From the IMG/VR virus record IMGVR_UViG_3300008110_010375: a stretch of DNA of 64,000 bases; one strand, 5' to 3'. This document shows positions 1 to 64,000 of this stretch, piece by piece. The stretch is from a virus. The position numbers and the translations under genes were made by a program. The notes beneath the pieces are model-generated. The model worked only from the letters and a program-made list of their open reading frames with translations, searched no databases and was not told the DNA's origin. How positions within the stretch are numbered: position 1 is the first letter of the stretch; the number at the start of each line of letters is the position of its first letter.

Positions 1-98
1 GATCACCAAGTCTTGGTACTTAGGAAGATCGAAGCTTCTGTTGAGTTTTTCAATGAAGAACCTAAAAATCTTAAGATTCATAAAAAAAATCCTTGTTG

Positions 99-129
99 TT
101 GACATTTTCTTATATATAGTATATATAAT
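99..129 (+). promoter_or_regulatory. sigma70-like promoter for the transporter operon
   Basis: TTGACA at 99-104, then AT-rich TATATAAT at 122-129; spacing ambiguous. Confidence 0.5.
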
Positions 130-165
130 AATGTAAGTGATGAAAATTTTCTTTGCGATGCAAAA

Positions 166-780
166 ATGTACAAGTATGTATTCATAGCTGGGGCTCCTGG
201 ATCCGGCTGGAGCAGAGTCGCGCTCAGTCTACACGGGAGTCCCAGCGTAGACTACAGCGATTGGTCTAAGGAGCAGTCGTGGACTTTCATAAATGATAAG
301 AATGTAGAGGAAAAAAGCTACCACTCGGGCGTCTACTTTGGACCGGATCAAAAGCACGGCAAGAGATTTGATAGGCTCAAAGATCTGACCAAGGATGAGA
401 TTGAGGCTGAGATGAACCTTCCCTTCACCGGCGAAGGCGTGAAGATAATCAAGTGCCACGACTTCTCGTATCAGCTCGACTTCATATCGGAAAACTGGCC
501 GGAATGCCCAATCATCACATGCCATCGCCCTACTGAGGTGTGCTACAGCTGGTGGATGTACGTAGGAGGCGCGGACATATCTTTTCCATCTTACGCGATG
601 CTAAAGAAGATCGATCCAAAGGTATACATGGACAAGTGCAACGAAGGAATAAAGAGCTTCTTGATGAGAAACGAGACCATCAGCGTTGAGAGCAACATCG
701 AAGCCTGCGAGCTTCTGGAGCTTGAATATCCTAAGAAGGTGATATACTACGATCACTCAAACGTACAGGTAAAGATTTAA
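166..780 (+). CDS. sulfotransferase/P-loop-like protein, paralog of 4454..5107
   Basis: N-terminal FIAGAPGSGWS loop, internal IIKCH motif; shares HxGxYFxP and SWW/GWW motifs with the paralog. Confidence 0.5.
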   Translation: MYKYVFIAGAPGSGWSRVALSLHGSPSVDYSDWSKEQSWTFINDKNVEEKSYHSGVYFGPDQKHGKRFDRLKDLTKDEIEAEMNLPFTGEGVKIIKCHDFSYQLDFISENWPECPIITCHRPTEVCYSWWMYVGGADISFPSYAMLKKIDPKVYMDKCNEGIKSFLMRNETISVESNIEACELLELEYPKKVIYYDHSNVQVKI

Positions 781-781
781 C

Positions 782-1219
782 ATGGAAAAGATCTTTTCAC
801 TCATCAAGGAAGCCAACGACGAAGTGCTTTGGATGTTCAGCAGGGACGTACACGACCTCATCCTTGAGAAGTACTACAGCACCTATTGGCCCGATGTGCC
901 CGAAGGATTCGATGAGAGCAAGACGAAGTCGATCGAGATGATCGTCAACCTTCACGAATGTAAGAACATACTCGACGTTGGCTGTGGGTACAACCACTTC
1001 AAAGATAAGTTTCCAGAGGCCAAGTTCACAGCGATTGAGCCGTTCATCGACGGCGCCGACTATAAGATGACGGTGACAGAGTACCAGCGTAACTTTCCCG
1101 ATCGTCAGTACGACTGCGTCATGGCTCTGGGCTCGATAAACTTTGGACCTAGGGCGAAGATCCTCGAGGAAGTGGAGGCCGATCGAAGGATCTTCTTTAT
1201 AATGAAGAAGGGCCTCTGA
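782..1219 (+). CDS. class I SAM-dependent methyltransferase, apparently internally truncated
   Basis: ILDVGCG motif I and YDCVMALGSINFG; ends abruptly. Confidence 0.7.
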   Translation: MEKIFSLIKEANDEVLWMFSRDVHDLILEKYYSTYWPDVPEGFDESKTKSIEMIVNLHECKNILDVGCGYNHFKDKFPEAKFTAIEPFIDGADYKMTVTEYQRNFPDRQYDCVMALGSINFGPRAKILEEVEADRRIFFIMKKGL

Positions 1220-2664
1220 TGCTTGAGTACTTGGTCTGGCTGATAGCGGGAACTTTATACGGCTTCGTGTTTGGTCTCATTCCAGTGGCTGGTGCGGCTA
1301 CTGCTTTGATCACAATCTACAGTTTCCTTGATGTGTTTAGACACGACCCATACACTTTAGTCGTATTCACGACATCTATAGTAGTCTCAAGCACTATAGG
1401 CGACAGCTTCTCAAGCGTCATGTTGAACGTTCCCGGTGCGAGCGGTTCGGCGGCGACTATGGTCGACGGCTTTCCACTCGCTAAGAAGGGCAGGGGTGCC
1501 TACGCCATGTCGGCGGCGATCACCACGAGTGCGATCAATGGGTTGATCTGGGGGCTACTTGTATTCTTACTCCTTCCCTACTACGGTGCGGCGGTGCTTT
1601 CGTTCGGCATACCGGAGCAACTTGCGTTCATGCTCTTGGCATTCACGACGGTGAGCTTCATCGCCAGCGGTTACTGGTTCAGGTCGTTGATGGGACTTGT
1701 AATTGGAATCTTTGCCGGAATGATTGGTCAAGACCCAATGTCGGGTGTACCTAGGTTTACGTTTGGTTGGCAATACTTAGAAGCAGGTGTGCAGATAATA
1801 CCTATCCTCGCCGGCGTCCTTGCGTTCCCTGAACTGCTGCAGCTCTATTTCTCAAAGTTTGAAAAGGTGTCTCTAAAGATAGATGACTATAGGAAGCAAG
1901 TAGTCGATGGTGTAAAAGACAGCTTTACTCATTGGAAAGATGGACTACGCGGCGGGGCGATCGGTGCATTCGTAGGAACCCTTCCGGGAATAGGTGGCAA
2001 CGTTGCCGATTGGATGGCTTATTCGCAAACGGTCGCATTAAACAACAAAGAGACTTATGGCAACGGAAACATACGCGGGGTCATAGGCTGCGAGGGAGCC
2101 AACAACGCGCAGAAGGCGACCGGATACATACCGACCGTACTGTTTGGGATTCCCGCTGCACCGTTTGAGGTGATCATCCTAAGCCTCTTCGTCTTAGTGG
2201 GAATCGAGCTCGGAACACCTGCTCTTTTGAAGGACACGAAGTTCTTTGATACTCTAACGATGAGCTACGTCGCTTCGCTGGCATTATCATTCTTGATAGC
2301 GATGGCCACCATCAAGTACATCGGTAAGATCTTTGAGGTGCGCATCGACTACTGGTTCTGGCCAATCGTTGCCTTAGTCGTCTGGAGCTGCGTTCAATAC
2401 ACCGGTTACGTCGAAGACTACTTGATGCTTGCGGCCTGTGTCGCTCTTGGATTCTTTCTCAAACACTTTAAGTTCGGTAGGGCTTCATTCATCATAGGCT
2501 TCGTCCTTAGCGACAGGCTGGAGAAGCTCGCTTATCAGTACAGATCATTGTTTGAACCCTTCGACATACTTATGAGACCTATAAGTTTAACGCTTGTCAT
2601 CTTGGCGATCTTTGCCATGGTGTATGGTGTATTCTTCAACAAAGCAAAGGTAGACTACGCATGA
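1219..2664 (+). CDS. tctA: tripartite tricarboxylate transporter permease, TctA family
   Basis: polytopic membrane protein; NVPG..SAATMVDGFPLAKKG, GTLPGIGG, EGANNA, LFGIP motifs. Confidence 0.9.
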   Translation: MLEYLVWLIAGTLYGFVFGLIPVAGAATALITIYSFLDVFRHDPYTLVVFTTSIVVSSTIGDSFSSVMLNVPGASGSAATMVDGFPLAKKGRGAYAMSAAITTSAINGLIWGLLVFLLLPYYGAAVLSFGIPEQLAFMLLAFTTVSFIASGYWFRSLMGLVIGIFAGMIGQDPMSGVPRFTFGWQYLEAGVQIIPILAGVLAFPELLQLYFSKFEKVSLKIDDYRKQVVDGVKDSFTHWKDGLRGGAIGAFVGTLPGIGGNVADWMAYSQTVALNNKETYGNGNIRGVIGCEGANNAQKATGYIPTVLFGIPAAPFEVIILSLFVLVGIELGTPALLKDTKFFDTLTMSYVASLALSFLIAMATIKYIGKIFEVRIDYWFWPIVALVVWSCVQYTGYVEDYLMLAACVALGFFLKHFKFGRASFIIGFVLSDRLEKLAYQYRSLFEPFDILMRPISLTLVILAIFAMVYGVFFNKAKVDYA

Positions 2665-3392
2665 CAGAGTACGAGAATTGGGGCGACAGCCGCTGGGAGT
2701 ATACTAAGAGCCAGAGCAAGTGGCACTTCGACCCAAGCGTCCCGCCGACACCGGGAGCCGACAGCTACACGCACGTCTGCAGGTTCACCAACGACTTCAC
2801 GGATGCGATCGTTAAGTGCCTCCCTGAAGCGAAAGCTTCGACGTGGAGCTCACGCAACAACTACGACAAGAAGATCGAGCAGGAAGGTCTATACTCAGCC
2901 ACGCCTGAGGAGAACGACTTGATTCGCGCCGGCGCCAATCCTAAGATGGAGGTGTTCAAGCGCACCGAGGCGAAAGACGTTGAGATCTTCAGGCGCGTGG
3001 CTAGGTGGCTCGGCTTGGAAGACCCAAGCATTAAGTTCCACAACCAGACGACCGGACAGATGCTCGTTTGGCACATCGACAACTTCGCCGCGCGCCCTGA
3101 GAGGGAGAACAGCTACAAAGTGACGGAGTTCGACAAGGACCCATCGACCATGAGGCGCTTCGCGGTGATGCTCGACGATTGGAAGCACGGACAGGTGTTT
3201 CAGCTCGGCAACGCGTTCTTCACCCAGTGGAGGGCCGGCGACTGCATCACTTGGGAATGGCGTGACATGCCTCACGCGACCTGCAACATGGGGTGGTGGG
3301 ATCGACCTATGCTGCAGCTGACCGGTTACACCACTGAAGTGACCAAACAGATCCTCAATAAAGCTAATAAGAACTGGTACTTGGAGGTATAA
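2661..3392 (+). CDS. putative Fe(II)/2OG-type (cupin fold) oxygenase
   Basis: WHID (HxD) ... PHATCN (distal His) ... RPMLQLTG. Confidence 0.55.
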   Translation: MTEYENWGDSRWEYTKSQSKWHFDPSVPPTPGADSYTHVCRFTNDFTDAIVKCLPEAKASTWSSRNNYDKKIEQEGLYSATPEENDLIRAGANPKMEVFKRTEAKDVEIFRRVARWLGLEDPSIKFHNQTTGQMLVWHIDNFAARPERENSYKVTEFDKDPSTMRRFAVMLDDWKHGQVFQLGNAFFTQWRAGDCITWEWRDMPHATCNMGWWDRPMLQLTGYTTEVTKQILNKANKNWYLEV

Positions 3393-4457
3393 ATGAAGAA
3401 GATTCTACTCGCTATCGCGGCGGTCGCCGTCAGCGCATCGGCCGCGCTGGCCGACTATAGGCTCATCGTTCCACAGAAGCCGGGAGGCGGCACGTCCGTC
3501 TGGGCCACCATCGTGTCGAAGCACCTTGAGAAGTTTATCGGTGAGCCCGTCATCGTTGAGCACATCCCAGGTGCTCAAGATATTCCTGGGTTCAATAAGT
3601 TTCACAACGAGCTTCAGAAAGATCCGAAAGTGATCATGGTCGCGCACGGTGGAAACGCCGAGAGCTTCCTCACGGACAAGGTCGACTACGACTACGATAA
3701 GTACGACCCGATCGCTCTCGTCAACCTCAACATCACAGTGAGCCACATGGCCGAGCCCTTCGATCCATACTCGCAGCGCATCAAGTTCGGCAGCACCTCA
3801 GGTCGTCGTCCGGACGTCATGGCGATAACACTTCTCGTGTGCGGACCAAAGAAGAACGTCGATGAATACATCGCCTGCTTCAATGAACACATCACCTTCG
3901 TCAAGGGAATGGATCCAACCGAAGCGCGTCTCGCGGCGCTCCGCGGTGAGCTGAACGTGGTTCGTGAGACGTTCGTGAGTCAGAAGAAGTTCATTGAGCC
4001 TACCGTCAAAGAGGGTAAGTTCAAGGAATGGTTCAACCACGGTGTGCTCGACCTCAAGACCGGTAGGATCGTGAAGGATAAGAACTTCGCATCGCCTAGC
4101 TTCGAGGAAGCGTACAAAGCTAAGTGGGGCAAGGCTCCTTCCGGTGAATTCTACGACGCCTACGTTCTCGTGAAGAACTACCGCGACGTCCTTCAGAAGT
4201 CCCTATGGGTCGGTAAGAACAACCCAAACAAGGCGAAGCTTCAGCAGGCCGTAAGGAAGATGCTTGAAGATCCTGAGGCGCGGGCCGAGATCGTCAAAGA
4301 CGGTGGAGACTATGAGTGGTTCATCGGCGACGACATGCTCAACGCCTACAATAAGATCAAGAAGTCGTTGAATGAGAAGTCGCTTCAAACGCTCGTCAAG
4401 TTCACCAACGAAGCACTTGAGATCAACTCGGTCTATAAGCCAGAGATCTTAAAGTGA
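3393..4457 (+). CDS. tctC: tripartite tricarboxylate transporter substrate-binding protein, TctC/Bug family
   Basis: signal peptide, then LIVPQKPGGGT ... VIVEHIPGA; close to tctA. Confidence 0.85.
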   Translation: MKKILLAIAAVAVSASAALADYRLIVPQKPGGGTSVWATIVSKHLEKFIGEPVIVEHIPGAQDIPGFNKFHNELQKDPKVIMVAHGGNAESFLTDKVDYDYDKYDPIALVNLNITVSHMAEPFDPYSQRIKFGSTSGRRPDVMAITLLVCGPKKNVDEYIACFNEHITFVKGMDPTEARLAALRGELNVVRETFVSQKKFIEPTVKEGKFKEWFNHGVLDLKTGRIVKDKNFASPSFEEAYKAKWGKAPSGEFYDAYVLVKNYRDVLQKSLWVGKNNPNKAKLQQAVRKMLEDPEARAEIVKDGGDYEWFIGDDMLNAYNKIKKSLNEKSLQTLVKFTNEALEINSVYKPEILK

Positions 4458-5107
4458 GCGGCGACTACATATTCGTCACAGGCGCACCGGGCTCCAAATG
4501 GAGCTCGGTGGTTCGCAGCATCTACTTCAGCGGCGACATCAACCAGAGCGACTTCTCCTTAGATCGCAGGTACTATCACGACGCTTCGGGCAAGCGTCAG
4601 CTCATGCATCTCGGGTCGTACTTTGATCCGGGAATGGAGTTCGGCGACAACTTTAAGATGTTCAGTATGCTCAGCAAGGAGGAAGCCGAAGCTGAGTTCG
4701 ATCGACCCTTCACGCACGGAATCGGAAGGAAGATAGTTAAGAGTCACTTCTTCGCCTATCACTTGGACGACCTCAAAGAGAAGTGGAAAGATCCTATAGT
4801 CTTAGTCTACCGCGACTCGGACGCGTGCTTAGGGTGGTGGATCAGGTGCGGTCACTTCAACATCACCTACCCTAAGTACGACTACTATAAAAACATCGAC
4901 GGGATGGTCAAGTATGTAGACGCACAGAATAAGCACATCAAGCGTTTCATAGATGAGAACGAAGTCCTACAGGTCTGGAACAGTCTCGAGCTGGCCCAGG
5001 CGCTGGGATTAGACGACGAGGGCGTCTACCACCAAGACTACAGGCGAAGCGACGTCAAGGTCTACGTATACTGGTCGAGATACGACGGGAGCCAAGCTTT
5101 TCTTTGA
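4454..5107 (+). CDS. sulfotransferase/P-loop-like protein, paralog of 166..780
   Basis: FVTGAPGSKWS, IVKSH, IVLVYRD motifs. Confidence 0.5.
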   Translation: MSGDYIFVTGAPGSKWSSVVRSIYFSGDINQSDFSLDRRYYHDASGKRQLMHLGSYFDPGMEFGDNFKMFSMLSKEEAEAEFDRPFTHGIGRKIVKSHFFAYHLDDLKEKWKDPIVLVYRDSDACLGWWIRCGHFNITYPKYDYYKNIDGMVKYVDAQNKHIKRFIDENEVLQVWNSLELAQALGLDDEGVYHQDYRRSDVKVYVYWSRYDGSQAFL

Positions 5108-5110
5108 CAT

Positions 5111-5118
5111 TATAAATA
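5111..5118 (+). promoter_or_regulatory. T4-type late promoter
   Basis: TATAAATA upstream of the tail fibre block. Confidence 0.8.
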
Positions 5119-5142
5119 GTTTGAAGCTAAGTCGAGGTTACC

Positions 5143-5469
5143 ATGGCAACGAAACTCAATCTGGTCATAGACCAAGGCGCGACCTACTCAAACGCGATAC
5201 TTGTCAAAGATTCAAGCAACAACGCGATCGATCTCTCGACCTACACGGTCGCCGGTCAGATCAGGAAGTACTACACTTCTTCCAACAGCACATCCTTCAC
5301 GGCGACCGGCAACAGCACCGGCTACGTCAACATCTCACTCACTTCAAACGCGACGGCGAACCTGTCTTCGGGCAGGTACGTCTACGACATTGAGATCACC
5401 AGCAACACGGGCGTAGTGACCCGCGTTACTGAAGGCATCGCCACGATCACCCCTCAAGTGACACGATAA
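5143..5469 (+). CDS. small virion structural protein
   Basis: NLVIDQGAT..., GRYVYDIEI...RVTEG...P.VT pattern common in T4-like aquatic phages; follows a late promoter. Confidence 0.65.
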   Translation: MATKLNLVIDQGATYSNAILVKDSSNNAIDLSTYTVAGQIRKYYTSSNSTSFTATGNSTGYVNISLTSNATANLSSGRYVYDIEITSNTGVVTRVTEGIATITPQVTR

Positions 5470-5475
5470 CTCGAC

Positions 5476-7185
5476 ATGGATGAGAAGAAGCTCCTTGAGG
5501 GATTCGCCAAAGCTTTAGGCACTGCCGGCGAGAAGGCGCTCAAGGACATCGAAGATAAGAAGCTCAAGGAGAAGCAGTACCTAGAGGGTCTCGCTTCGAT
5601 GCTTGGTCCTGAGGCGAAGCGTAAGCTTGAGGAGATCGAGAACGAGCAGGCTGAGAAGCAGCGCGCGCTTGAAGCTAAGAAGGAAGAAGCTCGAGCGAAG
5701 AGGGAGAAGGAGCAGAAGCTCCTCGATGAGATCAATAAGTCACTCAACGCTCTCGTGTCCGGCAACCCACAATACGTTGAAGCGATCGAGCAAGAAGTCG
5801 CTGAGACGATCGCTGAGCTTCCGATTGAAGAGACGATCGCCGCGACCGCTGAAGAGCCTATCGCCGAAGAAGCACCGGTAGAAGAGATCGAAGAGAACGC
5901 GGCTCAGCCTCAACCTGAGCTTCCAAAAGACGACATCATCACACTCGCGGTTAAAGACATCTCCAAGTCGGCACCCGGAAAGATACAAGACGTCGTCGAT
6001 GAGCTTCCACGAGGCCTTCGTCGTGAGCTCGACATTCTTAAGAAGTCGATCGCCGACCTTCACAGGTTCGCGACGAATCACTCGCAGATGGGCGGAGGCG
6101 GCGAAGTCAAGCTCGCGCGCTTAGACGACGTCGACGCCAGCACGATTGAAGACGGCTACTACCTGCAGTACGACGCCGCTTCTGGAAAGTTCATATTCGC
6201 CGCGGGCGGCGCCGGTGGTGGAGGAACAGGTCCAAGGGGTGCAAACGGTATTAGTGTAACCAACGCCACGGTCAACGGCAACGGTTACCTCATCATAACT
6301 TATTCAAACTCCGCCACGTCGAACGCAGGCTACGTGGTTGGTGCTACAGGTCCGACGGGTGCCAATGGCGCGAACGGTGCGACCGGCGCGACTGGACCCA
6401 CTGGCGCTACTGGAGCCACAGGACCCACCGGTGCAACTGGACCCACTGGACCGGCAGGCGCGAACGGTGTCGATGGGATCTCAATAACAAATACATCGAT
6501 CAGCGGCGGCTACCTCAACATAACTTATTCCAATTCGCATGTCGCGAACGTTGGATACGTCGTAGGACCAGCTGGTGCAAACGGCGCGAATGGCACCAAC
6601 GGAACCAATGGAACGAATGGTACCAATGGAACCAACGGCGTCGATGGTGTCGGTATAACGAACACCGCGATAAGCGGTGGTTACCTCAACGTCACTTACT
6701 CCAATTCATATGTTGCTAACGTTGGATACGTCGTCGGCGCGTCTGGAGCTACAGGTGCAAATGGCATAAGCATAACAAACGCAGCGGTCGACGCAAACGG
6801 TTACTTAAAGATCACATATTCAAACACGTACGTCGCTAATGCCGGATACGTAGTCGGCGGCGGAGGTGGAGGAGGTGGATTCACCAACGGACAGTCGATC
6901 TCAGTCGCAACGATCGAAGTAGCAACTGCTTTAGTCCCAGCCACCAACAACACTGTTGACATAGGCACGGATGGTTTAAGGTTTCATACCCTCTATCTTT
7001 CAGGCAACACGATCGTCTTGGGAAACGCCACGATTGAAGCCATAAATAGTGGAGTTAATCTACCCGAAGATTCAAAGGTCAACGGTAGACCTATAGCTAC
7101 CGGCGCTTCCCTAATATACGACTGTGGGACGCCGACCACGGATTTTTCAGTCGGCATGAGCATAGACTGTGGAGGAGTTACCTGA
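5476..7185 (+). CDS. collagen-like tail fibre/whisker protein
   Basis: charged coiled-coil N-terminus, GGGEV..LDDVD motif, Gly-X-Y repeats, repeated GYL.ITYSN..ANAGYVVG modules. Confidence 0.7.
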   Translation: MDEKKLLEGFAKALGTAGEKALKDIEDKKLKEKQYLEGLASMLGPEAKRKLEEIENEQAEKQRALEAKKEEARAKREKEQKLLDEINKSLNALVSGNPQYVEAIEQEVAETIAELPIEETIAATAEEPIAEEAPVEEIEENAAQPQPELPKDDIITLAVKDISKSAPGKIQDVVDELPRGLRRELDILKKSIADLHRFATNHSQMGGGGEVKLARLDDVDASTIEDGYYLQYDAASGKFIFAAGGAGGGGTGPRGANGISVTNATVNGNGYLIITYSNSATSNAGYVVGATGPTGANGANGATGATGPTGATGATGPTGATGPTGPAGANGVDGISITNTSISGGYLNITYSNSHVANVGYVVGPAGANGANGTNGTNGTNGTNGTNGVDGVGITNTAISGGYLNVTYSNSYVANVGYVVGASGATGANGISITNAAVDANGYLKITYSNTYVANAGYVVGGGGGGGGFTNGQSISVATIEVATALVPATNNTVDIGTDGLRFHTLYLSGNTIVLGNATIEAINSGVNLPEDSKVNGRPIATGASLIYDCGTPTTDFSVGMSIDCGGVT

Positions 7186-7810
7186 ATGGCATTCATTCAG
7201 TTTCAATTCAGGAGAGGTTCTGAGGCCGAATGGGCTTCCGCCAACAGCGTTCTGGCGAACGGTGAGATCGGCGTCGCGCTTGATACACGCAACTTTAAGA
7301 TTGGAAACGGCGTCGACGCATGGACCAACCTTTCTTATGGTGGTCTGCAGGGACCGAACGGGTCCACTGGTGTAGGAATCACAAGCGCTTTGGTGAACGC
7401 GAACGGTCACTTGATGGTGACTTTCTCGAACTCCGTCGTTGCAAACGCCGGCTACGTTGTCGGCGCGGCCGGACCGACCGGCAACACCGGCGCTAACGGT
7501 GCTGCTGGAGCGACAGGTGCAACTGGGGCGAATGGCGTCGGTATAACTTCAGCCACAATCGACGGCAGCGGTTATTTGATCATCACCTATTCCAACTCAG
7601 CCACCGCGAATGCTGGATACGTGGTCGGACCGGCTGGAGCTAACGGTGCTAATGGTACTAATGGCACCAATGGAACCAACGGAGTAAACGGCGTCGATGG
7701 TTCAAACGGCATAAGCATCACTAGCTCAGTCGTAAACTCCAACGGCTACCTCATCATAACCTACTCAAACTCTGCGACTTCAAACGCGGGATACGTAGTA
7801 GGTAACTTCG
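6240..7810 (+). repeat. coding repeats: collagen G-X-Y/(GTN)n tracts alternating with ~30-aa modules shared by two adjacent fibre genes
   Basis: GYL.(I/V)TYSNS..(A/S)N(A/V)GYVVG-type module occurs 4 times in 5476..7185 and 3 times in 7186..9798; boundaries approximate. Confidence 0.8.
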
Positions 7811-9798
7811 ATGCAAACACAGCTGGATCGTTGAATGTAAACAGCTCGCTTACGTCTAACAACGCTTCCTACTTAGGAGGCAACAGCGCGGCAGATCTTA
7901 GGACCTATGCCGACAATAAAGCTGGAAACGCTTATTCCAACGCGGTCGCTTACACCGACGCAACCTTCCAGACTATGACGGGTCTAAGCGCTAATGTGGC
8001 GATCTTAAGTGCAAACGCCGCTACGTACTTGAATGGTAAGACTGAGTCGAACCTCAACGTCAACAACTCTTTGACTTCAAACAACGCCAGCTACCTCGGC
8101 GGAAACACCGCTTCTGACTTAAGAACTTATACCGACAACAAATCCGGAAACGCGTACACCAACGCGACCACCTTTGCCTCAAACGCCACAAACATCTCAA
8201 GCGGCACATTGGGTGAAGCGCGCCTTCCATATAGGATGGATCAGAACGTAAGGACTACCGACACCGTCTCGTTTGGAAACATGACGATCACGGGCAACCT
8301 CACCGTGACAGGCAACGTCGCGGTGATCGGGGCGAACAACCTTACGCTCATCGATAACATGATCTACCTGAATAGTAACAACAACGTTACTAATCCAGAC
8401 CTTGGCTTCGCCGGCAACTACAACGACGGTTCGTACCACCACGCAGGATTCTTCAGAGACGCGACCGACGGTTTCTGGAAAGTGTTCGACAACTACGCGC
8501 CGGAGCCTGACGCTTCACCGTACATCGACACCGCCAACGCGACCTTCCACATCGCCGACTTCCATGCCAACACGCATCGCGTGGGTAACACCTCGGTGTA
8601 CGCGACGATCAACAGCACCGCTTTCTCAGGTTCTGCAAACAATGCTTCGTACCTCGGAGGCACCGCGGCCGCTGGATATCAGACGACCGCTGGTTTGTCG
8701 GCAAACGTAGCGACCCTAACAGCCAACGCTGCTGGATACTTGAACGGTAAGACCGAGTCAAACCTCAACGTCAACAGCGCATTGGTCTCTAACCTTGCGA
8801 CATACATCGTGGCGAACACGGGTCTCGTTTCCAACGCGTCTGGTGTATTCGTAAACGCGTCATACGTTGCTACACAGAACGCCAACAACGCAACGTACGC
8901 GTTCGGCAAGTCTGAAGGCAACCTGAACGTAAACAACGCCCTCACCGCGAACAGCGCATCCTACCTAGGATCTTCAAACAATACAGGAAACACCACTGGA
9001 ATATACACCACCGGTGTAGTCACTGCCAATGGAACTATCACTGGACTAGATCTTGTTTCAACGGCTGCCAGTGGAGACGAAGGTGGTGAGATAAGGTTAG
9101 CAAAAGCACCGAATGGAACGACAAACGGTGTGATAACAATCGATGTTTATCAAAATAAAATAAGAATTTTTGAAAGCGGTGGCAATAATCGCGGAGCATA
9201 TATTGATATCTCCGCAGCTGCAAACGGCGTTGGCACCAATCTTCTAACGGGTGGAGGTGGAGGCACCGGAACGGTGACTTCCGTTGGATCGGGAAATGGT
9301 CTCACCGGCGGTCCGATTACAGGATCTGGGACTCTTTCAATCCTTGCCAACACTGGAATCGTTGCAAACGCGACAGGGTTGTTTGTAAACTCTGCGTACA
9401 TTGGAACCATAACGTCTAACAACGCAACATATGCATTCGGTAAGACCGAAGGAAACCTAAACGTCAACAACTCTTTGACGTCCAACAATGCTTCTTACCT
9501 GAACGACACGGCGGCCGCCAACTATGTGCAGAATACCGACTCAAGGACGCTATCAGGAAATCTTAACTTCACCGGCGCCAACACCACGATCTCAGGAAAT
9601 TTAACGATCACGTCCACCGGCGAACTTATAATCACCAGCGGCGCAGGTATATATGCTAATGGAGGTCTTGGCAGTTCAGGTCAAGTACTTACGTCTAACG
9701 GCAGCTCAGTTTACTGGTCGACCCCGAGCTCCGGCGGCGGAAGCTCCAACGTTACAACAGGCAAGGCGATAGCGATGGCAATCGTCTTCGGAGGATAA
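7186..9798 (+). CDS. long tail fibre protein with Mtd_N/hyaluronidase-type N-terminal domain
   Basis: IQFQFRRG..EW...N.VL..GEIG..LDT..FKIGNG; collagen tracts; four GK(T/S)E.NLNVN repeats. Confidence 0.75.
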   Translation: MAFIQFQFRRGSEAEWASANSVLANGEIGVALDTRNFKIGNGVDAWTNLSYGGLQGPNGSTGVGITSALVNANGHLMVTFSNSVVANAGYVVGAAGPTGNTGANGAAGATGATGANGVGITSATIDGSGYLIITYSNSATANAGYVVGPAGANGANGTNGTNGTNGVNGVDGSNGISITSSVVNSNGYLIITYSNSATSNAGYVVGNFDANTAGSLNVNSSLTSNNASYLGGNSAADLRTYADNKAGNAYSNAVAYTDATFQTMTGLSANVAILSANAATYLNGKTESNLNVNNSLTSNNASYLGGNTASDLRTYTDNKSGNAYTNATTFASNATNISSGTLGEARLPYRMDQNVRTTDTVSFGNMTITGNLTVTGNVAVIGANNLTLIDNMIYLNSNNNVTNPDLGFAGNYNDGSYHHAGFFRDATDGFWKVFDNYAPEPDASPYIDTANATFHIADFHANTHRVGNTSVYATINSTAFSGSANNASYLGGTAAAGYQTTAGLSANVATLTANAAGYLNGKTESNLNVNSALVSNLATYIVANTGLVSNASGVFVNASYVATQNANNATYAFGKSEGNLNVNNALTANSASYLGSSNNTGNTTGIYTTGVVTANGTITGLDLVSTAASGDEGGEIRLAKAPNGTTNGVITIDVYQNKIRIFESGGNNRGAYIDISAAANGVGTNLLTGGGGGTGTVTSVGSGNGLTGGPITGSGTLSILANTGIVANATGLFVNSAYIGTITSNNATYAFGKTEGNLNVNNSLTSNNASYLNDTAAANYVQNTDSRTLSGNLNFTGANTTISGNLTITSTGELIITSGAGIYANGGLGSSGQVLTSNGSSVYWSTPSSGGGSSNVTTGKAIAMAIVFGG

Positions 9799-9799
9799 T

Positions 9800-10162
9800 A
9801 TGGCTAACCCAAACATAGTGAACGTCACTACGATCTATGGAAATACGTCGACGCTTTCGGTGAGCACCACGGCGGCGAACGTCGTACAGAATCCAAACGC
9901 TTCTGGAGCTGTATATAAGATCAATTCTTTGACGATCGCGAATATAAACACGACGCCGTCGGCAGTCTCAGTGACCGTTGAATACAACAACGCTGGAACG
10001 AATACCTACATCGCACGCGCGGTAACGGTGCCGGCAAACGCGTCTTTGACGATCTTAGGTAAAGACAACCCGATCTACCTCTTAGAAAACACTTCACTTC
10101 AGCTTACCGCTGGCGTGAATACTTCATTGACAGCAATTTGTAGTTTTGAGCAGATAAGCTAA
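9800..10162 (+). CDS. small tail-fibre-associated virion protein
   Basis: MANPNIVNVT...VPANASL...IYLLE pattern; context. Confidence 0.55.
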   Translation: MANPNIVNVTTIYGNTSTLSVSTTAANVVQNPNASGAVYKINSLTIANINTTPSAVSVTVEYNNAGTNTYIARAVTVPANASLTILGKDNPIYLLENTSLQLTAGVNTSLTAICSFEQIS

Positions 10163-12273
10163 TGGCAAGAATTAGGCCGGACGGTGGCGTACACGGAAGT
10201 GTAATCACATCGAACACAACAAGCGCGGTTGGCATGTGGTCTCTTAAAGATCTTGAAAGATCTGTAAGAAATACTGCTTGGCCCTCCCCTCCACCGGCTG
10301 TTGTGACAGATGCAAATTTTTACTACAATACTTTCTTGACTCATGCCGAAGGAACTGATGGATCAAACAACACAGTATTTGTCGACGGTTCTACTAACTC
10401 GTTAATTATAAACACGAACGGTAAACCTCAACAGGGTTCATTTTCTCCATTCAGTCATACCGGTTGGTCTAATTATTTTAACGGCAGCAGCGACTATCTA
10501 CAGGCAACGGTTACGGCACCGGACGCAGACTTTACGATCGAAGGCTGGGTAAATTTTAGCACAGTGTCATCGGGCGTAGGTAACTCACCGTCACCCTTTG
10601 CAATACTTGGTGCATCGAGCAGTGCAGGGTTTCAAGTTTACGGTAGCGCCTTAGGTTGGGCGGTAAGAAACAATTCTCAAAACATTCTAGGTGTCGGTGG
10701 AAGTTCTGGATTAGGAACGCCTCCGGTAGTCGGCAGGTGGTATCACGTCGCGTTTGTAAGAAACTCCGGAACTGTAACACTCTATGTAGATGGTAGTTCA
10801 GTGGGATCCTCTTCAACTTCTTATACGTTCACCAATACGTCATTGACCATCGGCAGAAGCATTGTCGCTGGGACTTCATACTTTAATGGATACGTATCAA
10901 ACTTGCGATACGTATCAAATCAAGCTCTTTACACTTCCAACTTCACTCCTTCGACGACCCCGCTCACAGAGGTTGGAGGTACAGATTTTCTCAGCTGTCA
11001 AAGTAATAGGTTTGTTGATAATTCAAGCAACGCTAGATCTATTACAATCACAAGCACAGCGAGCGTTCAACCCTTCTCTCCATTCGTGCCATCTTCTTCT
11101 TACTCTACCTCAACAGTTGGAGGGAGCGCATATCTCGCTGGTTCTTCCTCAGCAGATTATTTACAGAGCAGTGGATTTTCTGCAGCACTGTTGCCTTCAA
11201 CCGGTCAAGATTTTACAATTGAGTTTTGGGCTTATCCACTCGCCACTGCAAGACAAGACTGGTTCAACCTTCAGGCAACGTCAGGATTCAACAGAATCTT
11301 GTTCTATTATAGTGGGACTCAGATTGTTTATTCAGGAGGCGACTCAACAGCCGCCTCTGCAAGGATAACTTATACGACATCTCTTTTTAGGCAGTGGTAT
11401 CACATCGCGCTTTGTAGATCTTCGGGATCGACTAAGATGTTTGTCAACGGAACGCAAGTTGGCTCCACTTACACCGATTCATTAAACTGGACAAACAACC
11501 TTCAATTCACTACCGGTAAGGATCCTGGTGGTTCTACTTATGTAACTGGCTATATGTCGAATATAAGATACGTAAAAGGAACTGCGTTGTACACCAGCAA
11601 CTTTACAGTACCAACTGCTCCTCTTACAGCCATTTCAAACACAGCTTTACTTTTAAACTTCACAAACGCAGGCGTAATCGATCAAACTGGTAAAAACAAC
11701 ATTGTTAATTATGGTACTGCAACAATATCTACAACTCAAGAAAAATTTGGAAACTCTAGCATATCAATACCAGCCGCGACTAATAGTTATTACCTCAGCA
11801 CTTCTTCTGAGTTCTATGATTTAAGAGCTGGAAGTTGGACAATAGAGCTTTGGGTGTATCCATTAGGAACATCTACAAGAACAGGATTCATATCAAAATC
11901 TAACTCTGCCGGCACAAGCGTTCCATTTCTTATTGAAATGACGTCTTCAGGTTTCTTACAGGCCATTGCTCAAGACGGTGTTAGTCAAAAAGTAATAACA
12001 GATGCTAGCTCACTGACGGCAAATGCTTGGACACACGTTGCTTTAGTAAGAAATGTGAATACTTTAACATTATACAAGAATGGCGTTTCTGTAGGAACAC
12101 CGCAAACTTTATCCGGCGCTTTAGTCACCACCACGGATGAATTAAGAATCGGCGTAACAAAATTTGCTTCATCAGGGGCAGGTTGTTATATAGATGACGT
12201 TAGAATCACCAAAGGTGTTGCTGTTTATACTACAGGATTCACACCTCCTTCAACTACTTTCGCTGATCAATGA
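10162..12273 (+). CDS. LamG/concanavalin A-like lectin domain protein, candidate receptor-binding protein
   Basis: three FTIE.W...W.H(V/I)A..R...GY.S/D..R repeats. Confidence 0.8.
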   Translation: MARIRPDGGVHGSVITSNTTSAVGMWSLKDLERSVRNTAWPSPPPAVVTDANFYYNTFLTHAEGTDGSNNTVFVDGSTNSLIINTNGKPQQGSFSPFSHTGWSNYFNGSSDYLQATVTAPDADFTIEGWVNFSTVSSGVGNSPSPFAILGASSSAGFQVYGSALGWAVRNNSQNILGVGGSSGLGTPPVVGRWYHVAFVRNSGTVTLYVDGSSVGSSSTSYTFTNTSLTIGRSIVAGTSYFNGYVSNLRYVSNQALYTSNFTPSTTPLTEVGGTDFLSCQSNRFVDNSSNARSITITSTASVQPFSPFVPSSSYSTSTVGGSAYLAGSSSADYLQSSGFSAALLPSTGQDFTIEFWAYPLATARQDWFNLQATSGFNRILFYYSGTQIVYSGGDSTAASARITYTTSLFRQWYHIALCRSSGSTKMFVNGTQVGSTYTDSLNWTNNLQFTTGKDPGGSTYVTGYMSNIRYVKGTALYTSNFTVPTAPLTAISNTALLLNFTNAGVIDQTGKNNIVNYGTATISTTQEKFGNSSISIPAATNSYYLSTSSEFYDLRAGSWTIELWVYPLGTSTRTGFISKSNSAGTSVPFLIEMTSSGFLQAIAQDGVSQKVITDASSLTANAWTHVALVRNVNTLTLYKNGVSVGTPQTLSGALVTTTDELRIGVTKFASSGAGCYIDDVRITKGVAVYTTGFTPPSTTFADQ

Positions 12274-12281
12274 GGTAACTT

Positions 12282-12536
12282 ATGGAAGAACTTATAGAAA
12301 AGTTCGCGATGCAGTGTGTGTCTTGGCCGTACTGGAGAGACATGCCGAACGACGGATCCGTTCCGGCAGACCTCATCACTGAGTGGCCTCCTCACATTAC
12401 AGAAGTTCAAAAAGCTTTCTGGAGAAACTTTGTTTCTATGATGATTGATGATCTAAAGATTGAATTGAGTCGGGAGCTCGTGACTGTCAACAACACAAAG
12501 CTCGACAACATAATCAACATTCTTAATTCTAAGTAA
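12282..12536 (+). CDS. hypothetical protein
   Basis: ORF with GAGGT RBS. Confidence 0.55.
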   Translation: MEELIEKFAMQCVSWPYWRDMPNDGSVPADLITEWPPHITEVQKAFWRNFVSMMIDDLKIELSRELVTVNNTKLDNIINILNSK

Positions 12537-12545
12537 GGAGACACT

Positions 12546-13157
12546 ATGTTAACAGAAGAACAAATTAAGCACGGCTACCCAAACTCAAAGCCGGACATCG
12601 TCAAGGCGCTTGTTGAGAGCTTTGAGACCCTCGCGAGCAAGTATGAGATCTCAGGTCTCCGTCTCGCGCACTTCCTCGCGCAGACCGCGCATGAGTCGGG
12701 CGGCTTCCGCGTCATCGAGGAGAACCTCAACTACTCAGCCGATGGACTCATGAAGATTTTCCCCAAGTACTTCAGGGACAAGGACCCGAACGAATATGCT
12801 AGGAAGCCTGAAAAAATTGCGAACGTTGTTTACGCCTCGAGAATGGGTAATGGTGATACTGCTTCTGGCGACGGCTATAGGTTTCGCGGCCGCGGACTTA
12901 TCCAACTTACCGGAAAAAGCAACTATACTGGGTTCGCAACTGATTCCGGAGTAAGCGTGGATGAAGCCGTTGCCTACCTCGCTACGCCGCAGGGCGCGAT
13001 CGAGTCGGCAGCTTGGTTCTGGAAAAAGAACGGCCTCAACGCTCTTGCCGACAAAGATGACGTGGTCGCCGTCACGAAGCGCATCAACGGTGGCACCATC
13101 GGCCTTGAGGATCGCAAGAAGCACACCGAAGAGTTCAAAGAGATCTTGGGAGTCTAA
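12546..13157 (+). CDS. glycoside hydrolase family 19 endolysin/chitinase-like lysozyme
   Basis: AHFLAQ.AHESGG, EENLNYS, FRGRGLIQLTG, SAAWFW, RINGG. Confidence 0.92.
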   Translation: MLTEEQIKHGYPNSKPDIVKALVESFETLASKYEISGLRLAHFLAQTAHESGGFRVIEENLNYSADGLMKIFPKYFRDKDPNEYARKPEKIANVVYASRMGNGDTASGDGYRFRGRGLIQLTGKSNYTGFATDSGVSVDEAVAYLATPQGAIESAAWFWKKNGLNALADKDDVVAVTKRINGGTIGLEDRKKHTEEFKEILGV

Positions 13158-13160
13158 GAC

Positions 13161-13436
13161 TTGACAGCCGCACACAGACAGGATGATCTGAGGGTGTGCG
13201 GAGCCACAACCATAGTGACCGGTCAAAGCTCCGTCTTCGTCAATGGAAAGCTTTGGGCGGTCGACGGTGATCAGAACAGTCACGTCGGCGGGGCTTTGAA
13301 TCCCGTCGGCATGACAGTAAAAATAAACAATAAGAAAGTAGTCGTGGTAGGGGATCCCGCGTCAGCCGACCTTTTGCACCCTCCGCCTCCCACCGACGCC
13401 AGCACCGGAAGCGGGAACGTCAACTGCTACGGCTGA
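13161..13436 (+). CDS. PAAR-like spike tip protein (gp5.4-like)
   Basis: CGAT...VFVNGK...GD..H, VKIN.K....GD...H, GS.NV. Confidence 0.75.
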   Translation: MTAAHRQDDLRVCGATTIVTGQSSVFVNGKLWAVDGDQNSHVGGALNPVGMTVKINNKKVVVVGDPASADLLHPPPPTDASTGSGNVNCYG

Positions 13437-13437
13437 T

Positions 13438-13445
13438 TATAAATA
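13438..13445 (+). promoter_or_regulatory. T4-type late promoter
   Basis: TATAAATA upstream of gp13. Confidence 0.8.
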
Positions 13446-13465
13446 CCTGAAAGAGGAAATTTATA

Positions 13466-14449
13466 ATGGCCACTCCAACGACCAGAGACCAATTCAAAGA
13501 GTACTGCCTGCGTAAGCTCGGCAAGCCGGTCATCGAGATCAACGTCGACGACGATCAGGTCGACGATCGCATCGACGAGGCGCTCAAATACTACTACGAC
13601 TATCACTTCGACGGCACCGAGAAGCAGTTCTACCGCCACGTCTTTCAAGCCGGCGACTTCCCAGACGTAGTCAAGGAGGTTATGGTCTACGACGGAGGCA
13701 CGGGCTACTCAAACACGGACACTGTCACGATCACCGCGGCGACCGGCGACACGACAGGCACGGGGGCAACTGCGACGCTCACGACCTACGCGAACGGCAC
13801 GATTCAATCGATCAACGTCACCGCGAGGGGATCGAACTATAGGCTCGATCCAAACGTATCCATCACGACCAGCGGCGGATCGGGCGCGAGCGTACAAGCT
13901 TTCAAGGGTGGATACATCACCATCCCACAGAACATCATAGGTGTCGTCAACATCTTCGACATCGGCGATTACATCGCTACCAACAACATCTTCAACATAC
14001 GCTACCAGATCGCGTTGAACGACCTGTACACATTGACCTACCAGTCGATGGTTCCCTACTACATGGCGTTTCAACACATCCAGCTCCTTGAGCAGCTTCT
14101 CGTCGGTAAGCAGCCGATCCGCTACAACAGGAACACGAATCGCTTGTACATCGACGTCAACTGGAACAAGGTTGAGGCCGGTCAGTACTTGGTCATCGAG
14201 GCTTATCAGATCGTCGACCCGACCAAGTTCACGGACGTATGGAACGATCGCTGGCTTCAGAGGTACGCGACGCAACTCATCAAGAAGCAGTGGGGCACCA
14301 ACTTGACGAAGTTCAACGGTCTTCAGCTTCCGGGAGGGGTCACCTTCAACGGCGAGAAGATATACAACGACGCCGAAGCTGAGATCGATAAGCTTGAGAA
14401 CGAGATGGCGGTGTCCTACTCGTTGCCCGCATACGATATGATCGGATGA
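13466..14449 (+). CDS. 13: neck protein gp13 with inserted beta-rich domain
   Basis: YCLRKLGKPVIEINVDDDQ..DRIDEAL; KKQWGTNL.KF.G.QLPGGVT.NG. Confidence 0.93.
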   Translation: MATPTTRDQFKEYCLRKLGKPVIEINVDDDQVDDRIDEALKYYYDYHFDGTEKQFYRHVFQAGDFPDVVKEVMVYDGGTGYSNTDTVTITAATGDTTGTGATATLTTYANGTIQSINVTARGSNYRLDPNVSITTSGGSGASVQAFKGGYITIPQNIIGVVNIFDIGDYIATNNIFNIRYQIALNDLYTLTYQSMVPYYMAFQHIQLLEQLLVGKQPIRYNRNTNRLYIDVNWNKVEAGQYLVIEAYQIVDPTKFTDVWNDRWLQRYATQLIKKQWGTNLTKFNGLQLPGGVTFNGEKIYNDAEAEIDKLENEMAVSYSLPAYDMIG

Positions 14450-14452
14450 TTG

Positions 14453-15379
14453 ATGGCAACCTCCGTCTTCTTCAACAACTTCAACTCCACCGCTGAGCAG
14501 AACCTCATCGAGGACTTGATCATTGAGTCGATCAGGATCTACGGCATCGACGTATACTACATCCCTAGGACCACGAGCAACCGCGACGACGTCTTCAGGG
14601 AGGGTTCATACTCATACAACTCATCCTACTTGATCGAGGCTTACATAAGGAACGTCGACGGCTTCACCGGAGACGGGGAGTTCTTATCGAAGTTTGGACT
14701 GCAGGTCAGGGACCAGATCGTGTTCACGATCGCTCAGAGGACTTTCAAGGCAGAAGTCGGAAACTACACGGCCGACGTTCGTCCGAAGGAAGGAGACCTC
14801 ATCTGGTTTCCATTGACGCGATCGGTGTTTCAGATTAAGAACGCGGACGTCAAGCCTATATTCTATCAGCTCGGTGCCCTTCAGACCTACGACTTGACCT
14901 GCGAGCTCTATGAAGCTAGCAGCGAGACTTTCAACACCGGCATCACCGAGATCGACGGCGTATACAACGCCCTTTCACTTAAGTCTGATGGATACGAGCT
15001 TCTCGCTGAGAACGGAAACGTTCTCGTCACTGAATCCGGCGAGAGGATCATCCTTGAGAGCTTCGACATCGAAGCCATCGACGTGCATGGTGACAAGCTT
15101 CAAGGTTCCCATCGCCTACGGACCGAGGGAGAAGTTCCTCGCCCGCGTCGAAGCCAACCCGACCGGCATAGTTCAGACTGCGGCCATACTTCCAAGGATC
15201 GGCTTCGAGATCAGCGGCATAAGGTACGCCAGCGACAGGAAGCTTCAGACCACGATCCCGCTGTATACCAACCAAAACGTATCGGGCAACAGCGTCCTCA
15301 AGAAGGTGTACTCACCCGTTCCATACGACATCGACTTCACCATGTCCATCATGACGAAGCAGACCGAGGACGCGACTAG
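14453..15379 (+). CDS. 14: neck/head-closure protein gp14; C-terminus after ~15086 looks like out-of-frame read-through
   Basis: EQNLIEDLIIESI.IYG.DVYYIPR, LSKFGL, P.EGDLIWFP, FYQLG. Confidence 0.85.
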   Translation: MATSVFFNNFNSTAEQNLIEDLIIESIRIYGIDVYYIPRTTSNRDDVFREGSYSYNSSYLIEAYIRNVDGFTGDGEFLSKFGLQVRDQIVFTIAQRTFKAEVGNYTADVRPKEGDLIWFPLTRSVFQIKNADVKPIFYQLGALQTYDLTCELYEASSETFNTGITEIDGVYNALSLKSDGYELLAENGNVLVTESGERIILESFDIEAIDVHGDKLQGSHRLRTEGEVPRPRRSQPDRHSSDCGHTSKDRLRDQRHKVRQRQEASDHDPAVYQPKRIGQQRPQEGVLTRSIRHRLHHVHHDEADRGRD

Positions 15380-15794
15380 GATAGTCGAGCAGATCCTCCC
15401 TTACTTCACCCCTGAGTGGACCATATCGGCTCAGCTTCTGGCTGACTTTGAGAACACCACGGACATCCCGATCGTCATCGGTTCCATCGACATCGAGGAT
15501 ACGTACGCGACTGACTTCACCCAGCGGCGCGCTTTGATCTGGACGATCAACTTCACCATGAAGGCGTACCTCTACGGTCCGGTGACGAAGGCGAAGCAGA
15601 TCAAGGTCGCGACTGTCAACTCATTCGCTCCCATGACGGCGAACCTCGCCCTCAACAGGGTCGTCACCCAGCCGGGACTAGACGCAAACGGAAACCCGAC
15701 GACGATTCTCGCGGACACCATTCCATACACGTCGATAGATGAGACCGACAACTTTGACTATGTGATCACAAACACGGACTTCCCAAGTGGCTGA
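15087..15794 (+). CDS. 15: tail sheath stabiliser gp15, N-terminus apparently missing
   Basis: KVPIAYGPREKFLAR, LPRIGFEI, PVPY, IVEQILPYF.P, YLYGP. Confidence 0.85.
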   Translation: MVTSFKVPIAYGPREKFLARVEANPTGIVQTAAILPRIGFEISGIRYASDRKLQTTIPLYTNQNVSGNSVLKKVYSPVPYDIDFTMSIMTKQTEDATRIVEQILPYFTPEWTISAQLLADFENTTDIPIVIGSIDIEDTYATDFTQRRALIWTINFTMKAYLYGPVTKAKQIKVATVNSFAPMTANLALNRVVTQPGLDANGNPTTILADTIPYTSIDETDNFDYVITNTDFPSG

Positions 15795-16167
15795 TAAGAA
15801 AGATATAATAGGGCAGTCGCTCAACCTACCCGACATGCCGAGTAAGTCGAGGATAACCGACCTGACACCTAAGATCGCGACCGACGACTACGAATTCGCG
15901 CGCAGCAACCTATACGACCTCATCAACAAGGGTTCACACGCACTTGAGGACATCATAGACGTCGCGAAGCAGTCTGAGTCGCCTAGGGCTTTCGAGGTCG
16001 TGACGAACTTATTGAAGACGATGGTCGACGCGAACAAAGACCTACTCGAGCTCGCGAAGAAGCAGAAGCAGCTCGAAGACGTCAAGGACGAGGGTCCAAA
16101 GACCGTGAACAACAACCTCTACCTGACGTCGGCAGACCTCTTGAAGATGATAAAGAGCAATGAGTGA
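15787..16167 (+). CDS. 16: terminase small subunit gp16
   Basis: DDYEFARSNL, ESPRAFEV, TVNNNL; precedes gp17. Confidence 0.9.
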   Translation: MADKKDIIGQSLNLPDMPSKSRITDLTPKIATDDYEFARSNLYDLINKGSHALEDIIDVAKQSESPRAFEVVTNLLKTMVDANKDLLELAKKQKQLEDVKDEGPKTVNNNLYLTSADLLKMIKSNE

Positions 16168-17767
16168 GATCTACTTAGGTAATAAGAACCTAAAGAGCCG
16201 CGACGTAAAGATACCGTTCACCGCGGATCAGGTGCAGGAGTACCTGAAATGTTCGAGAGACGTGGAGTACTTTTGTCAGAAGTACGTTAAGATCGTCAAC
16301 GTCGACCGAGGCCTCATAGACTTCGCACCGTACAAGTACCAAGTCAAGATGTTCGACGTCTTCGATGCGAACAGGTACACGATCTGTAAGATGCCTCGTC
16401 AGGTCGGTAAGACCACGGGCGTCGTAGGCTACCTCCTTCACAAAGTTCTCTTCAACGAGAACTACAACGTCGCCGTCCTCGCTAACAAGGAGAGGCAGGC
16501 CCGTGAGATCTTGGCTAGGGTTCAACTGGCCTACGAGTGGCTTCCGAAGTGGATGCAGCAGGGGATAGTCGAGTGGAACAAGGGAAGCATCGAGCTTGAG
16601 AACGGGTCGAAGATCCTCGCCTCGTCGACCTCATCGAGCGCGATCCGCGGTCAGTCCTACAACCTCATCTACCTAGACGAGTTCGCCTTCGTTCCGCGCA
16701 ACATTCAAGACCAGTTCTTCGCCTCGGTCTTCCCGACGATATCTTCTGGTCAAACGACTAAACTCATCATAACTTCAACGCCGAACGGTATGGACCTCTT
16801 CTATAAGATCTGGATCGACTCCGAGCAGGATCGCAACACCTACGCCCGAGTCGACGTACATTGGTCGGACGTTCCGGGACGCGACGAGGCTTGGAAAGAT
16901 CTGATGATCAAGAACACCTCGGTCGATCAATTCAGGCAGGAGTTCGAGTGTGAGTTCCTTGGGTCGTCGAACACCCTCATCCACCCGTCGGTCTTGTCGA
17001 AGCTCGTGTTCTTCCCGCCGCAGACGAACGCGCAGGGAGTCAACGTCTTCGCCGAGCCTAAGAAGGGTCACCAATACTTCATGACGGTCGACTTGGCCGA
17101 GGGTCTCGGTCAGGACAGCTCGGCCTTCACCGTGATAGACGCGACGACAGTGCCGTACGAGGTGGTCGCGACCTATAAGAACAGCAGCATATCGGAGCTC
17201 CTGTTTCCTACCCTAATCATGAACGTGGCCAAGTACTACAACAGCGCTTGGGTCCTCGTTGAGACGAACATAGGGTCGCAGGTCGTCAACATCCTTCACC
17301 AGGACCTTGAGTACGAGAACGTGGTCACGACTAAGACCAGCGGTCGAAAGGGAGTCATGCTTGGTTCGGGCGGAAGCCAAAGTCGACTCGGCGTCAAGAC
17401 CACGAAGGTCACGAAGAGGATAGGCTGCTCCAACCTCAAGTCTCTGGTCGAGTCGAATAAGATAAAGCTCAACGACTTTGAAGTCATCCAGCAGCTCTCG
17501 ACCTACGTCGCGGATAAGTCGTCGTTCAACGCCGAAGAAGGCCATCACGACGACTTGGTCATGTGCTTGGTCCTGTTCTCATGGATGGTTAGTCAAGAGT
17601 ACTTCAAGGAATTGTCGGACACCGACGTTCGACAGAGGATCCTAGAGGAGAACGAGAGGCAGATCGAGGAGAACATGTCTCCCTTCGGATTCCAAGACGA
17701 CGGTATGCCTGAAGAAGACGTGATGACGGTCTCAGGCGACGAGTTCGACCGCCTGCTTCTAAACTAG
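16160..17767 (+). CDS. 17: terminase large subunit gp17
   Basis: PRQVGKTT Walker A, YLDEFAF Walker B, ITSTPNG, HDDLVM. Confidence 0.97.
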   Translation: MSEIYLGNKNLKSRDVKIPFTADQVQEYLKCSRDVEYFCQKYVKIVNVDRGLIDFAPYKYQVKMFDVFDANRYTICKMPRQVGKTTGVVGYLLHKVLFNENYNVAVLANKERQAREILARVQLAYEWLPKWMQQGIVEWNKGSIELENGSKILASSTSSSAIRGQSYNLIYLDEFAFVPRNIQDQFFASVFPTISSGQTTKLIITSTPNGMDLFYKIWIDSEQDRNTYARVDVHWSDVPGRDEAWKDLMIKNTSVDQFRQEFECEFLGSSNTLIHPSVLSKLVFFPPQTNAQGVNVFAEPKKGHQYFMTVDLAEGLGQDSSAFTVIDATTVPYEVVATYKNSSISELLFPTLIMNVAKYYNSAWVLVETNIGSQVVNILHQDLEYENVVTTKTSGRKGVMLGSGGSQSRLGVKTTKVTKRIGCSNLKSLVESNKIKLNDFEVIQQLSTYVADKSSFNAEEGHHDDLVMCLVLFSWMVSQEYFKELSDTDVRQRILEENERQIEENMSPFGFQDDGMPEEDVMTVSGDEFDRLLLN

Positions 17768-17773
17768 CCTTTT

Positions 17774-17781
17774 TATAAATA
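17774..17781 (+). promoter_or_regulatory. T4-type late promoter
   Basis: TATAAATA upstream of gp18. Confidence 0.8.
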
Positions 17782-17826
17782 AGAATACGATTTATTGCTC
17801 TAATTTTATGATCAAAGGAGAAAATC

Positions 17827-19854
17827 ATGCCATTTCAAGTAAGTCCTGGCGTCAACGTCTCTGAAGTCGATCTTACCACCATCGTCCCTGCGGTGTCAAC
17901 CACTCAGGGTGCGATCGCGGGCGTCTTCAGGTGGGGACCGGTTAACGAGAGAGTTTTGATCTCTAGCGAAGATGAACTCGTCGCAACTTTCGGACGCCCA
18001 ACCGCAAACAACTACGAAACTTTCTTCACAGCCTCAAGCTTCTTGGCCTACGGCAATCAGCTCTACGTCGTTCGCTCTAATGCATCTAATGCCTACAACT
18101 CAGTGGCGGCGGTCAACAGCTCAGTCTCTTTCGCCAACACGAGCGTAAGGAACAGCGAATCATACGATAACCAAGTTGGAACTTTTGATGCAAACGCATA
18201 CTGGATCGGTAAGTACGCCGGCTACCAAGGCAACAGCTTGAAGATCTCGACCTGTGAATCGACGAACGCCTACTCGGCCACCTTGACCGGTAACTCGGAC
18301 AGCGTTCCGGCCTTTAGCTTTACGATTAACAGCAACACCCTTCAAATCGTCGTGACTTCAGCCACTTCGAACACCAACGCCAACACGATGGCCAACACAA
18401 TCGTCAACCTACTTAACGTTGGCGACTACGTGGTAGCTGGTAACTCAACACTCGGCACTCAGAACATCAAGATCACCTCGATCGGTGCACCTTCGGTGAC
18501 TGCGAACTCGACGGTCTACACGGCTCAGGCAAACATCTCGCTTTCGACCACCTATAACTTGTCGCAGAACGTTAGCTCAAACTCCGTTACCCGTTACTGG
18601 GAGTTCTTCAACTTCGTCGATGCCGCACCTGGCACCTCGAGGTACACTTCATCGCTCGGCGGCGCCGGCGACGAGCTCCATGTCGCGGTTGTCGACGAAG
18701 ACGGCGTCTTCACCGGCACGGCTGGTCAAGTTCTTGAGATCTGGAAAGGTCTCTCACGCGCTTCGGATGCAAAGACCGAAGACGGCGCGACGAACTTCTA
18801 TCAGACCGTTATCAACCAGCAGTCGCAGTACGTCTGGTTCGCCAACGCAAGGTCCGGCGTGACTTCAAACACCGCTTCCAACATGACGGCGATCACGGTT
18901 GGTCCCTACACCCAGTCGTTCCGCAGCGGGTACGACGGCGTGACTGAGACGACTCAGACTCTGGCAAACCTGACGGACGCGTATTCCAAGTTCGCCAAGA
19001 CCGAACAGGTCGACGTCTCGCTCATCCTTACAGGAAAGAATCAGTATGGTGCGCTCGGTGAGGGTCTCGCAAACTGGATCATCGACAACATCGCTGAAGT
19101 TCGCAAGGACTGCATCGTTCTCGTGTCTCCTCCTAAGAGCCTCGTTGTCGCGACTTCGTCCCACAGCCCAGCTGATTCATTGGTGACCTTCCGCAACGCG
19201 GTCCACAACAGCTCATACGCCGTCATGGATTCAGGATACAAGTACATGTACGACAAGTACAACGATACGTATCGCTGGGTTCCTTTGAACGGCGACGTCG
19301 CTGGAACGATCGTTCGCACCGACAACACGAGGGATCCTTGGTTCTCACCCGCAGGCTTCAACCGCGGTCAGATCAAGAACGTTGTGAAGCTCGCCTTCAA
19401 CCCAGACAAAACCGACAGGGACGTCATCTATAAAGCTGACATCAACCCAGTCGTCAACTTTCCTGGTGAAGGAACTGTTCTCTACGGTGATAAGACCCTT
19501 CTCGGTAAGCCTTCGGCTTTCGATAGGATCAACGTTCGCCGCCTCTTCATCGTCCTCGAGAAGGCGATCTCGACCTCCGCGAAGTTCACCCTCTTTGAAT
19601 TCAACGATGAGTTCACTAGGGCGACGTTCCGCAACCTCGTCGAGCCTTACCTCAGGGACATTAAGGGCCGTCGCGGCATCTACGACTTCCGAGTCGTGTG
19701 TGACGAGACCAACAACACACCTGAGCGCATCGATCGCAACGAGTTCTGGGGCGACATCTACATCAAGCCGGCGCGTTCGATCAACTTCATCCAGCTTAAC
19801 TTCGTCGCGGTGCGAACCGGAGTTCAGTTCGATGAGATCGTCGGTAGGGTATAA
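17827..19854 (+). CDS. 18: tail sheath protein gp18
   Basis: SPGV...E.DLT, WFSPAG.NRG, FDRINVRRLF, IKPARSINFI.LNF. Confidence 0.97.
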   Translation: MPFQVSPGVNVSEVDLTTIVPAVSTTQGAIAGVFRWGPVNERVLISSEDELVATFGRPTANNYETFFTASSFLAYGNQLYVVRSNASNAYNSVAAVNSSVSFANTSVRNSESYDNQVGTFDANAYWIGKYAGYQGNSLKISTCESTNAYSATLTGNSDSVPAFSFTINSNTLQIVVTSATSNTNANTMANTIVNLLNVGDYVVAGNSTLGTQNIKITSIGAPSVTANSTVYTAQANISLSTTYNLSQNVSSNSVTRYWEFFNFVDAAPGTSRYTSSLGGAGDELHVAVVDEDGVFTGTAGQVLEIWKGLSRASDAKTEDGATNFYQTVINQQSQYVWFANARSGVTSNTASNMTAITVGPYTQSFRSGYDGVTETTQTLANLTDAYSKFAKTEQVDVSLILTGKNQYGALGEGLANWIIDNIAEVRKDCIVLVSPPKSLVVATSSHSPADSLVTFRNAVHNSSYAVMDSGYKYMYDKYNDTYRWVPLNGDVAGTIVRTDNTRDPWFSPAGFNRGQIKNVVKLAFNPDKTDRDVIYKADINPVVNFPGEGTVLYGDKTLLGKPSAFDRINVRRLFIVLEKAISTSAKFTLFEFNDEFTRATFRNLVEPYLRDIKGRRGIYDFRVVCDETNNTPERIDRNEFWGDIYIKPARSINFIQLNFVAVRTGVQFDEIVGRV

Positions 19855-19866
19855 TAGGAGCTAAAG

Positions 19867-20421
19867 ATGGCATTTTCAATCAACGACATTAGGGCTCAAC
19901 TTACTCTCGGTGGCGCTCGCCCAGCACTCTTTCAAGTCACCATCACGAACCCAGTCTCGGCCATCGCCGACCTCAAGGTTCCATTCCTCACGGTGAGGGC
20001 GGAGATTCCGGCCTCAACCATAGGCAACATCGCAGTTCCATACTTCGGCCGCAAGATCTACGTGGCCGGAGACCGCACCTTCGCGCCGTGGACGGTCACA
20101 GTCATGAACGACGAAGACTTCCTCATCCGCAACGCGATGGAACAGTGGAACAACTCGATCAACGCCTACGAAGGCAACATCAACAAGCTTGGCTCGGGAG
20201 CTCCTGCGCTCTATAAGTCTCAAGCTACGGTGACTCAATTCGGTAAAGCCGGAGAAGTGCTCAGGACCTACCAGTTCAACGGCATCTTCCCCGTCGAAGT
20301 CTCGAATATCGGTCTTGACTGGAACGCTCAAGACCAGCTGGAGGAGTTCAACGTAACCTTCCTCTACGACAACTTCGAGGTGGTCGGCGGCATCACCGGC
20401 AACGCCGGCGGCGCGATCTAA
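19867..20421 (+). CDS. 19: tail tube protein gp19
   Basis: GGARP.LF.V, GRKI..AGDRTF..W.VT..NDEDF. Confidence 0.95.
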   Translation: MAFSINDIRAQLTLGGARPALFQVTITNPVSAIADLKVPFLTVRAEIPASTIGNIAVPYFGRKIYVAGDRTFAPWTVTVMNDEDFLIRNAMEQWNNSINAYEGNINKLGSGAPALYKSQATVTQFGKAGEVLRTYQFNGIFPVEVSNIGLDWNAQDQLEEFNVTFLYDNFEVVGGITGNAGGAI

Positions 20422-20432
20422 CGACTTTGATG

Positions 20433-20465
20433 GAGCCGCTATAAATAAACCTATAGCGGCTCTTT
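20433..20465 (+). terminator. hairpin terminator overlapping a late promoter (TATAAATA 20440-20447)
   Basis: GAGCCGCTATA-8 nt-TATAGCGGCTC followed by TTT. Confidence 0.6.
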
Positions 20466-20479
20466 CATAGGAAATCATT

Positions 20480-22039
20480 ATGCAGTTATTTGGTTTTGAG
20501 ATCAAGAGAAAAGAAGAGCAGCCTCTTGAGTCCTTCGCTCCCGAGATAAAAGACGATGGTGCAGTGGTCGTTGCCGCAGGAGGCATGTACGGCACCTACA
20601 TCGATCTTGATGGGACCGCGAGGACGGAGGCTGAGCTCGTTTCTAAGTACAGGGAGATCTCACTCGAAGCCGAGATCGAGAGAGCCGTTGACGACATCGT
20701 CAATGAAGCCATCGACACGGACTCGGACGAAGTGGTCAAGATCAACCTCGACAACATCGAATACAGCGACGACGTAAAGAATAAGATCCGCGAGGAGTTC
20801 GACCACATCCTTGAGATGTTCAACTTCCAGAACGAAGCCTATGAGATCTTTAAGCGCTGGTACGTCGACGGTCGCCTCTACTACCACGTAATCATCGATG
20901 AGAAGAATCCTAGGGCCGGAATCCAAGAGATCCGATACCTTGATCCGCGAAAGATCCGTAAGGTTCGCGAGGTCAAGAAGGAGCCTAAGGGTCCCATCAC
21001 CATTCAAAAGACGAAGCGCGAGTACTTCGTGTACTCAGATCGCTCGTTCGTAGCCGCCCCAGGAAACGCTGGATTGGCGCAGGACAACAACTCAACCGGC
21101 GGCCTTCGCATAGCCACCGACTCGATCCTTCACGTCACATCTGGACTGATGGACAAGAACAACCAGATGGTCTACTCATACCTGCAGAAAGCCATCAAGC
21201 CTCTCAATCAACTTAGGACGCTCGAAGATGCTACAGTCATCTATCGTATTAGTCGCGCTCCTGAGCGCCGTATTTTCTATATTGATGTCGGTAATCTACC
21301 GAAGGTGAAGGCCGAGCAGTACCTTCGCGATATGATGGTTCGCCATAAGAATCGTCTCGTCTACGACGCTGTCACCGGCGAGGTTCGCGACGATCGCAAG
21401 TACATGACGATGCTTGAAGACTACTGGCTCCCCCGTCGTGAGGGCAACCGTGGAACGGAGATCACAACCCTTCCAGCCGGTCAGAACCTCGGTGAGATGC
21501 AGGACGTCGAGTACTTTCAGATGAAGCTGTTTCGCTCTCTCAACGTTCCGGTCTCAAGGCTCAACACCGAGACGGCGAACGTATTGGGCAGGGCCTCGGA
21601 GATCTCACGCGATGAGGTCAAGTTCACCAAGTTCGTTGGTCGCCTGCGCCGTAGGTTCTCAATGCTCTTCCTTGAAGCTCTCAAGAAGCAGCTCATCCTC
21701 AAGGGCGTCTGCTCGGAGGAGGATTGGTCGGAGCTTCAGCAGCAGATCAACTTCAACTTCAACAAGGACAATCACTTCGAGGAGTTCAAGGAGATCGAGG
21801 TGATGCAAGGAAGGTTGAACCTTCTCAACCAGATGATGCCGTACATCGGTCGCTACTACTCAGACCTCTGGATCCGTAAGAACATCCTCAAGATGGATGA
21901 GAAGGAGATCGCGGACATGATGGATGAGATGGCGGGTGAGAAAGTTCCACTCACTACACCTATTGAGCCGGGACAACCGTCACCACCGCCGCCGATCGCC
22001 AACAAGCCGAACATCCCAGGAACCGGCGAACAGTACTAA
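20480..22039 (+). CDS. 20: portal protein gp20
   Basis: WYVDGR, RAPERRIFYIDVGNLP, EDYWLPRREG..GTEI.TLP. Confidence 0.97.
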   Translation: MQLFGFEIKRKEEQPLESFAPEIKDDGAVVVAAGGMYGTYIDLDGTARTEAELVSKYREISLEAEIERAVDDIVNEAIDTDSDEVVKINLDNIEYSDDVKNKIREEFDHILEMFNFQNEAYEIFKRWYVDGRLYYHVIIDEKNPRAGIQEIRYLDPRKIRKVREVKKEPKGPITIQKTKREYFVYSDRSFVAAPGNAGLAQDNNSTGGLRIATDSILHVTSGLMDKNNQMVYSYLQKAIKPLNQLRTLEDATVIYRISRAPERRIFYIDVGNLPKVKAEQYLRDMMVRHKNRLVYDAVTGEVRDDRKYMTMLEDYWLPRREGNRGTEITTLPAGQNLGEMQDVEYFQMKLFRSLNVPVSRLNTETANVLGRASEISRDEVKFTKFVGRLRRRFSMLFLEALKKQLILKGVCSEEDWSELQQQINFNFNKDNHFEEFKEIEVMQGRLNLLNQMMPYIGRYYSDLWIRKNILKMDEKEIADMMDEMAGEKVPLTTPIEPGQPSPPPPIANKPNIPGTGEQY

Positions 22040-22042
22040 TTT

Positions 22043-22050
22043 TATAAATA
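22043..22050 (+). promoter_or_regulatory. T4-type late promoter
   Basis: TATAAATA. Confidence 0.8.
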
Positions 22051-22072
22051 CTATGAGATTTTGGAGGATTTT

Positions 22073-22312
22073 ATGACTGAACTTTCTGATATTTTTCACT
22101 CGGCGTTCACAAAAGACGCCGTCGGACTCAAAGCGGCCGTCGACGCAGCGCTTTCAGCGCGCTCGCAGGAAGCTGTATCAAACATCACCGCCGACGTCGC
22201 GGCGAGCATGTTTGGTATGACCGTCGGCGATGAAGTCGAAGTAGACTCCTCCGACACGGATTCAAACATCGAAGACTCAAGTCAGGAAGAACAAACCGAT
22301 GAAGCTCTATGA
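22073..22312 (+). CDS. prohead core protein (gp67-like)
   Basis: small acidic protein directly after portal; GGAGG RBS before ATG 22073. Confidence 0.6.
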   Translation: MTELSDIFHSAFTKDAVGLKAAVDAALSARSQEAVSNITADVAASMFGMTVGDEVEVDSSDTDSNIEDSSQEEQTDEAL

Positions 22313-24284
22313 CAAACTTAAGAAAAGCATAACGGAAGTTCAAGAGCCTCTCTCACAGGGCGAGAAGAACTTCAAAGCCCTTCACAACCCAGACTTCAAG
22401 AACCTCGTTCCCGGCGTCACCGATCAGGAGCACCTGTTCAAGGGTTCACCTCAGCGCAAGGATCCTAAGACCGCGTCCTATGAAGACAGCGAGTCGGCCC
22501 AAGCCTATGATAAGACTTTGAACGTTGAAGAAGAAGCTGAGATCGATGAAGCTCGGTCGAATCTCTACATCGGCACCGTTCACAAGGACGACCCCGACTA
22601 TGAGAAGAAAGTCGGCGAGATGAAGAAGAAGGCCGTCGGCGGACACCGCGTTCGCGGTCGCGCCCCGCTCGAAAAGTTCAAGCACCTCTATAAGAAGGGC
22701 GGAGAGCTTTATACCATGACTTCACAGGACGTTAAGCCTGAGCACAGCGCACGGGTCGATGTCTACTCAAGGAAGCCGATGAAGAACGAAGAGGTCGAGC
22801 AGGTCGAAGAAGAGCATCAGTACATTGAAGTAAAGAACAAGCACACCGGCGCAATTAAGCACGTTAAAGTTCACCCCTCAAAAGCTTTCGCGGCTCTGAA
22901 TCAATATAAAGATAAGAACAACACCGCTCGCATCGTGAATAAGAAGCCGATGAAGGAAGACGTTGAGCAGATCGACGAAGTCATCACAAAGAAGACTCCG
23001 CTCGCTAAAGTCATCTCAGACTTCGTTCACAGCAAGAACCCTAAATTCGCCGGTAAGTCTAAGAAGCAGCGCATGAAGCAGGCCCTCGGAGCCTACTACG
23101 CCATGCAGCGCAACGAAGACGTTGACACGGAGAGCGACGACTACGACTTTGAAGGCATCATGGCGAAGACCGAGCTCTCGGCGCTTCGCGATAAAGCCGA
23201 CAAGCTCATCTCTATGATCAACGATTCAGACGACCTTGAAGCTTGGGTTCAGTCAAAGATCTCATACGCCAAGTCGCAGCTCGACGGCGTCTACGACTAT
23301 ATGACCTACAGCGGTGAGCATAAGCCTCAGAAGCCGATGGATCAGACTTCACCGATGGCCGCCAACTACGCGAACTTCATGAACCGCATGGGTGAGGAGT
23401 TCGTCGTTGAGAAGAAGGGCGACGACGAAGATGAGTCGGACCGCGCGGCGAACAAGAACATCATCAACCAGATGCGTAAAGCTCCGGTCGACGGCATGCA
23501 TAAGATCACCTTTGAGAACGGCAAGAAGCACATGATCGAGCCTAAGCACGTCGCGAAGGCTTTGGAAGTTCACGCGAACACTCCGGTCGCCAAGGGCGCG
23601 AAGGAAGAGGTTCAGAACGCCCTCGGTCGCTCGCACGAAGACTTCATGCACGTCGTCAAGCACGGTAAAGCTCCGGCTGTGAAGCCTAAGCCCAAGGTGT
23701 CGCTCGGCACGATGCGCAAGGAAGAGGTTGATATGCCCACCCGCGAAAGTGGGAAGAAGGCCCGTCAAGCTATGACGATGATCGATCCAACCACCGGTCG
23801 CGTTAAGGTGAAGTACTTCACCCCAGCCCGCAAGGAGATCAAGGTCACCGCCGAGGAGCTCAAGGGCAACCAACATAAGATCGACGCGAACAAGAACGGC
23901 AAGATCGACGGCCAAGACTTTAAGATCCTTCGCGGCAAGAAAAAGGTTCAAGAAGCCGAGGAGATGACGGCAGCCAACGTCGCGAAAGCTGCCGCCTCTC
24001 AGACTCAGCACGGCGTAGTCGGCAAGGAGAACATGCAGCAGGACAGCATCGACAAGATGAAGTCCGATCCGTTGGCCTCAAAGGAGAAGGTTACCCTTCC
24101 GCCGACACAGGGCAACAAGCCGATCGGTGGCGACACACAGACCCATGCAAACGTCGCTGAACAGCTGTTAAATAAGTTGTATGATACTTTATCGGAAGAA
24201 AACAAAGAGAAGTTTGAACAGATGCTTGAGACCGACGAAGGTGTTCAGTATCTCTTAGACTTCGCAAGAGAGCAGGGACTTTGA
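22299..24284 (+). CDS. large charged prohead-core/internal head protein
   Basis: between gp67-like and gp21; modules separated by K/NEE-type acidic linkers; DANKNGKIDGQD EF-hand-like loop. Confidence 0.6.
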   Translation: MKLYDKLKKSITEVQEPLSQGEKNFKALHNPDFKNLVPGVTDQEHLFKGSPQRKDPKTASYEDSESAQAYDKTLNVEEEAEIDEARSNLYIGTVHKDDPDYEKKVGEMKKKAVGGHRVRGRAPLEKFKHLYKKGGELYTMTSQDVKPEHSARVDVYSRKPMKNEEVEQVEEEHQYIEVKNKHTGAIKHVKVHPSKAFAALNQYKDKNNTARIVNKKPMKEDVEQIDEVITKKTPLAKVISDFVHSKNPKFAGKSKKQRMKQALGAYYAMQRNEDVDTESDDYDFEGIMAKTELSALRDKADKLISMINDSDDLEAWVQSKISYAKSQLDGVYDYMTYSGEHKPQKPMDQTSPMAANYANFMNRMGEEFVVEKKGDDEDESDRAANKNIINQMRKAPVDGMHKITFENGKKHMIEPKHVAKALEVHANTPVAKGAKEEVQNALGRSHEDFMHVVKHGKAPAVKPKPKVSLGTMRKEEVDMPTRESGKKARQAMTMIDPTTGRVKVKYFTPARKEIKVTAEELKGNQHKIDANKNGKIDGQDFKILRGKKKVQEAEEMTAANVAKAAASQTQHGVVGKENMQQDSIDKMKSDPLASKEKVTLPPTQGNKPIGGDTQTHANVAEQLLNKLYDTLSEENKEKFEQMLETDEGVQYLLDFAREQGL

Positions 24285-24532
24285 TGCCTAATTCAATCAA
24301 ACCAATCGGCGCTGAAAGATCCATTGCTTCGGCAAACAACGTCGCTTCGGCCAAGCTCGTAAGGGTGATCAACACCGGAGCCGCCGCGGTGCTCAACTTC
24401 GCCTATGCGAACGCCACGGTATACGCCAACGTCACGGTCACGAACACAGAGTTCGTGGTCGTTGAGAAGCAACCAACCGACACACTCACCGGTGCAAATA
24501 TGCTCGCGACCCCGCTTGCGTATACACACTGA
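24281..24532 (+). CDS. small hypothetical head-region protein
   Basis: ORF between the core protein and gp21. Confidence 0.6.
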   Translation: MMPNSIKPIGAERSIASANNVASAKLVRVINTGAAAVLNFAYANATVYANVTVTNTEFVVVEKQPTDTLTGANMLATPLAYTH

Positions 24533-24542
24533 GGAAACTAAG

Positions 24543-25202
24543 ATGAAGCTCATAGCAGAACTAAACGAATCGGTCAAGGTCATAACCGAAGAGGGAGTGG
24601 AGGGCAAGAAGAACCTCTACATCCACGGACCGTTCATCCAAACTGAGGTAAAGAACCGCAACGGTCGCATGTATCGTCGCGAGTCGGTCGCCCGAGAAGT
24701 CAACAGGTACAACGAGGAGTACGTCAACAAGGGACGCGCACTCGGTGAGCTCGGCCATCCCGATGGTCCCTCATTGAACCTCGATCGCGTCTCACACAAG
24801 ATCGTCTCGCTGGTGCCGGAAGGCAACGACTTCATAGGTAAGGCGCAGATCCTCTCCACCCCGATGGGTGAGATCGCCCGCAACCTCATCGAGTCCGGCG
24901 TCCAGCTCGGAGTCTCGACTCGCGGCATGGGTTCACTCAAAGAAGTGAACGGCGTCCAAGTTGTACAGGACGACTTCTACCTCGCCACGGCAGCCGACAT
25001 AGTCGCCGACCCGTCCGCCCCGAACGCCTTCGTAAACGGCATCATGGAGGGCGTAGATTGGGTCTGGGACAACGGCCTGCTCAAGGCTCAGGAGCTGGAG
25101 AAAGCAAAGAAACACATTGAAGAGTCCGCCCGCAAGGTGAACAAGAAGGAGCTCGAAGAGGCTCAACTCCGGATCTTCAAGCATTTCGTTTCAAATCTTT
25201 GA
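24543..25202 (+). CDS. 21: prohead protease gp21
   Basis: MKLI.E start, NRNGR.Y, ALGELGHP, GVSTRGMGSL, D.VADPSAP.AFV. Confidence 0.96.
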   Translation: MKLIAELNESVKVITEEGVEGKKNLYIHGPFIQTEVKNRNGRMYRRESVAREVNRYNEEYVNKGRALGELGHPDGPSLNLDRVSHKIVSLVPEGNDFIGKAQILSTPMGEIARNLIESGVQLGVSTRGMGSLKEVNGVQVVQDDFYLATAADIVADPSAPNAFVNGIMEGVDWVWDNGLLKAQELEKAKKHIEESARKVNKKELEEAQLRIFKHFVSNL

Positions 25203-25206
25203 GTTT

Positions 25207-25214
25207 TATAAATA
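25207..25214 (+). promoter_or_regulatory. T4-type late promoter
   Basis: TATAAATA. Confidence 0.8.
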
Positions 25215-25240
25215 CTTTAAGAAAAAACAGGAGTATTCTA

Positions 25241-26299
25241 ATGTCTGAAGAAAACTTGAACCACGAAGATCTTGAAATCGACACCCAAGTGGCGGTCGAA
25301 GAAGAGACTTCAAACGCAGGCACGATCGCCGCAAAGCCGACCGTGTCTCGCTCAGACCTTATCAGGAACATGGTTTCATACGCGACGAAGATGGGTTCGG
25401 AAGAGCTCGCTGACTTCGTTGCCCGCATCGGCTCAGCTGAAGAGATGACCTCTTCAAACGACGCCAACTACGCTTCATCCGTGCAGGTCACAGGCGACGC
25501 GTCTGCAAAGAACAAGGGATCGATCAAGTCAGCCGGCGCGCCGGAAGAAGCAGCTAAGGCGCTTCCTTCGGCTGTCAAGGAAGACCTCGCCCTCGTGTTC
25601 GGCAACTCGCTCGATCTCTCGGAAGAGTTCAAAGATAAGATCTCGACCCTCTTCGAAGCCGCGGTCATGACCCGCGTCGACCTCGAGAGGGTTCGCATCG
25701 AAGAAGAAGTCGCCGCTGAAGCTGAACAAGCCCTCGAGTCGCTCAAGGAAGAGATGGAGTCGAACATCGACGCCTACCTCAACTACGCAGTGGCTGAGTG
25801 GCTCGAGCAGAACAAGCTCGCGGTTGAGAACAACATCAAGGTTGAGATGGCTGAGTCTTTCTTTGCCGGCCTCCACAACCTCTTCACTGAACACTACATC
25901 GACATCCCGAACGAAGAAGTCAGCGTCGTTGAGTCGCTGATGGCTGAAGTCGAGGAGTTGAAGTCTCAAGTCAATGAGACGACTGAAAAGAACATCGAGC
26001 TCACTAAGATCGTTTCCCAGAAGGAAGTGTCCGAGTCGGCCGCGAAGCTTGCGGAAGGCATGACAGACACCCAGAAGGAAAAGTTCACCAAGTTGATTGA
26101 AGCAGTTGACTATTCTTCCGTTGAAGAGTTCAACAAGAAAGCTAACATCATCAAGGAAACTTACTTTGCTAAAAGTGACGTCAAGGTGAATGCTGATCAG
26201 CTTCTCAGCGAATCAGTCGATGAGCCCGCGAAGCCGGAACATGTGGCACCTGAGATGCAGGCCTACGTTCAGTCGCTTTCTAGAACAATTAAGAAGTAA
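25241..26299 (+). CDS. 22: prohead scaffold protein gp22
   Basis: LSEEFK.K..TLFEAAV, YL.Y...EW..N.LAVE, IKETYF. Confidence 0.92.
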   Translation: MSEENLNHEDLEIDTQVAVEEETSNAGTIAAKPTVSRSDLIRNMVSYATKMGSEELADFVARIGSAEEMTSSNDANYASSVQVTGDASAKNKGSIKSAGAPEEAAKALPSAVKEDLALVFGNSLDLSEEFKDKISTLFEAAVMTRVDLERVRIEEEVAAEAEQALESLKEEMESNIDAYLNYAVAEWLEQNKLAVENNIKVEMAESFFAGLHNLFTEHYIDIPNEEVSVVESLMAEVEELKSQVNETTEKNIELTKIVSQKEVSESAAKLAEGMTDTQKEKFTKLIEAVDYSSVEEFNKKANIIKETYFAKSDVKVNADQLLSESVDEPAKPEHVAPEMQAYVQSLSRTIKK

Positions 26300-26304
26300 T
26301 TTTG

Positions 26305-26312
26305 GATAAATA
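26305..26312 (+). promoter_or_regulatory. late promoter variant
   Basis: GATAAATA upstream of gp23. Confidence 0.6.
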
Positions 26313-26339
26313 ATTAGAACCCCTCGAAAGGAGACAACA

Positions 26340-27716
26340 ATGGAAACCTTCAGCATTAAAGAAGAGTTGCTTAATAAGTGGAAGCCCGTGCTCGAGCACG
26401 GTGACCTTCCTTCTATTAAGGACGCTCATCGTCGCCGTGTCACCGCGCAGATCCTCGAGAACACCGAGATCGCGATCAAGGAACAGGCGATGTTCAATCC
26501 ACAGTCGTTGTTCGAAACTTCACCGACCAACTCTGTCGGCACCGGCGGCTACGCTGGCGCAGGCGGCACTGGCGTTGCTGGTTACGACCCGATCCTCATC
26601 TCTCTCGTTCGTCGCGCGATGCCTAACCTCATCGCATACGACATCTGCGGCGTCCAGCCGATGACCGGTCCTACCGGCCTCATCTTCGCGATGCGCGCAA
26701 ACTACGCCAACTCGACCGCTCGTACAACCGACGAAGCCTTGTACAACGAAGCGAACACCGCGTTCGCTTCACCTGGCATCTCCTCGGCCAACACGATCGG
26801 CAACAAGAACGTCGGTACAGTTCCTGGCACAACCGCTCAGACGACCGTCCTCGCCAACAGCAACATCTACAACTTTGCTGGCGGCGCGAACACCCAACAG
26901 GCTGAAGCGCTCGGTTCGACCTCGAACGTTGCCTTCGCTGAAATGGCGTTCTCGATCGACAAGCAGACCGTGACCGCGAAGTCACGCGCTCTCAAGGCAG
27001 AGTACACCATGGAACTCGCACAAGACCTTAAGGCGATCCATGGCCTCGACGCTGAGACAGAACTCGCGAACATCCTTCAGTCGGAAATCCTCGCGGAAAT
27101 CAACCGTGAAGTTGTTCGCTCGATCAACATCACCGCGGTCCGCGGCGCCAACACCGGCACCACGACTCAAGGCATCTTCGACCTCGACACCGACTCAAAC
27201 GGTCGTTGGTCGGTTGAAAAGTTCAAGGGCTTGATGTTCCAGATCGAACGCGAAGCCAACCAAATCGCGAAGGACACCCGTCGCGGTAAGGGTAACGTCA
27301 TCATCTGCTCGTCGGACGTCGCTTCGGCACTCCAGATGGCTGGCGTTCTTGACTACGCACCTGCTCTCAACAGCAACAACCTTCAGGTTGACGACACAGG
27401 CAACACCTTCGCCGGTGTGCTTAACGGCCGCTTCCGTGTCTACATCGACCCATACACCACCGGCAACTATATGACCGTTGGTTACAAGGGTGCCAACGTG
27501 TTCGACGCTGGTCTCTTCTACTGCCCATACGTTCCTCTCCAGATGGTTCGTGCGGTCGGTCAAGATACCTTCCAGCCGAAGATTGGCTTCAAGACTCGTT
27601 ACGGCATCGTACCGAACCCCTTCGCAAAGGGTGCAACCGCTGCTTCGGCAACCGGCGCGCTCGAAGAAGACACGAACGTCTACTATCGTCGTGTTCTCGT
27701 GTCGAACCTTCTCTGA
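26340..27716 (+). CDS. 23: major capsid protein gp23
   Basis: LVRRAMPNLIAYDICGVQPM.GPTGLIFAMR, ELAQDLKAIHGLDAE.EL, FQPKIGFKTRYG. Confidence 0.98.
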   Translation: METFSIKEELLNKWKPVLEHGDLPSIKDAHRRRVTAQILENTEIAIKEQAMFNPQSLFETSPTNSVGTGGYAGAGGTGVAGYDPILISLVRRAMPNLIAYDICGVQPMTGPTGLIFAMRANYANSTARTTDEALYNEANTAFASPGISSANTIGNKNVGTVPGTTAQTTVLANSNIYNFAGGANTQQAEALGSTSNVAFAEMAFSIDKQTVTAKSRALKAEYTMELAQDLKAIHGLDAETELANILQSEILAEINREVVRSINITAVRGANTGTTTQGIFDLDTDSNGRWSVEKFKGLMFQIEREANQIAKDTRRGKGNVIICSSDVASALQMAGVLDYAPALNSNNLQVDDTGNTFAGVLNGRFRVYIDPYTTGNYMTVGYKGANVFDAGLFYCPYVPLQMVRAVGQDTFQPKIGFKTRYGIVPNPFAKGATAASATGALEEDTNVYYRRVLVSNLL

Positions 27717-27747
27717 TAATAAACAGAAGAAGCTACTTAAAGAACTT

Positions 27748-27774
27748 AGGGGACCCTTCGGGGTCCCCTTTTTT
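27748..27774 (+). terminator. intrinsic terminator after gp23
   Basis: AGGGGACCC-TTCG-GGGTCCCCT then T-tract. Confidence 0.92.
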
Positions 27775-28066
27775 ATTCCACGACTACTCTCTTCCAGTCG
27801 CCGTCTTTACTCTTCAGCCATAGGTTTCCATCTTCACCCACTGACATTGATACCTGTTTATTCGGATCATATTGAGGAAAGTTGCCAATCATCATAGAAG
27901 AACTATTTCCAAGATACATCATTGTACCATCTTTCTTCTTAGCTCCCATTAGAGTCATTTTTACTGAATCTGCTAATGGTTCCCCCGTCGGCTTCTCCTT
28001 AGCAAACGCTTCAACCGCCATCAAAGGCGATAGGGCAAACATTCCAAATAGACTACGTCTGTTCAT
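27773..28066 (-). CDS. hypothetical protein with twin-arginine-like signal peptide
   Basis: MNRRSLFG...AVEAFA. Confidence 0.6.
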   Translation of the reverse strand: MNRRSLFGMFALSPLMAVEAFAKEKPTGEPLADSVKMTLMGAKKKDGTMMYLGNSSSMMIGNFPQYDPNKQVSMSVGEDGNLWLKSKDGDWKRVVVE

Positions 28067-28494
28067 TCTATGATCTCCAGATGATCTTTCACCACTTTAA
28101 ACTTAACAACATTGTAATCAGAAAACCGATCGCCACCATACTTAAAATAATCTCGTCCGCCATCTACAAATGCTCCGTTCTTACCCTCACGAAAATCGTG
28201 GCGATACCGTGAATAGACAACCTCACCCTCAGCCTCGATCCCAGAGAACACCACGTCCTTGATGGATGGAAGTCCATCTGTGATCATCAGCGAGTCGCCC
28301 CTGAAGTATAAAGCGAAGTAGTTGGATCCCCGTGGATGAGCCTCTTCCGTATAGAAGATGGCTGCCGGTCTATTGCCCCAGTCTCCGTCTTTATACTTAA
28401 GACAAGACTCGAGAACGTACTTAGCTTTGTACTCCCTCTCGACCGTCTCGATGATTTCTTTCTTGAGAAAACTTGAATCCGTATTGATGATCAT
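28063..28494 (-). CDS. conserved phage hypothetical protein
   Basis: YSRYRHDF...FVDGGRDY motif. Confidence 0.65.
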   Translation of the reverse strand: MIINTDSSFLKKEIIETVEREYKAKYVLESCLKYKDGDWGNRPAAIFYTEEAHPRGSNYFALYFRGDSLMITDGLPSIKDVVFSGIEAEGEVVYSRYRHDFREGKNGAFVDGGRDYFKYGGDRFSDYNVVKFKVVKDHLEIIE

Positions 28495-28524
28495 GGTCTA
28501 TCCCTGTTTTAATCTCATAGTATG

Positions 28525-28552
28525 ATTATACATGAGCGGGATGAAATGTCAA
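28525..28552 (-). promoter_or_regulatory. sigma70-like promoter
   Basis: reverse strand TTGACA-16-TATAAT. Confidence 0.65.
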
Positions 28553-29179
28553 CTATATTTTTAGCCTGTTTCTGGCATGGGTGGCGATGAGTTCTGGATT
28601 ACTGGGAAGCATGGGATCATCTTTCTTATACCACCTCTCGCTCTTTTTCAATAAGAACGTGATTCCCAGCTCCTTAGCTAGCTTCTTCGCGTCGTCGATC
28701 TGATGTTCATTGAACTTCATAGGTATGAAAGTCCAAACACATTCTATCCCGCGAATCTTTGCCAGCTTAAATATCTCTAAGTTCTTATAGAAGTCCTTCT
28801 CAGTGAAGTTAACACGATAGATCCCAGCGGTCTCCTTGAATCCATCCATCGCTATGTTTAAAGCATCATTTTTAGTCATGAGCAAGAATATGCTTTTCCA
28901 CCAGTCGAGGGATTTTCCTGAACCGTTTGTGTGAATTTGGATAAAAATGTTGTTTTCTTTAGCGATCTTGACAAGCTCATAGAAGTCTGGATGGTAAATG
29001 CAGTCGCCGTACGTTCCGCCGAAGAACATGCTCCTGTACTTCTTTGATTCACAGATCTTTCTAAACTGATCCACGGGAAAATCGTAGATCTCAAGCTCCT
29101 TTCTTTCTACGAGCCTTGTCCTTATGCACTTAGGACAGGAAAGCCTGCACCTCGTAGAAAGCTCGATGTCAAGATTCAT
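28553..29179 (-). CDS. radical SAM protein, core domain only
   Basis: CxxxCxxC (CRLSCPKC), GTYGD, HTNGS, DG...YR. Confidence 0.88.
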   Translation of the reverse strand: MNLDIELSTRCRLSCPKCIRTRLVERKELEIYDFPVDQFRKICESKKYRSMFFGGTYGDCIYHPDFYELVKIAKENNIFIQIHTNGSGKSLDWWKSIFLLMTKNDALNIAMDGFKETAGIYRVNFTEKDFYKNLEIFKLAKIRGIECVWTFIPMKFNEHQIDDAKKLAKELGITFLLKKSERWYKKDDPMLPSNPELIATHARNRLKI

Positions 29180-29504
29180 GCTCTTCCAGCTCTTCCATCG
29201 TCCAGCGCATGCCCCTGCGATTCTTCATGGTTTCATGCGCCTGCAGTGAACAACGATTCTTACATACCTCTAGGTTGCTCTCGTAGCTCGTCTCTATGTG
29301 CTCGATCCAGTTCAAGAAAGAATCTTTGTCGTGAAACTCGTCGACACGCTCGTTGTTCTTTAATAGGTATTCATCCCTTGAGAATATGCTCTCCTTGAAC
29401 TCCTTCCCCATGGCCGGAAAGCTGCAGCACGGGAGCCACCTGCCCTCGGCCGAGAAGTAGCTGTGCTGCCCAAAACGGCACTTTGGGACCACCCTTTTTT
29501 CCAT
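29169..29504 (-). CDS. stand-alone SPASM/Twitch-like Fe-S domain protein
   Basis: C...YFSAEGRWLPCC...C.NRC; AGGAGG RBS before the ATG at 29504. Confidence 0.6.
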   Translation of the reverse strand: MEKRVVPKCRFGQHSYFSAEGRWLPCCSFPAMGKEFKESIFSRDEYLLKNNERVDEFHDKDSFLNWIEHIETSYESNLEVCKNRCSLQAHETMKNRRGMRWTMEELEEHES

Positions 29505-29587
29505 CTCAAGCCCTCCTGATCGAGTATTTACCCCTAACCCATTGAAAAGATTACACAATTTTTTTTCTTAAAACCGGCACTTTTCTA

Positions 29588-29627
29588 TTGACATTTTCTT
29601 AAAACTTTGATAAGATCTAGATAATGG
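29588..29627 (+). promoter_or_regulatory. early promoter, type TTGACA-N17-TAAGAT-CTAGATAATGG (copy 1 of 4)
   Basis: same motif at 48149, 48612 and 48872. Confidence 0.85.
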
Positions 29628-29645
29628 ATTGGAAAGGGTAGTCAA

Positions 29646-29756
29646 ATGTTACAGGAAATCTACGCAGTAGTCTCAGCTTATATGCTCCCGATCTCGGTGG
29701 CCGTCACGGGTCTCACGATCTCGGCGATCTACGAAATCTTCTTTATGAAGGGTTGA
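29646..29756 (+). CDS. 36-aa hydrophobic early peptide (not in the ORF track)
   Basis: MLQEIYAVVSAYMLPISVAVTGLTISAIYEIFFMKG; first gene after the promoter. Confidence 0.5.
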   Translation: MLQEIYAVVSAYMLPISVAVTGLTISAIYEIFFMKG

Positions 29757-29826
29757 ACTATGAACAAGCGCAGGTTGGTGACTCAGCGCGAAAATAACGG
29801 TGTACAATTGTACGTAAAAGTGTATA

Positions 29827-30240
29827 ATGGTAAGATTAGATCACGGAGACCCGCCAATGACGATGCACCTGCTTCCAGTATACTTCAACGACCTCAAGAC
29901 CCGTAAGAAGCCTCGCGCAGCCAAGTCGTTCGGCAGCCTCCCACGCGTCGACATGGCCAAGCTCAAGCACGCTCAGTTCATCCACAAAGTCACGGGCGGC
30001 AAGAAGGCAGACCGCGACGTGCTGCGCAGCGACTGGCTCAACGAGTACAAGAGCACCATGCAGGTCGATCGCTCCGACTACCAAAGCGCCGGCATGTCGT
30101 CGAGCTCCGCACCAAAGCCCGAGGCCAAAGTCTACACCGGCGGCAACCTCAAGGGCATCGCGACAATGCACAAGTCGAACATGGTTCCCGTCTTCAACTC
30201 ACAAGACGCCGAGGACATCTCCAAGATGCGACGAGGGTGA
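29827..30240 (+). CDS. conserved T4-like hypothetical protein
   Basis: YTG..LKGIATMHKSN.VPV motif; true start may be downstream. Confidence 0.7.
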   Translation: MVRLDHGDPPMTMHLLPVYFNDLKTRKKPRAAKSFGSLPRVDMAKLKHAQFIHKVTGGKKADRDVLRSDWLNEYKSTMQVDRSDYQSAGMSSSSAPKPEAKVYTGGNLKGIATMHKSNMVPVFNSQDAEDISKMRRG

Positions 30241-30242
30241 TT

Positions 30243-30250
30243 GATAAATA
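30243..30250 (+). promoter_or_regulatory. late promoter variant
   Basis: GATAAATA just upstream of gp3. Confidence 0.5.
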
Positions 30251-30254
30251 AAGC

Positions 30255-30815
30255 ATGGCCATAGACTTAACGACCACCATCAGTGCTGCGAACACCGGGA
30301 TGCTCTTCACGCAACCCGGTGATACGAACTTTCTGTCGCCGCTCGGCTTCAGGTTTAAGCTCAAGCGCGCCCCGAACCTCAACTTCTTCGCGACCGACGC
30401 GAACATCCCGTCTTTCGAGATCGGGTACATAAACGTGCAGACTCCGTTCAAGAAGATGGAGATCCCCGGTGATAAGCCGAGCTTCGGCGACTTCATCCTG
30501 ACGTTCAAGGTCGATGAGAACCTAGCGAACTACTTGGAGATATACGTCTGGCTCATGAAGCTCGGCTTCCCCGAGAGCTTCGAGCAGTACGCGTCGCTCA
30601 AGAACGCCGCGATAGGATCCGGCGAGGGAACCGTGTCGGACGGAACGCTCACCGTGCTCAACAGCTCGATGGCTCCGACCACCGAGGTTCAGTTCACCAA
30701 CATGTTCCCATACAGCTTGAGTGAAGTCAACTTCACCACGGCTGACACCGCCCTCAACTACGTGACCGCGAGGGTTGGATTCAAATTCAACATCATGAAG
30801 ATCGTGTCTCTCTGA
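30255..30815 (+). CDS. 3: tail completion/terminator protein gp3
   Basis: NFLSP.GF.F, ANIP, PGDK..F, F.VDE.L.NY.EIY.W. Confidence 0.85.
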   Translation: MAIDLTTTISAANTGMLFTQPGDTNFLSPLGFRFKLKRAPNLNFFATDANIPSFEIGYINVQTPFKKMEIPGDKPSFGDFILTFKVDENLANYLEIYVWLMKLGFPESFEQYASLKNAAIGSGEGTVSDGTLTVLNSSMAPTTEVQFTNMFPYSLSEVNFTTADTALNYVTARVGFKFNIMKIVSL

Positions 30816-30833
30816 CGCGAGTGAGGATACACT

Positions 30834-31268
30834 ATGAAGCTGGACGAAATCCACGCCCTGTGGTCGCAGGACTGCGACATCAATCGCATCGAGCTCGGTG
30901 AAGAAGCTCTAAAGATCCCAAAGCTGCACAGTAAATACTTACGGATGTTCTCCGACGAGAGGATGCTGCTGCGCAAGCTTGAAGAAGATCGAAGCACACT
31001 CAAGCTTCTTAAGATCGACTACTACCGCGGCGTCCTACCTGAGGAAGACTTGCGTGCGAACGGTTGGGAACCCTTCCGCTTGTCCGTACTGAAGTCCGAT
31101 TTGCCGATGTACCTTGACGCCGACCAAGACATCATTAAGATCAACCTAAAGATCTCTGTTCAGCAAGAGAAGGTCGACACTCTTGAAGCGATTATAAAAT
31201 CGATAAGCAACAGAGGATATTTGATAAAGAGTGCGATAGACTTTGAGCGGTTCAAGGTGGGTGGATAA
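30834..31268 (+). CDS. uvsY: recombination mediator UvsY
   Basis: IPKLHSKYL, YLDAD, I..R.Y.IK.AI; precedes uvsW. Confidence 0.9.
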   Translation: MKLDEIHALWSQDCDINRIELGEEALKIPKLHSKYLRMFSDERMLLRKLEEDRSTLKLLKIDYYRGVLPEEDLRANGWEPFRLSVLKSDLPMYLDADQDIIKINLKISVQQEKVDTLEAIIKSISNRGYLIKSAIDFERFKVGG

Positions 31269-32706
31269 GGTGCACCTTCGCAAGATCAATGAGACTTATC
31301 TCAGGGTCGAAGCCGAGCCGTCAGTAGTACAGGAGCTGTCGGACCAACTAACGTTTGAAGTTCCCGGCGCGAAGTTTATGCCGGCCGTCCGCAACAGGTT
31401 CTGGGATGGAAAGATTCGCCTGCTCAACGCGCTCACCGCGATCACGTACGCCGGACTGGTCGAGGAGATCAGGAAGTTCTGCAAAGCTCGCGACTACGAG
31501 TTCAGCGTCGACGACAGCTTTAAGCCAACCAAAAAGATCGACGAAGCGGAGACGATAGAGTTCCTCAAGTCTCTCAACTTAACCATGAAGCCGAGGGGCT
31601 ATCAGGTCGAAGCCTTCATGCGCGCGGTCAACAGCGACCGAGGAGTGTTCCTCTCGCCGACCGCGTCGGGCAAGTCGTTCATCATCTATCTCATCACTAG
31701 GTACTACAATGCGCGCACTCTTATCATCGTACCAACTACTTCTCTTGTTTCTCAGCTTGCCTCTGATTTTGCTGACTATGGCTTCGACTCTTCCACTAAC
31801 GTTCATAGTGTATTCTCTGGACAGGACAAACGCTCGCCTAAGCCAATCACCATCTCAACTTGGCAGAGCATATACAAACTACCTAAGGGTTATTTCGAAG
31901 ACTATGACTTGATCATAGGCGACGAGGCGCACCAGTTCAAGGCTAAGTCGCTGACTACCATCATGGAGAAGATGGAGAACACGAAGTACAGGTTCGGGTT
32001 CACCGGTACTCTCGACGGCTCGCTGACGAATGAGATCACGCTGACCGGACTCTTCGGTCCAGTCCACAGGGTAACCACCACCAAGTCCCTGATGGACGAC
32101 GGGAAGGTCGCGAAGCTCAGCATCAAGGTCATCATACTGAAGCACAAGAAGGAAGACAGGAAGCTCATCTCAAAGGCCAACTATCAGGACGAGGTGGACT
32201 GGATAGTCTCAAACCCCGTGAGAAACAAGTTTTTGAGAAACCTCACGCTCTCAGCCGAGGGCAACACACTTTTATTGTTCCAGTTTGTTGACAAACACGG
32301 TAAACTGTTGTATGATAGCATTAAGTCGAAAGATCCGAACAGAAAGGTGTTCTTCATACATGGCGGAGTCGACGCAGAAGACCGAGAGAACGTCAGAAGA
32401 ATCGTTGAGAGCGAGTCTAACGCTGTTATCGTGGCTAGCTTTGGCACCTTTTCTACCGGCATTAACATTCGCAACCTTCACAACATCGTACTTGCTTCTC
32501 CGTCAAAGTCAAGGATAAGGCTGCTGCAGTCGATAGGTCGAGGCCTTCGACTCTCAGACACCAAAGACTCGGTGACGGTGTACGACGTAGGCGACGACCT
32601 TCGCCACGGCGACAGAACCAACTACACGCTCCAGCACTTGACCGAGCGCATGGAGATCTACAACTCCGAAGACTTTGACTATAAAATATACACGGTGGAT
32701 TTATGA
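31261..32706 (+). CDS. uvsW: DNA helicase UvsW
   Basis: WDGKIRL, SPTASGKS, DEAH, GFTGTL, QSIGRGLR. Confidence 0.95.
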   Translation: MDKVHLRKINETYLRVEAEPSVVQELSDQLTFEVPGAKFMPAVRNRFWDGKIRLLNALTAITYAGLVEEIRKFCKARDYEFSVDDSFKPTKKIDEAETIEFLKSLNLTMKPRGYQVEAFMRAVNSDRGVFLSPTASGKSFIIYLITRYYNARTLIIVPTTSLVSQLASDFADYGFDSSTNVHSVFSGQDKRSPKPITISTWQSIYKLPKGYFEDYDLIIGDEAHQFKAKSLTTIMEKMENTKYRFGFTGTLDGSLTNEITLTGLFGPVHRVTTTKSLMDDGKVAKLSIKVIILKHKKEDRKLISKANYQDEVDWIVSNPVRNKFLRNLTLSAEGNTLLLFQFVDKHGKLLYDSIKSKDPNRKVFFIHGGVDAEDRENVRRIVESESNAVIVASFGTFSTGINIRNLHNIVLASPSKSRIRLLQSIGRGLRLSDTKDSVTVYDVGDDLRHGDRTNYTLQHLTERMEIYNSEDFDYKIYTVDL

Positions 32707-33269
32707 ATAAGCCAGTGCCTAAACACTACGTCGACAACAAGAAGTTCTTTACGGAGATCATACACTACAAGCAGCGCGTGCTCGAGGCCAAGGAGCGCGG
32801 CGATGAGAAGCCGCGGATCCCACCGTACATAGGTGAGTGTCTGTATAAGATCGCGTTTCGCCTGTCGCTCAAACCAAACTTCGTGAACTACACCTTTCGC
32901 GAGGACATGGTGGCCGACGGGCTTGAGAAGTGCATCGCGTACTTCGACAACTTCGATCCTGAGAAGTCGAGCAACCCGTTCGCCTACTTCACACAGATCA
33001 TCTACTACGCGTTCCTCGCGAGGATCAACGGTGAGAAGAAGCACCTATACATAAAGCAGAAGACGCTTGAGAACTTCTACTTCGAGGGTATGCTCGCTGA
33101 GCAGGGCATGGACGGCGACGAGCGCGCGGTGAACGTCGACCTCGACAACGAGTACATGAAGAACTTGGTCTCCACCTACGACAAGAAGCAGGAGGAGAAG
33201 AAGGCTAAGATCAAGGCGAAGAAGACCGCCGGCAACCTAGATAAGTACTTTGGTGAGTTACCTGAATGA
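32703..33269 (+). CDS. 55: late-transcription sigma factor gp55
   Basis: HYVDNKKF, NFVNYT.REDM..DG, NPFAYFTQI.YYAF. Confidence 0.95.
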   Translation: MNKPVPKHYVDNKKFFTEIIHYKQRVLEAKERGDEKPRIPPYIGECLYKIAFRLSLKPNFVNYTFREDMVADGLEKCIAYFDNFDPEKSSNPFAYFTQIIYYAFLARINGEKKHLYIKQKTLENFYFEGMLAEQGMDGDERAVNVDLDNEYMKNLVSTYDKKQEEKKAKIKAKKTAGNLDKYFGELPE

Positions 33270-34336
33270 AGATCGCACTTATAACGGACACACACTGGGG
33301 AATCAGAAACGATTCTCCGGTGATGCTGAGCCAGATGAAGAAGTTTTTAGATGAAGTTTTCTTTCCTACGATCGATAGTCAAGATATCTATACTGTTATC
33401 CATCTGGGGGATCTTGTTGATCGCCGCAAGTACATTAATTATGTGACGGCGAAGCGCCTGCGCGACGACTTCCTTGAGCCACTTCGCCGACGCAACATCG
33501 ACGTGCACATCATCGCCGGCAACCACGATACGTACTTCAAGAACACGAACGACATCAACAGTCTTCGTGAGCTGCTTGATCGTAAGTATCCCAACATCAA
33601 CATATACGACAACGTTGCAGCGGAGATGATCTTCGCGGATAAGACCAAGATATTCATGCTGCCGTGGATCTGCGACGAGAATCGCGATCAGTGCATGAAG
33701 GCGATCGACGAGACCAACGCCCCGATACTGATGGGGCACTTGGAGCTCAACGGATTTGAGATGTACAGGGGACAGGTGAATGAACACGGCGATGATCCTA
33801 AGATCTTTGATAAGTTCGATCTCGTATGCTCTGGGCATTATCATACTCGCTCCTCTCGCTCTAACATTCACTACCTTGGCACTCCTGCTCAATACACTTG
33901 GTCTGATTACGGAGACACTAAGGGCTTTTATGTGCTGGATACGGAAACTCGAGGGTTGACATTTATCGAAAACCCGTATAAGATATTCTTTAAGTTTCAC
34001 TACGACGACATCAACAAGCAGATGGACGAGGTCTTGGTGTTCGACGCCGCGCAGTACAAGGATACGTACGTCAAGGTGATCGTCAAGAACAAGACCAACC
34101 CGTACTGGTTCGACCTTGTGATCGATAAGATCGAGAAGTCCGGACCCGCCGACATCCAGATCGTCGAGGATCACTTCAACCTGAACCTTGAGGACGACAA
34201 CGACATCGTCAACGAGGCTGAGGACACCATCACCATCATACGCAAGTTCGTCGACTCGATGAACGTGAACACCGATAAGAAGCGCGTTGAAAACATCATC
34301 CAGTCACTATACATTGAAGCGCACGAGATAGAATGA
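33266..34336 (+). CDS. 47: recombination endonuclease gp47 (Mre11/SbcD-like)
   Basis: DTHWG, HLGDL.DRRK, GNHD, SGHYH. Confidence 0.95.
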   Translation: MKIALITDTHWGIRNDSPVMLSQMKKFLDEVFFPTIDSQDIYTVIHLGDLVDRRKYINYVTAKRLRDDFLEPLRRRNIDVHIIAGNHDTYFKNTNDINSLRELLDRKYPNINIYDNVAAEMIFADKTKIFMLPWICDENRDQCMKAIDETNAPILMGHLELNGFEMYRGQVNEHGDDPKIFDKFDLVCSGHYHTRSSRSNIHYLGTPAQYTWSDYGDTKGFYVLDTETRGLTFIENPYKIFFKFHYDDINKQMDEVLVFDAAQYKDTYVKVIVKNKTNPYWFDLVIDKIEKSGPADIQIVEDHFNLNLEDDNDIVNEAEDTITIIRKFVDSMNVNTDKKRVENIIQSLYIEAHEIE

Positions 34337-36048
34337 TCTACTTCAAAGCAATCCGTTGGAAGAACTTCTTATCAACAGGAAACGCTTTCACCGAGCTGAA
34401 GTTGAACCAGTCGGACACCACACTCATCGTAGGTGAGAACGGTGCCGGCAAGTCGACGCTGCTCGATGCATTGTCGTTTGTACTGTACAACAAGCCATTC
34501 CGCAAAGTCAACAAGTCTCAGCTGATGAACTCGATCAACAAGAAAGATACGTTGGTTGAGATCGACTTCGACATTGGGTCGAACCGATACCACATCAAGC
34601 GCGGCATGAAGCCGAACGTCTTCGAGGTTCACCAGAACGGTAAGCTGCTCAACCAAGAGGCGGCGGACCGCGACTATCAGACTGTGCTTGAGAAGCAGAT
34701 CCTAAAGCTGAATCACAAGAGCTTCTGTCAAGTCGTGGTGCTCGGCTCAGCCTCGTTCGTCCCGTTCATGGAGCTTCCCGCCGGTCAGCGGCGCGAGGTG
34801 ATCGAAGACTTGCTCGACATCCAGATATTCTCGGTGATGAACTCACTGCTCAGGGAAAAGATCTCAGGCAACAACGCCGCGATCACCAAGGTCGAGTACG
34901 AATGCGACCTGACGTCTGAGAAGATCAAGATGCAGACGCAGATCATCGAGAGCACGAAGCTTCTCAACGACACATACGTGGCGAAGCTCAAGGAAGAGCT
35001 AAATAAGAACACAGACAGGATAGAGGAGGAGCGCGATGCTGTTAAGCGACTCAGCGAGAAAGCAGTATCCCTTAAAGCCGAGATCGAAGACCAAGAGTCG
35101 ATCGGCGAGCGTCAAAAAAAGCTACAACGACTCGAGGTACAACTCGCTGATAAAGTTGCCAAACTCACGGCTGACATCGAGTTCTTTTCTTCACACGATA
35201 GCTGTCCTACATGCAAGCAGGACATTGACCATACCTTTAAGTGTGAGACTGTCGGTGATAAACAGGGCCAAGTTCAAGAAACACGGGACGCAATCGATAA
35301 ACTACAAGTGGAGATCACGCGAGTTCTTGATAGGCTACAATCCATCGCACGGGTGGCTGCTGACATTAATTCCGTGAACATCGAAGTCATCACCAAGAAC
35401 AACACGATCAGCAATTTGATCGACCAGTGCAAGTCGCTCGCGGCTAAGATCAAGGAGACTCAGGAGTACAACGATAAGCTCGTGATCGACGACGGCGTCA
35501 TGAAGGAGCTCGAGAGAACGCTCGGTAGACTCTCCGACGACAAGGCCGAGCTGCTGCGCGACAAAGACGCCCTCAACGTCGCGTCGATCATCCTCAAAGA
35601 TACCGGCATCAAGGCTAAGATCATCAAGCAGTACGTGCCGGTCATCAACCGACTCATCAACAAGTACCTGTCGGCGATGGACTTCTTCGTCAACTTCGAG
35701 ATGGATGAGAACTTCGAGGAGAAGATCAAGTCGCGATTCCGCGATGAGTTCTCATACGCATCGTTCTCAGAGGGCGAGAAGATGAGGATCAATCTGGCGA
35801 TCCTATTCACGTGGCGGGCGATCGCCAGACTCCGCAACAGCGCGTCGACGAATCTACTGATCATGGACGAGGTGCTCGACGGGTCGCTCGACTCCAACGG
35901 CACCGATGAGTTCCTCAAGATAATCAGCAACCTGACGCTCGACACCAACACCTTCATCATCAGCCACAAAGTGGATCAGATGGTGGATAAGTTCGCCAAC
36001 GTCATCAAGTTTGAGAAGCACAAGAACTTCAGTAGGATAGCGGCGTGA
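34333..36048 (+). CDS. 46: recombination ATPase gp46 (Rad50/SbcC-like)
   Basis: GENGAGKST, CPTC hook, FSEGEK, DEVLD. Confidence 0.96.
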   Translation: MIYFKAIRWKNFLSTGNAFTELKLNQSDTTLIVGENGAGKSTLLDALSFVLYNKPFRKVNKSQLMNSINKKDTLVEIDFDIGSNRYHIKRGMKPNVFEVHQNGKLLNQEAADRDYQTVLEKQILKLNHKSFCQVVVLGSASFVPFMELPAGQRREVIEDLLDIQIFSVMNSLLREKISGNNAAITKVEYECDLTSEKIKMQTQIIESTKLLNDTYVAKLKEELNKNTDRIEEERDAVKRLSEKAVSLKAEIEDQESIGERQKKLQRLEVQLADKVAKLTADIEFFSSHDSCPTCKQDIDHTFKCETVGDKQGQVQETRDAIDKLQVEITRVLDRLQSIARVAADINSVNIEVITKNNTISNLIDQCKSLAAKIKETQEYNDKLVIDDGVMKELERTLGRLSDDKAELLRDKDALNVASIILKDTGIKAKIIKQYVPVINRLINKYLSAMDFFVNFEMDENFEEKIKSRFRDEFSYASFSEGEKMRINLAILFTWRAIARLRNSASTNLLIMDEVLDGSLDSNGTDEFLKIISNLTLDTNTFIISHKVDQMVDKFANVIKFEKHKNFSRIAA

Positions 36049-36686
36049 CCAAGAAGCAATATCTTAACAACTTTCATTCAACTGAACTCGCTGATAAGAT
36101 AAAGAAACTTTACAGCTGCGAGTTGATCACACACGATCAATATATGAATATGAATCCTAGAAAAAGTTTAATTTATCAGTATTTTACTATTGACACTTTC
36201 TACTATTTGGATATGATATTTGACAATGAAGACTACGACTATTACGATATAGGTTGTGGTGATAATTTTTTTAAGAAAATTTATAGCGACAAGTTTAATG
36301 TAATAGGTATAGATACTAATGATGATGCTGATCTTCACTGTACCTTTGAAGAATTTTTGAGTAAGAATAGAAACAAAGTCGATAGAGCCTTTGCCATCAA
36401 CTCTCTGCATTTTGTACCATTTGAAAGAATAAAAGATAGAATCATAGAATACATATCAATGTTCAAGAAAGATGGTAAAGGGCTAATCACGTTCAATATA
36501 GGTATGATGAATAGGCTTAATAAAGTTCATCAGACTAAATACGTATTCGTTGAAGCGATGCAGAGTTTAAAGAATGATCTAAAAGATAAAGTCGACTTCT
36601 TCTTCGTTGAAATAAGCGATGAAGGAGCGAACGGAATCGACGGTACCACTAAGATATGCTTCAAAGTTTTAGAAGAGATTGAATGA
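36045..36686 (+). CDS. SAM-dependent methyltransferase-like protein, AT-rich
   Basis: YDIGCG, AINSLHF. Confidence 0.7.
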   Translation: MTKKQYLNNFHSTELADKIKKLYSCELITHDQYMNMNPRKSLIYQYFTIDTFYYLDMIFDNEDYDYYDIGCGDNFFKKIYSDKFNVIGIDTNDDADLHCTFEEFLSKNRNKVDRAFAINSLHFVPFERIKDRIIEYISMFKKDGKGLITFNIGMMNRLNKVHQTKYVFVEAMQSLKNDLKDKVDFFFVEISDEGANGIDGTTKICFKVLEEIE

Positions 36687-37191
36687 TATGACAGAGATCG
36701 TAAAGTTTCCTAACCCCATACTAAGGATGCCGACGCGCCAGTTCAACTTCGTCAACCCAGAAGTTGATCCACATGAGCTCGTGCAGGAGATGCTTCAAGT
36801 TATGAACGACAACAAGGGTATAGGTCTGTCGGCGAATCAGATCGGCTACAACCTACGCGTATTTGTGATGCGCGGTTTAGAACAGAACTACGCCTGCTTC
36901 AACCCAAAGATCGTGAGCTTCGGCGAAGGCACGAACGTTCTTGAAGAGGGATGCCTATCTTTTCCCGGTCTGAACGTAAAGATCAAGCGATTCAACAGCC
37001 TGCGCCTAAGGTTCCAGACCGCGTCAGGCGACGTGGATACGATCAACGTTTCAGGTCTGACGGCCCGTGTCGTGCAGCACGAGATCGACCATCTAGATGG
37101 ATACGAGTTCTTCAATCGCGCGAATAAGTTTCATCGCGACAAAGCGTTCAAGAAGCAGAAGGAATACTTAAATGGAACTAGATCAGCATAA
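36679..37191 (+). CDS. def: peptide deformylase
   Basis: GIGLSANQIG, EGCLS, QHEIDHLDG. Confidence 0.95.
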   Translation: MNDMTEIVKFPNPILRMPTRQFNFVNPEVDPHELVQEMLQVMNDNKGIGLSANQIGYNLRVFVMRGLEQNYACFNPKIVSFGEGTNVLEEGCLSFPGLNVKIKRFNSLRLRFQTASGDVDTINVSGLTARVVQHEIDHLDGYEFFNRANKFHRDKAFKKQKEYLNGTRSA

Positions 37192-37438
37192 GCGTCCTGG
37201 GTTCAGGATCAAAGACTACTTCATCAGCTTTCCGGAAGGTGAGTTTGTCCATGAAAACGACGACGGGACCATGTCATTAGATATTGACATTTTCCGTATC
37301 GATGGTAATAATAACCTTGTAGCCATGGATGAAGCCAGCAAAGACGCGGAGATCGAAGCCCTTCGGCCAGAGATCGAGGCGTGGGTAAACACAGCTCTAG
37401 AAGAAGCTATCAAGCGAGCCGAGGAAGAACATAAGTGA
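37172..37438 (+). CDS. hypothetical protein
   Basis: ORF overlapping both neighbours. Confidence 0.55.
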   Translation: MELDQHKRPGFRIKDYFISFPEGEFVHENDDGTMSLDIDIFRIDGNNNLVAMDEASKDAEIEALRPEIEAWVNTALEEAIKRAEEEHK

Positions 37439-37974
37439 ACATATTCTACATCAGTGAAGACCCGTTCGAAGCCGCCCAGATGATGGTCGACAAGCACGTG
37501 GTCAAGATGATCCTCGAGTCGGCGCAGCTTCTATCGACCGCGCACCGTCTCATCGACGGCGAGGAATTCGTCGGTCAGTCTCTCTCCGGTCGCAAAGCAA
37601 AGCGCTGGCGTCTTCCAGACTTTCGCGACGCGGTCTTATATCAAGCCACGCACATCAACCACCCGTCGGCGGTCTGGTGTCGCGAGTCCCGCGAGAACTA
37701 CAACTGGCTGTTCAGGCACTTCGCCGCGCTGATGGCCGAGTATACCCATCGCTACGGTAAGCACCACAAGTGCGAGGGTCAGCTCGCTGAGTACTTGATG
37801 CAGTCACCAAACAACATCGCCAAGGGCGGCTTGACCAAGATGCCTTCGGCCATGGCCGACGAGTACAAGATCAGCGACGACCCGTTGACAAACTACAGAA
37901 ACTATTATAAGATCGGTAAATCTAGAATGCATAGATGGACCAAACGCCAACCGCCGGAATGGATAGCAGCATGA
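37435..37974 (+). CDS. pyrimidine-dimer DNA glycosylase/endonuclease V-like protein
   Basis: MNIF...DKHVVKMILESAQLLSTAH, H.NHPSA.W, EYT.RYGK.H. Confidence 0.75.
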   Translation: MNIFYISEDPFEAAQMMVDKHVVKMILESAQLLSTAHRLIDGEEFVGQSLSGRKAKRWRLPDFRDAVLYQATHINHPSAVWCRESRENYNWLFRHFAALMAEYTHRYGKHHKCEGQLAEYLMQSPNNIAKGGLTKMPSAMADEYKISDDPLTNYRNYYKIGKSRMHRWTKRQPPEWIAA

Positions 37975-38372
37975 GCAAAGACTGGGTACACGACATCGCG
38001 ATGATGCATGAGCACTACAAAGTGCATCCCGTCATCGAGAACATGGATAAAGAAACCCTTGAGAAGTTTCTCAAGTTCCGCATCAACTTCCTCAAAGAAG
38101 AACTCGACGAGCTTCGCGACGCTGAGAACGCCGAAGACGTCGTCGACGCGCTCATCGACCTCTGCGTCGTGGCGATCGGTACGCTTGACACCTTCAAGGT
38201 GGACTCACACAAAGCTTGGGACGCGGTTCTGGAAGCCAACATGAACAAGAAGACCGGTGTCAAGGCGAGCCGCCCGAACCCGCTTGGACTTCCAGACCTG
38301 ATCAAGCCGGAAGGCTGGGAGCCCCCAAGCCATTCAAACAATTACGGTTTTTTAAGTAAAATCTTTGGTTGA
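37971..38372 (+). CDS. MazG-like all-alpha NTP pyrophosphohydrolase (candidate dCTPase/dUTPase)
   Basis: EELDE...EDVVDALIDL, V..ANM.K, KPEGW..P. Confidence 0.75.
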   Translation: MSKDWVHDIAMMHEHYKVHPVIENMDKETLEKFLKFRINFLKEELDELRDAENAEDVVDALIDLCVVAIGTLDTFKVDSHKAWDAVLEANMNKKTGVKASRPNPLGLPDLIKPEGWEPPSHSNNYGFLSKIFG

Positions 38373-38397
38373 CATTTTAATCTACTCATTGTATACT
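38369..38397 (+). promoter_or_regulatory. sigma70-like promoter of the DNA-modification island
   Basis: TTGACA-17-TATACT. Confidence 0.8.
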
Positions 38398-38438
38398 ATA
38401 AAAGTATCCTGCGCTGAGCGCTTAATTCGGAGAAAAAT

Positions 38439-39023
38439 ATGAGTGACCTTGCTACCTACGCCGACAAGATTTTGTCGGCTGAACCTGTAAAAGTCCAAAG
38501 AACAGAAGAGCTAAATAAAAAGTTCACGGATATAGCGAATGAGATTTATCGCTGTCCTTTTCGCAATAAGAATCGTCGTGAATTTAAGACTGTGTTTGAG
38601 TCCGTCGAAAAGATGGTCATTGAACACGCACTATCAAAGCTCACTGGACTTGCGATGAACTGGCAATCTTTTGATCACACCAATCGTGATACATACGCTT
38701 GGGACGTGATTGATCTAGAAACTAAAAAAACTTTTGAGTGCAAGCGCTGGGCCGAGAAGTGGTTTTCATTCAACAATAAAGATATCTCAACGTTCACAAA
38801 AAACATCGACATCATCGACTACTTCGTGTCGGGCAAAGTGTTTCGCACGCCGTCTTTCTATACGGTGGCTTTTCACTTGGTAGCCGACGCGAAGTCGTTC
38901 GAGAAGTATGTTCGCCCATCACAGTACACAACAAAACTGTACTACGATCACCACACGGCTATGAAGAAAGGTGACGCTTTCTTTCGTGACCACGTCTATT
39001 TTGAGAATGGAACAGCAGCATGA
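38439..39023 (+). CDS. denB: endonuclease IV (DenB)-like dC-specific nuclease
   Basis: DTYAWDV...FECK and KYVRPSQY resemble T4 DenB YTYAWDV...VEVK and KVVRKSNY (from memory). Confidence 0.65.
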   Translation: MSDLATYADKILSAEPVKVQRTEELNKKFTDIANEIYRCPFRNKNRREFKTVFESVEKMVIEHALSKLTGLAMNWQSFDHTNRDTYAWDVIDLETKKTFECKRWAEKWFSFNNKDISTFTKNIDIIDYFVSGKVFRTPSFYTVAFHLVADAKSFEKYVRPSQYTTKLYYDHHTAMKKGDAFFRDHVYFENGTAA

Positions 39024-39385
39024 CAGACAAAGAATCCGTGAAAGTGCTTCAAGAGTGCATCGACCTGCAGCTCAAGAAGTCTCAAGACTATCAGAACCCG
39101 AACTCAAACGTGGTTCAAGCCATGCACTACCGCCGCGGCATCGATACGATCCACGACACGCTTCAAGGCAAGCTCTATCGCGCCCAATCGCTTCTTGAGT
39201 CCGGCCGCGCCGACCAAGCGAACTTCGAGTCGCTTGAGGACACGTACAAAGATCTCATCAACTACGCTTCCTTCGCAGTGTCTTGGCTTCGCGGCAAGAT
39301 CGAAGGCCAAGATCCCGAGCGCGACATCTTCAACAAGAAGCGCGAGCAGTCAAAGTACTATTACGAGAAAGATCGCAACAAATGA
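39020..39385 (+). CDS. nucleotide-modification-associated protein (DUF1599/Nmad1-like)
   Basis: KKSQDY, K..R, ESLEDT..DLINYA. Confidence 0.7.
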   Translation: MTDKESVKVLQECIDLQLKKSQDYQNPNSNVVQAMHYRRGIDTIHDTLQGKLYRAQSLLESGRADQANFESLEDTYKDLINYASFAVSWLRGKIEGQDPERDIFNKKREQSKYYYEKDRNK

Positions 39386-40029
39386 TGACGATCGACGAGA
39401 TACGACTTCGCTTCAAGTACGACTACGACCTCGAAGTCTTTGTGACCGATAAGTCAGGCGTCAGGATGCTCGAGATCATGAACGCCAGCTTCATCGCCGA
39501 TCGACCGACGATCTTCGGCACGATCAACGAAGACTACGTCAAGCGCGAGCTTGAGTGGTACGAGTCTATGTCGCGCAACGTCAACGATATTCCCGGCGGG
39601 CCTCCGGCGATCTGGCAGCAGGTCGCGAGCGAGAGCGGTGAGATCAACTCCAACTACGGTTGGTGCATCTGGTCGGACGCGAACTACGCACAGTACGACA
39701 ACGTAGTCGCCGAGCTTCAAAAGAACCCAGAGTCTCGACGCGCGACCATGATCTACACACGCCCAAGTATGTGGCTCGACTACAATCGCGACGGCATGAG
39801 CGACTTCATGTGCACCAACACCGTGCAGTATATGATCCGACACGATCGCCTGCACGCTCTCGTGTACATGCGTTCGAACGACGTCGTGTTCGGCTACAAG
39901 AACGATCGCGCTTGGCAGAAGCACGTGCTCGATCGCCTCTGCGATGAGCTCGGCTACGAGCCCGGAAACATCTACTGGAACGTCGCCTCGCTCCATGTGT
40001 ATGAGAGGCACATCGACCTTGTCCGGTAA
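39382..40029 (+). CDS. 42: dCMP hydroxymethyltransferase gp42
   Basis: RELEWY, GEINSNYGW, SDFMCTNTVQY, MRSNDVVFGYKND (Asp at the dCMP-specificity site), SLHVY; close match to T4 gp42 as remembered. Confidence 0.93.
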   Translation: MMTIDEIRLRFKYDYDLEVFVTDKSGVRMLEIMNASFIADRPTIFGTINEDYVKRELEWYESMSRNVNDIPGGPPAIWQQVASESGEINSNYGWCIWSDANYAQYDNVVAELQKNPESRRATMIYTRPSMWLDYNRDGMSDFMCTNTVQYMIRHDRLHALVYMRSNDVVFGYKNDRAWQKHVLDRLCDELGYEPGNIYWNVASLHVYERHIDLVR

Positions 40030-40519
40030 GTGGATCGATAAGTACTTCAAGCTCGCTGAGCAGGTGTCGAGTTGGTCGAAAGACCCAAGCACCAAGGTCG
40101 GTGCGATCGCCGTCGGCGCGAAGGGTCAGATCCTGTCGCAGGGATACAACGGGTTCCCACGCGGGATCGAGGACAGTGAAGCTCGGCTGAGCGATCGCGG
40201 ACAGAAGTATAAGTTCGTGGTCCACGCCGAGCAGAACTGCATCTACAACGCGACGCTGAACGGGGTCAGCCTGTCAGACGCCGATATGTACATCTGGGGA
40301 CTTCCTCTCTGCTCGGAGTGCGCGAAGGGTGTCATCCAAGTGGGCGTCAAGCGCGTCTTCATGTGCTACCCTTCTGAGATCCCAAGTAAATGGAGCGACT
40401 CGTTCGAGCTGACGGCCGCTATGTTGAATGAAGCTAAAGTTGAGTGGAAGTGCTATGAATCGAGTCTTAGTAGTAGGTATGAACCCGTCGAACACTCCGG
40501 GAACGACGACGGGCGTTGA
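40019..40519 (+). CDS. cd: dCMP deaminase
   Basis: SKDPSTKVG, GYNGFPRG, HAEQN, CSEC; TTG start inferred. Confidence 0.9.
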   Translation: MSGKWIDKYFKLAEQVSSWSKDPSTKVGAIAVGAKGQILSQGYNGFPRGIEDSEARLSDRGQKYKFVVHAEQNCIYNATLNGVSLSDADMYIWGLPLCSECAKGVIQVGVKRVFMCYPSEIPSKWSDSFELTAAMLNEAKVEWKCYESSLSSRYEPVEHSGNDDGR

Positions 40520-40832
40520 GCGCAAGAACTCAACGTTCGATCGCCTGCACAAGTGGTTCGATCACGCCGGCGTTCACTACTTCTCTTTCGTAAATACAAC
40601 CGACAAGCGCGGTGAGATCAAGCCGGTCGACATCGACTGGGATACACTCAAGCTGTGTCTCAAAGGTCACACCAAGATTATTGCACTCGGCGGCTTCGCC
40701 TCGACGGCGCTTGGCAGGCTAAATATAGAACACTACACTTTGCCGCACCCGTCACCTCGCAACAGGAAGTTCAACGACGCGGCCTATGAACCAATGGTCA
40801 TGGAAGACTTGAGAAGGTACGTTACAAAATGA
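40455..40832 (+). CDS. small uracil-DNA-glycosylase-fold protein
   Basis: VVGMNPS, IIALG, LPHPSPRN. Confidence 0.7.
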   Translation: MNRVLVVGMNPSNTPGTTTGVERKNSTFDRLHKWFDHAGVHYFSFVNTTDKRGEIKPVDIDWDTLKLCLKGHTKIIALGGFASTALGRLNIEHYTLPHPSPRNRKFNDAAYEPMVMEDLRRYVTK

Positions 40833-42061
40833 AAGTTGCGATTCTCATGGGACGCGGCATCGAGGGATGCGGCGTCTCTAAGTTTACTATCGAGATGGCG
40901 AAGTACCTGCAGAAGCACGGTCACGAATACGTCGTCATCGCGGCCAAGGACAAGACTTGGTCGCGAAAGAACTCTCATGAGATGCCCAACCTCATGTACA
41001 TCAAGTTCGCCGAGGACGGCGCGGTCGATCACGTTGCCGACGCCTGCAACACCTGCGACTTGGTCGTCATCAACTCGCTGCCTCCGTTCGCCTACAAGAA
41101 GAACTTGAACTACGACGTCAAGGTCGCTGAGAACTTCCGCAAGATACTGCAGAAGATCCAAGCGCCTACGGTGTTGTTTCAACACGACCATAATAAGATC
41201 TCAATCACGCGCAACGACTGCCTTAAGGAATCTATCGAGAAGTCGAAGGCTCTGTTCGCCCACTCACCGACCGGCGACTTCGCGACGGTAGTCGAGTCGC
41301 TGTCTGAAGTCGGCGGGGTGTTAGGGTTCTTTGGCGCTGAGCCTGTGAAGCGTGAGATCTTAAACTTCCAGCCCGGGATGTATTTCGACGAGGTGCGCAA
41401 GAAGTACTGGAAACCCATCGAGCAGACGGACAAGATGTGTCACCGTTGGATCGGCCGCATGGCGCTGTGGAAGGGTCCGCGACTGATGTTCGACTTCCAT
41501 GAGAAGCACCTGCGCAAGATGAACGCGCTGACGATCCTCGAGGGCATGGAGAAGTCGCTGGCTTTCGTCGAGATCAAGCAGAAGTACTCATTCCAGTACT
41601 TCAACACCGAGAACCCCGACAACGTCGACTTTACTAAATACTACGGCGACACCGCGACAGTGTTCTCATTCTACAAGAACCATGAGCTGCTCGAGCGCCT
41701 CTCAAAGTCGGGATACGGGTACCAGCTCTCGCTTCTGGACTCAAGGTACATCAAGCGATCGATCGAGTACACACACTGCGAGGTCGCCGCCGCCGGAGCG
41801 ATTCCAGTCTTTCATCGCGGATACGGCGAAGCCTGCACGCATCGAGTCCTCGGCAAGCCCTTGACAGAATGCGCCGACAGTGGTACAATCTGGCTATCAA
41901 ACGACAACATGGAGCAGTGTGCTGATTTGATCGCGACGCTCAACACAGACGACGGCCTTCGCGACGAGTATCGCGAGAAGGCCTATGAGTTCTATAAATC
42001 ACACCAAGACGCAGACGCTGTCTTCGACGAAGCGTTCAAACTGATCGGAGAGGCGAAATGA
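40829..42061 (+). CDS. agt: DNA alpha-glucosyltransferase
   Basis: MGRGIEGCGVSKF, HDH, IGR...WKG, RSIEYTH.E..A.G.IPVF match T4 alpha-gt as remembered. Confidence 0.9.
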   Translation: MKVAILMGRGIEGCGVSKFTIEMAKYLQKHGHEYVVIAAKDKTWSRKNSHEMPNLMYIKFAEDGAVDHVADACNTCDLVVINSLPPFAYKKNLNYDVKVAENFRKILQKIQAPTVLFQHDHNKISITRNDCLKESIEKSKALFAHSPTGDFATVVESLSEVGGVLGFFGAEPVKREILNFQPGMYFDEVRKKYWKPIEQTDKMCHRWIGRMALWKGPRLMFDFHEKHLRKMNALTILEGMEKSLAFVEIKQKYSFQYFNTENPDNVDFTKYYGDTATVFSFYKNHELLERLSKSGYGYQLSLLDSRYIKRSIEYTHCEVAAAGAIPVFHRGYGEACTHRVLGKPLTECADSGTIWLSNDNMEQCADLIATLNTDDGLRDEYREKAYEFYKSHQDADAVFDEAFKLIGEAK

Positions 42062-43254
42062 AGCACGCAACAATCGTACCGCTCATAGGCGGTGAGACCC
42101 TAGGCTCTGAAAAAGCTTTCGGAAGCCGCCCAGTCTGGCTCGCTTCGTATGAAGCGTTTCAGGCAAACGACAGCCACCTGCTTAACTACTACAACAACGA
42201 GGTTCCGTATCACCTGATCGACAAGGGAAGCTTCCCAACCGAGAAGGTCGACGTCATCAGCACAGTGTGTCCATGCGCCGGCCTGTCGCAGCTGTCGCAC
42301 GGCTTCGGCGACCACAACCCGAACAACAAGTGGATGATCGAGACGGCGAAGTACGTGCTCGGCGAGCTTAAGCCCGAGGTGTTCTGGGGTGAGAACGCCC
42401 CAGGATTCGCAGGCAAGATCGGTGAGAACGTTCGCAACCAAGTGCGCCAGATCGGTCTCGACAACGGATACAGCATGACGGTCTACCGCACGCGCTCGCT
42501 CCTTCACGGGGTGGCGCAGGTGCGCGAGCGAGCTTTCTACTTCTTCTGGCGCGGCGACAAGGTTCCCGTGTTGAACTTCTACCAGCGCGAGCGTCCGACG
42601 ATTGAGGACACGATACTCAGCGTCACGTCTAACTTCCAGATGGATCCGATCAATCCAAAGACTCCGTCGAAGGACGATCCCTACTACCGCTTCATCCTTG
42701 AGCACATACACGGAGGCGTGAGTCATCGCGACTTCTGTAAGAACGTCGAGCCCGCCAAAGCGCGCGGACAGGACGTCTTATCATATATAGAACGCGTGGG
42801 CGTCGACTACGACGAGGTCGCCGAGTGGATGGGAGCCAACGGCTATCCCAAAGAAGTTGAGAAGTGCAAGGGTCGCAAGGCCAAGATTGCGGCCGGCGGA
42901 AACATCATGCGCCGCGGAACCATAGTCCCACGAGACTACATCGGCGCGTTCGTCGGTCACTACCCAATGATGCTGACGCATCCCGTCGAAGACCGCTACA
43001 TAACATACAGGGAAGCCATGACGATCATGGGACTCCCGCAAGACTTTGAGCTGCTCAACCCAAAGAAGAGCGCGAACCACATCTGTCAAAATGTACCAGT
43101 GAGCACCGCACATGACATGGCAACCGAAGTCCGTGAATATCTTGAAGGAAAGCGAGAACTCGTATCGTCTCGTCTCGCTTTCCAATACAACTTCTCTAGA
43201 ACAAATGAGTTTACTGATGAACGAACAACCTCTGCGCTCGATGCCTTCTTCTGA
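42058..43254 (+). CDS. divergent DNA cytosine-C5 methyltransferase-fold protein
   Basis: PC motif IV (CPCAGLS), ENAPG (VI), Q.RER (VIII), R.IT.REA (IX); motif I is IVPLIGG and motif X is CQNV. Confidence 0.75.
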   Translation: MKHATIVPLIGGETLGSEKAFGSRPVWLASYEAFQANDSHLLNYYNNEVPYHLIDKGSFPTEKVDVISTVCPCAGLSQLSHGFGDHNPNNKWMIETAKYVLGELKPEVFWGENAPGFAGKIGENVRNQVRQIGLDNGYSMTVYRTRSLLHGVAQVRERAFYFFWRGDKVPVLNFYQRERPTIEDTILSVTSNFQMDPINPKTPSKDDPYYRFILEHIHGGVSHRDFCKNVEPAKARGQDVLSYIERVGVDYDEVAEWMGANGYPKEVEKCKGRKAKIAAGGNIMRRGTIVPRDYIGAFVGHYPMMLTHPVEDRYITYREAMTIMGLPQDFELLNPKKSANHICQNVPVSTAHDMATEVREYLEGKRELVSSRLAFQYNFSRTNEFTDERTTSALDAFF

Positions 43255-43576
43255 GCTTAAGCACCTTGGGCTGGAAGATGTCGTGGTGAAAAAAAAGGAC
43301 TACAAGTACAACGAAGACCTGTACATTTCAGAAATCGCGGATTATATTGGTAAGACATACGGTGAGCACTACTCGCGGAACAAGTTCCAAGCGACTGAGT
43401 TCATCATAGATTCCGGTCACGGCACCGGCTTCTGCGTCGGCAACGTCCTAAAGTACGCGCAGCGCTATGGGCGCAAGGGCTCACCGGACGACTGGAGGAA
43501 AGACCTCATGAAGGTGATCCACTACGCGATCATCCAGCTTCACGTTCACGATACAACCTACGAGGACGACAAGTGA
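43241..43576 (+). CDS. DUF3310-like nucleotide-modification-associated protein
   Basis: HY...Q..EFI, GFC.GN.LKY..RYG.KG, DL.K..HY; start uncertain. Confidence 0.7.
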   Translation: MPSSELKHLGLEDVVVKKKDYKYNEDLYISEIADYIGKTYGEHYSRNKFQATEFIIDSGHGTGFCVGNVLKYAQRYGRKGSPDDWRKDLMKVIHYAIIQLHVHDTTYEDDK

Positions 43577-43761
43577 ACAAGTTTCTACAATATGTAAAGC
43601 ATTCAAACATACACGTGTCGCTTAGCTTGAATCCGTTCAAGTGGCGCGTTATTATTGATTGTTCTAGACGCAGCGATATGGATCCTGGGCTGTTGCTAGA
43701 TTTTCTAATGATTTTAGGTCCACTAAAGATTGCAATGATCATCGATGACGGGAGTTGGTAA
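43573..43761 (+). CDS. hypothetical protein
   Basis: short ORF coupled to its neighbours. Confidence 0.5.
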   Translation: MNKFLQYVKHSNIHVSLSLNPFKWRVIIDCSRRSDMDPGLLLDFLMILGPLKIAMIIDDGSW

Positions 43762-43763
43762 CG

Positions 43764-44630
43764 ATGGAAATCCAGATTAAAGTTGAAGAGCTGCAGAAGA
43801 AGAAACTCTTCGTGGCTACACCTATGTACGGCGGACAGTGTAACGGCATGTACGCCCGCTCGATGTGTGACCTCACTGCCATGTGCTTGAAGTACGGCAT
43901 CGAGATGCGCTCATACTTCTTGTTCAATGAGTCGCTCATCACTCGAGCCAGAAACTATTGTGTTGACGAATTCCTGCGCTCGGGTTATACTCACCTTATG
44001 TTCGTCGACTCGGACATCGGATTCAATCCCCAAGACGTGCTCGCTCTTCTCGCTCTCCAGACCGACGAGTCTCCATACGACATCATCGGCGGTGCGTACC
44101 CGAAGAAGTGCATCACTTGGGAAAAGATCAAGATGGCCGTCGATAAGGGAGTCGCGGATCAGAACCCAGCGCTTCTTGAAGACTTCGTCGGCGACTTCGT
44201 CTTCAACCCAGTGATGGAGAAGGGCGAAGCTTCCAAGTCGATCAAGCTCGACGAGCCGGCGGAAGTGCTTGAGATCGGTACTGGCTTCATGATGGTTCGC
44301 CGCGCGACCTTCGAGGAGTACGTCAAGAAGTACCCAAACATCATGTACAAGCCCGACCACGTCCGCACCGCTGAGTTCGACGGCACGCGCCGCATCGGCA
44401 TGTACTTCCAAGCCGAGGTCGACCCTGAGTCCGAGCGCTACTTGTCGGAAGACTACCTCTTCTGTCAGAACTCACGCAAGGCCGGAATGAAGGTTTGGCT
44501 CTGCCCATGGATGCACCTGCAGCACGCAGGCTTCTACACCTTCGGCGGCAAGCTCGCGGCTTTGGCATCTATCGGTGCCTCCGCGACGGCAGACCCCGCA
44601 CAGATCGCCGCAACAAAAGCAAAGAAGTGA
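43764..44630 (+). CDS. GT-A fold glycosyltransferase-like protein
   Basis: ATPMYGG, ESLITRARN, FVDSD (DxD), GTGFM, LSEDY.FC. Confidence 0.75.
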   Translation: MEIQIKVEELQKKKLFVATPMYGGQCNGMYARSMCDLTAMCLKYGIEMRSYFLFNESLITRARNYCVDEFLRSGYTHLMFVDSDIGFNPQDVLALLALQTDESPYDIIGGAYPKKCITWEKIKMAVDKGVADQNPALLEDFVGDFVFNPVMEKGEASKSIKLDEPAEVLEIGTGFMMVRRATFEEYVKKYPNIMYKPDHVRTAEFDGTRRIGMYFQAEVDPESERYLSEDYLFCQNSRKAGMKVWLCPWMHLQHAGFYTFGGKLAALASIGASATADPAQIAATKAKK

Positions 44631-44646
44631 TTGGAGACTATACATT

Positions 44647-45309
44647 ATGAAGTTGAGTGACAACACCATCGCGATTCTCAAGAACTTCGCGACCATCAAC
44701 CCGTCGATCCTGGTCCGTCCAGGATCGACACTCTCCACCATCTCACCTCAGAAGTCGATCTTCGCGAAAGCTCCGGTCGAGGAGTCGTTTCCTCGCGAGT
44801 TCGCCATCTATGAGTTGAGCAAGTTCCTCGGCGTCCTCTCGCTCTTCAACGAGCCTGAGATCGAGTTTAAAGAAAAGTCGATGCTCATCAAGTCCGGCAA
44901 GCAGCAGATCAGCTACACATACGCCGAGCCGTCGATGATCGTCGGCGCGCCTGAGAAGGACATCACCTTCCCTGAGCCTGAGATCGACTTCAACATCACT
45001 CAGGAGGAGCTCCAGAAGGTCGTCCGCGCGACCGGCGTCCTCCAAGTTCCAGACGTCAGCATCCAAGGCAACAAGGAGAAGGTTCGCGTCTACGCCATGA
45101 ACGCGAAGAACCCGACCACCGACACCTTCAGCATCGACGTCGGCGAGACCGACAAGCACTTCGACATGATCTTCAAGGCCGAGAACATCATCAAGCTCGT
45201 TCCGGCGAACTACAACGTAAAGATCTCGTCGAAGGGTTTAGCCCTGTACACTTCCGATAAAATAAGTTACTATGTAGCTACTGAGTCCAACAGCAGCTAT
45301 CAGGGGTGA
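44647..45309 (+). CDS. 45: sliding clamp gp45
   Basis: MKLS..TI.ILKNFATIN.SI, FAIYEL..FL. Confidence 0.95.
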   Translation: MKLSDNTIAILKNFATINPSILVRPGSTLSTISPQKSIFAKAPVEESFPREFAIYELSKFLGVLSLFNEPEIEFKEKSMLIKSGKQQISYTYAEPSMIVGAPEKDITFPEPEIDFNITQEELQKVVRATGVLQVPDVSIQGNKEKVRVYAMNAKNPTTDTFSIDVGETDKHFDMIFKAENIIKLVPANYNVKISSKGLALYTSDKISYYVATESNSSYQG

Positions 45310-46247
45310 GCATGGAAGAGTTCCTTTGGGTCGAGAAGTATCGGCCAAAGACTATCGAAGAATGCGTCCTTCCCGACGAACTAAAGAGCACCTTTCAGAA
45401 GTTCGTGGAGAAGGGCGAGATCCCAAACCTACTTTTAACTGGCGGCGCCGGCGTCGGTAAGACCACGGTCGCTCGGGCCATGCTCGAGCAGATCGGCGCC
45501 GACTACATAGTGATCAACGGGAGTATGAATGGAAACATCGACACACTACGAAACGAGATCCTACAGTTTGCTTCCTCAGTTTCTTTTACTGGAAGCAGGA
45601 AATACGTCATCCTTGACGAAGCAGACTACCTCAACGCCAACTCAACCCAACCAGCTCTACGAAATTTCATGGAGGAATTCTCAAGGAACTGTGGGTTCAT
45701 ACTCACCTGTAACTTCAGAAACCGCATCATCGAGCCCCTACACTCTCGTTGTTCCGTTGTCGAGTTCAAAATTTCCAAAGCGGATCTTCCTCGACTTGCA
45801 GCTCAATTCTTCAAGCGCGTCCTTTCAATTCTCGATGGAAATGGCGTAAAGTATGATAAAGCTGTTGTTGCTGAGCTTATTCAGCGCCACCTGCCTGATT
45901 GGCGTCGCGTGCTTAATGAACTACAGAGATACTCCGTAAATGGAACCATCGACACTGGAATCTTTGCTAACCACGGCGCTTCTGCTTTTACTGATCTGGT
46001 CGACATTCTGAAGCAGAAGAAGTTCGGCGAGATGCGTAAGTGGGTGGGTGAGAACTCCGACATGGACTCGACCACGCTCTTCCGTAAGTTCTACGACACC
46101 GCCTACGAGAAGGTCAATCCCAAGTCCATCCCTGAGCTCGTCCTCATCATCGCCAAGTACCAGTACCAAGCGGCGTTCGTGGCCGACCATGAGATCAACA
46201 CGGCGGCCTTCCTCACCGAGGTCATGATGGCGACGGAGTTCACATGA
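45306..46247 (+). CDS. 44: clamp loader large subunit gp44
   Basis: LWVEKYRP, G.GKTT, ILDEAD, PLHSRC. Confidence 0.96.
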   Translation: MSMEEFLWVEKYRPKTIEECVLPDELKSTFQKFVEKGEIPNLLLTGGAGVGKTTVARAMLEQIGADYIVINGSMNGNIDTLRNEILQFASSVSFTGSRKYVILDEADYLNANSTQPALRNFMEEFSRNCGFILTCNFRNRIIEPLHSRCSVVEFKISKADLPRLAAQFFKRVLSILDGNGVKYDKAVVAELIQRHLPDWRRVLNELQRYSVNGTIDTGIFANHGASAFTDLVDILKQKKFGEMRKWVGENSDMDSTTLFRKFYDTAYEKVNPKSIPELVLIIAKYQYQAAFVADHEINTAAFLTEVMMATEFT

Positions 46248-46666
46248 GTCCATTCGACTTCGTCAACGCGATAAACACGACCAAGAAAGACCTGATCCGC
46301 GACTCGGAGAACCCCGAGCTCGCGGAGAAGTCGTACAACCCGTTCCTGATAAACAGGGCCCTGTCTTACTTCGTCGACACCCTGCTGTACGCGAATGAGA
46401 TGAACCTGCACAATACCGTCGAAAAACAGCTGCAAAACGATTATCTGATAAATAGTATCAGGAAAGGTAAGCGTTTCTCGAAGTGGGCGAAGGCCGTCGA
46501 GGAACCTGATGTTCAGTGCGTGCAGGAATTCTACAAGATAAGCTACAGACGGGCTCTAGATGTCTGCGGTGTCCTTACGAAAGAACAGATCGACCTTATA
46601 AAAGAAAAGTTAATAAAAGGTGGTACTGATGTTCAATCTAAGCCAGCTGGTCGAGGTTCGACTTAG
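46244..46666 (+). CDS. 62: clamp loader small subunit gp62
   Basis: Y.PFLINR.LS, ANEMN, RK.KRFSKW. Confidence 0.92.
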   Translation: MSPFDFVNAINTTKKDLIRDSENPELAEKSYNPFLINRALSYFVDTLLYANEMNLHNTVEKQLQNDYLINSIRKGKRFSKWAKAVEEPDVQCVQEFYKISYRRALDVCGVLTKEQIDLIKEKLIKGGTDVQSKPAGRGST

Positions 46667-47042
46667 ATCCCCAGAAGACTTCTTAAAAGTCAAGGAGACC
46701 CTCTCAAGGATCGGTCTCGCTTCCAAGAAAGACAACACCCTCTATCAGTCCTGCCACATCCTGCATAAGCAGGGTCGCTACTACATCGTGCACTTCAAGG
46801 AGCTGTTCATGCTCGACGGCAAGCCCGCCGACTTCTCAGAGTCGGACGTTGCCCGCAGGAACAGGATAGCGCTGCTGCTCGATGAGTGGTCGCTCGTCGA
46901 GATCGTTGATAAGTTCAAAGTTCAGGAGCCGGTGTCTCCCATCAATCAGATAAAGATAATCCCTCACAAGGAGAAGTCTCAATGGAACTTGGTGGCGAAG
47001 TACACGATCGGCGGTGGTCGAGCATCTGGACTGAAGGTTTGA
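46629..47042 (+). CDS. regA: translational repressor RegA
   Basis: DFLKVKETL.RIG, LYQSCHILHKQGRYYIVHFKELF.LDG. Confidence 0.96.
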   Translation: MFNLSQLVEVRLRSPEDFLKVKETLSRIGLASKKDNTLYQSCHILHKQGRYYIVHFKELFMLDGKPADFSESDVARRNRIALLLDEWSLVEIVDKFKVQEPVSPINQIKIIPHKEKSQWNLVAKYTIGGGRASGLKV

Positions 47043-47065
47043 AGTGATACTATGGAAAGAACGTT

Positions 47066-48139
47066 ATGCTGAAGGTGCATCAGGAGTGGGATCCTCTTAA
47101 AGTATGTGTGGTAGGTAAGAACTATCCGCCCGAGTTCTACTCGTTCATGAAGAACGCAAAGATGCGCGATCTCTTTGAGAAGATCGCGCGCGAGACTGAA
47201 GAAGACTACCAATCGCTCATCAAGATCTTAAAGTCGTTCAACGTCGAGGTGCTTCGTCCCGACGTACCGGACGTCGTCCCGCAGGAGTACATCGATCAGA
47301 ACCTACCGATCCCAGCGCCGGTGAGCTCTATCCCGCGCGACCAGATGATCATGATCGGTGAGACGTTCTTTCTCTTCCCGTACTTCAGGGTGAACCAGAA
47401 AGTAAACTGGCGATACGAAGACCAGCGCCAGTTTAAGAACTTCGATGTATGCTGGCAGGGAATCCTTGACTACGTCGCTTCCAAGGGAAACAAAGTCGTC
47501 AACAAGCAGGATGACGAGGACTTAGCGTGGATCAAGGTCAACGGCATCTATAGGATAGGCAAGGACCTGTTCTTTGGATCGAAGGGTGAAATGTCGGACT
47601 GGAGGGTGCTCGACGCGATCGACATAATGAAGAACACATATCTCCAAGACTATACGACGCATGCAGTTACAACAGGCGGACACATCGATGGTGTATTTAG
47701 TCCTCTCAACCCAGGACTGATATTCAGCGCATACGACGCGGAGACATACGAACACACGTTCCCCGACTGGGAGGTGGTGTACTTTGAGCAGAACCGGATG
47801 AACGCCCTTGGCGAGTGGATGTATCTAAAGGAGAAGAACAACGGTAAGTGGTTCATTCCCGGTGTCGCCGACGACGATGAGATAATAGAGTACGTTGAGC
47901 ACTGGCTTCAAGACTGGCTGGGATACGTCGAGGAGACGATCTTTGACGTGAACGTCTTAATGATCGATCCAAAGAACGTCGTGGTTTCATCCTACAACGA
48001 GAAAGCTTTCAAAGCCCTTGAAAGACATGGGATCACGCCCCACATATCCCCTATGAGACACCGGTTCTTCTGGGACGGGGGAGCGCACTGTATAACCGCT
48101 GAGCTCCATCGCGAGGGCGAGAGGAAGACTTTCTTCTGA
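47066..48139 (+). CDS. amidinotransferase (pentein) family protein
   Basis: EWDPLK...VG, PRD, GHIDG, DGGAHC. Confidence 0.85.
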   Translation: MLKVHQEWDPLKVCVVGKNYPPEFYSFMKNAKMRDLFEKIARETEEDYQSLIKILKSFNVEVLRPDVPDVVPQEYIDQNLPIPAPVSSIPRDQMIMIGETFFLFPYFRVNQKVNWRYEDQRQFKNFDVCWQGILDYVASKGNKVVNKQDDEDLAWIKVNGIYRIGKDLFFGSKGEMSDWRVLDAIDIMKNTYLQDYTTHAVTTGGHIDGVFSPLNPGLIFSAYDAETYEHTFPDWEVVYFEQNRMNALGEWMYLKEKNNGKWFIPGVADDDEIIEYVEHWLQDWLGYVEETIFDVNVLMIDPKNVVVSSYNEKAFKALERHGITPHISPMRHRFFWDGGAHCITAELHREGERKTFF

Positions 48140-48148
48140 TCTTTTCTA

Positions 48149-48188
48149 TTGACAATTCTATGTAAATAGTGTAGGATCTAGATAATGG
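48149..48188 (+). promoter_or_regulatory. early promoter copy 2
   Basis: TTGACA-17-TAGGAT-CTAGATAATGG. Confidence 0.85.
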
Positions 48189-48201
48189 ATTGGAGAACGA
48201 C

Positions 48202-48492
48202 ATGATCAAGAATGCGCTCGTGGCTGTCGCGTTACTGGCCGGAACCGCGTCAGCCCAAGCCGACGGGTACTTCCCTAGGCATGGACACCATCACCAGCAC
48301 TTTCGCCACAACAACGGGGGTGGAGACGCCGGTGCCGCCCTCATAGGAGGCCTGATCGGAGGCATGATCTTGAACCAGATGATGCAGCCCCCTCGTCCCC
48401 ACTACTACCAGCCTATGTGCCAGACGGTCTTCTTGGGACGGGTCTGGAACGGGTACACTTGGGTCGAGCAGTACCAGCGGATATGTGACTGA
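48202..48492 (+). CDS. exported His-rich glycine-zipper protein
   Basis: signal peptide ending ASAQA, HGHHHQH, GAALIGGLIGG. Confidence 0.7.
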   Translation: MIKNALVAVALLAGTASAQADGYFPRHGHHHQHFRHNNGGGDAGAALIGGLIGGMILNQMMQPPRPHYYQPMCQTVFLGRVWNGYTWVEQYQRICD

Positions 48493-48500
48493 AAAAACCT

Positions 48501-48573
48501 AATCTTTTCAACCACTTAGAAAAACTGAATCTTTTCAATGGCTTAGGAACCTCCCTCCTAAGCCATTGTTTTT
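48501..48573. repeat. direct and inverted repeats of AATCTTTTCAAnnnCTTAG; 13-bp hairpin, possible terminator and IHF-like sites
   Basis: copies at 48501-48519 and 48528-48546, inverted partial copy at 48556-48568, another inverted copy at 29534-29552. Confidence 0.7.
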
Positions 48574-48611
48574 ATTACATAATTTTTTTTCTTATTCCTA
48601 TCACTTTTTTA

Positions 48612-48651
48612 TTGACATTTCTGTAGAACTTTGATAAGATCTAGATAATGG
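48612..48651 (+). promoter_or_regulatory. early promoter copy 3
   Basis: TTGACA-17-TAAGAT-CTAGATAATGG. Confidence 0.85.
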
Positions 48652-48875
48652 CAAAAGGGAATAGAGACATGGACATAGCACAAGCCTCTCAGATCATAGA
48701 CAAAGTTCGCGCCGAGAACGGCTTCGGTCTCCTTGAGATGTTGGAGATCATGACCGACGAGTATCATTCGGGTGGTCTCGGATACTTCCGTGAAACATAC
48801 ACTCACGAAGAACGTACGGCCTATCTCATTCTTATGAACGGCTTTCGTGAATTCTTTGGTGAAAATAACGGTTGA
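48648..48875 (+). CDS. hypothetical early protein
   Basis: ORF starts at the promoter-motif ATG (alternative start 48669). Confidence 0.6.
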   Translation: MAKGNRDMDIAQASQIIDKVRAENGFGLLEMLEIMTDEYHSGGLGYFRETYTHEERTAYLILMNGFREFFGENNG

Positions 48876-48911
48876 CATTCTTATCAAAATAGTATAAGAT
48901 CTAGATAATGG
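48872..48911 (+). promoter_or_regulatory. early promoter copy 4
   Basis: TTGACA-17-TAAGAT-CTAGATAATGG. Confidence 0.85.
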
Positions 48912-48933
48912 CAATTGAAAAGGAACCTAGACT

Positions 48934-49206
48934 ATGAAGAAAGACTTCGCCTCTGCGATCTCGTACATCCTCACTTCAGCTTCAAACGACGAGTTGAACT
49001 CGATCTATGAAGCCATTGTCAATCGTCGTCAGTCACTGTCGCGCACCGCCCGTGTCAAGTTCATGTCGGGCGACAAAGTGAAGTTCTCAGCGCGCGGTGT
49101 CGACTACTCGGGCGTCATCAAAGACGTCAAGATCAAGAAAGCTTCGGTCAAGATGACGAACGGTCAAACGTACTTGGTCCCCCTCAACATGTTGGAGGCA
49201 GCATGA
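48934..49206 (+). CDS. hypothetical early protein, possible SH3/KOW-like C-terminus
   Basis: F..GDKVKF...G.I..VK.KKA.V. Confidence 0.65.
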   Translation: MKKDFASAISYILTSASNDELNSIYEAIVNRRQSLSRTARVKFMSGDKVKFSARGVDYSGVIKDVKIKKASVKMTNGQTYLVPLNMLEAA

Positions 49207-49394
49207 AGTACTACGTCCTCACCTTCCACGCGGTCAAAAACGATGGATCATACGGACCCATGTACGGCAATCCAATGATCTTTGTCACCCGCGAAGACGC
49301 GATCGAGTATGGTCGTCATCGAGTAGACTATTCAAGAACCGACTTCAAAGTAAATGAAACTATCGTCACCAAACACGTAGTAGGAACAAAATAA
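49203..49394 (+). CDS. hypothetical protein
   Basis: GGAGG RBS; ATGA overlap with the upstream gene. Confidence 0.6.
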   Translation: MKYYVLTFHAVKNDGSYGPMYGNPMIFVTREDAIEYGRHRVDYSRTDFKVNETIVTKHVVGTK

Positions 49395-50272
49395 TGGCAC
49401 ACTTAGTAGAAACGATGGCATACGCAGGCGAGACACCATGGCACGGCTTAGGCGTCCCAGTACACAACGACCTCACTCCGGCCCAGATGCTTGAGAAAGC
49501 TGGACTCGATTGGACCGTCGAGAAGGTTCCAACGTTCTGTGAGTTCAAGGACGAGCTCATCCCAACGGACGACTACGCTTTGGTTCGCTCAAGCGACAGC
49601 AAGGTGTTGACGACGGTCTCGGGCGACTGGGAACCAATTCAGAACCACGAAGCTTTCGAGTTCTTCAACGACTTCGTCATGGCCGGCGACATGGAGATGC
49701 ACACAGCGGGCTCACTCGACGGCGGTCGAAGCGTCTGGGCTCTCGCTAAGATCAAGGAGTCTTGTGTCGACATTAGGTTCACAGGCATTCGAGTGGTGTG
49801 CAACAACACGCTCACAGTCGCTCTTAACGGCACCACCGACATGATGGTACGCCTGAACCACCGCAACAAGTTCGACGCCGAGTCGGTCAAGCACACGATG
49901 GGAATGGCCAGCAAACGGATGGGCACCTACGTAGATGTGGCTAAGTACCTCACGACCAAGCGCATCACCGACGACACGGTTAAGAACTACTTCCGGACCG
50001 TTTTCCCATCGATGGTCAAGGACGACACCGACTACCTCGATCGCCCGCTCTCGCGTCCGGCGTCGATGGCGCTCGAGGTTCTCGAAACCCAACCGGGGGC
50101 CGAGTACGGTACCGGAAGTTGGTGGCAGGCGTTCAACGCGGTAACATATACCACTGACCACCTGCTCGGACACTCGGCAGACTCACGGCTTAAGTCGGCT
50201 TGGTACGGACAGAATCGCCAGCGCAAGATCAAGGCGCTTGAAACAGCAGTGGAATTCGCGGACGCGGCTTAA
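49394..50272 (+). CDS. DUF932 (TIGR03299-like) phage/plasmid protein, probable internal in-frame deletion
   Basis: PWHGLG, AGLDW.V, TAGSL.GG..VW.LA, IRVVC.NTL, W.AFNAVT. Confidence 0.85.
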   Translation: MAHLVETMAYAGETPWHGLGVPVHNDLTPAQMLEKAGLDWTVEKVPTFCEFKDELIPTDDYALVRSSDSKVLTTVSGDWEPIQNHEAFEFFNDFVMAGDMEMHTAGSLDGGRSVWALAKIKESCVDIRFTGIRVVCNNTLTVALNGTTDMMVRLNHRNKFDAESVKHTMGMASKRMGTYVDVAKYLTTKRITDDTVKNYFRTVFPSMVKDDTDYLDRPLSRPASMALEVLETQPGAEYGTGSWWQAFNAVTYTTDHLLGHSADSRLKSAWYGQNRQRKIKALETAVEFADAA

Positions 50273-50280
50273 GCCGCGTC
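50261..50280. repeat. perfect 20-bp palindrome over the DUF932 stop codon
   Basis: GACGCGGCTTAAGCCGCGTC. Confidence 0.75.
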
Positions 50281-50287
50281 TCCCTCG

Positions 50288-50295
50288 TATAAATA
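50288..50295 (+). promoter_or_regulatory. T4-type late promoter
   Basis: TATAAATA. Confidence 0.65.
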
Positions 50296-50312
50296 GGAAC
50301 ATGGAGTGAACG

Positions 50313-50549
50313 ATGCCTAAAGTTACAGTAGAACTTGAATATGAACAGATCGACGCGATCACGCTCGGTGAACTCAAGTCTTCCTACGAGCAGCTCGTCA
50401 AAGACTGGGAAAACAACGTTCGAGTCTATGACGATCCCGACGATCACTGGAATCTGATGGTCGGCTTCGAGAAAGTGATCCAGTACTTCATGGTGCACAG
50501 TGAGTTCAACGACTACATGGCATCCTTCCCCCTCCGCAAAAGGGATTAA
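50313..50549 (+). CDS. hypothetical protein
   Basis: ORF with GGAG RBS. Confidence 0.6.
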   Translation: MPKVTVELEYEQIDAITLGELKSSYEQLVKDWENNVRVYDDPDDHWNLMVGFEKVIQYFMVHSEFNDYMASFPLRKRD

Positions 50550-51212
50550 ATGAAGCCAGTCGTTTCGGTCTACCACAATCACCCCTATTGTTCGACCGAC
50601 TCGGCTTTGGGCGTCGCCAACGCCCTGCAGGAAGAATTCGACGTCAAGTTCTTTACGAACGACGACTTCGACTTAGCTCTCGAGCGATCGGCCATGATCG
50701 TGTTCCCCGGAGGGTTGGGCGACGCCGATCAGTTCGATAAGATACTCGGCGACAAGAAAGAAAAAGTCAAAAGCTACGTTGCGAACGGTGGTAAGTACTT
50801 AGGCATCTGCATGGGTGCATACTGGGCAGACCACTGGTACTTCGACCTCCTACAAGATCTGGAGTGCAATCGCTTCATAAAGCAGACTAACAGCGAAACT
50901 ACCAGATCATACGGTACGGTCGTCGACGTGATTTGGTATGGTGTGAGTGAACCGTTGAAGATGTACTTCTACGACGGCTGTGTGATCGAGGGGACCGGCA
51001 GGTGTGAGATCGTGGCGAAGTACGCCTCAAATCACGGCTGGGCAGCGGTCATACAGGGAAACGTTGGTGTGATAGGAATGCATCCAGAATCGACCAAGCA
51101 CTGGTTCACTTACAAGACCCATAAGTACATGAAGGCCCTGTGGCATGAGGGACGGCAACACAACCTGCTCGCGGATGTGGTCGCCCGAATGATCAACGAC
51201 AGGGACTGCTAG
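50550..51212 (+). CDS. class I glutamine-amidotransferase-like protein (BPL_N type)
   Basis: VFPGG, GG.YLGICMGAY nucleophile elbow, HPE. Confidence 0.8.
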   Translation: MKPVVSVYHNHPYCSTDSALGVANALQEEFDVKFFTNDDFDLALERSAMIVFPGGLGDADQFDKILGDKKEKVKSYVANGGKYLGICMGAYWADHWYFDLLQDLECNRFIKQTNSETTRSYGTVVDVIWYGVSEPLKMYFYDGCVIEGTGRCEIVAKYASNHGWAAVIQGNVGVIGMHPESTKHWFTYKTHKYMKALWHEGRQHNLLADVVARMINDRDC

Positions 51213-51286
51213 GACGGGTAGCTTAAAGGTGAAGCCGGCCGCTCATAACGGTCTAAGTGTAGGTTCGAGTCCTACCCTGTCCACCA
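51212..51286 (+). tRNA. tRNA with CAT anticodon, probably tRNA-Ile2 (lysidine type); elongator Met not excluded
   Basis: GGACGGG/CCTGTCC acceptor stem, CTCATAA loop, GGTTCGAGTCC, encoded CCA. Confidence 0.88.
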
Positions 51287-51294
51287 TTTTTTTA

Positions 51295-51323
51295 TTGACA
51301 AACGTCGCACACTACGGTATAAT
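51295..51323 (+). promoter_or_regulatory. consensus sigma70 promoter
   Basis: TTGACA-17-TATAAT. Confidence 0.88.
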
Positions 51324-51355
51324 GGAATATATAGTCTACAACATGGAGATACCCT

Positions 51356-51553
51356 ATGTCTATCTACCCAGCATCCTACAAGTACGTCGTGGAGTTCGAG
51401 AAGTTCTTCACCAAGGGTAACCTGAAGTCCCTAACCATCAAGGATCGGTTGCACTTCGCCACCGAGCGGGACGCGAAGGACTGGGTCGACGCCGTCGGCA
51501 AGCTCAACAGGGACGGCAAGTTTTTCAACTTCAAAGTGAGGAGTGCAGCATGA
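51356..51553 (+). CDS. hypothetical protein
   Basis: GGAG RBS after the promoter. Confidence 0.6.
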   Translation: MSIYPASYKYVVEFEKFFTKGNLKSLTIKDRLHFATERDAKDWVDAVGKLNRDGKFFNFKVRSAA

Positions 51554-51735
51554 AGTTTCACGAGTACTTAACCTACGCCATCATCGCGTTCATCGTCGTA
51601 GATCTCATCTACAGGCTCTTCAGCCAAGACTGGGGCAACATCGGCCTGTCGATCACAGCCCTCATCGGTTGGTTCTACGTCCAAGGCTACGAGCGTCAGG
51701 AGCGCCTCGAGCGCGAAGCGAAGTTCACGCCTTAA
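51550..51735 (+). CDS. small membrane protein
   Basis: two hydrophobic segments; ATGA overlap. Confidence 0.6.
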   Translation: MKFHEYLTYAIIAFIVVDLIYRLFSQDWGNIGLSITALIGWFYVQGYERQERLEREAKFTP

Positions 51736-52778
51736 TGTATAAGTACGAAGACGTCAGGGTGGTTCACCTTGAGATAACCGGCAAGTGTCAAGCCGGCTGC
51801 TCGATGTGTTCAAGAAACGATGAGACCGACAGCGACATCCTTGTGGCTCCAACCACTGCTGAGCTGAGCTACGAAGACTGTGTCAAGATCTTTCCAAAGG
51901 ACCTGATCAAGCAGCTCAGCGGCATGTATATGTGCGGCAACTACGGCGATCCCATCATCGCCAAGGATACGCTTGAGGTGTTCGAGTACTTTAGGTATGC
52001 TAATCGCGACATGGAGCTGAATATGTACACCAACGGTGGGGCACGATCCCCGACGTGGTGGAAGGACTTGGCCGGAATACTTCAGCACGGAAAAGGAAGG
52101 GTCGTCTTCGCGGTCGATGGTCTTGAGGACACAAATCACATCTACAGGGAGAACGTTCGCTGGAACAACGTCATGTCGTCGGCGAAGGCCTTCATCGCCG
52201 CCGGCGGCGAAGCGCGATGGCACTACTTGGTTTTCAAACACAACGAGCATCAAGTTGAAGAAGCGAGGGAGCTGGCGAAGAAGATGGGATTCGCCTCCTT
52301 CGTCGTCAAGCGAACGAGCAGGTGGCAGGGTCAGACCACGTATAAGCACCTGTCTCAACCTGAGAAGAAGGAATACGTTCACCAAGTCAACAACATCAAG
52401 GCGCAGATCGTTAAGATCTACGGATCATTTGATAACTTTGTGAATAAAACGAGTATAAGTTGTAGGGTGCAGAAGGAGAGGGGCATCTACATAACGGCCG
52501 AGGGGCTCATGGTTCCCTGCTGCTGGCTCGGTGGATCCGCCATCTACGACGCCGATAAGCGCTCATACAAAGAGGGTGAACTGTTTCAACACATGGGCGG
52601 CGATAAAAGCAACATCAACGCTAAGGTTCACGGGATAAAGAAGATCTTAGAGGACGGCTTCTTCGATAAGATAGAGAAGTCGTGGAGCTCAGGCTCCACG
52701 ACCAATGGTAAGCTTAAGACCTGCGCGAAGGTGTGTTCCGTGGATCACGACAACTTCGGCGAGCAATTCATAAAATGA
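51735..52778 (+). CDS. radical SAM protein with C-terminal SPASM/Twitch-like domain
   Basis: CQAGCSMC, CGNYGDP, TNGG, C...IYITAEG..VPCC...CAKVC. Confidence 0.9.
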   Translation: MYKYEDVRVVHLEITGKCQAGCSMCSRNDETDSDILVAPTTAELSYEDCVKIFPKDLIKQLSGMYMCGNYGDPIIAKDTLEVFEYFRYANRDMELNMYTNGGARSPTWWKDLAGILQHGKGRVVFAVDGLEDTNHIYRENVRWNNVMSSAKAFIAAGGEARWHYLVFKHNEHQVEEARELAKKMGFASFVVKRTSRWQGQTTYKHLSQPEKKEYVHQVNNIKAQIVKIYGSFDNFVNKTSISCRVQKERGIYITAEGLMVPCCWLGGSAIYDADKRSYKEGELFQHMGGDKSNINAKVHGIKKILEDGFFDKIEKSWSSGSTTNGKLKTCAKVCSVDHDNFGEQFIK

Positions 52779-53108
52779 TCACTGTGAGTTGTTCGACGCG
52801 CTAACGTATGCGTTCGCGCCAAAGAACGTAGCGACGACACCAGCTTGGGCTATGTAGAACATCTGCAGGAGCGATCCAAGCGCGGCAACCTTCTCTATAG
52901 ACACCAACGGTGAGAACAGTATGCCGGTGAAGATCACCATGCTGCCCATAGCGACCCACGCCATCTGGCGAAGCTGGTCTTCCTTCTTGTCCTTATTCTC
53001 AAACTCAATCATGTGTTCCATCTTCTTCATCTCGTCGTCGGAAACCACTCCGTCGCCGTCCGCGTCGTACTGGTTGTACTTTGAGTTCTTCTCAAGCGAT
53101 TTAGCCAT
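52779..53108 (-). CDS. membrane protein with EF-hand-like loop (holin-like candidate)
   Basis: DADGDGVVSDDE followed by two hydrophobic segments. Confidence 0.6.
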   Translation of the reverse strand: MAKSLEKNSKYNQYDADGDGVVSDDEMKKMEHMIEFENKDKKEDQLRQMAWVAMGSMVIFTGILFSPLVSIEKVAALGSLLQMFYIAQAGVVATFFGANAYVSASNNSQ

Positions 53109-53112
53109 CAGT

Positions 53113-53397
53113 TCATCCCTTTGATTTTATCATTGACGTTAAGTTGTTGATCAACTCACCGCCGAAGCCTATCGATCCTGTGATCACTCCGGCGAACGCT
53201 AAAGCTATGACGATCATGGTCAAACATATCAGCCAGACGCTTGAGGTGCCAAGGTTGTCCTCGATCTCAATGATCTGATTCTTCAATATCTCGAGCTGCT
53301 CCTTAGGGTGTCCGTCGGCTTTATCGTAGTCCTGCAGCCATGGGTGCGCGGCGACTTCGTCGGACAACTTATCTGGAGACTTCCTTTTCTTCTTCAT
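53113..53397 (-). CDS. hypothetical membrane protein
   Basis: single hydrophobic segment. Confidence 0.55.
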   Translation of the reverse strand: MKKKRKSPDKLSDEVAAHPWLQDYDKADGHPKEQLEILKNQIIEIEDNLGTSSVWLICLTMIVIALAFAGVITGSIGFGGELINNLTSMIKSKG

Positions 53398-53828
53398 AGG
53401 AACTTAAACGCTAAGAATAAGCCGCTGCCGATGAAGACGATGAGAAAGACGATGGCGACGATGATCCAAACGGTTTCCCAGAACTCTTCCTTCCTGCGAG
53501 CCTCTTCCCTGCGCAGGCGCTCAGCTTCCTTCGCCGCTTCAACCTTCGCCTTGTAGTAGGCTTCACGTTGAGCCTTCGACATCTTCATTAGCGCGGCTTT
53601 TTCTTGCTCAGCTACGATCTCACGCATCGCCTGCTCGCGAAGCGCGTTGTTCATACGAACTACCTGATTGTTGATCTCGGTGACTTTGTTGCGAGCTGCG
53701 ACCTTGGAGTTGTTCTCAGCCTTGATTCGCTTTGAGTCGCGAACCGTATCGACGATTCCAAAGATTGAGTTGGTTAGACCCTTACCGATTGAGTTGCCGA
53801 ACTTCGCGGCTGACTTTGGATCCATCAT
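53394..53828 (-). CDS. coiled-coil protein with C-terminal membrane anchor
   Basis: charged helix then hydrophobic tail. Confidence 0.6.
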   Translation of the reverse strand: MMDPKSAAKFGNSIGKGLTNSIFGIVDTVRDSKRIKAENNSKVAARNKVTEINNQVVRMNNALREQAMREIVAEQEKAALMKMSKAQREAYYKAKVEAAKEAERLRREEARRKEEFWETVWIIVAIVFLIVFIGSGLFLAFKFL

Positions 53829-54006
53829 GATTCCGTTCCTTACTTTTATTCCAAATCATTCTGTATCTCTCTCAAGTCGCAGCCGAAGCTTCTCGGCTAT
53901 CTGTGATTTTTTTGTTAAAAAAACAAGCGCTCCAGACTTACTGTAGACGCTGAAGTAAACCTGCCCTGATGTGAATCTTCTTCTTACTATTAAATACATC
54001 GCATAG

Positions 54007-54014
54007 TATTTATA
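54007..54014 (-). promoter_or_regulatory. T4-type late promoter, reverse strand
   Basis: TATTTATA on the + strand, upstream of the three membrane genes. Confidence 0.55.
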
Positions 54015-54027
54015 AAGGTGAAACATA

Positions 54028-55212
54028 ATGGTGAACAGTTGGGACGAGTTTCAGCCGCTTCAGGAGTTGGTCCTCGGCAGCTTCTACGACAGGAGCTTCT
54101 TTGAGGATATACGAAACCCTAGGATCAGAGACGTGCTCGTACAGATCGCCGACGAGACGCAGGAAGACCTAGAGAACTTCAAAGAGAAGATGAAGTCACA
54201 CGGAGTCTCAGTTGTGCAGTACACGCCGGAGGAGCTCGGCTACAAGGAGAGCATCCTCGACTACGTCGACATATACGGCAGGCTGAGTCTCGAAGGATCA
54301 AACAAGCACAACTACCCGCTGAAAGCAAACATGCTTCCGGCGCCTCCGCTTGAGCCTCGAGACAACATCATAGTCATGGGAGATAAGATCTTCGTTAGCG
54401 ATCCAACGTACGCTTCTAAGAAGATATCTGAGAAGCTTAAGGAGACTTACGGCGTTGATAGCGTCGACGACTCACTCAGCGACGACAACACCAAGTTTCG
54501 TCGCGGTAGAGAAAACATACTATCTAGACTTAAGCGCACGATGGATCACGACGCCGTCGACCGCATGTCAGACGATGAGATCGATCGACACTCCGCAAGC
54601 ACCATGCTCACCGGCTTCTGCAGCCCTAACTTGACGCGCATAGGCTCAAAGTGCTTGGTCGATGTCGCTCAGACCGAGGACGCCGTACCATTTCTTGAGA
54701 AGAACTACCCTAAGTTCAAGTACGATAAGCTCAACCTAGGCGGACACAACGACAGCATCTTCGGCGTTCTAAAGCCGGGACTCGTCATCGCGTCTAAGTT
54801 CTTAGCCGAGTGCAAGCAGGAGAGCGTGTTTGAGAAGTGGAAGGTCATCTACTTCGACGATCCGGTATGGGACCGCGTCGGTAAGTTCAAGAAGCTGCGC
54901 AGGAAGAACCTAGGCAAGTGGTGGGTTCCCGATCAAGAGGACAACGACGACTTCACCTACTTCGTCGAGTACTTCCTTGAGAACTTAACCGGTCAAGTCG
55001 ATGAGACGGTGTTCGACGTAAACGTATTGGTTATCGACGACAAGCACGTCGTGGTCAACAGCGCGAGCAAGGAGCTGTTCAAGGTTCTACGGGAGAACGG
55101 CATGGAGCCGATCCACTGTCCGATAAGACACAGGTTCTTCTTCGACGGCGGATGGCACTGCTTGACGCTCGACACCATAAGGAAGGGGGAGCAGGTTGAT
55201 TACGGAATTTAA
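54028..55212 (+). CDS. second amidinotransferase (pentein) family protein
   Basis: NSWDEFQPL...LG, PRD, GHNDS, DGGWHC. Confidence 0.85.
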   Translation: MVNSWDEFQPLQELVLGSFYDRSFFEDIRNPRIRDVLVQIADETQEDLENFKEKMKSHGVSVVQYTPEELGYKESILDYVDIYGRLSLEGSNKHNYPLKANMLPAPPLEPRDNIIVMGDKIFVSDPTYASKKISEKLKETYGVDSVDDSLSDDNTKFRRGRENILSRLKRTMDHDAVDRMSDDEIDRHSASTMLTGFCSPNLTRIGSKCLVDVAQTEDAVPFLEKNYPKFKYDKLNLGGHNDSIFGVLKPGLVIASKFLAECKQESVFEKWKVIYFDDPVWDRVGKFKKLRRKNLGKWWVPDQEDNDDFTYFVEYFLENLTGQVDETVFDVNVLVIDDKHVVVNSASKELFKVLRENGMEPIHCPIRHRFFFDGGWHCLTLDTIRKGEQVDYGI

Positions 55213-55705
55213 GGAAGACGTTGAGAAGTGGATCGTCGACTGGGTCAGCGTATACAACGAGAACTTAAAGCACATCCCGTGCCCGTTCGCAAAGAAGGCC
55301 ATGCTCGACGGTCAGATCGAGTGGAGCTTCGTTGAGAGCATCGAGGAGCTGAAGGCACTGCTTCAAGAAGCATACTTCGACAAGGAAGTGTGGATGATCG
55401 GCTTCGATCCTGAGAAGATCGAAGCCGGTGGGCTCTCGGAGGAGGTGCATCGGTTCAACTCGGACTACATGCCGAAGGGAATCATAGCGCTCGAGGATCA
55501 CCCTCACGACAAGGAAGTCATACTCGGCGAACGGATGAACCAAGGAAAGTGGGGTTGGGTTGGCGTGCAGAGGCTCGCTAAGATCGACAGGGCGAGCCAG
55601 CAGCTCGCTAGAACGGGCTACTACGACCTATGGCCCGAAGAAACGTACGCCGACGTGGTCGCTTGGAGGCACGATGAGAAGCTCAGGAAGGTAGAATCTA
55701 GATAA
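55196..55705 (+). CDS. DUF1415-like protein
   Basis: PCPFAKKA, DHP, L...GYY..W. Confidence 0.5.
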   Translation: MITEFKEDVEKWIVDWVSVYNENLKHIPCPFAKKAMLDGQIEWSFVESIEELKALLQEAYFDKEVWMIGFDPEKIEAGGLSEEVHRFNSDYMPKGIIALEDHPHDKEVILGERMNQGKWGWVGVQRLAKIDRASQQLARTGYYDLWPEETYADVVAWRHDEKLRKVESR

Positions 55706-55723
55706 GAGCTATTCACTTTTGTA

Positions 55724-55752
55724 TTGACAAAACCGTGAGTCGGTATTATATA
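55724..55752 (+). promoter_or_regulatory. sigma70-like promoter of the hsp20 operon
   Basis: TTGACA-17-TATATA. Confidence 0.6.
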
Positions 55753-55757
55753 TAACA

Positions 55758-55815
55758 GGTGGCCGCCTAATGGGGTCACTAAACATCAACCTTGCTTCAA
55801 CAGGAGGTCTATATG
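55758..55815 (+). promoter_or_regulatory. ROSE-like RNA thermometer in the hsp20 leader
   Basis: ACCTTGCT pairs with AGGAGGT leaving a bulged G; upstream GTGGCC/GGTCAC hairpin. Confidence 0.65.
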
Positions 55816-56304
55816 ACTAGCTTCGACCCATTTTCGTTTCTCGATTCTAAGTTCTTCGTCGGCTATGAGCCGATGCTCAAGAGAGTCAACGAACTCTCGC
55901 AGACTGTATCGAAGGCGATCCCAAACTACCCACCGTACAACATCGTTAAGGTCGACGAGAACAAGTACGTAATCGAGATGGCAGTCGCCGGATTCGGCAA
56001 GCACAACCTCGATCTAGAATTCCAAGACGGCACGCTCGTGATCTCGGGCAACTCCGCGCTTGGCAAAGAAGACGAAGCAGCCGGTGAGTTCCTCTTCAAG
56101 GGAATCGCCGACCGCGCATTTACCCGCAAGTTCTCCCTCGCAGATACCGTGGAGATTAAGAACGCCGAGCTCATCAACGGCATGCTTAAGATCTGGCTTG
56201 AGAACATCATCCCAGACTCAAAGAAGTCGAAGAAGATCGACATTACTGATGCAGCGTCTGAGAACAAACCTTCCGACAAGCAGCTTTTAAAAGAAGACAA
56301 GTAA
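55813..56304 (+). CDS. small heat shock protein Hsp20/IbpA
   Basis: NYPPYNI, IEMAVAGF, GIA.RAFTRKF.L, NGML. Confidence 0.95.
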   Translation: MTSFDPFSFLDSKFFVGYEPMLKRVNELSQTVSKAIPNYPPYNIVKVDENKYVIEMAVAGFGKHNLDLEFQDGTLVISGNSALGKEDEAAGEFLFKGIADRAFTRKFSLADTVEIKNAELINGMLKIWLENIIPDSKKSKKIDITDAASENKPSDKQLLKEDK

Positions 56305-56462
56305 TGCAAACGATCATAGGAAACATAGCTCGCTGGCTTGATCGCCGCGCGAAGATAATAAAGACTGTTCGCGAGCTTGAATCGCTCAACGATCGCGAAC
56401 TCTCAGACATCGGCATTCACAGGTCGATGATCTACAGGATCGCGAGGGACACAAATGTTTGA
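56304..56462 (+). CDS. DUF1127 (YjiS-like) small protein (not in the ORF track)
   Basis: MQTIIGNIARWLDRRAKIIKTVRELESLNDRELSDIGIHRSMIYRIARDTNV; TAATG overlap with hsp20. Confidence 0.85.
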   Translation: MQTIIGNIARWLDRRAKIIKTVRELESLNDRELSDIGIHRSMIYRIARDTNV

Positions 56463-56517
56463 TGCCCTCAGACTTCTCGTAGCATCGATCACCGATCGCT
56501 TCATCAAGTTTAGCTGA
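56455..56517 (+). CDS. 20-aa micro-ORF
   Basis: MFDALRLLVASITDRFIKFS; GAGGG RBS, overlaps the DUF1127 stop. Confidence 0.35.
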   Translation: MFDALRLLVASITDRFIKFS

Positions 56518-56526
56518 GGTGATCAC

Positions 56527-56583
56527 ATGTGGCCGTATACAGCAGATGAGCTCGTTATAATCAACGAAGGCTCAAAGAAGTAA
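56527..56583 (+). CDS. 18-aa micro-ORF
   Basis: MWPYTADELVIINEGSKK; GAGGTGA RBS, ends at the terminator. Confidence 0.5.
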   Translation: MWPYTADELVIINEGSKK

Positions 56584-56584
56584 C

Positions 56585-56611
56585 AAAAAGGGGGAGCGAT
56601 CCCCCTTTTTT
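56585..56611. terminator. bidirectional intrinsic terminator
   Basis: AAAAAGGGGGA-GCGA-TCCCCCTTTTTT. Confidence 0.88.
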
Positions 56612-56613
56612 AG

Positions 56614-56642
56614 TTGACATTTAGACCGGTGTGTTTTATAGT
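56614..56642 (+). promoter_or_regulatory. sigma70-like promoter of gp43
   Basis: TTGACA-17-TATAGT. Confidence 0.8.
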
Positions 56643-56648
56643 ATGACT

Positions 56649-59198
56649 ATGTCAAAGTTCTACACCAACGCTTTCTTGTTCCACGACTCGATCTTCCTTC
56701 GCGGCTTCGAAGAGGGTCGACGCGTGATGAAGACGATCCCATGCAAGCCGTACGTATTCGTGAACTCGAAGCGTCCGAACGCCGAGTTCAAGACGCTCAA
56801 GGGTCAGCCGGTCGATAAGCTTCAGTTCGATCGACCCGCTGAAGCGCGCGACTTCCTTCGCCAGTATGAGAACGTCAGCGGCTTTGAAGTCTACGGTATG
56901 ACGCAGTGGCTCTATCCGTTCCTCAACGACTACTATCCCGGTGAGATCGACTACGATCCCAAGATGGTGTCGGTCGTAAACATCGACATCGAGGTCGCCG
57001 CCGACGACGGGTTCCCCGACGTTCACGTGGCCGACAAGCCGATCACCGCGATCACCGTAAAGAAGAACGACATCTACGTCGTGCTCGGCTGCGGCGACTT
57101 CGTCACCAACGACGATAAGATCAAGTACTTGAAGTGTGAGAACGAAGAGAGACTTCTCCTTAAGTTCCTCGACGTCTGGCGAAGCGAGTGGTTGTCGCCC
57201 GACGTCATCACAGGTTGGAACATCGATAAGTTCGACATCCCGTACATCGTCAACCGCATACGACGTGTGCTTGGACACGAGATGCACAAGAAGCTCTCGC
57301 CGTGGGGAATGGTCGAGGAGCGCGAGATCATCCGCGGCAAGTCGGCGGCTCGAGGCGGCAACGGGATCGACGATCGCAAAGACGTGGTGTATGAGATCTA
57401 CGGCATCACCTCGCTCGACTACCTTGAGACTTATAAGAAGTTCTCGTTTAAGAACCAAGAGTCCTACCGACTCGACTACATCGGCGAGGTTGAGCTCGGC
57501 GTCAAGAAGCTCGACTACTCCGAGCACGGCTCGCTGCTTGAGCTCTATAAGCAAGACTATCAGAAGTTCATCGAGTACAACATCCGCGACGTTGAGATCG
57601 TATCGAAGCTCGACGACAAGCTGAAGCTCATCGAGCAGGTGTTCGCCATCGCGTACGACGCGAAGGTCAACTTCTCCGACGCGTATGGGTCCGTTCGCAT
57701 CTGGGACGTCATCATCCACAACTACCTCATCAACCAGCGCGTCGTCATCCCGCAGAAGCGCCCGAGCCACAAGGACAAGCAGATCATCGGCGGATACGTC
57801 AAAGATCCCCTGCTCGGCATGCACGACTGGGTGGTGTCTTTCGACTTGAACTCGCTCTACCCACACCTGATCATGCAGTACAACATCTCTCCTGAGACCT
57901 ATGCAGGCAAGCTGCCGCTCAGCGAGGAGACTTCGGTGCAGCGGATACTCGATGGGTACCTCGACGAGCTTCACGTTCGCAACGAGATGACCGCGAGAAA
58001 CTTAACCGTGACCGGCTCAGGCGTGATGTTCGAGCGCGATAAGCAGGGCTTCCTTCCTAAGCTGATGGAGAAGATGTACGAAGACCGCGTCGTGTATAAG
58101 AAGCGAATGCTTGAAGCCGAGCAGCAGTACCAGAAGACTCCGACACCCGAGCTTGAGAAAGTCATAGCGCAGAACAAGAACATGCAGCTCGCGCGAAAGA
58201 TTCAGTTGAACTCAGCCTACGGCGCGCTGTCGAACAAGTACTTCCGCTGGTACGACGACACGCTCGCCGAGTCGATCACGCTCTCAGGTCAGCTGGCGAT
58301 CATGTGGATCGCCCGCGACATGAACAAGTACCTCAACAAGCTATTCACGACGAAGGACGCCGACTATGTCATTGCATGCGATACGGATTCTATGTACATT
58401 ACGCTTGGCAAACTTGTCTCTAAATGCGGCCTTGAGGGGTCGCCGACTTCTGAGATCGTCAAATTCCTTGACAACGCGATTGAAAGTAAGATTGAACCTT
58501 TCATTGAGTCAAGCTACGGGCGTCTTGGCGGAATGGTTAATGCCTACGCCCAGAAGATGAAGATGAAGCGCGAGGCGATCGCCGACAAGGGTATATGGAC
58601 CGCGAAGAAGCACTACATCCTCAACATCTGGAACAACGAGGGTGTGGCGTACGCGGAACCCAAGGTGAAAGTCGTCGGCATCGAAGCGGTGAGGTCCTCG
58701 ACGCCTCAAGCTTGTCGCGAGAAGATCAAGCAGTGTCTCAAGGTCATCATGGGTAAGACCGAAGACGACGTCATCAAGTTCATCGCGCAGTTCCGTGACG
58801 AGTTCGTCAAGATGTCGTACGAAGAAGTCGCGTTCCCTCGTGGATGCAAGGGCCTCAGTGAGTATGCGGATCGCGACAGTATCTATAAGAAGGGTACGCC
58901 GATCCAAGTTCGCGGCGCGCTGCTGTACAACCACCACGTCAAGCAGAAGAAGCTCAGCACGAAGTATGAGCTGATCAAGGAAGGCGACAAGATCAAGTTC
59001 TGCTACATGAAGCTTCCCAACCCGATACGCGAGAACGTCGTCGCATCGCTCGGCGCTCTTCCTCCCGAGCTTGGTCTCGAGACGTATATAGACTACGAGC
59101 TGCAGTACTCAAAAGCTTTCGTCGAGCCGCTGAAGACGATCCTAGACGCGATCGGCTGGCGCACCGAGAAGAAAGCGTCGATAGAAAGTTTCTTCTGA
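56649..59198 (+). CDS. 43: DNA polymerase gp43 (family B)
   Basis: DIEV exonuclease motif, SFDLNSLYP, KIQLNSAYG, DTDS. Confidence 0.98.
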   Translation: MSKFYTNAFLFHDSIFLRGFEEGRRVMKTIPCKPYVFVNSKRPNAEFKTLKGQPVDKLQFDRPAEARDFLRQYENVSGFEVYGMTQWLYPFLNDYYPGEIDYDPKMVSVVNIDIEVAADDGFPDVHVADKPITAITVKKNDIYVVLGCGDFVTNDDKIKYLKCENEERLLLKFLDVWRSEWLSPDVITGWNIDKFDIPYIVNRIRRVLGHEMHKKLSPWGMVEEREIIRGKSAARGGNGIDDRKDVVYEIYGITSLDYLETYKKFSFKNQESYRLDYIGEVELGVKKLDYSEHGSLLELYKQDYQKFIEYNIRDVEIVSKLDDKLKLIEQVFAIAYDAKVNFSDAYGSVRIWDVIIHNYLINQRVVIPQKRPSHKDKQIIGGYVKDPLLGMHDWVVSFDLNSLYPHLIMQYNISPETYAGKLPLSEETSVQRILDGYLDELHVRNEMTARNLTVTGSGVMFERDKQGFLPKLMEKMYEDRVVYKKRMLEAEQQYQKTPTPELEKVIAQNKNMQLARKIQLNSAYGALSNKYFRWYDDTLAESITLSGQLAIMWIARDMNKYLNKLFTTKDADYVIACDTDSMYITLGKLVSKCGLEGSPTSEIVKFLDNAIESKIEPFIESSYGRLGGMVNAYAQKMKMKREAIADKGIWTAKKHYILNIWNNEGVAYAEPKVKVVGIEAVRSSTPQACREKIKQCLKVIMGKTEDDVIKFIAQFRDEFVKMSYEEVAFPRGCKGLSEYADRDSIYKKGTPIQVRGALLYNHHVKQKKLSTKYELIKEGDKIKFCYMKLPNPIRENVVASLGALPPELGLETYIDYELQYSKAFVEPLKTILDAIGWRTEKKASIESFF

Positions 59199-59842
59199 TG
59201 AAGCTACACACATCGCAGGGCGACGTCATCATAGACATACCCGAAGAATACACGAAGATCGGCATCAAGATCTCTGGTGGAGCCGACAGCGCCCTTCTCG
59301 CCTACATGCTTGCACTGTACAAGAAGCACGAGAGAGACGTAGACCTGATACCTATCACGGTCATCAACGCGATCAAGCCGCACCAGCACATCTTCGCGCA
59401 GAGGGTGGTCAAGTTCGTCGAAGATAAACTGAGCGTGAAGTTCAATCACCATCAGATAAAGCCTGAGCCGGTAGATCCTCAGAGGTACGGTGAGGAGCAG
59501 TCTATCTTCGTTAGAAGCTTGAGGAAGCAGGAGATAATCGAGACGCACTTCACAGGTATAACTGAGAATCCAGACGTTGAGCTTAAGACCGACTACACCG
59601 GCGATTCAACAAGAAACAAAGATCTTGGGTCTAAACCCACGAGAGACCTGTATTCATTCCATCCGTTCGCCAACATAAATAAGAAAGCCATAGCCGAACT
59701 TTATGAAAGCTATGGACTTATGGACACTCTCTTCGCGATAACAAGAAGCTGTGAAAACAGCAAGATTCACTTCACCGAACCACACTGCGGAAAGTGCTGG
59801 TGGTGCCTCGAGAGGCAGTGGGGATTCGGTAGGCTCGAATAG
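59198..59842 (+). CDS. PP-loop ATP pyrophosphatase, QueC-like
   Basis: ISGGADS; TRSC...HCGKCWWCLER. Confidence 0.7.
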   Translation: MKLHTSQGDVIIDIPEEYTKIGIKISGGADSALLAYMLALYKKHERDVDLIPITVINAIKPHQHIFAQRVVKFVEDKLSVKFNHHQIKPEPVDPQRYGEEQSIFVRSLRKQEIIETHFTGITENPDVELKTDYTGDSTRNKDLGSKPTRDLYSFHPFANINKKAIAELYESYGLMDTLFAITRSCENSKIHFTEPHCGKCWWCLERQWGFGRLE

Positions 59843-59850
59843 GTGCAGCA

Positions 59851-60075
59851 ATGGCAAAAGAAACAGACGACTACGACTTCGGCTTTGAGTTCGCCGACGA
59901 CATGACGGAAGCGGTCGACACCGCTCAGAGCAAAGCACAGCAGATCTACGACGCGATCATGCCGCTTCTCAACAACCTTAAGCTCAATCCCGAGAAGCCG
60001 AATATTGTTTGGCCCGACCGCGTAAAAAAGATTGACAATTTTATCAAAAAGTTGGATAATATACTTAAATCATGA
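59851..60075 (+). CDS. conserved T4-like hypothetical protein
   Basis: DFGF, PLLNNL..NPEK..I.WP.R. Confidence 0.7.
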   Translation: MAKETDDYDFGFEFADDMTEAVDTAQSKAQQIYDAIMPLLNNLKLNPEKPNIVWPDRVKKIDNFIKKLDNILKS

Positions 60076-60084
60076 ACATGGAGC

Positions 60085-61155
60085 GTGAACTTGTCTCTCA
60101 TCAATCGACTCATTAAGAACTCAACCATCGACCAATCATCCGTCCTCACGGAAAGTAAGATCTACAACCGTAAGGATATGATCACAACTAGCGTTCCTAT
60201 GGTGAACGTAGCGCTCTCGGGACGCATCGACGGTGGATTGACACCGGGACTCACCATCATGGCGGGTCCATCGAAGCACTTCAAGTCGGCCTTTTCCCTC
60301 CTTATGGCCGGCGCCTACATGAAGCAGTATCCCGAGAGCGTTCTTTTATTCTATGACTCCGAATTTGGTACACCCAAGAGCTACTTCGATGCGTTCAACA
60401 TCGACATGGATCGAGTGGTTCACACACCGATCACGGACATCGAGAAGCTGAAGTTCGACATCGTCAAGCAGCTCGAGGAGATCGGTCGCGACGACAAGGT
60501 GGTCATCGTCATCGACTCGGTCGGCAACCTCGCGTCGAAGAAAGAAACCGACGACGCGCTCGAGGGTAAGTCGGTCGCGGATATGTCGCGCGCGAAAGCT
60601 CTCAAGTCTTTGTTCCGCATGGTGACGCCGCACTTGACGCTCAAAGATATTCCCTTGATCGTGGTCAATCACACGTACAAGGAGATGGCGATGTACCCGC
60701 GCGACATCGTCTCCGGCGGCACCGGCATCTACTACTCAGCCGACACGATCTGGATCCTTGGTCGTCAGCAGGAGAAAGACGGCAAGGACATCACCGGCTA
60801 CAACTTCGTCATCAACGTTGAGAAGTCTCGCTACGTCAAGGAGAAGTCAAAGATCCCGATCACAGTGTCCTACGAGGGCGGCATCAAGAAGTGGTCGGGC
60901 TTGCTCGACTTGGCGCTTGAGGGTGGATACATCGCGAAGCCTACCGCACAGTCCTATCAGTTCGTCGATCGCTCGACTGGTGAGCTCACCGGTCCGAAGT
61001 TCAAAGCCTCAGAGATCGAGGACAACGGCGACGCTTGGAAGACCCTGCTCTCGACGACGGACTTCGCCGAATGGATCAAGAAGAAGTACACAATCGCAAC
61101 CGGCTCACTCGTCAATCACGACGACGAACCACTGATCGAGGACGACGATGACTGA
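60085..61155 (+). CDS. uvsX: RecA-like recombinase UvsX
   Basis: AGPSKHFKS, YDSEFG, DSVGNLAS.KE, VSGGTG..YSAD. Confidence 0.96.
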   Translation: MNLSLINRLIKNSTIDQSSVLTESKIYNRKDMITTSVPMVNVALSGRIDGGLTPGLTIMAGPSKHFKSAFSLLMAGAYMKQYPESVLLFYDSEFGTPKSYFDAFNIDMDRVVHTPITDIEKLKFDIVKQLEEIGRDDKVVIVIDSVGNLASKKETDDALEGKSVADMSRAKALKSLFRMVTPHLTLKDIPLIVVNHTYKEMAMYPRDIVSGGTGIYYSADTIWILGRQQEKDGKDITGYNFVINVEKSRYVKEKSKIPITVSYEGGIKKWSGLLDLALEGGYIAKPTAQSYQFVDRSTGELTGPKFKASEIEDNGDAWKTLLSTTDFAEWIKKKYTIATGSLVNHDDEPLIEDDDD

Positions 61156-61348
61156 AGCTAACTACCCGCATGTTGAGAGGCGCATCGAGCGCTTAATGCT
61201 TCCGGTAGAAACTCAGATAATGATGTGCGACGACCAGAACGACTTGCTTCTTCTGGCCGTCGGTATGCTCCGCAAAGCCATCTTAATCTTTGACAACCAG
61301 TACAACGTCGACGGTAGGAAAGCAGTCATAGAAAGCTTCAACAAATGA
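61148..61348 (+). CDS. hypothetical protein
   Basis: ORF coupled to uvsX. Confidence 0.55.
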   Translation: MTEANYPHVERRIERLMLPVETQIMMCDDQNDLLLLAVGMLRKAILIFDNQYNVDGRKAVIESFNK

Positions 61349-61737
61349 ACAGTAAAGAGTTGTTTTCACTTGAAGACCTGCTGCCTGAAGTTTCCAATGA
61401 GCACAAGCTCGCCGTAACTCAGTGGGTCTTCAAACATGTTGTCGAACAAGCGAGAGAGGGCGGGTCTTATCGCTACTTGATCTATGATCGCCTTGGATTC
61501 GGGCCTGAAGCTTACGTCCCCCTGTGCAACGATGGGTTGACAATATCCAACGAGTTTGATATATCTCAGATGGATGAGATCAAAAAGATCGTTCGCGAGC
61601 ATGAGTACTCAGCACTCAAGCATATCCTCGGGATGTGTGACGAGCACGACTGCTACAAGGACGCGAGCTGCGGATGGCCGACCGATGAAGGCTACCGCCG
61701 CACATGCCACGCACACATGAAAGTTGATAATGATTGA
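61345..61737 (+). CDS. hypothetical protein with C-terminal Cys/His cluster
   Basis: GGSYRYLIYDRLGF; C....C....C..........C..H. Confidence 0.6.
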   Translation: MNSKELFSLEDLLPEVSNEHKLAVTQWVFKHVVEQAREGGSYRYLIYDRLGFGPEAYVPLCNDGLTISNEFDISQMDEIKKIVREHEYSALKHILGMCDEHDCYKDASCGWPTDEGYRRTCHAHMKVDND

Positions 61738-63109
61738 GCAGACTATACTCTCTCACCTGATATACAATGAGTCGTACGCGAGGAAGACGCTTCCCTTTCT
61801 CAAGGACGAGTACTTCCACAACTTGGCCGATAAGACCGTCTATCGCCTGATCGACGACTATGTCAAGAAGTACAACAGCACACCTACTAAAGAGGTGCTG
61901 ATGATCGAGCTCAACAACCGCGACGGTATGACTGAGAACTCGTTCAAGGAGTCGAAGCGACTCATCGAGGACCTGCAGGTCGACAACACCGAGCTCAAGT
62001 GGCTGCTCGACTCGACCGAGAAGTTCTGTCAAGAGAAGGCTATCTACAATGCTATCATGGCTTCGATCAAGATCATCGACGACAAGTCTGGAGCGAGCTC
62101 TACTGGAGCTATACCCACTCTCCTATCAGATGCCCTTGGCGTCAGCTTTGACGTTAGCATTGGCCACGACTACTTTCTTAACGCTGACGATCGATACGAT
62201 TTCTATCATCGCAGGGAAGAGCATATACCATTCGACCTCGAGTACTTCAATAAGATCACTAAGGGCGGACTTGTTAGAAAGACTCTTAACATTGCCTTGG
62301 CCGGCACGGGCGTGGGCAAGTCTCTTTTCATGTGCCATTGTGCTTCTCATAATCTGACGCAGGGTAAGAACGTACTCTACATCACGATGGAGATGGCCGA
62401 GGAGAAGATCGCCGAGCGCATCGACGCGAACCTGCTCAACGTCACGGTCGACGAGCTCGCGACTCTACCTAAAGACGCCTACGACAAGAAGATCGCACGG
62501 GTGAAGGAGAAGACAGTCGGTAAGTTGATCATCAAGGAGTATCCCACCGCTTCAGCGGGCTCGGCGAACTTCAGACACCTTCTCAACGAGCTTCGCATCA
62601 AGCGAAACTTCGTGCCCGACATCATCTACATCGACTACCTTAACATCTGCTCGTCGAGTCGCATCAAGGCCGGCGCCAACGTAAACTCGTACACATACAT
62701 CAAGGCGATCGCCGAGGAGCTTCGCGGCCTCGCCGTTGAGTTCAACGTTCCAGTGGTCTCCGCCACTCAAACCACTCGAGGCGGCTACGGGAATTCCGAC
62801 GTCGAGCTGACCGATACCTCTGAGTCTTTCGGTCTGCCGGCAACCGCCGACTTGATGTTCGCCCTGATCTCCACCGAGGAGATGGAAGACTTATCGCAGC
62901 TGATGGTCAAGCAGCTCAAGAATCGCTACAACGATCCGACGATTCACCGACGCTTCGTGGTTGGGATCGACCGAGCCAAGATGCGTCTCTACAACACCGA
63001 AGACTCAGCTCAGGACGGGATCATGGACGACACACCGGTATTCAACAAGACCACGTTCGGTGCCGCCGACGAGGATCGCAAGCGCAGGCTCAAGGAGTTC
63101 ATCACATGA
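61730..63109 (+). CDS. 41: replicative helicase gp41
   Basis: AGTGVGKS, IKEYPT, IDYLNI, AEELRGLA, ESFGLPATAD, QLKNRY. Confidence 0.97.
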   Translation: MIEQTILSHLIYNESYARKTLPFLKDEYFHNLADKTVYRLIDDYVKKYNSTPTKEVLMIELNNRDGMTENSFKESKRLIEDLQVDNTELKWLLDSTEKFCQEKAIYNAIMASIKIIDDKSGASSTGAIPTLLSDALGVSFDVSIGHDYFLNADDRYDFYHRREEHIPFDLEYFNKITKGGLVRKTLNIALAGTGVGKSLFMCHCASHNLTQGKNVLYITMEMAEEKIAERIDANLLNVTVDELATLPKDAYDKKIARVKEKTVGKLIIKEYPTASAGSANFRHLLNELRIKRNFVPDIIYIDYLNICSSSRIKAGANVNSYTYIKAIAEELRGLAVEFNVPVVSATQTTRGGYGNSDVELTDTSESFGLPATADLMFALISTEEMEDLSQLMVKQLKNRYNDPTIHRRFVVGIDRAKMRLYNTEDSAQDGIMDDTPVFNKTTFGAADEDRKRRLKEFIT

Positions 63110-63351
63110 TCGTCGACAACGATAACGACGACTACGCAGAAGTGGTAGCCGACTACATCATGACCTACTTGGTCCAGCAGCAGGCCGCCGGAAGAACCGT
63201 AGTGTACGAGTCTGAGATCTTCAAGCTTCTCGGATCAGAGATTCCCGAGGGCAAAGAGGATCGAGCTTTCGTGTTGAAAGAATACACTCAAGTCAAAGTC
63301 TCAGACAACGTCGTGTCGATGCAGGAATATAAATCTAGAATAAAAAATTAG
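63106..63351 (+). CDS. hypothetical protein
   Basis: ATGA overlap with gp41. Confidence 0.55.
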   Translation: MIVDNDNDDYAEVVADYIMTYLVQQQAAGRTVVYESEIFKLLGSEIPEGKEDRAFVLKEYTQVKVSDNVVSMQEYKSRIKN

Positions 63352-63380
63352 TTGACATTTACTTCTACGTGATATATAAA
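63352..63380 (+). promoter_or_regulatory. sigma70-like promoter
   Basis: TTGACA-17-TATAAA; no ORF directly downstream. Confidence 0.65.
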
Positions 63381-63385
63381 AGATA

Positions 63386-63499
63386 AAGCAGACCCACACG
63401 GGCCTCATGCTCGTTATACTCTGCTTCCGCTGTAGACGAAACGTGGGATGGGCTGTCTATACGGGGTTTGGTGGTTTTCCTGACACAAGAAAAACCACC
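63386..63499 (+). ncRNA. candidate structured ncRNA, three hairpins, family not recognised
   Basis: stems AAGCAGA/TCTGCTT, CCG-c-TGTAGAC/GTCTATACGG and GGTGGTTTT/AAAACCACC; begins at the predicted +1. Confidence 0.55.
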
Positions 63500-63519
63500 G
63501 CTTCTCAGAAAAAAAGTTG

Positions 63520-63548
63520 TTGACAATTTTTTTCTACTGAGTTATTAT
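63520..63548 (+). promoter_or_regulatory. sigma70-like promoter
   Basis: TTGACA-17-TATTAT. Confidence 0.7.
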
Positions 63549-63576
63549 TTGAAAGTGGGACTCAGTCCTTTTTAAC

Positions 63577-63840
63577 ATGGAGTATATTATGACTAGCACT
63601 GAACGAGTACTTGACGCATTGTACAACGGTGAGGAGCTCACCGCCAAGCAGATTAAGTCGCGCTACGGCGTGGCCAATCCGACGGCCATGATCACGCACC
63701 TCCGCAAGGAAGGTCACGCGATCTACTTGAACAATCGCAAGACCGCTCTCGGCACGACCGCGAAGTATCGCGTCGGTACACCCAGCCGCCGCGTGGTTGC
63801 AGCCGGCTACGCCGTTCTCGGCGCTGAAGCGTTTGCTTGA
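63577..63840 (+). CDS. winged-helix DNA-binding protein
   Basis: VLDAL..GEELT..QI..RYGV.NP.A.I..LR.EG..I; start may be 63589. Confidence 0.7.
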   Translation: MEYIMTSTERVLDALYNGEELTAKQIKSRYGVANPTAMITHLRKEGHAIYLNNRKTALGTTAKYRVGTPSRRVVAAGYAVLGAEAFA

Positions 63841-63861
63841 TATATAGTTAGCCTAAACATT

Positions 63862-63884
63862 GAGGGGGCTTCGGCCCCCTCTTT
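63862..63884 (+). terminator. intrinsic terminator
   Basis: GAGGGGGC-TTCG-GCCCCCTC-TTT. Confidence 0.85.
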
Positions 63885-63889
63885 AGTAT

Positions 63890-63964
63890 TTCGGAGTAGC
63901 ACAGCGGTAGTGCATTCGACTGTTAATCGAAGGGTCGCTGGTTCGAATCCAGCCTCCGGAGCCA
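63890..63964 (+). tRNA. tRNA-Asn (GTT)
   Basis: TTCGGAG/CTCCGGA stem, TTCGA-CTGTTAA-TCGAA, GGTTCGAATCC, CCA. Confidence 0.93.
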
Positions 63965-63965
63965 T

Positions 63966-64000
63966 CTGCCTGTAGCGCAGTCTGGTAGCGTACTTGATTT
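63966..64000 (+). tRNA. 5' part of a tRNA, probably Pro; cut by the window end
   Basis: CTGCCTG-TAGCGCAGTCTGGTAGCG D-arm; anticodon not fully visible. Confidence 0.65.

Follow-up and report, generated by a model that had tools for sequence, protein, structure and literature searches.

The window analyzed here is a stretch of 64,000 nucleotides from a virus (IMG/VR record IMGVR_UViG_3300008110_010375). A preliminary description made from the letters alone had reported a contiguous, mostly coupled set of ten genes for cytosine hypermodification at positions 37971–44630. This has been borne out: all ten genes are present on the + strand, each at the position first assigned to it, and the majority of the junctions between them are overlaps through ATGA or GTGA or by a few bases. 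In the synteny survey which that description had proposed, the gene order was found to be shared with about 95 IMG/VR loci, and the arrangement is therefore not due to chance. The island has a single intergenic gap, just ahead of the DenB-like gene, and in it lies a putative sigma-70-like promoter on the + strand (38369..38397, TTGACA-17-TATACT), recognized by pattern match alone; it agrees with the consensus at 11 of 12 positions in a scan that gave 10 such sites in the region compared to 5.6 ± 2.0 in shuffled sequences. The backbone proteins are nearer to those of Stenotrophomonas phage DLP_6 than to those of T-even contigs (gp46, 52% vs. 35%; gp44, 64% vs. 34%), which supports a phage outside the T-even group, as the earlier suggestion of a non-enterobacterial type had implied.

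The first gene (37971..38372), whose ATG overlaps the stop codon of a denV-like gene, encodes a MazG-like all-alpha NTP pyrophosphatase (PF01503, E 9e-7; phrog_671, E 1.6e-18). Homology to T4 gp56 was not detectable; the protein may be a functional analogue of gp56, acting as a dCTP (and dUTP) pyrophosphatase, the dCTP specificity being a guess. The MazG proteins of loci containing gp42 are 58–100% identical among themselves, compared to 32–38% identity with those of loci lacking gp42. The next gene (38439..39023) encodes a remote relative of DenB (T4 endonuclease IV), a PD-(D/E)xK nuclease. Its original designation as DenB-like stands in the sense of a remote relationship detected with hhalign, there being no Pfam or PHROG match at default thresholds; the sole PHROG match, also DenB-like, is sub-threshold (E 0.04). 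When a 19-sequence profile of its family, A1, was aligned to T4 DenB, the hhalign probability was 90% (E 1.4e-6, 107 columns), with YAWDV at the same position (85–91) in both and a common E-x-K, which is E-C-K in the family and E-V-K in T4 DenB. The closest relatives lack this gene and have two unrelated ORFs instead; it is a variable accessory gene.

A small helical protein of the Nmad1/DUF1599 type (39020..39385) matches phrog_1485 (E 6.5e-14) and PF07659 (E 4.9e-5, at 24.0 bits, below the cut-off of 25), and was unrelated by hhalign to either MazG or T4 gp56. The nmad1 gene travels with gp42 and lies immediately 5′ of it in most gp42-containing loci. The gp42 homologue itself (39382..40029) is a predicted dCMP hydroxymethylase of the T4 type, a 5hmdCMP synthase (E 2.6e-89 to PDB 1B49/1B5E), with about 62% identity to T4 gp42. 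Specificity criteria that distinguish 5hmdCMP from 5hodCMP synthases have been published, and in the latter the residue at the ThyA D169 position is Asn (PMC13326640). The protein encoded here keeps the catalytic Cys (T4 C148) and has Asp at the ThyA L143 (T4 D145), ThyA D169 (T4 D171) and T4 D179 (ThyA N177D) positions; Cys148, D171 and D179 are invariant across 39 distinct homologues in the clade. All the published specificity residues are those of the hmC type as opposed to the 5-hydroxycytosine type, and these criteria point to a 5hmdCMP and not a 5hodCMP synthase.

In nearly all gp42-containing loci the following gene is that for dCMP deaminase, the analogue of T4 cd (ORF 39944..40519, probable start near 40001; PF00383, E 1e-16; phrog_174, E 1e-37). 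About half of these loci also have a gene for a minimal UDG-superfamily protein of about 125 amino acids, found here at 40428..40832 and recognized by a weak Pfam match (E 0.005) and an AlphaFold model (pLDDT 84) submitted to Foldseek. The rank-1 match was an uncharacterized protein; the other top matches were glycosylases of the superfamily, including UdgX, SMUG1, family-4 UDG and vaccinia D4 (TM 0.55–0.67). The motifs G-x-N-P-S, F-x-N, ALG and HPSP-x-NR are invariant in 22 homologues. F-x-N is as in uracil-recognizing UDGs (residue roles from PMC11078745), and this mini-UDG presumably acts as a glycosylase on bases of the uracil type (U or hmU).

The DNA alpha-glucosyltransferase (40829..42061; PF11440, E 2.9e-75) can be aligned from end to end with the structure of T4 AGT, 1XV5 (E 6e-90), and is 39–42% identical to T-even AGTs. 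It is the only occupant, in this phage, of a variable transferase slot. In gp42-containing relatives the same slot holds different sugar cassettes, including UDP-galactopyranose mutase, epimerases and UDP-glucose dehydrogenase, and also GT4-like and beta-GT-like transferases.

At its 3′ end the island has a conserved gene, c5mt (42058..43254), for an enzyme with the C5-cytosine-methyltransferase fold (PF00145, E 4e-19; AlphaFold pLDDT 84). The best fold matches of the model were M.HaeIII, CmoX and M.HhaI. Identity with CmoX was rejected: the SPPC motif is absent and the R350 position has no Arg, the Asn being kept. The protein is among the most conserved of the locus (61–95% identity, with conservation of 98% or more at about 29% of positions), with CPCAGLS, GENAP, Q-x-R-x-R, RxIxYRE and CQNVPV invariant in 55–59 homologues. 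Two further residues are invariant, D55 at the position that binds adenine and the Asn of motif X at the HhaI N304 position, and the stretch separating motifs VIII and IX varies little throughout the clade. Motif I is an invariant I-x-P-L-I-G-G in place of F-x-G-x-G-G, and the acidic position that follows strand 2 is E in 38 homologues, S in 14, K in 6 and T in one; in both respects the protein departs from SAM-dependent C5-methyltransferases, which counts against the methylating role considered below. When the family profile was matched to solved methyltransferases, the alignments started only at residue 59–63 or later. The catalytic motifs are intact and the cofactor motifs atypical.

Three further genes follow. 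A DUF3310 protein (43241..43576, 43241 being the probable start; PF11753, E 2.9e-9) has a domain in common with the nucleotide kinase gp1.7 of T7, where it is C-terminal (residues 122–184; BLASTP E 2e-6 over 33 residues). A 62-amino-acid ORF (43573..43761), without Pfam or PHROG matches, is kept in close relatives (cluster n = 19). The last gene (43764..44630; phrog_1574, E 1.6e-65), next to gp45, encodes a probable GT-A glycosyltransferase that is 70% identical to DLP_6 AAY80_034, 55% to its counterpart in Cr30 and 49% to that in phiM12. The GT-A fold is probable: D82-x-D84 is invariant, the family has sub-threshold matches to Anp1 (23 of 27 members) and Glyco_transf_21 (19 of 27), and one Atlas neighbor is a nucleotide-diphospho-sugar transferase. 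In the gp42-less phages DLP_6, Cr30 and phiM12 the adjoining GT-A and DUF3310 genes lie between gp46/def and gp45, and likewise in the gp42-less IMG/VR loci L109, L112, L143 and L181. Since they adjoin gp45 in relatives without gp42, the addition of a second sugar to hmC by the GT-A enzyme is unlikely. The true modification island is 37971–43254; the ten genes originally assigned to it are real, and DUF3310, the 62-amino-acid ORF and GT-A are backbone genes of the phage.

Comparison of relatives gives the recurrent order mazG, a DenB-like gene or another ORF, nmad1, gp42, cd, sometimes udg, the variable slot, c5mt, duf3310 or an exonuclease, gta and gp45; the operon itself occupies the site between def/denV and DUF3310-GT-A-gp45. 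When 30 loci were drawn without bias by way of GT-A, each with some 6 kb or more of upstream sequence, 10 contained both gp42 and c5mt, two had gp42 without c5mt, 18 had neither, and none had c5mt without gp42. In the gp42-less loci the whole site is occupied by TET/kinase/amino-acid:DNA-transferase modules or by GTP-cyclohydrolase/radical-SAM (deazaguanine-type) modules; 10 of the 18 had FolE-type and four TET/ADDT/kinase-type modules. Three gp42-containing loci without c5mt are known, and the pathway therefore does not depend on c5mt. Independent support for the operon reading comes from a cultured phage of Pseudoalteromonas, XG4, which has the same order of gp42, sugar activation, two glycosyltransferases and c5mt, the last at only 30% identity.

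On this evidence, 37971–43254 is probably a self-contained operon that puts alpha-glucosyl-5-hydroxymethylcytosine in place of C in the phage DNA. The replacement of C by hmC, proposed at the outset, with alpha-glucosylation, is well supported by the specificity residues of the gp42 homologue and the full-length alpha-GT. MazG would remove dCTP and supply dCMP, which the gp42 homologue, with all its specificity residues present, would convert to 5hm-dCMP, while the deaminase would balance the dTTP and hm-dCTP pools like T4 cd. Kinases would then form hm-dCTP for incorporation by the phage polymerase, and hmC in DNA would be glucosylated by the alpha-GT. A T4 gp1-type dNMP kinase was found neither in the window nor in a near-complete relative, which leaves the step from hm-dCMP to hm-dCDP with no candidate enzyme. 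The DenB-like nuclease would attack cytosine-containing DNA and the mini-UDG would excise uracil-type bases arising from deamination; DUF3310 and GT-A, downstream, would stand outside hmC chemistry. The c5mt protein most likely makes a covalent attack on C6 of DNA cytosines. A weakly held guess assigns to it the methylation of any C left unmodified, so that none is exposed to the phage's own or host nucleases; full replacement of C would deprive a methyltransferase of substrate, and the high conservation of c5mt fits such mopping up poorly.

The glucosyl-hmC system of T4 comprises the gp56 dCTPase, gp42, the gp1 kinase, cd, alpha-gt, beta-gt and DenB. The gp42 homologue, the alpha-GT, the deaminase and the remote DenB relative are held in common, as is the proposed logic: depletion of dCTP, hydroxymethylation of dCMP, glucosylation after replication and degradation of C-containing DNA. 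In contrast to T4, where these genes are mostly dispersed, as had been stated, apart from the adjoining beta-gt and gene 42, they form here one operon of roughly 5.3 kb on a backbone of the DLP_6/Cr30 type, not Tevenvirinae. The pyrophosphatase is MazG, the gp1 kinase and beta-GT are absent, and Nmad1, the mini-UDG and the conserved C5-methyltransferase-like enzyme are extra partners.

Many Straboviridae TS homologues long annotated as gp42 proved to make 5hodCMP (PMC13326640), and the synthase could likewise be flavin-dependent, as in RB69 and DLP3, giving glycosylated 5-hydroxycytosine. As in the arabinosyl/galactosyl systems of RB69, DLP3 and RL38JI, TS homologue, sugar-nucleotide synthesis and DNA glycosyltransferase genes are clustered, and some relatives of this phage have UDP-galactopyranose mutase and epimerase genes, as in galactofuranosyl/arabinosyl systems. 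However, the diagnostic ThyA D169N is missing, Asp being invariant there in 39/39 clade homologues and XG4; unlike those systems, the window has no sugar-activation genes, only AGT, which is homologous over its whole length to the AGT of T4, an enzyme that acts on hmC. With the identity of about 62% to T4 gp42, this makes 5-hydroxycytosine highly improbable.

The surplus of enzymes had earlier been taken to imply further chemistry on hmC, with c5mt, Nmad1, the UDG-like protein and GT-A modifying hmC or glucosyl-hmC to an undescribed adduct; the methyltransferase fold might activate hmC at C6 and thereby allow a SAM-independent exchange or extension of its hydroxymethyl group. Within this lineage c5mt is seen only alongside gp42, and always directly after the transferase cassette, even in XG4. 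Its motif I, the S, K or T found in about a third of members in place of the ribose-binding acid, and an N-terminus that aligns to no solved methyltransferase up to about residue 58–62 all favor this reading. Phages are known to use a C5-methyltransferase-fold enzyme, CmoX, with carboxy-SAM, for a non-methyl cytosine modification in the CmoX/CmoA/CmoY 5-carboxymethylcytosine system, so the fold can be re-tooled (PMC12783734), and CmoX (PDB 8YF3) is a top structural match of c5mt. Against this, c5mt lacks the CmoX signatures, no CmoA or ligase homologue was found within 37971–43254, and the invariance of D55 and of the Asn in motif X is what enzymes that transfer methyl groups show. The family, with the same IPLvGG motif, also occurs in cyanophage S-TIM54, where gp42 was not found, and c5mt is missing from some gp42-containing relatives. 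The surplus itself shrinks: dCMP deaminase and DenB belong to the standard T4 set, GT-A and DUF3310 are backbone, the sugar-diversifying slot holds only alpha-GT, and neither beta-GT nor TET was found, positive controls having been detected, in a relative that is 98% complete and shows 93% identity in its AGT and C5-MTase proteins. The adduct is thus unlikely, and further chemistry on hmC is not supported in this phage. There is also only a slim chance that c5mt encodes a conventional anti-restriction methylase with sequence specificity, or an enzyme for host DNA or tRNA, its operon position being incidental. Its DNA C5-methyltransferase catalytic motifs are all intact, orphan methyltransferases are common in phages, and a homologue stands alone in S-TIM5-type cyanophages; but such an enzyme should equally serve the TET- and deazaguanine-type sister lineages, where it occurs in 0/18 loci, its linkage to gp42 and the transferases holds in the distant XG4, and the clade-wide conservation between motifs VIII and IX implies a target constant between members.

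Metagenome mining had already revealed TS homologue and glycosyltransferase genes clustered in the neighborhood of those for dCMP deaminase, gp45/clamp and methyltransferases (Burke et al., 2021, PMC8256090; bioRxiv 10.1101/2023.12.21.572611). The C5-MTase/TET (5mYOX)/glycosyltransferase islands described in these studies resemble the present one in clustering a C5-methyltransferase with DNA glycosyltransferases and sugar-tailoring genes, and in their product, glycosylated 5hmC. They differ in that hmC would be formed here by the pre-replicative gp42 route; since TET was found neither in the 98%-complete relative nor in XG4, the methyltransferase cannot be the first step towards hmC. An undescribed base, as first envisaged, is possible in this phage but is not indicated; the T4 paradigm leaves c5mt unexplained and also, though less so, Nmad1 and the mini-UDG, and an extra minor base is possible. 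The island is one allele of a DNA-modification hotspot in a large uncultured clade, in which, as among the relatives of RB69, DLP3 and RL38JI (PMC13326640), the sugars diversify from phage to phage.

Between 34.3 kb and 47 kb of the window, which has a G+C content of about 52% and derives from a T4-like phage, every gene lies on the + strand, in the order gp46, a 213-aa ORF, peptide deformylase (def), an 88-aa ORF, a DenV-like gene, the island region, gp45, gp44, gp62 and RegA. The island region opens with a MazG-like pyrophosphatase (37971-38372; PF01503, E 9e-7; phrog_671, E 2e-18), a 194-aa DenB-like protein (38439-39023) recognized by a family-profile match to T4 DenB, and an Nmad1/DUF1599 protein (39020-39385; E 5e-5, slightly below the Pfam cut-off). 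These are followed by a gp42 homologue (39382-40029; E 3e-89 to the T4 enzyme), a dCMP deaminase (ORF 39944-40519; PF00383, E 1e-16), a 134-aa UDG-fold protein (40428-40832) assigned from its predicted fold and motifs, an alpha-glucosyltransferase (AGT, 40829-42061; PF11440, E 3e-75) and a C5-cytosine-methyltransferase-fold protein (c5mt, 42058-43254; PF00145, E 4e-19). A DUF3310 protein of about 111 aa (probable start 43241; E 3e-9), a 62-aa ORF without a match (43573-43761) and a protein of 288-291 aa ending at 44630, placed with the GT-A glycosyltransferases by sub-threshold family matches and a D-x-D motif, complete the row. Every gene named in the preliminary description was thus found. 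The junctions mostly overlap, by 4 to 14 bases; the sole real gap, 38373-38438, contains a promoter-like TTGACA-17-TATACT detected by pattern match. There is no close cultured relative, since a search of the island DNA against 50,697 phage records gave nothing beyond one 80-bp match.

Many gp42 homologues actually produce 5-hydroxy-dCMP, as reported in 2026 (PMC13326640). The diagnostic residues, in E. coli ThyA numbering, are N177D, which confers cytosine specificity, L143D/E, which accompanies non-methyl products, and D169N, the mark of the 5-hydroxy enzymes (PMC13326640). The window protein, about 62% identical to T4 dCMP hydroxymethylase (PDB 1B49/1B5E, E 2.6e-89), keeps the catalytic Cys of the thymidylate synthase fold (T4 C148) within a conserved FMCTN, and this Cys is invariant in 39/39 homologues. 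The ThyA N177 position (T4 D179) is Asp, in KND-RAW, in 39/39 homologues of the clade. The L143 position (T4 D145) is also Asp, three residues ahead of the Cys (S-D-F-M-C), as is the D169 position (T4 D171), in MRSND, again invariant in 39/39 and shared with the Pseudoalteromonas phage vB_Psh_XG4. With Asp at all three diagnostic positions and the catalytic Cys in place, the protein is by the published criteria a predicted 5hmdCMP synthase of the hmC type. The reading as a 5-hydroxy-dCMP synthase of the RB69 gp48 type was rejected, because the Asn expected at the D169 position is absent.

The AGT is likewise a predicted T4-type DNA alpha-glucosyltransferase, by homology over its full length. 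The PF11440 match (E 2.9e-75) covers 353/355 profile positions, residues 1-406 align with the GT-B structure of T4 AGT (1XV5, E 6e-90), and identity to the T-even AGTs is 39-42%. The inference in the preliminary description that this phage replaces cytosine with hmC is sound. A near-complete relative, G001 (IMGVR_UViG_3300033076_001354; 157,623 bp, 98% complete by CheckV), has AGT and c5mt proteins 93% identical to those of the window. It encodes dCMP deaminase, and gp42 is its only thymidylate-synthase-family gene. Neither a beta-glucosyltransferase (positive control T4, E 1e-99) nor a T4 gp1-type dNMP kinase was found in G001. A different route to hmC, oxidation by a TET enzyme after C5 methylation, was also considered. 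The C5-MTase/TET (5mYOX) islands encode a TET/JBP oxygenase beside the methyltransferase; in contrast, PF12851 was not found in G001 or XG4 (the control, the relative locus L158, gave E 9e-18), and the TET protein of L158 had no tblastn match in the window. This route was therefore rejected.

The preliminary description had carried the island through to the GT-A gene. The 291-aa GT-A protein shares 70% identity with a hypothetical protein from Stenotrophomonas phage DLP_6 and 49-55% with proteins from Caulobacter phage Cr30 and Sinorhizobium phage phiM12; all three phages place the gene between gp46 (or def) and gp45. No gp42 homologue was found in DLP_6, and Cr30 and phiM12 have only weak thymidylate-synthase-like matches (E 1e-4 to 1e-5, 24-29% identity). 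Four IMG/VR loci without gp42 (L109, L112, L143, L181) read gp46-def-DUF3310-GT-A-gp45. Since DUF3310 and GT-A are kept between def and gp45 where gp42 is lacking, they are backbone genes, and the island is therefore 37971-43254. A GT-A fold is probable for the window protein: sub-threshold matches to Anp1 (23/27 family members) and Glyco_transf_21 (19/27) accompany an invariant D-x-D, and an Atlas neighbour is annotated as a nucleotide-diphospho-sugar transferase. No meaningful PDB sequence match was obtained, the family profile included. A role as second sugar transferase on hmC was rejected as the default reading, since phages lacking gp42 also keep the gene; GT-A has no tie to hmC.

The GT-A gene also served as an anchor for a search unbiased with respect to gp42 and c5mt, which returned 30 loci that extend at least about 6 kb upstream. 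Both gp42 and c5mt were present in 10 loci, gp42 without c5mt in 2, neither in 18 and c5mt without gp42 in 0, counts that ignore shared ancestry. At the same site, 10 of the 18 gp42-less loci have GTP cyclohydrolase I, some with radical-SAM genes in addition, a deazaguanine-type set. Another 4/18 combine a TET/JBP oxygenase with P-loop nucleotide kinase 3 and an amino acid:DNA transferase (ADDT, PF18724), and in two of them there were matches to the glutamine amidotransferase and GNAT genes of L158 as well; the last 4/18 have neither set. The comparative result is the larger one: the glucosyl-hmC operon is portable, and whole modification systems are swapped at the hotspot it occupies. Clusters in which thymidylate synthase homologues and glycosyltransferases lie close to genes for dCMP deaminase, the clamp and methyltransferases had been noted earlier in large-scale mining (bioRxiv 10.1101/2023.12.21.572611).

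Individual loci illustrate the alternative occupants. L158 (2816-7874 of IMGVR_UViG_3300044627_000312) carries Tet_JBP (E 1e-14), glutamine amidotransferase, GNAT, PF18724 (E 3e-23) and P-loop nucleotide kinase 3 between denV/mazG and DUF3310-GT-A-gp45, and L152, L163 and L164 are similar. The combination of TET, kinase 3 and ADDT genes is known from thymidine hypermodification, and by its predicted genes the L158-type module is of that type, set in a T4-like backbone. At L129:3581-9204 (IMGVR_UViG_3300005805_000049) the hotspot holds GTP cyclohydrolase I (E 1e-33) and a radical-SAM enzyme, which suggests a 7-deazaguanine-type module. FolE homologues also occur in L114, L118, L132, L133, L149, L153, L167, L180 and L184. 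In the window itself, orphan enzymes lie downstream of regA (47066-55705 and 59198-59842): two proteins (357 and 394 aa) that match no Pfam family, a BPL_N/GATase-like protein, a 411-aa radical-SAM protein and, after the DNA polymerase, a QueC-like PP-loop protein. Together these may form a second, unrelated biosynthetic set.

Within the hmC-type clade the layout is conserved over about 95 loci as mazG-(DenB-like or other ORFs)-nmad1-gp42-cd-(UDG)-[slot]-c5mt-(DUF3310 or Rv2179c-like exonuclease)-GT-A-gp45, where cd is the dCMP deaminase gene and the slot a variable transferase position. At 60-95% identity, the c5mt protein matches over 200 stretches in IMG/VR; the AGT has only 11 close matches there. 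The window carries the plainest version of the slot, AGT alone. Elsewhere the slot is filled by a GT4-like protein; by a 370-aa protein of no assigned function plus UDP-galactopyranose mutase, with or without an epimerase; by a beta-GT-like protein with an epimerase and UDP-glucose dehydrogenase; by a four-gene set including a PLP-enzyme-like protein; or by inositol-phosphate-synthase-like, deoxyribosyltransferase-like and weak 5-hmdU-DNA-kinase-like proteins. The clade therefore diversifies what hangs on hmC. The last variant is seen in L072 (2900-8000), L093 and L094 (e.g., L094:2735-4831, L072:5118-6398), where a myo-inositol-1-phosphate-synthase-like protein is joined by one resembling nucleoside 2-deoxyribosyltransferase (E 2e-35) and by a 426-aa protein that weakly matches the 5-hmdU DNA kinase helical domain (E 5e-5); this set may phosphorylate hmC in DNA for further substitution. 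At the position of DUF3310, L034 (2394-3026) and about 30 other loci have an Rv2179c-like 3'-5' exonuclease (E 5e-16), and the next gene is often that of a dATP/dGTP diphosphohydrolase N-domain protein.

The DenB-like protein, a member of a small metagenomic family with no tblastn match in phage records, was compared with T4 DenB as a 19-sequence profile against a single-sequence template (hhalign probability 90%, E 1.4e-6, 107 columns); other comparisons were weak (BLASTP E 0.04, PHROG E 0.04). In both proteins YAWDV occupies the same position, with E-x-K after it as a putative PD-(D/E)xK site, and we accept the protein as a probable remote DenB relative. In the closest relatives (L003:2251-2979, L005), whose AGT and c5mt proteins are 93-95% identical to those of the window, two unrelated ORFs of 88 and 161 aa replace it. 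The gene, with its own promoter-like site, thus behaves as a recently exchanged cassette within the operon. The MazG-like protein was rejected as a T4 gp56 homologue (probability 1.4%), as was the Nmad1 protein as a relative of MazG or gp56 (hhalign probability 0.1% or less). A PDB profile search with Nmad1 gave chance matches only, and nothing specific was found in the literature on Nmad1/DUF1599 or on the present phage clade. The DUF3310 protein was considered as the missing hm-dCMP kinase. It shares with T7 gp1.7 the C-terminal domain alone (E 2.9e-9; BLASTP over 33 residues) and, at about 111 aa, lacks the N-terminal region of some 120 residues that precedes DUF3310 in gp1.7; with its gene part of the backbone also where gp42 is absent, that role is unproven.

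The 134-aa protein appears to be a minimal UDG. Its AlphaFold model (pLDDT 84) has the alpha/beta fold, with motif A (G-x-x-P-x) and motif B (HPSP) of the superfamily, and 22 homologues conserve G-x-N-P-S (G-[IMQ]-N-P-S), F-x-N and HPSP-x-NR. The Foldseek matches at E <= 1e-3 are, besides an uncharacterised protein at first rank, UdgX, SMUG1 and family-4 UDG (TM 0.55-0.67); there was no meaningful PDB sequence match. In the UDGs treated in PMC11078745, an aromatic residue stacks on the flipped base and an Asn reads the uracil face. Because F-x-N matches these roles, we infer that the protein would excise uracil-type bases, either U or hmU, which would arise by deamination or from the neighbouring deaminase acting on hm-dCMP.

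The preliminary description also saw in the surplus of enzymes a sign of a new base. That idea is not supported for GT-A and DUF3310, both backbone genes, or for the deaminase and DenB; only c5mt may still bear it out. The c5mt protein is among the best conserved proteins of the locus, with about 29% of positions at least 98% conserved (59 sequences). Motifs IV (CPCAGLS), VI (GENAP), VIII (Q-x-R-x-R), IX (RxIxYRE) and X (CQNVPV) are invariant in 55 sequences, and the model (pLDDT 84) matches the folds of M.HaeIII, CmoX and M.HhaI. It does not belong with CmoX, which has SPPC and Arg350; the window protein has, in contrast, CPCAG and an Asn (Q-N-V-P) at the position of CmoX R350 and HhaI N304. 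Motif I departs from the SAM motif F-x-G-x-G-G: it is an invariant I-x-P-L-I-G-G, with Leu for the first Gly and Val or Ile for the Phe. In HhaI and CmoX the SAM ribose is bound by a Glu that follows strand 2 (PMC12783734). Position 32, equated with this acid (HhaI E40) through predicted secondary structure only, is E in 38 sequences, S in 14, K in 6 and T in 1. D55 is invariant, its equivalence to the adenine-binding D60 of HhaI again depending on predicted secondary structure. Family-profile matches to solved methyltransferases start no earlier than residue 59-63.

Two readings of this enzyme were weighed. Our preferred guess is that it would methylate residual cytosines. Cyanophage S-TIM54, in which gp42 was not found, encodes a homologue (32% identity) that shares the motif I variant; this speaks for plain cytosine as the ancestral substrate. 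In XG4, an hmC-type gp42, a bifunctional nucleotidyltransferase/kinase, two glycosyltransferases and a 30%-identical c5mt stand in a row, which speaks for a functional tie of c5mt to the hmC-sugar pathway. In the present lineage c5mt was never seen without gp42, yet it is missing from three gp42-positive loci; we conclude that it is an accessory enzyme, useful only with the hmC pathway. We consider it improbable that c5mt is a non-methylase DNA tailoring enzyme, one that would attack C6 of hmC or glycosyl-hmC, or use a cofactor other than SAM, and add a further group. The XG4 region (L105:100-6580, PP712099.1, an unannotated record) also has a small HAD-like ORF after gp42, and its 559-aa nucleotidyltransferase/kinase fusion resembles in architecture AfhE of arabinosylating phages.

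If the tailoring activity were real, the whole clade and XG4 would carry a cytosine derivative so far undescribed, and the invariant IxPLIGG loop with its variable ribose-binding position would be the signature of a new activity. The role of a strongly conserved C5-methyltransferase fold where C5 of cytosine is already occupied is a sharp question for the bench, and XG4, which is in culture and follows the same gene logic, offers an experimental model at hand for the chemistry. More broadly, a large branch of the T4-like phages, uncultured and non-enterobacterial, has the T4 glucosyl-hmC strategy packed into one portable operon. It is one of at least three interchangeable modules at one hotspot, namely hmC with sugars, TET/kinase/ADDT and deazaguanine, and the syntenic handle def ... 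DUF3310-GT-A-gp45 opens the way to a harvest of new modification pathways and sugar cassettes from metagenomes.

Follow-up and report, generated by a model that had tools for sequence, protein, structure and literature searches.

What does an enzyme of the cytosine-C5 DNA methyltransferase fold do in a phage whose cytosines should already be occupied at C5? The question is raised by one gene, here called MT, in the 64,000-nucleotide stretch of viral DNA that was analysed as a whole (the window):

42058..43254, + strand: C5-methyltransferase-fold gene (MT), 398 aa, of the phage-only 'PLIGG/QNVP' clade (PF00145, AF2 model, dN/dS)

MT is a genuine gene, strongly constrained by purifying selection (dN/dS 0.06-0.08). 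Its fold, proposed earlier from the sequence, is confirmed by both profile and structure comparisons. The open reading frame matches the PF00145 profile at 69.5 bits, against a cut-off (Pfam gathering score) of 22, with residues 10-357 mapping to profile positions 10-321. The AF2 model (pLDDT 95.1) has the two-domain architecture of the canonical enzymes and superimposes on M.HaeIII (1dct; Z 26.3, rmsd 3.0, 275 aligned residues) and on M.HhaI (Z 25.6), both matches spanning residues 1-365. The recognition insert, residues 170-300, is largely helical in the model.

The expectation that C5 is occupied comes from the module around MT, whose genes include:

37935..38372, + strand: MazG-like NTP pyrophosphohydrolase, candidate dCTPase (phrog_671, 1.6e-18)
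39382..40029, + strand: gp42-type dCMP hydroxymethylase, i.e. 5hmdCMP synthase (3e-89 to PDB 1b5e, the T4 dCMP hydroxymethylase)
39944..40519, + strand: dCMP deaminase (PF00383, 1e-16; phrog_174, 9.7e-38)
40428-40832: UDG-fold gene of the same module
40829..42061, + strand: alpha-glucosyltransferase homologue (AGT), 410 aa (PF11440, 254 bits; phrog_2888, 1.9e-103)
43241..43576, + strand: DUF3310 protein (PF11753, 3.1e-09); with its likely start at 43241 it shares 14 nt with the end of MT, stop included, and alignments with its homologues begin only near residue 47-67 of the long open reading frame
43755..44630, + strand: phrog_1574 protein (1.6e-65), a conserved downstream partner and possible GT-A glycosyltransferase

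The gp42 orthologue, about 65% identical to that of T4, keeps the catalytic Cys and has Asp at the positions of ThyA N177 and D169, as well as an acidic residue at that of L143; in the alignment with 1b5e the pattern (...RSND...KND...) is identical to T4. Asp at N177 and Asp, not Asn, at D169 are the marks of a dCMP hydroxymethylase (PMC13326640), and the RB69-type 5-hydroxycytosine pathway is rejected for the window on the second of them. With the AGT homologue and the MazG-like gene, this bears out the earlier assignment of a hydroxymethylcytosine (hmC) pathway, which is pre-replicative. The MazG-like gene is present in 43/43 fully spanned modules, and gp42 is likewise found in every spanned module. 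The module further resembles the T4 pathway (gp42, gp56 dCTPase, alpha- and beta-glucosyltransferases) in its dCMP deaminase and in adjoining gp45/44/62/regA; T4, in contrast, has no C5-methyltransferase-fold gene, while the module here has a MazG-like NTP pyrophosphatase and a variable sugar cassette.

In the window the ATG of MT overlaps the TGA of AGT as ATGA at 42058-42061. This coupling, which the earlier note had pointed out, stands for the window but does not hold as a general rule: of the 80 loci anchored on MT, only some 30 have AGT before MT (16/37 of the MT-containing fully spanned modules), and the remaining loci have other sugar cassettes in that place. Among relatives these cassettes include Glf, epimerase, NTP-transferase, inositol-1-P synthase and HMUDK-like genes. 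The phrog_1574 protein, which also has a weak match to a glycosyltransferase PHROG, is encoded in most fully spanned MT loci, and its gene doubles as the downstream anchor for choosing spanned modules.

A different route to sugar-modified 5hmC is known from TET-coupled phage C5-methyltransferases, which are GpC-specific (PMC8256090). Like MT, they are phage-specific and clustered with DNA glycosyltransferases. They make 5mC, which an adjoining TET enzyme oxidises (PMC8256090), whereas here 5hmC comes from gp42. No Tet_JBP gene (PF12851, E<=1) is found in five large relatives (G001-G005, four of them at least 90% complete), S-TIM54, XG4 and phage G. With a true gp42 present and no Tet_JBP in near-complete relatives, a post-replicative methyltransferase-TET-glycosyltransferase route is rejected, and MT is set apart from the TET-coupled enzymes by gene content. 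The proposal that MT guards leftover cytosine from DenB has no basis in the window either: the stretch at 38439-39023, considered as a DenB-like nuclease, has no Pfam or PHROG match and no tblastn match in 50,697 phage records.

The motifs of MT fall into a retained catalytic set and an altered cofactor set:

42073..42093, + strand: variant motif I, IVPLIGG (residues 6-12; canonical F-x-G-x-G-G), placed by hhalign to E. coli Dcm
42142..42153, + strand: end of beta-2, A-S-Y-E, with Ser30 at the position of the motif II ribose-binding acid, followed by the aromatic Tyr31
42220..42222, + strand: Asp55, probable motif III contact to adenine N6, after strand 51-53
42268..42288, + strand: motif IV, CPCAGLS (residues 71-77; PC is 72-73), with catalytic Cys73, followed by Ala74 instead of the Q of PCQ
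42388..42405, + strand: motif VI, GENAPG (residues 111-116); Glu112 is retained and Ala114 replaces the V of ENV
42517..42531, + strand: motif VIII, QVRER (residues 154-158)
43084..43098, + strand: variant motif X, CQNVP (residues 343-347); Gln344 is at the HhaI Asn304 / CmoX Arg350 position

The intact PC, EN and QxRxR motifs reported before are indeed there: P72-C73, E112 and Q154/R156/R158 are each 90-100% conserved among 129 cluster representatives (C73 99%, Q154 98%, and E112, R156 and R158 100%). The motif IX Arg and the motif order are also common to MT and the canonical enzymes. The two deviations described in the same place hold as well. In motif I, hhalign sets L-F-A-G-I-G-G of Dcm opposite I-V-P-L-I-G-G of MT, such that MT lacks both the Phe and the first Gly (V-P-L-I-G-G); in motif X, HMMER sets I-G-N-A-V-P-V of HaeIII opposite I-C-Q-N-V-P-V, and MT has C-Q-N-V instead of G-N-(A/S)-V, whose Asn lies beside the transferred methyl. 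The residues P8, L9, G11, G12, Q344, N345 and V346 are each 96-98% conserved among the representatives (about 97% for the four of motif I, 98% for Q344 and 96% for N345). Since these representatives are only 31-61% identical to the query MT, the deviations are not due to chance.

Three further positions add to these. The end of beta-2 is a DSSP strand at residues 28-30 of the model, and MAFFT places S30-Y31 opposite E-W of the canonical enzymes; residue 30 is S in 90% and T in 7% of representatives, with no conserved acid at 29-33 (the register being uncertain by one residue). Ala74 is conserved at 83% (S in 12%) and Ala114 at 95%. Asp55, D in 70% of representatives, is from its position the probable adenine-N6 contact. 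For a canonical baseline, motifs were tallied by regex in 29 bacterial PF00145 proteins plus E. coli Dcm: F.G.GG-type motif I and GN[AS/G] are present in most, PCQ in 27/29 and ENV in 28/29, the misses being partly due to open reading frame starts, and in the N-terminal alignment nearly every aligned row closes beta-2 with E or D. Thus five near-invariant positions of C5-methyltransferases, namely: motif I, the motif II Glu (to Ser30), PCQ (to PCA), ENV (to ENA) and motif X, are swapped in the clade, and the replacements are equally fixed. In addition, the sampled bacterial enzymes score roughly 100-340 bits against PF00145, compared to 69.5 for MT, and the clade profile aligns to HhaI and HaeIII only from about position 40-63 onward. 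By homology, the five replaced residues would line the cofactor and C5 chamber, and the comparison supports a cofactor site altered more deeply than had been noticed before Ser30, Ala74 and Ala114 were added.

The closest characterised relative of MT with altered chemistry is CmoX, which uses Cx-SAM and has a GpC-like specificity. SpCmoX of Synechococcus phage S-B43 is a DNA cytosine C5-carboxymethyltransferase (PDB 8yf3), whose Arg350, the counterpart of HhaI Asn304, selects Cx-SAM; changing it to Asn (R350N) abolishes activity (PMC12783734). Among PDB sequences this entry ranks third against the clade profile (2.7e-14, covering part of the recognition insert) and gives a structural Z of 23.6 with MT. 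Both are phage enzymes of the same fold, with a small residue after PC (SPPCS in SpCmoX), a ...H-x-x-E-D-R... segment and part of the recognition insert in common; in SpCmoX the transferred group was altered by replacing HhaI Asn304, and MT differs there too. It is conceivable, though unlikely, that MT is an alkyltransferase of this kind, using some other SAM-derived donor to place a group larger than methyl on an unsubstituted C5, with Gln344/Asn345 reading the group: the selector position, Arg350 in SpCmoX (PMC12783734), is an invariant Gln in the clade. However, that position has no basic residue, MT has CPCA and not SPPC, and an unsubstituted cytosine would still be required. SpCmoX, moreover, obtains Cx-SAM from a phage CmoA, whereas no CmoA (TIGR00740) is present in G001-G005, and no other donor-synthase candidate was recognised. 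CmoX retains Phe25, Glu47 and Asp69 for adenosine (PMC12783734), while the clade has changed two of the three, i.e. the Phe and the Glu. Finally, SpCmoX acts on ordinary cytosine in a phage without gp42, and MT is found in an hmC context. Cx-SAM itself, with neither CmoA in the five relatives nor the Arg selector in MT, is rejected as the donor.

The other distinctive feature of MT lies at its very end:

43231..43251, + strand: C-terminal tail SALDAFF, probable gp45 sliding-clamp binding motif, by likeness to the polymerase tail
44647..45309, + strand: gp45 sliding clamp homologue (synteny with gp44/gp62/regA), the putative docking partner of the MT tail

The DNA polymerase in the window ends in ...KKASIESFF, and the last seven residues of MT resemble its ASIESFF; polymerases of five relatives end in IEGFFG, LESFFG, LEDFFG, LESFFG and LDDWF. 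The tail motif occurs in 94 of 120 close MT homologues, as opposed to 0.9% of shuffled tails. DNMT1, another cytosine-C5 enzyme with a short clamp-interaction motif, is tethered to PCNA; in MT the motif is at the extreme C-terminus and fits the pattern [ST]-[LI]-[DE]-x-F-F of phage polymerases such as those of T4 and RB69, with their C-terminal clamp-binding tail. Unlike in these cases, gp45 binding by MT is predicted from sequence mimicry only, and the motif fades in distant clade members (21/129). MT thus presumably mimics the clamp-binding tail of the polymerase, a likeness from which we infer that it probably acts on newly replicated phage DNA.

The diverged cofactor motifs combined with this tail could also describe a non-catalytic protein, i.e. 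a clamp-bound, base-flipping DNA-binding factor. We regard this as very improbable. Across homologues down to 30% identity, Cys73, Glu112, Arg156 and Arg158 remain 99-100% conserved, and the residues of the rebuilt pocket are no less fixed, which argues for a ligand and chemistry. We hold it highly probable that MT is a functional enzyme, in a branch of the cytosine-C5 DNA methyltransferase fold that is confined to phages.

The tail also bears on what the substrate is. An occupied C5 would make the phage DNA immune by default, and MT could then be directed at RNA or at the host chromosome, the only abundant cytosine-containing DNA in the cell, where it would mark, deaminate or trap host cytosines. 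C5-methyltransferases starved of SAM deaminate cytosine, and the module contains the UDG-fold gene. The polymerase-like tail, however, suggests a DNA substrate that carries the phage clamp, the UDG-like gene shows no co-variation with MT, and no RNA-methyltransferase features were found in MT, such that we hold action on host DNA or RNA to be distinctly improbable. The presence of MT likewise has no informative correlation with that of the MazG-like or DUF3310 genes.

MT is an accessory gene, an optional add-on of the hmC and sugar module. It is present in 27/36 related modules, and one relative that is 99% complete (G006) has no PF00145 gene at all. Four loci (L120, L121, L142 and L167) lack MT although they carry the four-gene cassette found in L069 and L067; together with G006 they lead us to reject MT as an obligatory step of the sugar pathway. 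Another locus, L094, has tandem MT paralogues.

Among the loci sampled, the clade is found in phages only and with no adjoining restriction enzyme; its members in metaviromes number in the thousands, and ESM Atlas matches are MT's own viral clusters only. Two IMG/VR scans (P0254 and P0236) gave no useful matches and another scan (P0270) gave only distant loci. A bacterial restriction-modification origin or context is rejected: a scan of genome contigs, which used one N-terminal peptide pattern and had low sensitivity, returned only six loci, of which four carry the module of the window on phage contigs that had been binned into MAGs, one (L100) with a T4-like polB and a modification cassette, and one (L099) only 1.2 kb long. 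Weak tblastn matches in cultured phages (the GAP161/RB16 group, ICP1 and Vibrio 1.161.O) are canonical-motif methyltransferases outside the clade. GAP161, a T4-like phage with ordinary cytosine, has canonical LCAGVGG, TSE, PCQ, ENV and GNSV motifs and only a true thymidylate synthase. The clade itself adjoins a dCMP-specific thymidylate-synthase homologue in the window group, in Pseudoalteromonas phage XG4 and in the group of cyanophage S-TIM5, and a more distant variant in Bacillus phage G is also beside such a homologue.

Which reaction, then, would a clamp-docked enzyme with a rebuilt cofactor site catalyse? The most likely single reading, to which we give tentative preference, is that MT still moves a one-carbon group from a SAM-type donor onto C5 of those cytosines that pre-replicative hydroxymethylation has missed. 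The tail would dock on the gp45 clamp and let MT scan newly replicated phage DNA; Glu112 and Arg156/158 would hold a cytosine-type base while Cys73 attacks C6. Cytosines in DNA synthesised before the hm-dCTP pool is established would be one example of such escapees, and their modification would add a back-up protective layer. The conserved catalytic residues, the purifying selection and the clamp tail are all consistent with this, as are the contacts compatible with an adenosyl group that remain (Tyr/Phe/Trp31, Asp55 and the G11-G12 loop). Every member of the fold characterised so far uses SAM or Cx-SAM (PMC12783734, PMC8256090). The accessory distribution is typical of protective phage methyltransferases, and the tandem paralogues fit enzymes of different site specificities. 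Against it, little unsubstituted cytosine is expected, because the MazG-like pyrophosphatase and gp42 are in every spanned module. Furthermore, in several lineages of hmC phages the rebuilt clade is the only one present (in phage G its distant variant), although canonical enzymes exist in T4-like phages with ordinary cytosine, such as GAP161, and plain mopping-up would not call for a rebuilt enzyme. The losses in motifs I and II (ribose-binding acid, stacking Phe and first Gly) and the late start of the alignment to HhaI and HaeIII also weigh against an ordinary methylase.

It is possible, if doubtful, that MT acts instead on 5hmC itself, making a new 5-substituted cytosine at chosen sites or removing the hydroxymethyl group site-specifically. 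Cys73 would add to C6 of nascent, unglycosylated 5hmC, loss of the hydroxyl would give an exocyclic-methylene intermediate, to which a nucleophile or reductant would then add from the rebuilt pocket that once bound SAM. The clamp-carried MT would thus use a non-SAM ligand in covalent C6 catalysis to exchange or remove the hydroxymethyl oxygen; direct hydroxymethylation of DNA cytosine is a variant of the same idea. The adjoining dCMP-specific thymidylate-synthase homologues favour it, as do the loss of the ribose acid and stacking Phe and the small residues that stand where canonical enzymes have the PCQ Gln and the ENV Val, and that by homology would leave more room around C5; the clamp tail would allow MT to reach nascent hmC before the glycosyltransferases. 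The in-vitro precedents invoked in the earlier note are real: C5-methyltransferases, M.SssI among them, attach thiols to 5hmC (PMC7176277), and 5hmC bound covalently by M.MpeI loses CH2O (dehydroxymethylation) and is then re-methylated (PMC11347137). On the other side, no natural enzyme of such a kind is known, the pocket residues are assigned by homology, and Asp55 and the aromatic residue 31 still resemble an adenine site. MT is also dispensable in a quarter of related modules with identical sugar cassettes, so the glycosylation pathway does not include it as a step.

Phage DNA hypermodification increasingly supplies new chemistry and enzymes for reading the epigenome, e.g. T4 BGT, phage TETs, CmoX and 5mC-selective deaminases. 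The clade of MT sits in the best-known modification pathway, that of gp42 and glycosyltransferases, yet no description of it was found in the literature searched. Its altered chamber positions are those that engineers mutate to change cofactor use, and one of them is the same position that nature changed in CmoX. A new base or a 5hmC-selective tool would follow if MT proved to use a new donor or to act on 5hmC; action on 5hmC with a non-SAM ligand would mean a natural cytosine derivative or editing reaction that has yet to be described. If MT is a plain methylase, it would mean that hmC phages keep a clamp-coupled back-up layer of protection.

The window derives from a T4-like myovirus (G+C 51.5%) and carries T4-like genes that include the major head protein, portal-region genes, gp46/47, gp55, UvsX/Y, the gp43 polymerase, gp41 and the gp45/44/62/regA block. 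The features considered here are:

28553-29179, - strand: radical-SAM-domain gene (phrog_21308)
37935-38372: MazG-like NTP pyrophosphohydrolase
38439-39023, + strand: 194-aa ORF, flanked by the MazG-like gene and DUF1599
39382-40029: gp42 orthologue of the T4 dCMP hydroxymethylase type (3e-89 to PDB 1b5e)
40428-40832, + strand: small UDG-superfamily protein, 134 aa, with GMNPS and HPSPRN motifs
42058-43254, + strand: C5-methyltransferase-fold gene (MT), 398 aa, PF00145 match
43112-43576, + strand: long DUF3310 ORF, overlapping the MT gene by 143 nt
47066-48139, + strand: phrog_25854 paralogue
51735-52778, + strand: second radical-SAM-domain gene (phrog_21308)
54028-55212, + strand: second phrog_25854 paralogue

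MT scores 69.5 bits against PF00145 in a Pfam profile search, and its AlphaFold2 model (pLDDT 95.1, pTM 0.92) matches the structures of M.HaeIII (Z 26.3) and M.HhaI (Z 25.6, with residues 1-365 of the model aligned to 12-325 of the chain), as well as those of DNMT1 and the phage C5-carboxymethyltransferase CmoX (Z 23.6). Its dN/dS against the two closest relatives is 0.06 and 0.08, and MT is therefore a real gene under selection. As the earlier note had it, MT is coupled to an alpha-glucosyltransferase (AGT) by ATGA, its ATG overlapping the TGA of the upstream AGT homologue (PF11440, 254 bits).

The motifs first read from the sequence are all present in MT: IVPLIGG (residues 6-12), PC (72-73), ENA (112-114), QVRER (154-158) and CQNV (343-346). 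Conservation was measured in 129 full-length representatives that are 31-61% identical to MT. The catalytic C73 (99%), E112 (100%), R156 and R158 (both 100%) are retained, and so are the unusual residues: P8, L9, G11 and G12 of motif I (each about 97%), Ser (90%) or Thr (7%) at position 30 followed by an aromatic residue, Ala (83%) or Ser (12%) at position 74, A114 (95%), Q344 (98%) and N345 (96%). The canonical baseline was drawn from 151 bacterial genomes, which supplied 29 PF00145 proteins, with E. coli Dcm added. In a regex tally, where some misses are due to ORF starts, PCQ occurs in 27/29 and ENV in 28/29, and most have an F.G.GG-type motif I and G-N-(A/S/G). IVPLIGG lies opposite LFAGIGG of Dcm in hhalign. 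Beta-2 of the MT model terminates at Ser30 according to DSSP, and MAFFT sets S30-Y31 opposite the canonical E-W; an E or D ends beta-2 in nearly all canonical rows of the N-terminal alignment. Thus, at five positions that are near-invariant in C5-methyltransferases the clade has a different but equally invariant residue, with no change to the catalytic ones. We take these positions to correspond to HhaI G20 (with F18), E40, Q82, V121 and N304, which by homology would surround the cofactor and the flipped base's C5. A whole-library HMMER search with MT returned 808 clusters at E<=1e-3 (241 at E<=1e-30), so ordinary C5-methyltransferases are mostly out of reach of its sequence. Some clade proteins carry long fused C-terminal extensions, namely P0199 (598 aa), P0203 (1462 aa) and P0182 (768 aa), and one of the three has a CXXC zinc finger, a reader of unmethylated CpG in eukaryotes.

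This rebuilt chamber favours either chemistry on 5hmC itself or the use of another donor. In CmoX, Arg350 at the HhaI Asn304 position binds the carboxyl of Cx-SAM, so that the group transferred by this fold has been altered at that very residue (PMC12783734). CmoX is the third-best PDB match of the clade profile, part of the recognition insert included, and shares with the clade a small residue after PC; however, the clade has an invariant Gln in place of Arg350 and no longer has the stacking Phe or the ribose-binding Glu, both kept in CmoX. The in-vitro precedents invoked for 5hmC chemistry hold for ordinary C5-methyltransferases, which can couple thiols to 5hmC (PMC7176277) or release formaldehyde from it before re-methylating the base (PMC11347137). 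The prior from all characterised members of the fold favours another donor or SAM-dependent methylation of cytosines that escaped hydroxymethylation. We consider this methylation plausible at somewhat below an even chance.

From the MazG-like gene onwards, the module encodes a DUF1599/Nmad1 protein, dCMP deaminase, the small UDG-fold protein, AGT, MT, the DUF3310 protein and a phrog_1574 protein, followed by gp45. In the window's gp42 the catalytic Cys is kept, the ThyA-N177 position is occupied by Asp, which marks dCMP specificity, and the L143 position is acidic. Its D169 position, which separates 5hmdCMP synthases from newly found 5-hydroxy-dCMP synthases (a 2026 paper; PMC13326640), is Asp, not Asn. 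Searches of five large relatives, of which four are at least 90% complete, gave neither Tet_JBP nor CmoA. Together with the gp42 signature, this indicates pre-replicative, T4-like synthesis of 5hmC. The observation of the earlier note is confirmed and its interpretation is borne out in part: the hmC context and the remodelling are real, and the enzyme may be repurposed. Its argument that methylation protects residual cytosine from DenB is left without support: ORF 38439-39023, the DenB-like candidate, has no Pfam or PHROG match and no tblastn match in phage records. This ORF is missing from the closest relatives (loci L001 and L002) yet present in 5/6 MT-less modules, and so is a variable insert. 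The UDG-superfamily protein is missing from some relatives, though many have it, and its presence does not track that of MT. DUF3310 homologues match the long ORF only from around residue 47-67 onwards; with ATG 43241 as its start, the gene would overlap the MT stop by 14 nt, which would amount to translational coupling.

More than 2,352 metagenome homologues of MT were found. Across 80 IMG/VR loci the order is constant: gp42, dCMP deaminase, (UDG-like), a variable stretch of 1.2-5.4 kb, MT, (DUF3310), phrog_1574 and gp45. Coupling to AGT is not general: AGT occupies the variable stretch in about 30/80, and the others carry sugar-nucleotide genes and glycosyltransferases (UDP-galactopyranose mutase, epimerase, NTP-transferase, inositol-1-phosphate synthase, HMUDK-like genes). 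A cassette of myo-inositol-1-phosphate synthase, FkbM-type methyltransferase and 5-hmdU DNA kinase helical-domain protein adjoins MT in some relatives (L054:5047-8395, L100:7936-11204 and L076) and hints at a phospho- or inositol-type hydroxymethyl decoration.

The pairing with gp42 or a related thymidylate synthase homologue extends to distant lineages. In Pseudoalteromonas phage XG4, MT is 32% identical; an NTP-transferase and a glycosyltransferase separate it from gp42, 5 kb upstream. In S-TIM5 cyanophages, a protein encoded two genes from MT and annotated as "ThyA" carries Asp at the N177 position; the one in S-TIM54 (L087:5114-5956, - strand), with Asp at E. coli ThyA N177 and Cys at L143, probably acts on dCMP (forming 5mdCMP or 5hmdCMP) rather than as a thymidylate synthase. 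More remotely, Bacillus phage G gp301 is 25% identical to MT, outside the PLIGG signature, and lies about 3 kb from the AGT homologue gp306. A second thymidylate synthase homologue of phage G (L180:1501-2208; 233481-234188), some 13 kb from gp301, has the N177D and L143D signature of dCMP hydroxymethylases; these three genes suggest that phage G may produce glucosyl-hmC. In contrast to the clade, the C5-methyltransferase of GAP161, a T4-like phage with ordinary cytosine, is fully canonical, and its sole thymidylate synthase homologue is genuine. With one peptide pattern as query, the six matches in 185,579 species genomes were phage or phage-like contigs binned into MAGs. Confinement to phages that pre-modify C5 again favours 5hmC chemistry, which we nevertheless regard as rather unlikely, or another donor, which we hold to be improbable; further readings share what is left.

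A second locus search was anchored on gp42 instead of MT. Among 36 loci spanning gp42 to phrog_1574/gp45, MT is present in 27 and absent from 9. Four MT-less loci share a four-gene cassette with MT-containing relatives at up to 91% identity, and one MT-less genome, 99% complete, lacks PF00145 genes altogether. MT is therefore dispensable for hmC synthesis or glycosylation. One gp42 module carries tandem MT paralogues (L094:10010-11158 and L094:11215-12414; 32% and 51% identical to MT).

The extreme C-terminus of the T4 and RB69 polymerases is the gp45-binding peptide. In the window, MT ends in SALDAFF and the DNA polymerase in KKASIESFF; the polymerases of five relatives end in IEGFFG, LESFFG, LEDFFG, LESFFG and LDDWF, and MT homologues in TLEAFI, TLEEFI, TLEGFF and similar. 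The motif is found in 94/120 close and 21/129 distant MT homologues, and in 0.9% of shuffled tails. This polymerase-like tail suggests that MT may dock on the sliding clamp and act on newly replicated phage DNA, which would make the host chromosome a less likely target. The product of 47066-48139 ends in ERKTFF, possibly a further clamp-type tail.

No description of this clade was found in the literature searched. The clade is widespread and represents an enzyme of known fold in altered form, whose reaction is directly testable.
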